A stretch of 53,716 nucleotides of DNA, counting the filler, from Circinaria calcarea (lineage: Eukaryota), in the NCBI GenBank assembly GCA_051942165.1. It is 3 parts of 3 records of this genome, joined end to end, with 100 filler letters (N's around TTAATTAATTAA, not from the genome) between each part and the next. Parts side by side here need not be neighbours in the genome. Positions count along the whole stretch, not along the records: positions 1 to 17,870 come from JAVECS010000252.1; 2 more parts are not named here. One strand, written 5' to 3'. Made by a program: the position numbers and the translations under genes. How positions within the stretch are numbered: position 1 is the stretch's first letter; every line of letters starts with the position of its first letter. Of this stretch, positions 1 through 53,716 are shown piece after piece. The notes under the pieces are model-generated. The model saw nothing but the letters and a program-made list of their open reading frames with translations. It had not been told where the DNA came from and ran no database searches.

Positions 1-1
1 C

Positions 2-1189
2 ACTGCGTGCAGCGGCGCAACTGGTCGCAATGGCGGCCACACAAAGCATGCATCTTATTTGTCATTTCTCGACAACTGTGATGCATTGGGCAAAGAAGAG
101 GCAGCAAAGATCGCGAGATTCGAGTATAAATGTATGAAAGCCATGCATATTTTTGCCAGGGAACAGGGTATTAAGTGTGATAGCTGGGAGGGCGATACCG
201 TTGACATATTCTATGACGAAGGGAAATGGAGGCTAGCACAGGAAGCCGTACGTCAGATGAAAGGGATACTGGGCGAAACAGACCCCGTGGCGAGTTATAG
301 GTTTTGGAGCTCAGACGAGGCCGAAAAGAAATTTCTCACGCAAGGCGCATTTGCCGCTGTCACATACAAAGCAGGAAGCATCAGTGGGTACAAGCTTGTA
401 ATCGGTATCCTAAAGTTGGCAATCGACAAAGGTCTGAATCTGCAGACGAGAACACCAGCCACGGGGATCAGCAAGAATGAACGAGGGTGGGTTGTCGACA
501 CACCTCGAGGTTCCGTCGAATCCTGTAGAGTTGTACTTGCAACAAATGGATACACAGCCCATCTGTATCCCGCACTGCAAGGGGTTCTCGTACCATTACG
601 AGGTCATATTACAGCTCACAGACCTGGAAGTAACATGCCAAAGGAAGGACTTGCAACAACGTATTCCTTCATCTATGCAGATGGATATGAGTACATGATC
701 CAACGACCGCAAGGTTCTAAGTTCGCCAGTGATATCATTATAGGTGGAGGATTGACCAAGGCGGCAGAAGAGGGACTATATGAGTACGGGACCACGGATG
801 ACACAACCATGGACCCTATAACAATCAGCTATCTTCGAGAAAGTACCCTCCGTTATTTTGGTACGAATTGGGGAGAGGATGATGCTGAAGGTAGGATCCG
901 CTATGAATTCAGTGGAGTCATGGGTTTCGGCGACGGCTACCCGCTCGTCGGCGAGATACCCGGGGAGGACCGCCTGTTTATCGCAGCTTCATTCCAAGGC
1001 CACGGCATGGTATTATGCATGCTATCTGCGAAGGCTTTGGTGGAAATTATGAACGGTGAAAGGGGAAACGACGTTTGTGAATGGTTTCCGAAACCTTTTC
1101 GCATGAGTGAAGAAAGATTAAAACACAAGTTCCAAGGAAGACTACACACGAAAGTACTCTATAAATCGGGTAACGAAAGCCAGCTATAA
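2..1189 (+). CDS. FAD-dependent oxidoreductase (DAO/glycine oxidase-like family), 5' end outside window
   Basis: Frame open from base 2: CSGATGRNGGH, VVLATNGYT, LRGHITA, GVMGF..DGYPLVG and FQGHGM motifs typical of fungal DAO-family oxidoreductases; stop TAA at 1187-1189. Confidence 0.88.
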   Translation, partial: TACSGATGRNGGHTKHASYLSFLDNCDALGKEEAAKIARFEYKCMKAMHIFAREQGIKCDSWEGDTVDIFYDEGKWRLAQEAVRQMKGILGETDPVASYRFWSSDEAEKKFLTQGAFAAVTYKAGSISGYKLVIGILKLAIDKGLNLQTRTPATGISKNERGWVVDTPRGSVESCRVVLATNGYTAHLYPALQGVLVPLRGHITAHRPGSNMPKEGLATTYSFIYADGYEYMIQRPQGSKFASDIIIGGGLTKAAEEGLYEYGTTDDTTMDPITISYLRESTLRYFGTNWGEDDAEGRIRYEFSGVMGFGDGYPLVGEIPGEDRLFIAASFQGHGMVLCMLSAKALVEIMNGERGNDVCEWFPKPFRMSEERLKHKFQGRLHTKVLYKSGNESQL

Positions 1190-1398
1190 GCGTCTGTGGT
1201 CTGTCTATGTGAAAAACTTTTTTTTGGGAGGAATCGCTGGTCGACCATCTTACAGTATGCTCAAGTGGTAGAGCATGTATTGAGTCTGCCGCCTCCCTTC
1301 GTACCATATGTTCATCTTCGACTTATAGTAGACCAGTCGTGTTGGGCGGCATCGATTTCACCTCAATAGGTCAACGAATTCGACTTCCTGTGAGGCAA

Positions 1399-1731
1399 TC
1401 AGCACCAGCCACAATTGTTGGAACCGGGGATAAAAGTACCCGAGTCACGCTGATCCTTAGAATCGCCGTTCATACCGTCCAACGCTTTGCTGTATCTTTG
1501 GAGGTCATGCTTCACATTGCGAGCTCGAAGAGATGGGTCTTGTTGTTGTCCGATAAGAAAGGCCTGATATTGATCATAACCTCCTTTGAACTGACTCATC
1601 GAGTATGCGGTTGATGGGTTGTGGAGAAAATGTTGTCTGCCATCCTGGCTATTGGAGTTGGTTCTGTGGTTACGATCAGAAAAGAAAATGATAGCTGACG
1701 AACAGCCACGGAAGGGAAGATCTTACGCCAT
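1399..1731 (-). CDS. Small hypothetical protein, paralogue 1 of a four-copy local family (89 aa)
   Basis: ATGGC|GTAAGA micro-exon 1727-1731, intron 1664-1726 ending CAG, exon 2 1399-1663 in frame: MATNSNSQDGRQHFLHNPSTAYSMSQFKGGYDQYQAFLIGQQQDPSLRARNVKHDLQRYSKALDGM...CGWC*. Shares DQYxAFLIGQQQ with the copy at 6351. Confidence 0.7.
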
Positions 1732-4700
1732 AGCTTAATATGATTGGGGCAATGGTGATCTTATCAGCCCTGAAGATTATCATACCGTAGCCTGTCTAGA
1801 AGAGAAGAGGGATGGTGAAGTTCTCTGGTTACTACCCTCATACTTATATACAATCGGACCTTCGCAGCTGGGGATGAAACGATAGGAGATAAATATACTC
1901 AAACTCCTCATAATGACCAGGTCATCAATCATAAAGCTGATTGACTGCTACTGCGATAGTATGCCTTTTCTTGCTCGTCTGCGATACTACTTGGGCCTAG
2001 TGTGGTTTGGCGAACTCGCATCCATCGCATGTCAGGATGTGGAACCTAAAACAGTACGCAGCATCCTTGACGGCTGTCAACTTGCTGCAGAAGAAACTCC
2101 TGGTAGGCCAGATTGTGGAAAGGTCTTTGCCTTACCCAGCTGCAACATTGAGAATGTGCAGGGTTGGGTGCGCAATCCAGTGAAGCGGTGGACCTCTCTG
2201 GCCCACGGCCAGCAGGAGAACCACCAACCCATGCCGCCTCCTTGCTCCCAGTTCTCCGACATCCCATCTTCCAGGTACCAATCGTTGTCGGACAATTCCA
2301 TAGCTACCTAAGTACAAGCATCTCCGCCTTCCGTACCTTTTCGTCGCATCATTGCTATTTTCCATAGTTGTCACTCTTATTGGCTACAGTTGCTGGACTA
2401 ATCATGAGCATCCGCCCCCTTGGCCCAGGGAGCTGGCAAAGGATGAAGAGTTCACGAGGTAGATCGGGCATTATCAAGACGGATCATTGCGATGGGATGT
2501 TGAGACAGTCCAAGGATACATGGAGTACCTTTTCCACCGAACGTCGAGGGAAATAACAAAGCGTAGACAGATCTTCGGCGAAATTGTCGCAACTGTTAGC
2601 TACCTTGAGCGTGGATCTGTCCCTACGAAATTGGTATCACGATCTTCGTCGAAGTCAGAATCCACTGGGATGAATTCCTTCCACTAGCCGTGTTGCAAAT
2701 TGAACGAGTTTTGTGGAGGAAAACAACATCTGAAAAGTGCGGTCAACCTTGACCAGTCGATTGAATCCTGTGGCCGCCCCCGCTTCCGAATTCGGGAAAT
2801 AAACCGATAAGGATGTGGAATTGTCCAGAGTATTGATTTTCTTCACCGCAAACGATGGTACTCGAGGATCGAGCTACGCTGTGCATGGACGGATCAGCAT
2901 GCAGTCGTAAGTGCGCCTCGTGGAGCGGCATGCGGGATTTTAGGTTTCTCGCCCACGTGGAGTCTTTGTCGGAGCCTTAAATTGATTGCGCTACCAAGCT
3001 GCTGCTCGTGTGAAACAATCATCGGATAGATGGAAATCGATACCGAACTTGACACAGCTTGAGCATTTGAAAAGCTGGCGTCGGTGGGGGTGCCGCAGCC
3101 TAGCATGTGCTTCAAGATCTTGTAGGGGCCGGTGAGCAGTTTCAGTGATCGTCAGGGATGTCAAACTGACCTTGCTTTCACGCCATATTAACTGTTGGTT
3201 AGACGTTTGACTGACTCAAGTGTCAAACTTGCAGCTCGATACAACGGCAGCAGATCATTTATGTTAGGTCCTACATGAACGCATAGGATCGAGGGAGGAG
3301 GAGGCGGAGGAAGAGAAAGCGGAGGAGGAGCAGGCAAAGGAGGAAGGGCACAGAAGCAGCATGAGCAAACCCCAAATCGACTAAGCGTGGCGTGTGTGCG
3401 AGAGAAAAAGACTTGACAGGAATCCGGAGATCGTCAAAGTCAAAGTCCGGCTCTGGCAAAGCCCATAGTAAAGCATTGCCTACGAAGTTATTTGCTTACA
3501 CGAAGCCGCAAAGTTACGGAAGGAAGGGGACGAGACAAATGATAAACTAGACTTGTTGAATTTCCTAGTCTCGGATCGAGGTTAACGTTGTCCTTACTGA
3601 AATGTAATACCAAATCGAGCAGGCTAAAGCGCGAGCTCATGTCTTATATGCTTGGTACCATACAGACCCTACAGTGAACAATCTCAGCCATGTCTGAAGA
3701 CGCTGTCAGAGTTCTTGCCTAGTGTGTGAGGCGAAGCTGACAATCATGTTATGTTGGAGAAAGCACTCTGTACTGGAACCACCTTGTCTGCTTTGCAACA
3801 AACTGAGGGATAAAGGTGGTGCGGTGTAGTTTCACACACGTGGCTCCTACCCATTATGCATCTTGTCTACATACGGATTGCCCACCTTCTCCTTTTAGGC
3901 CTACAGGGAACTTGCTGTCACTGGGCTTGGCTATGATCAACGCTTCTGATACGCAAGGTATTCTACCGTGAGGCTTCGCGCGAATGTTCTGGCGTCAGTC
4001 GATGGCTGCTTACTGTGCCTGACGCCCTGCCTCAAATCCGTTCGAACTATTCCAGGGATGGTAATGCCGTGCAACTCGACAGCATGATCTAATTATGCCG
4101 CAAAACCTGACACCCAGCATCATGCCACAACATTGAGATGGACGTTGGCACCCTTCGGATCCGTACCATTCATCATGAGTGGTCCGTGTTTGGTTATTTG
4201 ATGGAGGTCTATTTAGGACTGCTACTGTAACTCCGGACTGGCGATCGAGATCCTCTTTGCAATGTCCTGAGACCGCACTTTCCATAACGGTCACAGGCTT
4301 GGGGCTCGGAACTAATCGATACGGCCGTTACAAGGATGCAAGTCCAACAATCAGAAATCGGCCCGGATCTCGGATCTCATCATGCTACTCCGTACCAACA
4401 ATGGTATATCCTTGTTGCTTATGACCCAGCTACATAGTAGCGACTATCTGTGTGCTTGCCATTCTATACCGGGGCGTAGATCAATGCATAACTCGGTCGG
4501 TTCGCCGAACGTACCGATCCAGATTTTCCATTAACAAGAGCCGCCCGCGCTATAAAAGGGTAGGGTAGGGATTGGTATTCGCAAGGGGCTCTATTGATAT
4601 CCCTTCACACGTGTGTTACCGACGCAGCGGTTTGCTTAGATCCCTGTTCCTAGTCTGCCGTTACCCTAAATATTTAGTCTCGTCTGGACACCTTGAGGCT

Positions 4701-6350
4701 TAAAATCCTCCTGTCCTTCTGATGAATGCTACCCAAGATTTCTACTAACAGTTATTGCTGCGTAATATCTATTCATGCTATGTTTGGCTTCTTTCGAGCC
4801 AGATCATGCCTGGATGAAGCGCAACATGCGGCAATGACTCGAAATGCAAGGACTGGTAATTCCCTCAACTGACCTGGGATGGGATGGCCAACACAGAGTT
4901 TCACCTGACTTACAGGCTACAGCTGTCCTTGCCCTCAGCTGCTATTGCTACGATGCATTCATAGTACAGAAATGACTCTACTCGGTATGCTTACTTTCGC
5001 ACCAGATCATTGTTCATGCGCACCAATCAGATGGCAATTCACCCGCAGCCGGCGCTCGAAATCCCACTCTTATCTTCCGATGGACCACACCCTAATCTCC
5101 TATGCAAGGTCCGCGCATCCATTTGGACCTTCGCCGTCATGGCTGCATCAATGCTGATTCTGGTATGCGCTGGGATTGCACACATTACTTTCCCCGGCTT
5201 CTTTCCTGCTTCCTTCCGGCTTCCTAGCCCTTGCCATTAATCCCATGAAATATTCTGCGTACAAGCGCACCGTGTCACTCGAGCTTAAGTATCCCTTCCC
5301 CGTTTCTAGCTTTTACATAATGAGATTGGAGCGGAAGCCGGATGATACGAATCGTCGATCCCACCCCCGGGACATTCGGCTTCGATTTCTCGAAAATTTA
5401 ACATTTAGATAACGCAGGAAAATGTGAAACTGCATATTGAAATCTCAGCCGAACTTAATAGCCAGCATTGCGGGGATCATGGGGTCGAATCATCGATTTT
5501 CGTCCAGAGGATATGATTCAACTTGGCCAGCCTCGGCCCTTGCAATGGGTTTGATGCGCAGGGATGAACCGGGACATCGGGGTTAGGATAGGATTCAATG
5601 GCAAACAAATGCAGTGCAACACAATGTTTCCTTTGTTGGATAAAACCACCAGTTAGTGGCAATAACCGTTCAGTAAGTTGTTCATTTACGTACGAACGCT
5701 GTCCCTTTTGAGCTAGCCATGGACTCTTTTCTAGGCGCTTCGCTTTACCCGATTGTGCTATCTATGGCTTGAGTGGCGAACACTTTGGTCTAGATAAGCT
5801 TAATATGGATGCGAATATCGAAAGAGGAGTACAAGATACTCTCCATCTAAGTTATCTCTCCCGAGCAGCTGATAGCAGGAGTCGCATGGGAAATATTTAT
5901 AGCTAATCAGCATAAAAGCAGAGTGTATTACATTAGTTCAAGAATGGAGCCATTATTAAACACGCACTATTATATAAAGATTGACATATGAGCTATATAG
6001 TTGAGTTATAATCGAATGGAAGATACGCCGGCTAAACATACTCAAACGCCTAGCACGACAGCGACAGCCAATTCGTCAGATGCAAGGAATTCTTTGAATG
6101 GATATATTGCCAATCGGGGAAGAGAGGCCACTTCACTAAACTAAACAGGAGTGGAAGAGGCTATAGACGAAATGAGAGATCGAAGACACTGTCGAGGTGA
6201 ATACGCCAATTCCATGTTCGTCAAAGGAGAGAAGCAGATACGCAATCCAAAGTGGGCCTGTTCACCACGATCGATTCATAACAGGCTTCAGATTTTCTGC
6301 TTTCCTAACGCAACGTTAGTAAGGCTAGGCAAGTATCTCCGCCGAATTGG

Positions 6351-6672
6351 TTAACCAAAAGAACCTTCACCATTACCCTTTCCGCCTCCGCTCATCCGCC
6401 TCCACTCCTCTTCCCACTGTTCAGTTTCTCGAACCGTGGCTAGGGTTCTTTGGGGATGCTCTTGTTGTTGGCCAATGAGAAAGGCACGATACTGATCAGC
6501 CTCGGCGTAATACTGCTGCATAGCTAGGTTCCCTTGGGGGTCATTCCTTGTCTTCTGGGTAGTGTTTTGAGGATTCGAACCAGTACTGTTGCGGACGGAG
6601 CAAGAGTCAGTACAGTGAAATAGGCTGCGGATTCCGGGAACTACGCAATGAAAAGCGGGGATCTTACGCCAT
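6351..6672 (-). CDS. Small hypothetical protein, paralogue 2 (79 aa), absent from the ORF track
   Basis: ATGGC|GTAAGA exon 6668-6672, intron 6586-6667 with CTGAC branch site and CAG acceptor, exon 2 6351-6585: MATGSNPQNTTQKTRNDPQGNLAMQQYYAEADQYRAFLIGQQQEHPQRTLATVRETEQWEEEWRRMSGGGKGNGEGSFG*. Confidence 0.78.
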
Positions 6673-9600
6673 GGTGCGGATTCTCAAAAGCACAAAAGTT
6701 TCACGTCTGTGAAGTAAGAAGGTCTTGCTGAGTCGGCGAAATGCGAGAGTAGATATCTAAGATGACTCGTTGCAGTATTCTAATTCAAAGGTTGGCGTTG
6801 CTCCCAAAGATTTCTCAGGAGTAGGGTCTATTAATCCCCTTTCCAGATGTCTTGTTGAATTAACAGCAAGGTAAGCGACTGTCACGTCACAGTTGGCTTA
6901 GGGCCTTTGAGCCCATACTGTGGCAAGCTCGACCCGCCAATATGTCATACGCATATACAGAAACCTAGATCCCTGTTACCATATGTGTCACCCCGCAGTG
7001 TGGGCTTGTTAACAGAAGCCTAGGTAATTGGATCCGAGGATTGTGTCAAAGAGCACAGGTTGAGTACCTATGAGTGGCTAATCCGTATAGTGGCCCATGC
7101 TTCCTTGTCCCACCTAGTAACCAGATTCATCACAGAGGAAACATGGCACGGTTCGTCCAATGGAAAATAGACGACAAGGTGATAATAGGATGTCTAACGA
7201 AGGGATGTTCCAGATACGTACAATCCTAGAAGATGATTTCATCCTTGTGCAACACAGACAAAGACTGTGGTCAGTGTACGGTTTAAAGGCAGGGGCAGAA
7301 CAACTTGCATGAGCCGTGGGCTCAACATCCTGAGTCCTGTCACCGAATAGGATCGCGGTGGAATGTGACAACAGGGGCATAACGCAAATCACACGATACA
7401 CATGACAAGGAAATTGCGGACGCAGCCACGACGTGTACATTGGAGTGGCCTTATAGGGTTAGTCACCTTGCATGATATATTGACGCTGGTTCAACCTATC
7501 AGCACTAGTAAGTCATCAGCTCTGCACGCGCATGCCCTGATAAGTGCTGCTAGAGTCAACGATTAGAGGAATCCACAAGGAATCAATAAAGGATCAATAC
7601 GATGGAGATTCGGAGGGCAGTAGAATGTGGGAAGACTATTGATTGAAGCGCGATACCACCACGCTAGTAGCAGGGGCTAGCTTATCGTACCGGAGCTTTC
7701 CACCCGCGTTGCAAGGATCATCGAACTTCTAGAATCACTCGATGAACTGGGTATCAAACAGGCCTGCCCCTGTACATGACCTTGTATCGTTAACGAGTTG
7801 CGCCCCATTCAAAACCCCAGATAGACTTAATCTAAGTCTTGGAGATAGACTTCGTGTGAGTGCAGATCCAGTGTTACCATAGAGAGACTGATTGTCTCAC
7901 CTGCTAACACGAGATGACCTTTCAGAGGCAGAAAGTGACGGAATTCGCTTGCCCTTCCTACATCGAGAATAGATCTTGTACCAGTTTATTTTAAGAGTGT
8001 CGTTGTGACTATGATAGCTTACACAGTGGTGCTTGTGCGACGGTAGCAACGTACCTGCTCCCGGCTCAAATGTGCATTTGAACAAAGGATGGAGTTTGAT
8101 AGGACAACTCTGGCGTTACGTTATGTCTGCCGTTAACTTTAATTTACCAGGGGACAACCTGGCCAGGGCTAAAGTAGGTGTAGTTCTAGCGCATATTTAA
8201 ACTTCTTCTTTGGAAACACGGGATATCCCTGCTAATGCTTATGCCACATAGGTTGGAAACTAGCCGCTTGCCAAGTCTAAGTTTGGAAGCTGGATGCTGA
8301 TCCACTTCCCCGGCTTTAGTCTCCCTACGAGGCTTTAAGCTTACGAGTACATTGTGGAAAGCAGGACCATCGGATGGTTACATGTTCTCTCCCGCCAGGT
8401 GTGTCCTCTGGAACCCGTCCAGTAAATGGCTTGCATACTCATGCAAGCCACTAAGTCACCCGGAAATTAGGCCCACGGTCGATTGACCTCCTTTTGTGTA
8501 CGGAGTACTCGAAAGCCTACAGGCTTGCCGCAGTTAGGCGGCCGAGAGAAGCTTTGGCGGTCGATCCGAGTACACGTCAGTGCTGAACACCGGAGTAATC
8601 CTTGTCTCATTCCGCGTCTTGAGTGAGTCTGTACCGTTCGCTGAACGGTGTTACACAGCAGGATGGAGGCAGCGTAATCACGCATGCCTCGTCATCTTCG
8701 CTACTACGATCCCACTGAGGCTCTGTCGCAGATGCAATATTTGAACCAATTGACCGGAGGGTATAATTAGCCATTGAAGGAGCTCGTCCCGAACAGGAAT
8801 TGTAGGATAGATAGTATACCAATTGTGGTTCAGCTCTTGTCAACGAGATCTGCCAAGACTGTCGGGGAGCGGCGGAACTATTAAACCGAACCCCGGCTGT
8901 GGCTATCTCATATCTTTCCGGGAAGGAAAGGCTTTGGACTTCATCCAACTAAGGAGAAGTGTCATCGAAACTGTAAGGAAAGGATAGCGTTGTCTTGTAT
9001 CCTCATACCGATCCATCCTGATCGTGAATAAGATGTACAACTCTTCCAAGTAGGACCATCCAATATTTTTGAGGGCAGGCTTATTATGAACACATCCCCA
9101 TCAGCCTTTCAGACACTCGATAGGTAGAGCACCAACGTTGGGAATAGGGGTTCTTATCCTGATTTCTAGTAGAAGTGGTGGTTAATCAAGCTAAGAGCTT
9201 TCAAACCAGACCTGGAAAAAGATTTTTAATCCAGTATTCTTACATATCATCAGAGTCATGAAATTCAATCGTCTCCGAAAGGCCATAATCATCTCCATGT
9301 CCATGGGAAACTCAACAGTCGCGCCAGCTCCAACTTAGACTGCTAATGGAAACAAGAACGCAGCCGCAAAATTCTGTTGGACTCGCCAAGCTTATGTGCC
9401 GGAGCGGTATGAAGTCCCATATATAATCTGTATTAGGATAGGAGCTTGTCGGGAGCGGAGTGGTAGTCTGAAGCTCCGCACATGGCATCCCAGATCTGTT
9501 GTTGAATCTCTCACTGCCTCTTCAGTCCGCACAATGTGTCTATTTAGGAAATACTAAAGGTAATCTCCTCGCGACATGCTTTTCGTTGACTCAATCACAT

Positions 9601-9907
9601 CAGGAATCGCAAACGGGTGATTCTCGATATGAGTATTCTTGCTAATGGTAGGATCCTAGCCGTTGCAGGCAGCTACGTTATCACGGGACGGTAAACGGTG
9701 AGTACCATGCTCATATGTCACGATCAAACGTGATAAAGCACTGTGACGATGGCGATCTTCATATATTTCCTCATAACTCCTGTTTATCGTACGAACTTCT
9801 CGGGTCAAAAAAACTCCCAATGCCGTTTACTTCCATATCATTTCAATAGCACTCCCTTCATCTTTCCCACACCAACCACTAAGGCAACGAGTCTCAAAGA
9901 AAATGTT

Positions 9908-10258
9908 TCAGTTACGAGATTGACTCGTTGACGGCAAGTCCTTCGCTGTGCCGGTCTGCGTCATACGCTTCCAATCTTTCTCCCACTGTTCCATCTCGCG
10001 CTTAGAGGTTTCATGCCGAAGAGACAAGTTTTGGTGTTGACCGGCAAATAGGGCACGCTGGTGATCATACTCTGCAAGGTATTGTTGCATGGCGTGGCCA
10101 TCCCGAGTATGGCGGGGTGAAGGTTGGTCGGTATGGACATGACTGTCTTGGTCTATGTTGATCCTACGCAACAGAACTTTAGGTTAGCAAGCCTTACGAA
10201 ACCGGCAAATCGCTAATTTTAAAGCTGTTTATCCAATATGAAAACGCTCTTACGCCAT
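9908..10258 (-). CDS. Small hypothetical protein, paralogue 3 (86 aa)
   Basis: ATGGC|GTAAGA exon 10254-10258, intron 10164-10253 with GCTAAC branch site and TAG acceptor, exon 2 9908-10163: MAINIDQDSHVHTDQPSPRHTRDGHAMQQYLAEYDHQRALFAGQHQNLSLRHETSKREMEQWEKDWKRMTQ... Confidence 0.78.
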
Positions 10259-12258
10259 AATGAGACACTGAGCGCGTGATTCAAAGATAGCCAAGACGTT
10301 AGAGCAGATATGTGGTTTGGTGAACAGGTAAGGCGGACTGGTAAGGTGGACGGCTAGGGTGGATAGGCGTGGTGAATAGGTAAGGTGGAAAGGTAATTTC
10401 GGAGCGGAGGCGAGGCAGCGAGATACTCTTATGGTAGAGAGGCATATAAATTTGGGGACGTCAGGAAACAGGCGGAAGTGAATGGTAAATATAGCGGGAA
10501 AGGAAAGCGAAGGCAGGGGAGTCGTCAAGGCGTAAGCTCACATGAGATAAGATTGGTGATTGGAGGCCGACTCAAAGAAGAAATGGTCAAGAGAAGCGAA
10601 GTATGGAGGGCGTTGGGGAGCTTCTTGTACTTTGCATATATGGTTTGGTGGGTTGATGAGGGAAATTGAACACGAGCCACCATAGTTCGACAGTGGTTTG
10701 CGAGCTTATAGCAATAATCGTGTACGGTAGCGGTGAATAAGTTTGTGGCCCTCTTTGCCCTCCTTCATGGTGGTCTTCATGGGTGCCCTGTTCGGGTATG
10801 GGCGGCTACCGACCTGTTGCTTGGGGAGTGGTGTGAAGAGTCTAAGAGAGTCTTCTTGGCAGAGAGCACAGCCACAATTCGGAGGTTAGCAAAAGTCAAA
10901 TCGAGATTATCCCTTGCAACCGCCCCGCCGTCATTGCGACCCATTCCGGTCTCTTTCTCCCATCGGTCGTGACGACCATGCACTATGTACAGGTGGCGGA
11001 CATTCTAGGCGGGATACCAAACCCATTATTGCCATTAACCCCCCACCGGATTCTTACACCGTAGCAGATGTTACCTTAAAGCCACTGTCACGCTTCCGAT
11101 GAGGCAAGCAGGCTTGGCTCACCCCGGTATAACAGCGTAAGCTCACCGCTTTGATTTACCAAAATAGAGCCTTATCCCGTAGGTTGATCTTTTGCCGGGG
11201 AACAGTAATGGGAAATCCCCGACATTCCTACTATCGTAGGGAACGTATCATGTGCTGCACCTGATTAGTTTTTCTCGCAGCTTTGGAAGCACATCGGCTG
11301 CGGGAGGTCGATCGGGGAGCAAAGTTGAGCAAGAATATAACCGAGAAAAAAGGAAGCAAAGGCACGTTCCCTGTAAATGTCTCTACCACAGCATCATTGG
11401 TGTAACCAAAGAGCCTTTTCCTTAGCCGCATAGTCGACTGTACTCGGTCAAGTCGTACAGAGTGGATTGGTCTGTTGGACATGCCTGCTATTGATTAAAG
11501 CGATCCACCTCGCCTAACTACCAACCGAGCCGTGAAGTCCGTGCGCTATGGCATCCAAGCATTGGTAGCGGCGGGAGCGATCTTCCACGTGTATCGGGGC
11601 CACATTTCAAGCATAATCTTTGACAGATTGCGCCAGCGCCAGCGCTAGGGTCAGCCCCGTTTCACCGTTTCTGGATGCGTGGAAGGCTAGAAAATTTTTT
11701 CCTTGCGCCATTTTGTTCAGATCGGTCATTTTACTCGAATCTTGTGATTATTAGCCCGGACTTGCACCCGTCAGGGGGTGCAGCAAACTACGTGTGATTC
11801 CTACAAGCTTATCAGATCGGACGATGCTTGACGTTCTCGCCCAATCCATCAAAGTACGTCATTTAGGTGGGATGCGCCGCTTCTGAATCCACTGCATGTT
11901 TGAAACGCGTTGCTCCCCTTGATAGCAAGTGCTTACGCCTAAGGAAATGATTAAGATATCTTTTTCGTGTCCGCGTTCGATCGTTTCTTGCGAGCGCCGA
12001 TTTCTTGTTGTTTACTTAAAGCAAAACGCGATTGTAATAACTTTTTCCATGGCCTTTTGTGAGCTTTATCGGTTCATCTTGTCAACGGAATGTATTGCTA
12101 CTTGGCTCACTACTTCTATATATCGTACATCACCACTTTCAAAATCCGCAATACCTTTTGATCGTTAGGAGCCCATATGTGATTCGGCAGATCGCTTCCT
12201 CATCTACGCCAGCAAAGGGAACTTGGACCAAGGCTCCTTCTGCATGGGAAAGACTGTG

Positions 12259-12597
12259 TTACGCAGTATTGGAGCCCCCTGCCTCCGCCATACGCTGCCA
12301 CCCCTGCTCCCATTGCTGTTTCTCATGGGCCGTAAGCTCTGGACGAGACTGATCTTGGGATTGGCCAATGAGAAAAGCGCGGTATCGGTCATGCTCTGCA
12401 TGGAACTGCTGCATGGCAAAACCATCCTTGACATGGTGATCTTCAACAGGTCGTGACGGAGGTTGGTTCATATGGACTTTGTCGTCCTTATTTCTTTTGA
12501 TCCTAAGAGAGCGACATTCATCATTAGCGGCGGTGCAGTGATTTAAGACTATTACTGGAAAACGGAAATTAAGGAAAAAAGAGGGTCCTTACGTCAT
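12259..12597 (-). CDS. Small hypothetical protein, paralogue 4 (82 aa)
   Basis: ATGAC|GTAAGG exon 12593-12597, intron 12503-12592 with GCTAAT branch site and TAG acceptor, exon 2 12259-12502: MTIKRNKDDKVHMNQPPSRPVEDHHVKDGFAMQQFHAEHDRYRAFLIGQSQDQSRPELTAHEKQQWEQGWQRMAEAGGSNTA*. Confidence 0.78.
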
Positions 12598-15500
12598 GAG
12601 GATGCTGGGCTTTCGGAGTTCGGAGTTAATAGAGAACTTCCAAGTAGAGATAAATGGCAGGCGTACCGTTGATGTGGAAGCGGCGGCGAAGCTCCAAGGT
12701 GGTGGTGGGGTAGGGGAAATTGCGAGCGCAGGGGTTTGTGGATGTTAAGGCGGAAGCCGAGGAGTGAGATATTCGAGAGTACTAAAAAGGGACAGAGGGC
12801 AAAAATACTGCAACGCCCTCGATTCAGATAATGTATGATCGAAAATCAGACATTGACTCATATACCGTCAATCCAGGGAAAGAGAGAAGGAAATGGGTGC
12901 GAGCGCTCTTTATGTTAGGCCTTAAGAGCAAGGCCCGAGTATACTGTTACAAATCATCCGGCTCTGGTAGGTAGGTGTGGGTCCAGAGACCTAATCTGTG
13001 AACCCGGGGCGCAGACTTAAGGTAGGCACTCACTGAACAGCTTTTACTATTCCACTGTGGGATCAACACTTCATGGATCCCTGTTTAACGCTTAGACCGG
13101 TGGGATACTATGTATGCAGCGTTCCATGATAAAGCGGTGGTCTCACCACTTGGTGGCGTCCCGGAGAGTTACGACTCTTTTGTGACGATAGGTCGGAATT
13201 TCGTGGGTCAGCGGAAGCATTGCCAGCTGGGAGCTAGTGTCAGAATTTGCACAGTGACTGGGGTGCAAATCCCAGCGGCTGGCCCTCTCAAGGTCCCTTG
13301 AACCCCGCGTTGCTCATAATGATTCGCCGTGCCAATGCTGGGGAGGGCCACCCGCTCGTGTCTGTACCGAGTAAATAGAGTTTAGGGCGTCTGTCAGATA
13401 TTGGTAGCGTTCACCATAAATGTCGATCTCCGCAGATAATCGGTGCTAAGCTGAATAAGGCGGGGCAATTAGGGCTCCCGGTAAGGTTATCACTAAGCCA
13501 CGTGATAATTCACTCCTTAGTCTCAATGTTAGCGGTATGATTGCCTTAAAAGGGCAAACTCGAACCTACCTTGAAACGGCATTATGCTGGTACCAACCAC
13601 ACGGATTGAACCGGCTGCCGAATTTATAATCCAGCCCTTCACTTTACCTCTGCGAAAAGCACCAGGGAATTTGGTATCTATGCAAGCTGTAACTAGCTTG
13701 AAACGGTATCCCCGAATTCAGCTAACACCTGTTTGTATCATCGTGCGGCGGCGAAGCGGTCACGAGTACTATTCTAATCCCCATCTAAGTTAGGTAGAGT
13801 TCGAGGCGCAACCGGGTCTCTTAACTAGCTGAAGATCACGCTACATCGATTTTTTCTATCCCATGATTCCTCACCCCGGGAGCCATAGCTTGTGCCAGCC
13901 TTGTCATGGCAGAACCTTATCCGCTGCATCAGCAGGAACAAGAAAGGTACGAGTAACTAGCTCTTAGGCCGAGTTCTTTTGGGGATATGACCGACTTTAC
14001 TACGGTATTTCAACCAAGTAAATTATAAGCATTTTTTATTTGTTCCATACGTGTCGCGTTCCTCTTCTGATAATTTGATGCGTGGCAAGCGAGGGTTGAA
14101 AGAATCATCTTTAAGAGATGCCATATAGTAGCTGTTTGGATGAGAGTGGTGGGCAAAGGGCGTAATTGCCGATTGGATCCAACTTAGCAGGCGAGGTTGC
14201 AAAACGTGCAAAACATTCCTCCTTTGGTAGTTCCCCCGTTACCTGCAGCGCCTATATTCCTTCAACCACTTGAAGAATTTCTCAGGCACACAAACAGTCC
14301 TATCAAGAGGCTCGGCGACACACCCGCAAGACCTTAGAGGGTGGTGCAAAAGCCTCTCGTAAGACTCGTTAGCTAACCATTCAGAGCTCCGCAAACCCCT
14401 TTCTGGTTTGGCGAATGAATGACTTGCCCCTTGCGATACACCACATCCTGCCTTTCCGCCCGATGCAACAGTGTGACTCTTGCAGCATTGCGAATACGTG
14501 TCATACTTGTGAGGCTGTGGATGGGCGAGAAGCGGCCGCTATTGATGTAATTAGATAAACGTTGTTGATGCCGGCAGGCTCCGATGGTGAGACGATAAGG
14601 TTATCGCGTGGAAACGGCGCTATCCTTACGGCGCTAACTGCGAGCCGGTACATGCGCCTTACTCAGTACGCCTTAGTGCCTAACTAAACTCTCGGAAACG
14701 CGGCTCTGTTCGTCCCATCAGAGCTCGATCTGATTGTAACGGCCCTCCAACTAGGACAAGTGTCATCAGCAGGTACAAATGCCATGCCGGTGACGATGCA
14801 ACAAGGTAGCCCATCCTTGAACTTTAGCTCCTCGGCCTTTCCCGAATCAAGCCTCCCCTGGTGGTTCTGGATGTATTTTCATGCGATGATCCTGGTTCGG
14901 CGAACTGTTATTGCACTATCAGGAGGGGCTTTCAAATAATCCCAGAGCCCTTGCTAGTTCAGGCTGCCTTCGTTCTCACATATTGCCTCATTACGGTGGA
15001 GTTGACATCTGTCAAATTTACTTATGCACTTACTACATGCAGTAAAGAACGTCTTATGCACCACATTCCGCCCCTTTACAAGGTAATGATTCGATAAGAG
15101 CAGCTGTCGTCGAGGATGCATATCTAACGGGATTTTGTCCGTGATGTGGTATTGTGGATAAGCACGTGATATACGCTGGGGAATCTAGGGATCCCTTCCT
15201 TGCCACCCAAGGCCCTGGGTTACACGGGTGGTGGAGTTACTGGAAACGCTGTAATCCACTGCCATTCAAGATTTCCAATACCCCAACCTATTTGCCCGGG
15301 TGCACCATACCCTCACTTTAGAGGCTCGCATAGGGTCACCAGGGTCATCCAGGGGTACGAAATAAGTTGGATAATTTTCTAGGGCGCTTATACGACGGGG
15401 CTCCGGACCAATCAAGGGGTTCCTTAGGGCTGATTAACAGGTTCACTCAATAAACTTCTCTCAGCCTTCCAGGAGGCTAATTCATCTGGAACTCGCTTCT

Positions 15501-16485
15501 TAACAGACAGCCTCATAGGGTATGAAGGGTTCACCCCAAGTGGTTCCCCAAAGGGTACATCCCGCTCCCAGCCCGAAAAGCTTAGGGTAGGGTAAAAGGA
15601 CGCTGTAGTAACTTAGCGGCCCTATTTCGCCAAGAGTTGGTCGACGGTACTTGTTCCGGCGTCCTAAGGGTGTCAGGAACCTTGCCATCGATGGACCTCG
15701 ACTCTCACATAATCCCACCCATGCCACTCCAACGCCTCGCCATTCATAATCTCGTGGAGATAACAATCACCAACCACCCAGGCAATCATTCCCCATGTTG
15801 CCGTAAGACTAAGACTACAGGAGTCGCTACTAGCCATGCCAAAAGGCAAATTTGAAATCTCCGACTCACTTCCCCGCATTATCTCTTTCTGGCCCAATGT
15901 ACCCGCGCTCGTGTGGTAAACATGCGGAGCCGGTACGATGCCCCGCTTTGTTTGCGGGTTAGCGACCAGGCGAAAGGAGGTCTTGTTTGAAGGCGTTGAT
16001 CGAAGGGACCATGGCTCCTGCTCAGAATGGAGGTCTTTGCCCCGTTCCTGGTGTCAGCTCTCCTGGTGCACAATCGTCCGAGGTATCGTCCGAACTCTGG
16101 TACCGGCAATTTTGTCAAAAATCGACCGTGTTGAGGATCTGCAGTTGCACCAGTAGACCTCCTCCAATAGCATACGTTGAAGATTGCGCCTGGGACTTGT
16201 TTCCTGAGCCCTTGATGAGCAAGCCAGATTTTGTTGATGAGGAGAACTGTCTACAGCGCTTTGGAACCCTTCCCTTTTAGGAGCGGTATACTTCTGAGCA
16301 AATGCCAACCGTTCGCGCTCAAATACCGGATAAGCCGAGTTAACTCCTTCCCTTTTATATAGCAATGGACGCATATCACCGTACATGCTGCTCAACGTTA
16401 CTCATATATCATTGGTCCTTCACAGCTAGGGGATGAAATGGTGTAAGAGAAAATAAGTTTTTTATTTTTTACCTCCGGTGTCGCA

Positions 16486-17835
16486 TTAAAACGTCTGCTC
16501 CCCTATGCAAATCTCATAGCCATGTTCTCGAAGTTCCATGCATGAAACTCCAAAACAACGGTTTGGATTTTTCATTACACACCTCAAAAGCCCAATGACG
16601 TACCCGTCAGAATCAAAAATAGGGGACCCACAGCTCCTCCCATCGACAGGTTCGTTACTGTTCTCGAACAAATACCACTCATGCGCAACATAATTCTTGC
16701 CGCCACCATTAGAGACCCTCGCTCCAAGACCCAACACAACCCCCTCGCAATTCCCCGAAAAGGGATTATCCATGAAAACAGAATCATAGATCCTCAGATG
16801 TGGAGGGTATCCTGGAGATATGCTTCTCATCTGTACACCGCGCGGATTATTCTGGCTCCCGAATGTTTCATTCACGTAACGAAGGCCCGCGTTCAACTTG
16901 ACCATCGAAATATCGGTTTCAGGCAGAGTACGTACAATCCGCCCAACCACAATGCCTTTATAGGAATCGGGATGGTAGACAAGGCCGTCCTCCGCAAACC
17001 CACGGGTTGCAACTGTAATGTACAATTCGCCGCGGCCGTCCACCACCAGAATTCCAGAGGTGGTTGTACTGTAGAATTCTTCCGATCTTCCATCCTTGTC
17101 AACGGTTCGTATCGAAGAACTCAACATTACGCCCGGTCGAAGGAGTGCATTTGGCGAGGTCAGATAGGACGAATCGTCGTACTCCACACCGTCCGAGACT
17201 GTTGCTCTCAACGTTGACGGATCCTGGTCGGGAATCTCTGACAAAAACTTGTAGTATGCTCTGTGTGAGGCAATAAACGATGGAACAGCTTTCAGATCAG
17301 TACCATCAGGGATGCTGATCTGCCAAAACCCGCCATACCAGACAATGTCCCGTATTTCGACTTTCATGCTGCGAAAGACTTCCACGGCTTGCCCGAGGAT
17401 AGCATCGCAGAAGTGATCCGTCGTTTGCAAGTTGAACTGTGGAAGTGCTTTACCTCCCCTTCCCCCTTTTCCTCGATCGAAGCAATCGGCATATTCATCA
17501 GTGGTGAAGCGAACCGGCAGTCCACCGACGGTGAAGGGCCACGGCCTCGACGGCAGTGTCCGGACTCGAATGATCAGAAAGGGCGGACACACTTCGACCC
17601 CGACCGTCGTCGGAAAGAGCCGTAAGAGCTCCGAGAAATCTCCGCGGGGAGGCGTCGTGGCACGGCCCTCTTTCACGAGGGGGTATCCCAACTCGACTCG
17701 CTTGGAAACAGCGAGGGCGGCGTGGAGATCGGGGCTGCTTTGGTTCAGATCAACGTCAAACTGAGCATCTGTCACACTGTTTAATCCAAAAGTGCTTTTT
17801 TGGGGGGGGCATTTAGATAATCTCTCTCCTCTCAT
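16486..17835 (-). CDS. Hypothetical protein with a C-terminal trypsin/chymotrypsin-like peptidase fold; 5' end may run into the gap
   Basis: 449-codon uninterrupted ORF. C-terminal half has TTSGILV...YITVATRGF, ETDISMVKL and GRSCGSPIFDSDGYVIGL segments in the order of the His, Asp and nucleophile motifs of trypsin-fold proteases. The fold assignment is by eye. Confidence 0.65.
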   Translation of the reverse strand: MRGERLSKCPPQKSTFGLNSVTDAQFDVDLNQSSPDLHAALAVSKRVELGYPLVKEGRATTPPRGDFSELLRLFPTTVGVEVCPPFLIIRVRTLPSRPWPFTVGGLPVRFTTDEYADCFDRGKGGRGGKALPQFNLQTTDHFCDAILGQAVEVFRSMKVEIRDIVWYGGFWQISIPDGTDLKAVPSFIASHRAYYKFLSEIPDQDPSTLRATVSDGVEYDDSSYLTSPNALLRPGVMLSSSIRTVDKDGRSEEFYSTTTSGILVVDGRGELYITVATRGFAEDGLVYHPDSYKGIVVGRIVRTLPETDISMVKLNAGLRYVNETFGSQNNPRGVQMRSISPGYPPHLRIYDSVFMDNPFSGNCEGVVLGLGARVSNGGGKNYVAHEWYLFENSNEPVDGRSCGSPIFDSDGYVIGLLRCVMKNPNRCFGVSCMELREHGYEICIGEQTF

Positions 17836-17870
17836 ACCAAGAACCGATTCGTGTTGATTCGCCTCCTCTG

Positions 17871-17970
17871 NNNNNNNNNNNNNNNNNNNNNNNNNNNNNN
17901 NNNNNNNNNNNNNNTTAATTAATTAANNNNNNNNNNNNNNNNNNNNNNNNNNNNNNNNNNNNNNNNNNNN
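17871..17970. other. Assembly gap / artificial contig linker
   Basis: 44 N + TTAATTAATTAA (stops in all six frames) + 44 N. Confidence 0.98.
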
Positions 17971-18601
17971 CCCCTCCCCCTCCCCGGGCTTGGGGCTCGA
18001 TATCAGGTGGCTGCATAGTCAATGGATGTACAGTTCCGTAATGAAGGGTGGCAAAGGTTGGGCAAAGGTTGGGCTGGGAGCTACCAGCAGGACAAAGGCT
18101 GCCAGGGGAAAAAAAGGGGAATCCTGATCTTTCGACCGAAGCCGAACTATATCAAGAAGAGATTTGTGGTTTGTTAGATGCCAAGGCAAGGACTTGACCT
18201 TTCTAATTGCTCGAGAATCAAAAACAAGTGCAGCCGCGGTTAGGCGGCAACTCTTTTACAATCTTTGAGCCCGAATGATGGGGAAAGTCGAGGTGACAAA
18301 AAAATACTACAGCACTCCAAAAGTTCGGGCTTCCTTTGTAGAATTCTGCGTTATGTTTAGTGGTAGGGGAGACTGAATTGCCTGTTTTCCAGTGGTTCCC
18401 CCTTTAACCGTTTCGTGCCCCTTTGGGTTCCTTTTTCATTTTCTTTTTTCTACTCCTTTTTAAAATCTTTTATTTCCTTGCCGCTCCCTTCCAGTGCCAC
18501 AATTAAAGCGGTCATACGTACTCTTTTCTCCGAATTAAAAAATAAATAATTATCAATCCTAAGCTTGCGGTATAAAATGTATTTTAAAAACCATATTCTC
18601 C

Positions 18602-18720
18602 ACATACGACCATAGACTCAAGAGAATTGGGTATCCCGTCCGCTCTGCCATACACAAGCTTGAGATCGGCTGATTAGTAGTTGGGTGGGTGACCACCAGC
18701 GAATACCAGCTGTTGTATGT
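18602..18720 (+). rRNA. 5S rRNA gene, full length (119 nt)
   Basis: ACATACGACCATAG...CCCGTCCGCTCTGCC...TTAGTAGTTGGGTGGGTGACCACCAGCGAATACCAGCTGTTGTATGT matches the filamentous-ascomycete 5S pattern. The ends pair (ACATAC/GTATGT) and a T-run Pol III terminator follows. Confidence 0.95.
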
Positions 18721-18750
18721 TTTGTTTTTTGTTTTTCCCGCCTCGTCTCG

Positions 18751-18897
18751 ATAGGGCTTACCGAGGCATGTCTTGCATAGGAGGTCCATGCTCAACACTT
18801 CCAACACACATCATAAAAGCATTTTTTCGCTCCATAGATAGTTTAGTTAGTTACATATTCAGGTAGCAATGCCACCATATATATTGCTGCTCAACAT
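18751..18897 (+). repeat. Dispersed ~150-bp repeat, copy A
   Basis: ATAGGGCTTACCGAGGCATG...GGAGGTCCATGCTCAACACTTCCA...ATAGATAGTTTAGTTAGTTACA...AATGCCACCA...TCAACAT recurs at 51191-51342. Confidence 0.9.
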
Positions 18898-20341
18898 GCG
18901 GAGGTGCGGATATTAGCTGCGTTACTCGGAATTTTATCAACGCATGTGGATTCATCTGCTATTCTTCTAGAGCAATGGGAGTTACGCTTGGATTTTCTCT
19001 TCCGTTGAAATTGTAACTCGTTCAGTGGTTTCTAATCATTGGGGGGGTAGTCATCTCGATAGTATAGACGTAAGACTTATATAACCAAGCCGGAAATAGA
19101 TTACGAGGTCGGAACATAATACCTTTGGTCTTGGACGACGAACGAGGCAGGTGGGCTACTGTATTTCCCGTGGCCTTTTGGTCTCTGCTCTGCCCTTGGT
19201 TCTGGACCTTGCATTTCGGAACACATGGCGCTTTTATAGCACTCGGATCTATCATCATATAGAGAATACTGATAAGACGAATAGTGAAAGAAGAGAAGAA
19301 CACCTTTCGCGTATAGAATCTTTAGATAGTTTTCATATATTCATTTCCATTATTAAATCATATCAGCGGCACTTAGCATATAGCATTTCACAAATTGTAA
19401 ATCTTTTGCCATAATATACTGCTCCGCACCGCTATGGCAAGATGTACAAAAACCTTATAACTTGGTAAAGGCCAAAAAAACGCATGAAAAGCAGTGAACA
19501 GCGAGAATGTATAGAGCCTGGGTAAGTATAAGTCGAAAGTAAGCGGAACGGTAGGTAGAAATACTGTAATATTGTATAATAACATTATGCTTTTACCCAC
19601 CCCTTATTGAGACTGAACGTCTACAAGGTATTTAGACAGGTGCGTAGAGCAAAATGGCCGCCTCGGCCTCGGGCATTTTAGTGCAACAACGTGTAGACCT
19701 CGACCATCCTCTCTTATCAGATTTCATGATGTCATATAGTGAGGCTTACGTGTCGAGCTGTAAGATAGACGGGCATATTACGGTATGCGGCACGATCCGA
19801 GAGGAGGATGTGTTGAGATACTGCAGCTGATCCGTAAAATAGCTCATGGTCATCAGGCGGTGTAAAGGCAATCATTTTGACTGGGTATGGTGGCTTGGGT
19901 GTCCGGAGTTAAGTCGATCTCAGGACTCTTCCTCCTGCTGTCGATTATGAAATATTTTCCACCCAAGCCGATCCCAGCAAGCGAAAGACGGTTATAATAA
20001 TCCAGGGATGGGGACATATGCGGCGTTCGGGACATCCGGTACATTTGGGACACTTGAAAATTTTGATTCGCTGTCCGAGGGTCCTAATCTACGCCCCTCC
20101 AGGGCAATGGTACCTGTCATTGTTACCCGTAGGAGCCTAGCTTCAGGCATCAAACTTAGTGGGGACTTTCGAATAACCTATTAGTAGATAGACACAGCAT
20201 GTCCTCCTTTGGAGGTTGCATCCGCTTATGAATTCCAAGCTGGCATACTTTAGCCAGCTTCTGTTTCATGTTCACTTGAACTTTCTTTGCAGTTTTGCAA
20301 AGAGGTTTCTTCCAGCCATCTCTCTACCGCATTTCACCACC

Positions 20342-21174
20342 ATGATCAAACCAGCGTTTGTCTGTCTTCATGGCGCCTGGCATGACCCTTCATGCTATGA
20401 CGGCGTCAAGTCTCTCCTGACCAGCCATGGATATCAATGCATACTCCCTTCCTTCCCATCCACGGGTGCCCAACCTCCGACTTCTGACTTTACGGAAGAC
20501 GTCGATACCATTAGGTCAACTGTCACAGGGCTTGTTCAAGATCAAGACGTGATTGTTGTCATGCATTCCTACAGTGGGATCCCCGGCGGGTCAGCTTTAG
20601 AGGGTTTGGACAAGCAGAGCTGCAAAGAGAAGGGATTGAAAGGAGGCGTGGTAAGATTGATCTATATCATGTCGTTCATGGTCCCCGAAGGATTCCAGCT
20701 TTCGCCAAGGGGAACAAGGGACAACATGGCACCGTCAATGAAGACAGATCTTGAGGTAGTATCCCCACCTTCGTTCGCCTCGCCGGGTTTGTAATTCTCT
20801 TGCTAAGCTCTCTCCTGCAGGCTGGAATTGTTACGGTCGATCCCCAGGATGCCAAGGCCTTATTCTATCAAGATCTGCCCGACGATGTGGTCGCTGAATT
20901 GGCCAAGAAACTACGGCCCCAGAGCCTTGGTGTTTTCTATAGTACAACAACCCATGCTGCGTGGCGACACATACCCACGACGTGCGTCGTTTGCAATAAA
21001 GATACACCTACTACAGTTGCAGCTGTAAGATGGTTAATATCGAACGCACGAGAATCAGGTAACCATAGGCTAGATACGGTTATTGAGCGGGACGTAGGAC
21101 ATTCTCCGTTTCTGAGTCAACCGGAATGGACTGTGAACATGCTTCGAGAGGCGGCAGGCGAGAAACTTGAATAG
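20342..21174 (+). CDS. Alpha/beta-hydrolase (methylesterase-like, Abhydrolase_6 type)
   Basis: Exons 20342-20755 and 20821-21174 (GT..GCTAAG..CAG intron, in frame). Motifs VCLHGAWH, VVMHSYSG nucleophile elbow and GHSPFLSQP. Confidence 0.9.
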
Positions 21175-21970
21175 AATGAAGGCTATCTTCTTCTGCAGTT
21201 TCATCTTTAGGCCCCACAGCATAGGCATTGGAAGAGCGACAACGAGGATATCGAGGAGTAAACCTGTAATGGTTTGCGAGGTGAAGAATTTGGATGTATT
21301 GATACAGGTGCCCCCTTTAATGGTCTTGTCCCAGTTGAACGCAAAAGTCTCACAAGATGCTAGTGACACGATGACATATGATATGCAGTAGCACGTAAGG
21401 ATGCCCATTACTCCGTACGCAGTCTGGTGGAAAATCTTATTTGCGAAGATGGTAATAAACAAGCCGAGCGCAGAGATTTTCACAACTGAAACAGCGAGCG
21501 TCCCAAAGACCGAAATCGGAACGAACATCTAGAATGATCAGAGGAGAAATGGCGGAATTTGTCATTAGTAAATAGATTTTGTCCCATACCTTAAGTGCGA
21601 ATTCGAGCTCACCAAGAGAAACGTCGCTCTGATGTTGGCCGACGCCCCCACGGGTGAGAGCTATATTATTCAGTTAGTTGGTTGAAATCTAACGAGATTT
21701 TTATATCAATTGCATAGACCTAGGTTCATGGAAATTATAAGGGCAAGCGCAAAAATCTACATCGTTTGTTAATACAATCCTTAATACAACACGGAGAACA
21801 TTACTTGCCCATGCGAGAATGATAGTATAATCGTTAGTTTGCAAGGCAATTTTTCTTATTCTTCGGGCCCATAACCTCAGAAGAATCGAAGCAGCAGATA
21901 AGATGATCATAGAACTGTTAATAACAAGCAATGCGACAGGGAATCGCATATGTAGCGTAAGAGGTGCCAT
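21070..21970 (-). pseudogene. PTH11-like (fungal rhodopsin-domain) integral membrane protein, C-terminally truncated
   Basis: Four exons give LRLWARR..NDYTIILAW, GGVGQH, VKISALGLFITIF, C...FNWDKTIKGGTC and DILVVALPMPMLWGLKMKLQKKIA. Family resemblance ends near 21180, where the frame reads into the antisense strand of the hydrolase. Confidence 0.7.
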
Positions 21971-22706
21971 GCTAGCTATGGGAAGTAGTAAACAAAGGAA
22001 TTTTCCTCAAACCTCCTACTACCAATATGTTCGGTAATAGGAAGGTGAATAATGATTGGAAAAATCATCAATGGAAGGCTAAAGGGATGAGATGGCATTA
22101 TTTCGGGCTCCCTGGCCAGGCAGCTCAGCATATAACTATTCCGTAGGTTACACGAAAAGTATCTTCGAACGCAGTTTCTTGTCAGCCGTGGAGTTCGAGC
22201 AGCGAGATCGGCATAAACAATATGACGCAGCAGTCGTACGGGTGATACAAAGCAGTCAGAGTTCTTATGCAACCACATGCACTTTGCGAGCCACAGCATA
22301 TGGCATTGCAGTCGCGTGGTTTGTCTCCGGTTCCTGGGAGCTTCTTACGGCGTAGCACTAATGCACCCTTGGCTTCAATTCGCAGCCTTCTCCCCCACGT
22401 TAAATATTTATAGAGTGTGCTGAGGAAGCTGATCAGAGGCGCGGTGTCCATGCTTAACTCAATCACAGGCCAGGCAACAGCATTGCCATGCAAGAAGGAG
22501 CACAGCAGGCTCCCCTATGGGTGCTCAGGCCTCTCGTAAAGCTACCGAGTATTGATATTGGGAACACTTCCTACAAGGTCTGAATGCACTGGGCTAACGC
22601 CCGGTCCACCCAGTGAAACCCGTGTGTGCGCATTCCATTTAATCGGACAGGGTTATTATTCAGATTAGGTTCAACTCCTAATAGCGCTCCTTTTGATAGG
22701 CTGGGT

Positions 22707-22774
22707 GGTACCCCGTTCTGTTCTCTATTAGTAGTTGATTGGGTGACCACCAGCGAATACCAGCTGTTGTATGT
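22707..22774 (+). pseudogene. 5S rRNA pseudogene (3' part, probable internal deletion)
   Basis: ATTAGTAGTTGATTGGGTGACCACCAGCGAATACCAGCTGTTGTATGT (22727-22774) nearly matches the 3' end of the gene at 18602. A degenerate GGTACCCCGTTCTGTTCT lies just upstream; a T-run follows. Confidence 0.85.
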
Positions 22775-23358
22775 TTTATTTTTTTGTTTTCCCCGCCCCG
22801 TCTCGATGCAATTAGTACAGGGAATGAAGAAAAGTAGGAAGCCCAGTGTGTGAATGGTGAATATTTAGACGGGGGACGGTGAGGGAGGAGAGAAGAGGAA
22901 GAGGAAGAGGGGGGCGGTTGGGAAAGTAGAGGAGAGTAGACAAAGGGAAGTAAAGACGGCGAATAACAGCATTTTAGAAAAATAATAAGGAATCTAGCGA
23001 GGGCAGAGTATCTGCAAGAGATGAAAGGGTAGAGTAGGACACGGTAGGCAGGCTATGAGGCATAGTCAAGAGATAGCACAATACAGGTCCAACGTACAGG
23101 CAGTGAGATAGCACACTGTTATCCTTTGACGTGAATCACGGCTTTTAAGGCAACGTATACTAACCCGTCTACCCTATCTTTATTCTACTGTTCTTTTCTT
23201 TTCTCATCTCCTGTACTCCTTCCCATAAACTGATCGTCAGTGCAACTATATTTACCTTTCAATAAGGAGCACCACTCCACAAAACCATCTACACAGCACC
23301 CTCCGCTTTTCCACATCTGTCGAAGGTTCCCACCGTTGCATATGACCCGTCAAAGCAA

Positions 23359-24653
23359 TCACTTTTGTACCTTTTCGACAACCTTAACCACCTCGGGGTA
23401 CAGCTTGTCCTTTTCGGTCAACCCACAGACCTTCTCCACCACAGCTTTGGCGTCATTATCTTTCAAGATCTTGGCGAGTTCCGCACTCTCATCGTCTCCC
23501 TCGACATTCTGGAAACGGAAGGCCATCTCGATACATCCCAAGAGTGCCTTCACGTCGTCACCCATCTCTGCTAATTCTGCAGCCGGACCTACGAATCGCT
23601 CTTTCCGGGAGAGTTTACGTAATGGCGCACGACCCACACGCTCGACCACATCTTCCAAATGCGGGTTGGAGATCCGCTTGATGATTTTGTCAACATACTG
23701 TTTCTGGTCCGATTCAGAAATACCGTGCTTCTTCACGATCAAACGGCTGGTCTCGGATAATGCCTCACGCACAATCTGCCCAATCTCCTTATCCTCAAGC
23801 GCATGATGGATCATTTTCTTGCCCCTATTATAGCCATAGTACGCTGCAGCCGCATGACCGGTGTTGACAGTAAAGAGCTTACGCTCAATGTACGGTTTCA
23901 AGTCAGTCACCCAGTTCACTCCGGAGATTTCAGGGTGTCCGTGCGGTTCGAATGGTGTACTCTCCACGACCCATTCGAAAAAAGATTCGATTTGGACATT
24001 GAGACCAGAGTGGGGGGCTTGATTGGGGACGATACGATCAATGGCGGAGTTGGCGAAACGGGCTCGTTCGGGCAGGTCCTTGAGTTGGTTTTCGGGTGTG
24101 TTTTTTGGGTCGCGGATGAAGCCTGCAAGGGTGTCGGTGGCACCGATGGCATTTTCGCAGGCAATAACGGCCATCGGATAGGAGGCTGTGCGTTTGTGAA
24201 TACCTTTAGCAATAACGGGGGCGATAAATTTGAGGACGTTTGGGCCGACAGCGCAGGTAACCTAGAGAGATCAACAATTCAGCTGAATACCCGTGGAGAA
24301 TTGTTACAGGGGAAACTAAGGGATTCGAACATACAATGTCGGCTTCCGAAATCTCCTTGACAACATCGTCCTCATGGGTCTTGGAGTTTATGGCGCGATA
24401 GTTGGTAATCTTATTGACCTTCTCCCCTTCCCCGCCAATTTCGGTGACGGTGTATTCCTTGGTGCTCTGAAGCTGTTCGATGATGCTGTCCATTACATCG
24501 ACAAAGACAACCTGGGCTCAAAGTCAGCTCCGGTGGATATCATCCCAACATCTATAGGACCTCGTATCCGGACATGTGAAGCTTCTCAGCGACGAAGCCA
24601 CGTCCAATGTTTCCTCCGCCGAAATGGACGGCCTTTTTCCCTGATGTGCTCAT
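23359..24653 (-). CDS. mpdA: Mannitol-1-phosphate 5-dehydrogenase
   Basis: [23 protein letters not shown]ossmann motif, [55 protein letters not shown]; two introns in the 5' part. Confidence 0.95.
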
Positions 24654-25139
24654 TTTCGCGGGTGGGGAGGTTTCTCGGGACTGTGCTATATATTTATTCT
24701 TCAGGTGTCGCAAAGAAAGGCCCAAATGCAAGCAGAAAAGACCACAATTGGTTTGAGTATGCTGATTGAAGATGGGGAAGTGGGAGATGCCGCGTTTTGT
24801 GGTTGATTGGGCGATGGCGGGGTCGATACTTTGATCCGTGCGGGGCACTTTCCACTTTTCCACATTAAAGTAGTGGCTTGTGATTGATGCACAGCAATGC
24901 TCGGGGGAAAAGTATCATCGCACAGAGAAGGAAAAGTACTCTGAAGCAATGCTGACCGCTCAATTCACTACACCAAAAAAGGTCTGGAATAACCATTATA
25001 ACCTGCAACCTGGGGTATCGTACATGAACAATGGACAGCCATCGTGCATCCAATAAAGCTAAATGGTAAAAGCAAACATGCTGAATCGTGAAGCGTACAG
25101 TCTCGTCCTCTAACTGGAGCATCTGTGATACACCGCCAC

Positions 25140-35664: not shown

Positions 35665-35794
35665 AAATACGTAATTATTTTTAAAAAGCATCGGAATCAA
35701 CGCTAGCAGTAATGCATAATATTAAGAATTGAATTTAAATTCTAATATTTATTATAATATTATAAAAATTTTTTACGAATAATATAATAATTTT

Positions 35795-35894
35795 NNNNNN
35801 NNNNNNNNNNNNNNNNNNNNNNNNNNNNNNNNNNNNNNTTAATTAATTAANNNNNNNNNNNNNNNNNNNNNNNNNNNNNNNNNNNNNNNNNNNN
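35795..35894. other. Assembly gap / artificial contig linker
   Basis: 44 N + TTAATTAATTAA + 44 N, preceded by very AT-rich sequence. Confidence 0.98.
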
Positions 35895-37774
35895 ACCACA
35901 TATGGGAGGTGATGGTCAGGAAGGAAAGGTACGAGGGATGGCCGGAGTGCGGGTGTGGCCGGCGGTAAAGCAGGTAGAGGGCACTGGCTGAGATCCAGCA
36001 CCTGTCTGTTCGACATGGCGACGATACCGTCTACAAAAGAAGTCTTTTAAGATAAGAGAAAGCGTAGAGCGATCAGAAAGGAAACGATCAAGAATTCAAA
36101 TCTGCGAGGGAGAGTGGTCTTTCTGCTTCCCCCTTTAGAGAACGGCCAGTACGACAGGGAGCGAGAAAGCATCCGTTCGGCATCATGAGCCCTCGAATCT
36201 CTTGCAGTACTCTGTTGCGAGAAGGCAGAAGACTTGTGTAGTTGGCGTAGACCCAGAACTCATTGGGAATGAGACGCGATGATCGAGAATCGGGAATTGC
36301 TACCAGCCACTAGCTTGGGCGCATCGAAGTCCCCCACCTTTTCCCTCCACCCATTGAGTTACAGGCATGCCAGCATGAGTTAGTCAGCCACCAGATGCGT
36401 CTGCGCGGCGTCTGCGCGGGGTACGCATGCTCCAGCTCAGAGGGTACTGCCCTTTCGGTGCCATGTCCGGATGTCGCCGAGACCGGAGGTCTTCAATGCC
36501 ACGGGCGAGGAACAGTCATACTGCAGCTGCAGCGACGGTGCATTTGAGAGCTGGTTTCTTCTGGCGAGGCGCGAGTGCAGTTGGGAAATTGTACTATCAA
36601 TGAACAGGATTGGATCGTTGCTCCCCCTGCCTACACAGGCCCTTCCCTTCCCGTTTGCCAGGCGCGTCTCGTCTTGGGAACCTCACCAGAGGCAGGATCC
36701 CTGTTCACCAACTTGGTGTCTTTGCACTTCAACCTCCGAGCTGTTCCGGCATTGCATGACTCGGTAAGATGGCAAGATGTGCTGGTTGGGCGGTGTTCGT
36801 CTGTCTGGCCTTTCCAGGAATGGGCTGACGTTGGACAATTCCTCCACTGACTGAGCACTAGCGGGACGCTTAATCTTGACAGGGAACTGGGGTAGACTTA
36901 GCCTCCATTAGCGTCGATCTTGCCGAGAGATCTGAGTCCACGGCCCGCTATTTCCTACCAGGTTACTCTATACACCGGGAAACCCTCCCTGTCACTATAT
37001 GGACGAGTTACCGGCGTGGCCCGAGTGGCGCTCATGGCTTCAGATCTGGCTTCCACTAGTACTCTAAGCAGCTGCGGGGCTAATACTTTGTAACACAAAG
37101 TTTTGGGAAAGCGTCAGAGTCCATAATAAAACCGGTTCCAAACCGTATCGTTGATCGGTTCGAGCCGAGAAACCTTCTTTGATTTATTACTACTAGGGCA
37201 TCGCTCGATGAATAATTTCCGATTGCTGGGCGGCGCTATATTCGTCCCCGGCCTACTGGTAACTTTGGCCGAAGTGATCGAGCAAAAGGAGAAATGCAGC
37301 ACTCCAGATAAGGTGCCATTGAGATGTCTTTGAAGTTTCATCCCCGCATCGATTAAAGTTCCAATTATCCTTCATCCTCCTCATGGACAGTAATGATAGA
37401 TGTTTGATGGACTGTGAGTCGGCACATGGGGTATAAACTGCAATAGAAAGCAATTCTAACGGCTTCAAGTCTATTTTAGTGCTACGACAACTCTCGAATA
37501 CAATGCATTCGGAATATAATCAATGCAACCACTATATACAGTATCTACTTAGCTACCCAACACGAATGCACCTGCTGCGAAGATATTCCATCACTTCCGT
37601 AGCGGATTCCGCTCACTCAATATATACCAAGCAATTTTGAGTTTGTATAAGCACCACTTATTCCTGTACCTTTGTCGCCTATTAAAAGGGATATCATGAT
37701 GCTCTCCCCCGACCTTATCCTTACTGGAAGTTCGATCCCGCAGTTCGTTCCGACTCCTGGTTTCCGTGTTTCAC

Positions 37775-39801
37775 CTATTTTGCAAAGAGCCATCCTCCAG
37801 TGAAAAGGAGCTACCACACTTGTCAGCTTTCTGCAATTTCTATACTTTGAACAGCTCTCTGTTATTCCTCGGTGCACAAAAGAAACTGGGAAAGCCTACA
37901 GAAGGGATTGCACCCGAAAAAGCAAAGACTCCCATCGCGATAGCCATGGTCCCCCAACCGTAATGTTCTGACAAGGTCCCTGCGACCACGGGACCAAAGA
38001 GAGTGGCAGCAGCCATCGAGCAATTAAAGAGAGCGAAGCCTTGAGCATAGGCACCACCGGGGCCAAAAATGCCAGGGTCTTCCTTCTCTTTTTCTTCGAC
38101 GACAGCAGAAAGATCCGCTGCTAGGGGTGAAACGATGAGGATCAACGTGCAGCCTAACGACACATATTCAGTTAGCCCCTAAGTGTGAAGCTGGACCAGC
38201 AAAACTAGCAGATGCGCAGATGCCTTTTTTGTCAGGCGTGTACAGACCAAACTTACCGCATAAGAAAAGGAGGCCACATAGAAGCACCTTCTGATCCACG
38301 CTATCGTGATCCACAAGCCGGAGAAGGATTAAAGGAGGCGCAGTTAGTACGCACCCAGCGACGGTAATCCATCTCGGTCCAAATTTATCGGACAGCTTAC
38401 CGACCAATGGACCCGTAAGGGCGGGAATAGCGATACAGAGAAATATCAGACCCGCGGCGAGAGAGTCCCAGTGAAATTTGACCTTGACGAATAAACCAAG
38501 CACACCATCAAAGGCCGCCAGAATAGAGACGTTGACAAAAATACCATAGATGGCAGCAAGGAGACGTGGCGAGGCGAGTAGTGTGATTACTGGAGGGAGT
38601 CTTGTCCGCTTCCTCTGGGGATTATCTCCACGATCTCCAAGGGGGTCGCTGGAATCGTCGTGAAGTTTCTTCTGTCCTGTAGCTTTGCCATTGGAATTGC
38701 CATGATCATCCTGCGAGGGATGATCATTACGGGCCTCCTCATCAGTGAATGTGCCATAGAACCCGTTCTCCGTTACCAGAGCATCCTTCGGTAGATATTT
38801 CGCGGCGGTCTTCTTCTCAATCATAAACATTCGCATCAAGATGTCAACCACAATCAGTCCCATGGCCATACCAAAAACTGCCATGTATCCGGCTTTTGCG
38901 TACACAATGCCTCCTAGTAGAGGGGATGTTATTAGGCCAAAGCTAGAGCTTGACAAAGCTGTACCCATCCATTGGCCGATGCTGTCTCGACCAACAGTGT
39001 CTACCAGCAACGCCAGTCCCACCGTATACACAATGGCCGCAGAGAGACCTTGAAGAAGTCGACTAACAACTAGGACCCAGCCCGCTTTTGCAAATCCAAA
39101 AAGTAACGTTGCAGCTGCGAGAATGAATAGGCCTGCAAAATACATCACAGATCTGTTTTTGGAGTGATCTGCGATCCAGCCGCATATAGCTAATGCATCC
39201 CATCAGTGGATGCTAAACGGTAGAGGGTTAGCTGGCGAACCGGAGACTCACGAGATCCAACGAGAATAGCAGCGCCAAAGACAGCAAAGATGAAAGAGGT
39301 CCACCACTGTACTGGACAGTCATGAGCGTTGAGCAGAGAAGAACTTTTGATTCAGGCATACCATCTTCCTCTGGAACACCTGATCGTTCTCGCAAACTGA
39401 ATGGAAGGACCGGCACGACCTAGGAATGTATAAGTACCATCGAGTATGACTATAATCCCCCCTCAAAGAATGTTCGGCTGAGTAGTCTGAGGGCCGAGAA
39501 ATCCCCAGAGAGCGATAGGAAGGATATATAAGGGTATATGCTAGGCGTTGTGTTTGGGAAGTTGCCTTGAATGAAATGGTCTGGATTCAGATGAAAGCCT
39601 CCACTTACCACGCCATAGAGAAAAGCATCCTGTGAACGAAAGTTAGCGTTGGGATAAGGGAAAGCTGTTTCATGCCAGAAGACTTACTGTGAAAATAGCT
39701 ACGCATACGGTGGCGAGGATAAAGCCGTTGGAGGATCTGAACTCCAAAAGCCAAGGTTTTCTGGGCGCTTCCCCGTCTCCTCTTTCAGCATCGTGAACCA
39801 T
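37775..39801 (-). CDS. MFS transporter (vesicular amine transporter-like)
   Basis: MVHDAERG..WLLEFRSSNGFILATVCVAIFT, DAFLYG, VPVLPFSL, GWIADH, SRLLQGLSAAIV, GKLSDKFGPR, GAYAQGFALFN; several introns; last exon LLFTGGWLFAK* ends at 37775. Confidence 0.9.
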
Positions 39802-42236
39802 TCTTGCAAAAGCCGGACAAGATCCTCTGGTGGAGGTGTTTCTGGGTACAAATGAGACGGTACAAACGAGAGAGAAGTAAAGAATGACTGTTGGCAAGTT
39901 GGTGAGAAAATGTCAGCGAGGGGAGCGGGTACCAAGCGCGAAGAGATAAGCGGAACACAATCCAACCAGTAGGCAACGTAATCTGCACCGTAATTTCCCC
40001 TCTTTGTAAAAGCTAGTCGAGCTGGAGAGCATGGCTTGGGTTACTACGGCCCCGAATCAAGTCAAGGCCGGTACTACTGGTCGTGCTAAAAGAGCCTTTC
40101 GGCCTATAGAGGAGAGCCGATCCGCCAGAAGAGCAAACTGAGCCATAAGACCGAAGCAAAAGGCATAGGCAAGCATGAGATATTATTACAACTTGCCCAA
40201 AGAAACAAAACTGAAAAAGAAGCAATTTCGTTCATCGTGGTTCCAATGTTTCTATGACCATTCCAATCATCTTGCGTGCCAGCCAGGAAGATAGAAGGGT
40301 TTGGCTAAGAATACCACCTCAGATGGATACGAGATCGATGTGAGCTGAGAGGACGATGGCCAGGTCCTTAGCTAAGCTGGGCGACTAACGCACCAACCCC
40401 ACCGCTGCAATCCACGTAATCTTTGAAGAGCTTCATTGGAGGTGTGTATGCTGCCGTCCGGCAAAAGCGCTTCCGCAAGCACAAGTGATTGTGAAGATGA
40501 CGTCCGGATCTGCCCCGCTGATTGGTTGGCCGGTCAATTGGGTTGGAAATTTTCAAAAGCAGCCGGAGGGGTCCGCTGCTCGGATTGGCAAGCCATCATC
40601 GACGCCAGAATGAACCAGCATGCGTCTCGCATCTCTGGTGGAGATGCCCATGTCCAAGTGGTGTTGGAGGAGTAGAGCGAGCATCTGCGAAAGTAGGTGC
40701 ATATCTGGACTTGTCGTTGGCGTACAGAGTAGATGGTTCCCCGCTACCGTAGTGTGGGCATTCTCGCCCGAGAGCCGAGTCTTACGCTACTGCATTCCCA
40801 AGTATTAAATAGCCGTACTCCGTAAAGTAACCGCCACATAACGGCGTGAGTCGTAGCTCCATAAATTAGGCTAACTGCTGTAGGGATTTCCAGTTCTCGA
40901 AATATACAGTAATCAGGTTTGCACTGCTAATCTAGAGCAATGTCTCTACGAAAGTAGTACACGGGCAACGATATGATAAAGGGTAATACCTATTGAAATC
41001 CAGAACGGTGGTAATCAATATTATTACGAAATGGTCGGTTCTGTAAACTATCAACTCTGTTATCTTGATACCATAGCTTGGATATTCCTCTGTGCATCAT
41101 ATTGAGCATACTGTGTAGGCGAATTTGGTTTCGGAATAAAGCGGAGCTTCCATAGCCATACCCTTTATCTAGGTATATCCTCATCTCGGTAGAGATTAAG
41201 CGAGGTGTGATAATTACATAGTACACGGGTTTGCATGTGGTAGATCGGCCAAGCGTCCTTGGTGCGCTTTAATGCGAGTACATGTTCGCCGCTACTCCCG
41301 ATTGGGCATAGTCTCCAATCATCCTATCTTTTAATGTCCGACGTCAAAATATATTCATGATTCTCCTTATTTCTGCATGATTCATAGCAGATACGACCTA
41401 CGATACAGCCCGTCCCAGATCTAATCTGATGGCTGTCTCCACCAAAGCAACACGCTCAGCTGCCAAGGTTAGACCGCTAAGGTCAAGCCGCTACCGAGGA
41501 CATGAGCCGACATCGCTAGGCCCTCCTGTCGTATCCACCGTGCATTTACGCCGAAGATGTCCACCCGGCAAACTGGCTTTCCGCTGGCCTCTTCCGTCGA
41601 ACTAGAACGCTGTATTGAGAGGATCTTCTCTCAAACACGGCATTGTGCTCTGCAGCTATTGCAGTGGGCTTATGTTTCGTGTCTCGTGGCAAGAAAATCG
41701 CTTCACGCGAGTGGGTTTTTGGCGGAAATACCTCTATTCACCTAGGTATGCCTTCGCAAGACCGGTCTCACCACCGCTTTCAAGCCAGGTCTCGAAATGT
41801 GGAAAAGTGAATCTTAGTTGAGGTTTGGCGCCTCGGTGGACCTGCATGCAGTCTAGGATATCCGAATTGACGGTGAGGTTTCTCCTAGAGCCTATCCATG
41901 GCGCATACGAAGGCAGACTATGCAGCATTACAGCAGTGCAGCATGGATCATCAGTGTTCACTCCAGGCTTAAGGTTTTTCAATGCAGCAGTGGCTTTCAT
42001 TAAATGCCATATCCAGCTAAACGAAACCATTGATCTGGATGTTGCTCTTCGGGAGGCAAAAACCATGGTTTTATATATTTACTAGCTGGCGGAAGATGGA
42101 ATTGACAAAGGGAACCGTTACTAGGAGTATTTACACCCCACGCATAAACAGCCATCTTCATCTATCTTATCTTTAAAAAGCTCAAGAACCTGCTAAGAAA
42201 GCCATTTCAAAGGACTTTGTTTCAAGATAAATCAGA

Positions 42237-45200
42237 ATGACGAGCCCTTGTGCTCTAGACGGCGAGCAGCTCAATGGTAAGATTAGCCCCTCCGAGCACC
42301 GAGCTCCTCATTTCTCCAAAGGGCAAGAGACGAGAGGGTTGGGAGACCTGCAGCCCTGTTTATTTCCTGACCTAGATTCCACATCCTCCAGCAATGGACG
42401 GTGGCAATCAACCGAAGTCCCATTTAGAGATATTGCTCGATTGAATTCTTTTGGCAAAGAGCATAGAGTGTCTTCTCTCGCTGTTCTACAATTGGCTTGG
42501 GCGTTGGTACTTCGGAGCTATGTGGGAGGCGAGTCTGTTTGCTTCGGCTGCAACATGTCAAGTGAAGAGACTGTCATGAGCGGCTTAAGCGATACCTGCG
42601 ATTCTCCTATTGGCTATTTTCCCTGTCATGTGGAATTCGGCGAATCAAGTTCTCTGCTTGGAGCACTGCGAAGAATGCAAGCGAATTCCTCAAAATCTCA
42701 AATCCAACAGCCTGCACCTCTACTCGTCGACGCCATTGTCAAAGCTAAACCACGAGATACTCGGCTATTTGACACGGCAGTTTTATACCTCGAATCTAAG
42801 CAGCAGAATCACTTCACTGCTAGCAAATCGGTCATGCAAAAGGGAGCTGTGCAAGGTTTGGGCAAAGTGAGTGATAAGCATGTCTCCGAATGCTTGTTTA
42901 TAAGCAAGCCTCGGTTTAAGATTCCAACTCTAATGTATCGACTAGTACAATATTCTGGTTAATATCACCGTCCATGACTACGGCACTATCATCACCTTGA
43001 ACTATATCGATTCGAAATTGTCCGTCGTTTCGGCTGCTAATGTAGCTTGTACCCTTGGTAAAGCCGTTGATGACATTCTGTCCAGTCACTATGAGCTTCT
43101 CAGTGATCTTGACTTGTTTACTCAACGCGACTTTGAGCAAATTCGGAGATGGAATGCTTCTGTCCCAGACAAGATCGATTCTTGTGTGCACGATCTCCTT
43201 TTAGAACATGCTAAGAAATCCCCCAACTCTCCAGCCGTGTCTTCCTGGGATGGTGATTTAACTTACGATCAACTCGACAAGATATCGATGCGACTAGCGT
43301 GCCATTTCGTCAATAGCGGCATTGGACAAGAGATCCTTGTTCCCGTCTGCTTCAAGAAATCCATGTATACGATTATAGCCATGGTCGCCATTTTAAGAGC
43401 CGGTGGCGCATTCATTCCTTTGGATCCATCGCACCCAAAGGATCGCCTAAGGGCAATAATCCAAAAAGCGAACGCCAAAATCATAGTTGCATCACCAGAT
43501 ACAGCTTGTCTGTTCGAGGACACCTCTGCTATCATTATCAATGTGTCTCCTTCTCTCCTAGAATCTATACCAGCATCTATCATTTTCCCACTTCCTTGCG
43601 TACGACCACACAATGCCGCTTTTGTTCTATTCACCTCTGGAAGCACTGGGAAGCCGAAGGGAATTGTTCAAGAACATGCATCTGTATGTACAGGCGCACT
43701 TGCCCATGGTCGAGCCTTGCATGTTGATTCGAGTTCTCGTGTGCTGCAATACGCTGCGTACACTTTTGATGTTAGCATGATGGACATTTTCACTACGCTG
43801 ATTTATGGTGGATGTGTATGTACGCCCTCAGAAGAGGATCGGACAAGTAATATTACCCAGGTCATGAACACAATGCGTATCAACTACGTTTTATTTACCC
43901 CTTCCGTTGCCAGTCTAATTACACCTGAAGATGTCCCTGAACTGCAAACACTTGCTCTTGGGGGTGAGGCTGTTACTAAAGAGAATATTCACCGCTGGGC
44001 GGGCAAAGTGCGACTTCTTAACTGCTATGGACCAGCTGAGTGTGGAGCCTGTTCAATAGGTGAGATAAAAGGAACTGATCCTCGGCCCGGGACAATTGGG
44101 CGAGCATTTGGCTGTGGACTGTGTTGGGTCGCGGATTCAATCGATCATAACCGACTTGTTCCTATTGGTGCAGTAGGTGAGCTCCTTGTGGAAGGACCGA
44201 CATTGGCTCGGGGCTACCTTGATGATATAAACAAGACAAAAGCGGTCTTTATCAAGAATCCTACATGGCTACTCGACATTGGGCCTAGTAGACCACGGCG
44301 TATCTACAAAACCGGAGATCTTGTTCGCCAGAATTCAGACGGATCTATTGATTTCGTGGGGCGCAAAGACCTTCAATTCAAGATACGAGGTCAACGAGTT
44401 GAACTAGGAGAGGTTGAACATTGCCTTTCGATGTATCCTAATATTGCTCTCTCGATGGCTGCAAGTCCGTTATCCGGACCCTATTCGAAGAGCCTCGTGG
44501 GTGTCGTCCAGCTGCACCATGATACTCTACAATTGAATCCCGGATCTACAACAATCTCTTTGCTCTCTAGGAAACAGCTTGAAGTTGCCGGATTTACCAA
44601 AGCCGATCTCTCCCTTTATATGGAAAACAAGTTACCCAAGTATATGGTCCCGGACCATTGGCTCGTTGTGGAAAAGCTCCCTCTTTCGGTGTCAGGCAAA
44701 ATCGATAGAAAGCTTGTTGATACTTGGCTTATGAGCGCTGATCGCGATTCGGAGTCTTCTGTGACAGACCTTGGTTGTAAAGATCAACAGATTACCGAGA
44801 ACGAATCTATCGCACTGGAGGTTTGTGCTGAGATTGCTTCCATGGTTGCTAAGGGAGACAAGAAACTTTACTCTGCACTCTACGGTCACGATCTCTTACT
44901 GTCCGAGGCGGGTCTGGATTCCATTCAGCTTATCAGTTTGTCAATGTTTGTTCGGCGCCGTTACAAAATCAGAATTCACCTTGACAGCCTAGTCCATCCT
45001 GCAGCAACTGTCCGAAGCGTGGCGAATTGTATCGAAGGACTTCACGCCACAGGACACGAACACGTCGCCGAGTTTAAACTCGACATCTGGAAAGAGTTTC
45101 AGAATTACCAACAAGAGACTCTTAACAATTATTCGAGCAAAGGAGCGATGCCTCGAAATGTATTTGTGACTGGTGCAACAGGCTTTTTGGGTACTCAGAT

Positions 45201-46314
45201 CGTCTCCAAGCTCTGTGTTCAAAATGATGTGAGAAAGATAGTTGTACATGTCCGAGCTGACAGTGTCGAGCACGGCCTACAGCGCGTGATCAAGTCAGCG
45301 GCCTTGGCAGGATGGTGGTCAGACTTTTACCTCCAGAAACTGGAGATCTGGATTGGAGACCTTGCACGACCAAGATTGGGCCTAACCACCGACCAGTGGG
45401 ACCGTCTCTCCGGAAAAGGGCCTCTCGTTGACCGTGTTACAGCCATTATTCATAACGGTGCAGCGGTTCGTTGGAATGCCGATTTCTCAACTTTGAAGGC
45501 CGCGAACGTCGATTCCACTGTGGAACTCCTGAAAGCGACCTCTGAGTCTTCGTCAATCTCAAAACTCGTTTACGTCTCTGGAGGACAACAACTGAGCGTA
45601 GAGGAGGACAACGACCAGAAAATTGCCGAAGAAGTCGTTCAGTCTAATGGCTATGCTCAGACTAAGTTTCTTTCGGAAATGCTTGTCAAGGACTTCTCGC
45701 GATGCAGCACCCGAAACTCGCAGCGAGTATCGATTGTTAAACCTGGCTACATTATCGGAAGTGTACAAGAAGGGATCGCAAGCGTGGACGACTTCATTTG
45801 GAGACTAACTGCCAGTTCTATTGACATCAAAGGATACAATGCTGTTGATGCAGATTCTTGGCTCTTTATCTCCGACGTGGGTCGTGTTGCTGCAACTATC
45901 GTGGGTTGCTGCGATGTGAAGCCCAATTCCTCTATCGTTAAGATTTTAGACGGAGTTACCGTGGGGGAGTTTTGGGATGTGCTGAGGGATGAGCTTGGAT
46001 ACGAGCTATCCCCCCTTAGCCAACCATCTTGGATGCATGCAATCCAAAAAGAGATCGAAGCCAAGAGGGAGGCTCACCCCCTTTGGCCACTTGTTCATAC
46101 GGTCGAGAAGGATCAAGGTAAACTCGGATCATTGCAAGGTCCTCCCGGCGTCGTTGCCGTGGACAAATCACGGGTGAAAGCCGCCATCAAGAAAAATGTG
46201 GAATTCTTAAGCGGAATCGGATTCTTGCCCAAGCCGGATGGGGAGAAGACAGTGTTGAGTGGCCACGACGGCTTCGCTTTTAGCCGGTCACCGCAAGTGT
46301 TCGTTGCGGCTTAG
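42237..46314 (+). CDS. NRPS-like enzyme, (partial C)-A-T-R, about 1332 aa
   Basis: Exon 42237-42866 (LQLAWALVLRSY..VCFG, C-domain remnant), intron 42867-42945, exon 42946-46314. A-domain motifs FTSGSTGKPKG, YGPAE, YKTGDL, KIRGQRVELGE and SGKIDRK; T domain GLDSI; SDR-type reductase VTGATGFLG and YAQTK. Confidence 0.93.
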
Positions 46315-48649
46315 GATAGAAGCGTCTACAGGCAGTCTTGATAAATGATTGTGTAAAAGTGGTAGGAGGTTGAAGGCCTTTTTCTATGGAGCTTTAGCTG
46401 GCGCATGGGTTGCCTGCCTTGTGTATTGCGCTTTAAGTTCAAGTTGCCCGTTGAAAGTATACATACAGCCGTTATCTGTGGCTGCTTTCCCAAGCTCTTC
46501 TTCCAACCGGCTACAGCAAGATGACTGGCTCCCAACCACTTGCGGTCTCCTTTCGTCCTGAACATATAAGCCGCTCATACTTAGCCTCCAGCATGACGAG
46601 GTGGTCTGGTAGGAAATTGAGCAGATAGGCCCTCTATCCAAACTCCACAGTCTTCCACTCGATAGCTATACTACCATGTTGATACGCGACCAGGAATTTC
46701 AATTTAGTCGCCGAGCAGGCATTTGCCTCATAATTACGATTGGGCAATTAAAACCTTTTTGCTTTTGGTTTCTTGGTTTCTTGGTTTCTTGGTTTCAATT
46801 CGATGCATGTAAGCATTCTCGTTTGGCATCGCATCACATCATGCATCCGGCCGCGCTCCTTTGTACTTTGTAATTCGAGTTGGTGCATCACACGGATGGT
46901 GCCACGAAATTTCCATTGGTGCGTGTCGTCGTGCATTGCACATTACCCGGTACATTACCCGGCCTGTTGATCGCGTCTTCCGGCATCTTATCGGAGTCCA
47001 ATAGAACCCCCCAGTAGTATTCCCGATCAAAACCAGAAGTTCTAGACCTACTTTATGCCGGCTATCTGCAAACGCTGGACTCGAGAGAGGACACGCGTGA
47101 AGAAAGGTAATGAACATATCAGGGTGTATGCAAAGGAAGTCGATTTCAGCCCATGCAAGCACCGTCATTTTCTCCTCATCTCCGCATCACGACGGGGTAG
47201 ACGCCCGGTTGAATTGCCTACGGAGTACTGTTGCTTGGACCACCTAAAAATCTCCGCTGGCAGTGCTGTCCACCCGTAGGCTAAGGGTTCGAATGAGAAA
47301 TGAAGTCCTGCCCGGTGAATCCTCGCACAGCAGGACCGCCGCAGTGGCATAGATTCGAATCACAGGATTGGTGATTTCAAGGAGCCCCAACTCCCGAATC
47401 AGAGACCGTAGCTCCAAGCGTTTCAATTCACATGGCTAAACAAGCCAGTATCGGCATATCAGATATCCACCCTATAGCTTCGGGTTCCTTCACGTCGTTG
47501 GAGTTGTCCCCCGGGCTTGTCAAAACATGCATGGCGCTCCATCGAGCCTCTGATATCAATCCTCGCACATTAACTTTCCCGCCCGCGGCGGACTCCCTAT
47601 GGTATTCCCTCGCCATTAATTCCAATCCCGTGATAAGTTTTTTCTGCTCTACTTTCTCGACCCTGTGTCCGAGCACCGGGAAAGTCGGCCAAGGTTGTCA
47701 CAGATACATTATAGTTAGGTCGTAATCCCGGACACAAAGGGTTGTTCTCGTATGGCTACTCGTAGGTGAAGGGGTTGAGATAGGAACGGGTGCTGGTGGC
47801 ATTTATCTCCAGGTCTAATATGGGGACAGAGCGGGTAACAAAAGAGTGAACGTCCTGCTGTTCACATGCACCGTTGTGCTTGCGGAGCCAAACAAGAGAA
47901 CCGGGCTGGCCAGAATGGGACGAGAGAAGGAAGGAGGCTGTGATTGGTTCCTGCTGGCTTATCTCCCGGGGAAAAGGTGAAATTGGCGACTAGGAAGAAA
48001 GGTTAGATATCTCCATTTGCATGAGTATGATTGATGTCGAGACTAGTAGTGATGACTTCTGCAATTGATCAGTTCTCACTCGAGTAATTGCAGGGTAAAG
48101 GCGGCTCATTGCCCATATATGGAATAGATGAAATCCCAAAGGGCCGTGTAAAGTAATTTCCCCAGGTCCGTTATAGCTCGATGGGAACACAAGTGTGGTA
48201 TAGAATACCATACCGCGTAACGAAACACATGCAAGGGTTACTGGGCTTCCGAGCAGACAGCACTGGTGATAGTCGTAGTAAGATTGATAAGGAGACTGCT
48301 TGATATCAAGTCCAAAGCACCTTGACTCTCGTGAACATATATAGCCAGTGTGCTCTCTCAGCTGATGTATGTATGTTCGAGTTTGTTTGTCTGGTCTGGT
48401 GGCTACGCGATCGCTTTCCATGTTGCATCCATCCCCGACATTGCGTCTCTCGCATTTCTCATCTGCACGCATCCCCGCATGAAATTCCTTAGCAAACCAA
48501 CCCAAGACGGCGAAATCCGACCATCCCCGCAGTCATGATGGGGCTTGCAGATCGGGGGGGTAGGCTGCATAGAATTACTTGCTCACTAGAGTATCCAGTT
48601 AGCTTTAGCTTCGGGCTGGCTGAACGGAGACCGTCACGGTCGAGTCCAG

Positions 48650-53716: not shown

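Follow-up and report, generated by a model that had tools for sequence, protein, structure and literature searches.

Positions 1399 to 12597 of the DNA stretch analysed here (the window, 53,716 nt from Circinaria calcarea, assembly GCA_051942165.1, with positions 1-17,870 coming from JAVECS010000252.1) contain four short minus-strand reading frames, each opening with an ATG, two further nucleotides and a GTAAG splice donor. The locus raises the question whether these are genes and, if they are, what kind of protein they encode. We are highly confident that they belong to an old paralogous family of hydrophilic proteins of about 80 aa, whose genes carry a phase-2 intron two nucleotides past codon 1, which is under purifying selection and has homologs in two subclasses of the Lecanoromycetes.

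Structure of the genes

The earlier note had placed four minus-strand genes at 1399-1731, 6351-6672, 9908-10258 and 12259-12597, and these coordinates, strands and lengths were found to be correct, with the ATG at the higher coordinate of each interval (Table 1). The introns have the ends GTAAG...YAG, and from the genomic sequence we infer in-frame splicing to products of 89, 79, 86 and 82 aa for copies 1-4, which bears out the predicted range of 79-89 aa. The string ATGRCGTAAG occurs four times in the window, each time at one of copies 1-4; its mean number in 100 shuffled sequences was 0.13, and none of the 100 reached four. Copies 2-4 have a branch-site consensus 25-26 nt ahead of the acceptor, copy 1 has only a weak branch site, and its three candidate in-frame acceptors would give 89, 84 or 80 aa. 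An ATG followed by an early intron, as well as tandem copies, belong to the ordinary layout of fungal genes. What had been called a 5-nt first exon is the coding part of that exon, five nucleotides behind a 5' UTR. A candidate TATA-like element at copy 1 would imply that the UTR part of its exon 1 is tens of bases long. Two other members, P0011 and P0014, and the paralog on contig C998 have V, I or L in place of the core Met, thus translation of these must begin upstream, which supports the spliced ATG exon. Without splicing, the transcripts of five of the six family genes of this genome would begin ATG-NNG-TAA, a start-stop frame of two codons.

Table 1. Positions of the gene parts and of related elements in the window.
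Feature	Position	Strand	Remarks
Copy 1, coding part of exon 1 (ATG + 2 nt)	1727..1731	-	same sequence on contig C1273, the second haplotype
Copy 1, intron, 63 nt, phase 2	1664..1726	-	weak branch site; 78 or 90 nt with the other in-frame acceptors
Copy 1, exon 2 with stop	1399..1663	-	helix-1 motif kept, W..W motif replaced
Copy 2, coding part of exon 1	6668..6672	-	ATG + 2 nt pattern
Copy 2, intron, 82 nt	6586..6667	-	branch site ACTGAC 26 nt from intron end
Copy 2, exon 2 with stop, 79-aa product	6351..6585	-	64% identity to outside homolog P0011
Copy 2, predicted helix 1, M-x-x-[YF]-x-x-E-x-D-x-Y-R-A-F-L-[VI]-G	6471..6521	-	conservation and model
Copy 2, predicted amphipathic helix 2, E-L-x-Q-W-E-x-E-W-x-R-M	6390..6428	-	conservation and model
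Copy 3, coding part of exon 1	10254..10258	-	ATG + 2 nt pattern
Copy 3, intron, 90 nt	10164..10253	-	branch site GCTAAC 25 nt from intron end
Copy 3, exon 2 with stop, 86-aa product	9908..10163	-	63-67% identity to P0005, P0012
Copy 4, coding part of exon 1	12593..12597	-	ATG + 2 nt pattern
Copy 4, intron, 90 nt	12503..12592	-	branch site GCTAAT 26 nt from intron end
Copy 4, exon 2 with stop, 82-aa product	12259..12502	-	51-67% identity to P0006, P0007, P0008
Candidate TATA-like element TATATAAG	1843..1850	-	some 115 nt upstream of the ATG of copy 1; read from the sequence

The spacers between the copies look non-coding, as the earlier note had it: of the ten spacer or antisense ORFs with at least 100 codons nine were scanned, and none reached a Pfam cut-off. 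Rfam had no match in 1-17870. The further suggestion that the spacers are large regulatory regions was not supported. In the 2.4 kb upstream of copy 1 the two haplotypes diverge by 4.5-5.2%, like in the intron (4.8%) and in the downstream spacer (5.7%), and in the six 400-nt regions upstream of the family genes none of 15 pairs shared a motif at p<0.02.

Members of the family and database searches

The four copies are real paralogs, but the family is larger than the four members originally proposed. Two further paralogs, on contigs C998 and C1076, have the intron at the same position, bringing the number in the genome to six genes, four of them in tandem. Weaker matches in the same genome were rejected, one on C108 (12.5 bits with the family HMM, antisense frame) and three on C373, C495 and C134 (at most 4.5 bits). 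Outside this genome 14 homologs were found, and the three named ones, all from Lecanoromycetes and representing two subclasses, are MMC24_003350 (Lignoscripta atroalba), Q9182_000832 (Xanthomendoza sp.) and MMC21_006319 (Puttea exsequens). Their E values in the profile search were 1e-24, 2e-25 and 0.023, respectively, the first two proteins being already inside the query profile, with an independent phmmer E of about 5e-4. Four of the 11 phmmer matches (P0009, P0010, P0013, P0015) were dropped as long repeat proteins without the motif. The three named proteins have 83-102 aa and the helix-1 motif, and they begin with MP or MT, which would fit an exon 1 of ATG and two nucleotides. As they are annotated at NCBI as hypothetical proteins, with no assigned function, the expectation that gene finders would miss the family was partly wrong. 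Going by these three hosts, the family appears so far to be known from lichen-forming fungi only. Two scans of metagenome contigs confirmed none of 384 and none of 302 pattern matches as family members.

In the tree, 4 of 17 inner branches are starred. Among the starred ones are cross-species groups around three paralogs, namely copies 1 and 3 and the one on C998, copy 1 clustering with the outside homologs P0019, P0020 and P0022.

The family had been called unrecognised, and it matched no described family in Pfam, NCBIfam or PDB. In Pfam nothing rose above cut-off for the members searched (13 at E<=1, seven more at E<=0.01); five weak single-member NCBIfam matches among 18 members and two PDB matches by sequence (E 0.41 and 0.59) were rejected. 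With the predicted model Foldseek returned no match, and the best VIA-align hits (Z 5.3) were unrelated generic helices, which indicate neither a new nor a known fold. DUF2406 (PF10295) comprises proteins that are, like the family, small and fungal (ascomycete), and it was the top ESM Atlas feature match for two members at 0.80, a value attained by one in three shuffled sequences. We rejected it, no member matching the Pfam profile; the genome's own DUF2406 gene lies on C1559.

Predicted structure and selection

Two helices of about 17 and 13 residues are predicted, joined by a 14-residue variable linker and flanked by variable polar tails. The AlphaFold2 model agrees with the helical core suggested earlier (helices at pLDDT of about 77-83), but with a pTM of 0.29 no fixed tertiary fold of its own is predicted; so low a value is to be expected anyway when a protein is short and its alignment has 18 rows. 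The absence of a signal peptide and of a TM segment is consistent with the highest 19-residue Kyte-Doolittle means, which are all negative in copies 1-4 (-0.12 to -0.63), leaving no hydrophobic segment.

Helix 1 is the best conserved part (mean entropy 1.3 vs 2.35-2.66 for linker and tails): A34 is present in 18 of 18 alignment rows, E28 and D30 in 17, R33 in 15. Its hydrophobic moment (0.13) and conservation moment (0.09) show that it is conserved on all sides, a pattern more in keeping with a specific buried interface than with a helix at a membrane surface. In helix 2, which is amphipathic (moment 0.48), conservation is concentrated on the hydrophobic face. The core motifs are those claimed previously, copies 2-4 having the W..W motif and copy 1 lacking it. 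In the family as a whole W-x-x-x-W-x-R is found in 14 of 20 sequences, and since the other six are without W..W, helix 2 is not essential for all members.

Purifying selection, also proposed earlier, was supported by pN < pS in all 21 pairs compared, with no sign of diversifying selection. Between the cores of copies 2-4 pN was 0.245-0.304 vs a pS of 0.875-0.949, that is, synonymous sites are saturated and the core differs at 25-30% of the non-synonymous sites. Between haplotypes copy 1 shows weak constraint (pN 0.026 vs pS 0.047, eight differences); the values for the neighbouring oxidoreductase are 0.014 and 0.072.

Proposed function and rival explanations

Our best reading, held with somewhat less than even confidence, is that these are intracellular disordered proteins whose two short helices bind a conserved partner. 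The proteins would remain in the cell and fold upon binding; helix 1 would occupy a groove of the partner enclosing it all round, and the L/W/W/M face of helix 2 would dock either on helix 1 or on that partner as well. As no catalytic, DNA-binding, secretion or membrane part is present, we propose that they would serve the predicted partner as small adaptors or block it as competitive inhibitors, and we guess this partner to be a transcription co-regulator or another signalling hub. The paralogs would be variants, some having the W..W helix and others not, and their expression would probably differ in time, a point left without support by the lack of a shared or conserved upstream motif. Disordered regulators with bipartite helical binding motifs are exemplified by p53-type activation domains and 4E-BP-type inhibitors. 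These resemble the family in two short helices, aromatic and acidic residues and a disordered chain, an analogy and not homology; the family differs in having no DNA-binding domain, and its partner is only predicted. Helix 1 has a hydrophobic-x-x-hydrophobic-hydrophobic pattern (Y-R-A-F-L), and the eIF4E-binding motif is Y-x-x-x-x-L-hydrophobic. An eIF4E-binding protein was nevertheless rejected, because the conserved Tyr stands four, not five, residues ahead of the Leu, one out of register. It is conceivable, but quite unlikely, that the proteins are Lecanoromycetes-wide microprotein regulators in the lichen developmental or symbiotic programme, each paralog a two-helix competitive inhibitor or adaptor of one conserved hub protein, tuned by retention or loss of the tryptophan helix, with the first intron as a switch: its retention would silence the gene or give a core-only form from the internal Met.

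The main rival, which we consider rather unlikely, is that the proteins are hydrophilin- or Hsp12-like protectants, disordered, becoming helical on drying and shielding membranes or proteins in lichen desiccation tolerance. Small size and strong hydrophilicity (GRAVY -1.15 to -1.53 in copies 1-4) would suit such a role, as would the amphipathic helix 2 and the fact that the three named hosts all belong to the main lichen class. Hydrophilins are induced by water deficit or osmotic stress. Their compositional definition in PMC11277543 (hydrophilicity >1.0 with Gly >6%) covers three of the four copies in the window, but only 8 of 20 family sequences, leaving out 12; some of the sequences are partial gene models. 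The yeast hydrophilins Hsp12, Sip18 and Stf2, as portrayed in PMC11277543, are likewise small, very hydrophilic, probably disordered and intracellular, but there is no sequence relationship, and in the family W, Y, F, E, D and R are conserved by position, with invariant residues on every face of a non-amphipathic helix 1. Internal repeats are absent from the family proteins, and there was no LEA, HSP9/12, Con-6 or dehydrin match in the Pfam searches of 13 members (E<=1) and seven more (E<=0.01). Silent relics or chance ORFs are the least credible explanation: the C1076 paralog, with its weak donor GTCTGT and lost helix 2, may be decaying, but frames are intact and splice signals conserved, the protein core has outlasted saturation of the synonymous sites, and the 14 outside homologs would have to be accounted for.

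The conserved-variable-conserved arrangement could also be that of a RiPP- or pheromone-like precursor, from which a protease would excise a variable core between a conserved leader and follower. The neighbourhood offers a trypsin-like peptidase ORF 3.9 kb upstream of copy 4 (a weak Trypsin_2 match, E 1.2e-4, below cut-off) and two weak UstYa-family ORFs at about 27 and 33 kb, but the latter lie 15-20 kb away across an assembly gap, and next to the C998 and C1076 paralogs there is no protease but a CoA-transferase and a gene of the beta-lactamase family. Dikaritin (UstYa-type) precursors have an N-terminal signal peptide and repeated Kex2-flanked cores, and were rejected since the family has no signal-like hydrophobic stretch, no repeated cores and only 0-3 dibasic sites at varying positions; the linker, moreover, is conserved inside each paralog group. 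Pheromone precursors of the a-factor type have a conserved C-terminal CAAX, and here a Cys fourth from the end occurs only in copy 1 (C-G-W-C) and not in the other three of its group. On this evidence a precursor role is very unlikely. Proteases of the trypsin-like kind are associated with fungal cell-death loci, and the copies might be part of an allorecognition locus working with the adjoining ORF. The haplotypes, otherwise about 5% different, do have a block, 3.7 kb upstream of copy 1, in which they are unrelated, but the subset of window ORFs scanned gave no NLR, HET or gasdermin match in Pfam, diversifying selection was not seen, and the two dispersed paralogs have other neighbours, making this highly improbable. 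Hardly more can be said for a ribosome-hibernation factor akin to bacterial RMF, a protein of about 55 aa with two helices and a W..W motif, which we rate lower still. Copy 4 matches Pfam RMF (E 0.0097, 16.4 bits vs a cut-off of 27.9), but it is the only one of 13 members to do so; hhalign of the family profile with E. coli RMF gave a probability of 0.4% (E 0.15), no more than 4.9 bits was reached when 18 members were scored with a profile of 50 distinct enterobacterial RMFs, and no more than 1.7 bits when RMFs were scored with the family profile, and the C-P-Y and G-W residues of RMF are not conserved. RMF homology is largely excluded on sequence grounds; as to an RMF-like fold, the low-confidence model gave its best Z, 5.3, with unrelated helices.

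Relation to other lichen genes

The function of these partner-binding candidates is predicted only, and the family remains one among many orphan families. Being short and non-secreted, and having old paralog groups as well as defined invariant residues, it is nevertheless a concrete candidate for a part in drought tolerance or in cell regulation specific to lichens, of a kind easily lost in orthogroup studies. Among the papers listed in the literature searches none dealt with the family or named the three proteins. According to the parts consulted of PMC9232553 and 10.1101/2024.08.16.608140, there are numerous lichen-restricted unannotated genes, many of them induced in the thallus or when symbiosis begins. 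The emphasis in those parts is on secreted or species-specific proteins, whereas the present family is non-secreted and spans two subclasses; the passages do not describe it. A six-genome comparison arrived at one lichen-specific core orthogroup only, as stated in the part consulted of PMC9232553. In Xanthoria parietina thalli 55% of the genes switched on are unannotated (10.1101/2024.08.16.608140, same parts), and the published Xanthoria expression tables may hold an ortholog.

Gene models and extent of the family

A scan of both strands of the window for ATG-NN-GT[AG]AG gave ten sites, four of which are the starts of copies 1-4, thus all four minus-strand genes that the earlier note had described as ATG plus two nucleotides followed by a GTAAG intron were recovered (Table). 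The string ATGRCGTAAG occurs four times in the window vs. 0.13 times on average over 100 shuffles. Splicing of the copies is inferred from the sequence; copies 2-4 have a branch-site consensus 25-26 nt upstream of the acceptor, and copy 1 has a weak branch site and three in-frame acceptors. The note's 5-nt first exon is right as to the five coding nucleotides but not as a complete exon, since these make up just the part of exon 1 that is coding. Some 115 nt upstream of copy 1 the sequence shows a TATA-like element, suggesting that this exon has an ordinary 5' UTR. Unspliced RNA of five of the six family genes would read ATG-NNG-TAA; this is an automatic result of a GTAAG donor in phase 2 and is not necessarily regulatory. 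The gene layout of the family is ordinary among fungi.

Table. Features of the window (coordinates along the whole stretch)
Feature	Position	Strand	ATG	Intron (nt)	Product (aa)
FAD oxidoreductase (array flank)	2-1189	+			
Copy 1	1399-1731	-	1731	63	89
58-nt segment, first	1841-1895	-			
Copy 2	6351-6672	-	6672	82	79
Copy 3	9908-10258	-	10258	90	86
13-bp tandem repeats	10319-10402				
Copy 4	12259-12597	-	12597	90	82
58-nt segment, second	16399-16455	-			
Weak trypsin-like ORF (array flank)	16486-17865	-			
5S rRNA gene	18602-18721	+			
5S rRNA gene, lower-scoring	26629-26747	-			
UstYa/DUF3328-like ORFs flanking a P450	27341-33612				
Locus with a direct repeat ending in LEKR	28893-29207	-			
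NRPS-like gene	42231-46314	+			

The search of the genome containing the window (31.5 Mb, 5512 contigs) with eight proteins and one further query identified three additional loci, on contigs C1273, C998 and C1076. C1273 represents a second haplotype with copy 1 intact; it shares 95% identity with window positions 1-4177, including the non-coding DNA. The fifth paralog, on C998, starts ATG-AC before a GTAAG intron and has both conserved helices. The sixth, on C1076, starts ATG-CC before a 53-nt GTCTGT intron, has only helix 1, and scores 30.6 bits against a family HMM built without it. Because the intron follows the fifth coding base in all six paralogs, a count that is a lower bound in this fragmented assembly, it is one inherited ancestral intron and not six separate events.

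With copy 4 as query, phmmer returned 11 matches at E<=0.001 from 1.84 billion representatives; four, long repeat proteins, were dropped and the other seven carry the motifs. Profile searches added P0005 (one match among 13 candidates), P0017-P0021 (10 among 122) and P0022 (5 among 244), giving 14 outside homologs. Names are attached to three, all NCBI hypothetical proteins, from Lignoscripta atroalba (Ostropomycetidae), Puttea exsequens and Xanthomendoza sp. (both Lecanoromycetidae); their protein models begin MP or MT, in keeping with a first exon of this kind. These names also suggest a lichen fungus as the host of the window. Since a 45-residue core becomes visible only at about 40% identity, remote relatives in other moulds are possible. 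Other filamentous ascomycetes also have similar small two-motif proteins.

In a 20-row tree, where 4 of 17 inner branches were starred, starred branches joined copy 1 with P0019/20/22, copy 3 with P0005/12 and the C998 paralog with P0017, and the groups of copies 2 and 4 were not resolved. As individual paralogs are thus joined with outside homologs, at least some duplications appear to predate the split from the organisms behind the grouped sequences. The four-member family of the earlier note is real, but larger (six paralogs, 14 outside homologs) and older than the note had seen. It is a previously undescribed small-protein family of lichen fungi.

The note had not recognised the family, and no match stands from our Pfam, NCBIfam, PDB-sequence and fold searches either. 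Two leads, RMF (the bacterial ribosome-hibernation factor) and DUF2406, were tested and failed. The literature searched contained no account of the family; as background, PMC9232553 and bioRxiv 10.1101/2024.08.16.608140 deal with lichen genes that lack annotation and PMC11277543 with hydrophilins, not with this family.

Selection and protein anatomy

In codon alignments of exon 2, pN was below pS in 21 of 21 pairs, in agreement with the proposed purifying selection. In the core of copies 2, 3 and 4 (42-43 codons) pN was 0.245-0.304 and pS 0.875-0.949, the latter saturated, so that no ratio is computable. Between haplotypes copy 1 shows 5.5 non-synonymous and 2.5 synonymous changes (pN 0.026, pS 0.047), a weaker constraint than that of the neighbouring FAD oxidoreductase (pN 0.014, pS 0.072), although few changes underlie this comparison.

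Variability lies in the tails and linker (mean entropy 2.35-2.66), and helices 1 (1.30) and 2 (1.82) are conserved. AlphaFold2, given 18 rows, places two predicted helices in the copy 2 exon, at 16-42 and 44-66, without a stable fold (pTM 0.29); pLDDT averages 67.7 and reaches about 77-83 over the motifs. For helix 1 the hydrophobic moment is 0.13, and it is conserved on every face (A34 in 18/18, E28 and D30 in 17/18, R33 in 15/18, hydrophobic F35-L36-[VI]37). Helix 2 is amphipathic, with a moment of 0.48, and its residues L54, W57, W61 and M64 share one face; 14 of 20 sequences have W-x-x-x-W-x-R, which is missing from the copy 1 group, P0021 and the C1076 paralog. Three members carry V, I or L at the position of the core Met, thus it is not an obligatory start. 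None of copies 1-4 has a hydrophobic segment, in line with the note, to which no signal peptide or TM segment was evident.

Possible function

We infer that the family consists of small proteins, disordered and with helices that serve as binding motifs. Our tentative reading, put forward with less than firm confidence, is that they would stay intracellular and fold upon a specific partner; helix 1 would be buried in a groove, and helix 2 would dock through its tryptophan face. They would act as adaptors or competitive inhibitors, and the paralogs would represent tuned variants. The main rival, a hydrophilin-like protectant, seems unlikely to us: three of the four window copies have the composition that defines hydrophilins in PMC11277543, but just 8 of 20 family members do, and conservation all round helix 1 favours specificity. 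A peptide precursor is improbable, a cell-death locus rather more so, an RMF-like factor would be a still greater surprise, and a mere relic is the least credible of these. The remaining probability we assign to functions we have not thought of.

Spacers and other features

The gaps upstream of copies 1-4 measure 4.6, 3.2, 2.0 and 3.9 kb; about 3.5 kb upstream of the C998 paralog is without a recognised gene, and the C1076 paralog lies about 1.3-1.8 kb from a divergent ORF that is zinc-finger-like by our motif reading. Ten ORFs with 100 or more codons lie in the spacers or antisense; none of the nine scanned reaches a Pfam cut-off and Rfam gives no matches in 1-17870, so the spacers look non-coding, as first described. 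The suggestion that they are large regulatory regions found no support: DNA upstream of copy 1 differs by 4.5-5.2% between haplotypes, with 11 indels, resembling intron and spacer DNA, and the six family upstream regions have no motif in common.

A 58-nt segment, about 78% identical (score 55 vs. a shuffle maximum of 31), occurs twice in the window and in a genome DNA search matched solely the two haplotypes. The first ends at the copy 1 TATA-like element; the second, just downstream of the trypsin-like ORF and followed by no family ORF, may be what is left of the promoter of a fifth tandem copy, since lost. The trypsin-like ORF itself (about 460 codons, intron-poor) has a weak peptidase match under the cut-off (E 1.2e-4), and its usual catalytic Ser motif looks altered, reading DGRSCGS. 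Just upstream of copy 3 is a pyrimidine-rich leader that contains 5-6 degenerate 13-bp tandem repeats.

The second haplotype (C1273, 1-2456) departs from the window sequence at about window position 5406. Beyond this point C1273 is unrelated to the window; it has short repeats there and an ORF of 457 codons that gave no Pfam match, and may represent a mobile element or a rearrangement that lies between copies 1 and 2. As the assembly contains at least one haplotype contig pair at about 95% identity, it could be a mixture of two genotypes or of closely related species.

Of the two dispersed 5S rRNA genes the second (42.6 bits) may be degenerate. The UstYa/DUF3328-like ORFs flanking the cytochrome P450 are weak Pfam matches, and the locus between them that has the direct repeat might be a dikaritin-type precursor exon. 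The NRPS-like gene has adenylation, carrier and terminal reductase domains, with an MFS transporter nearby.
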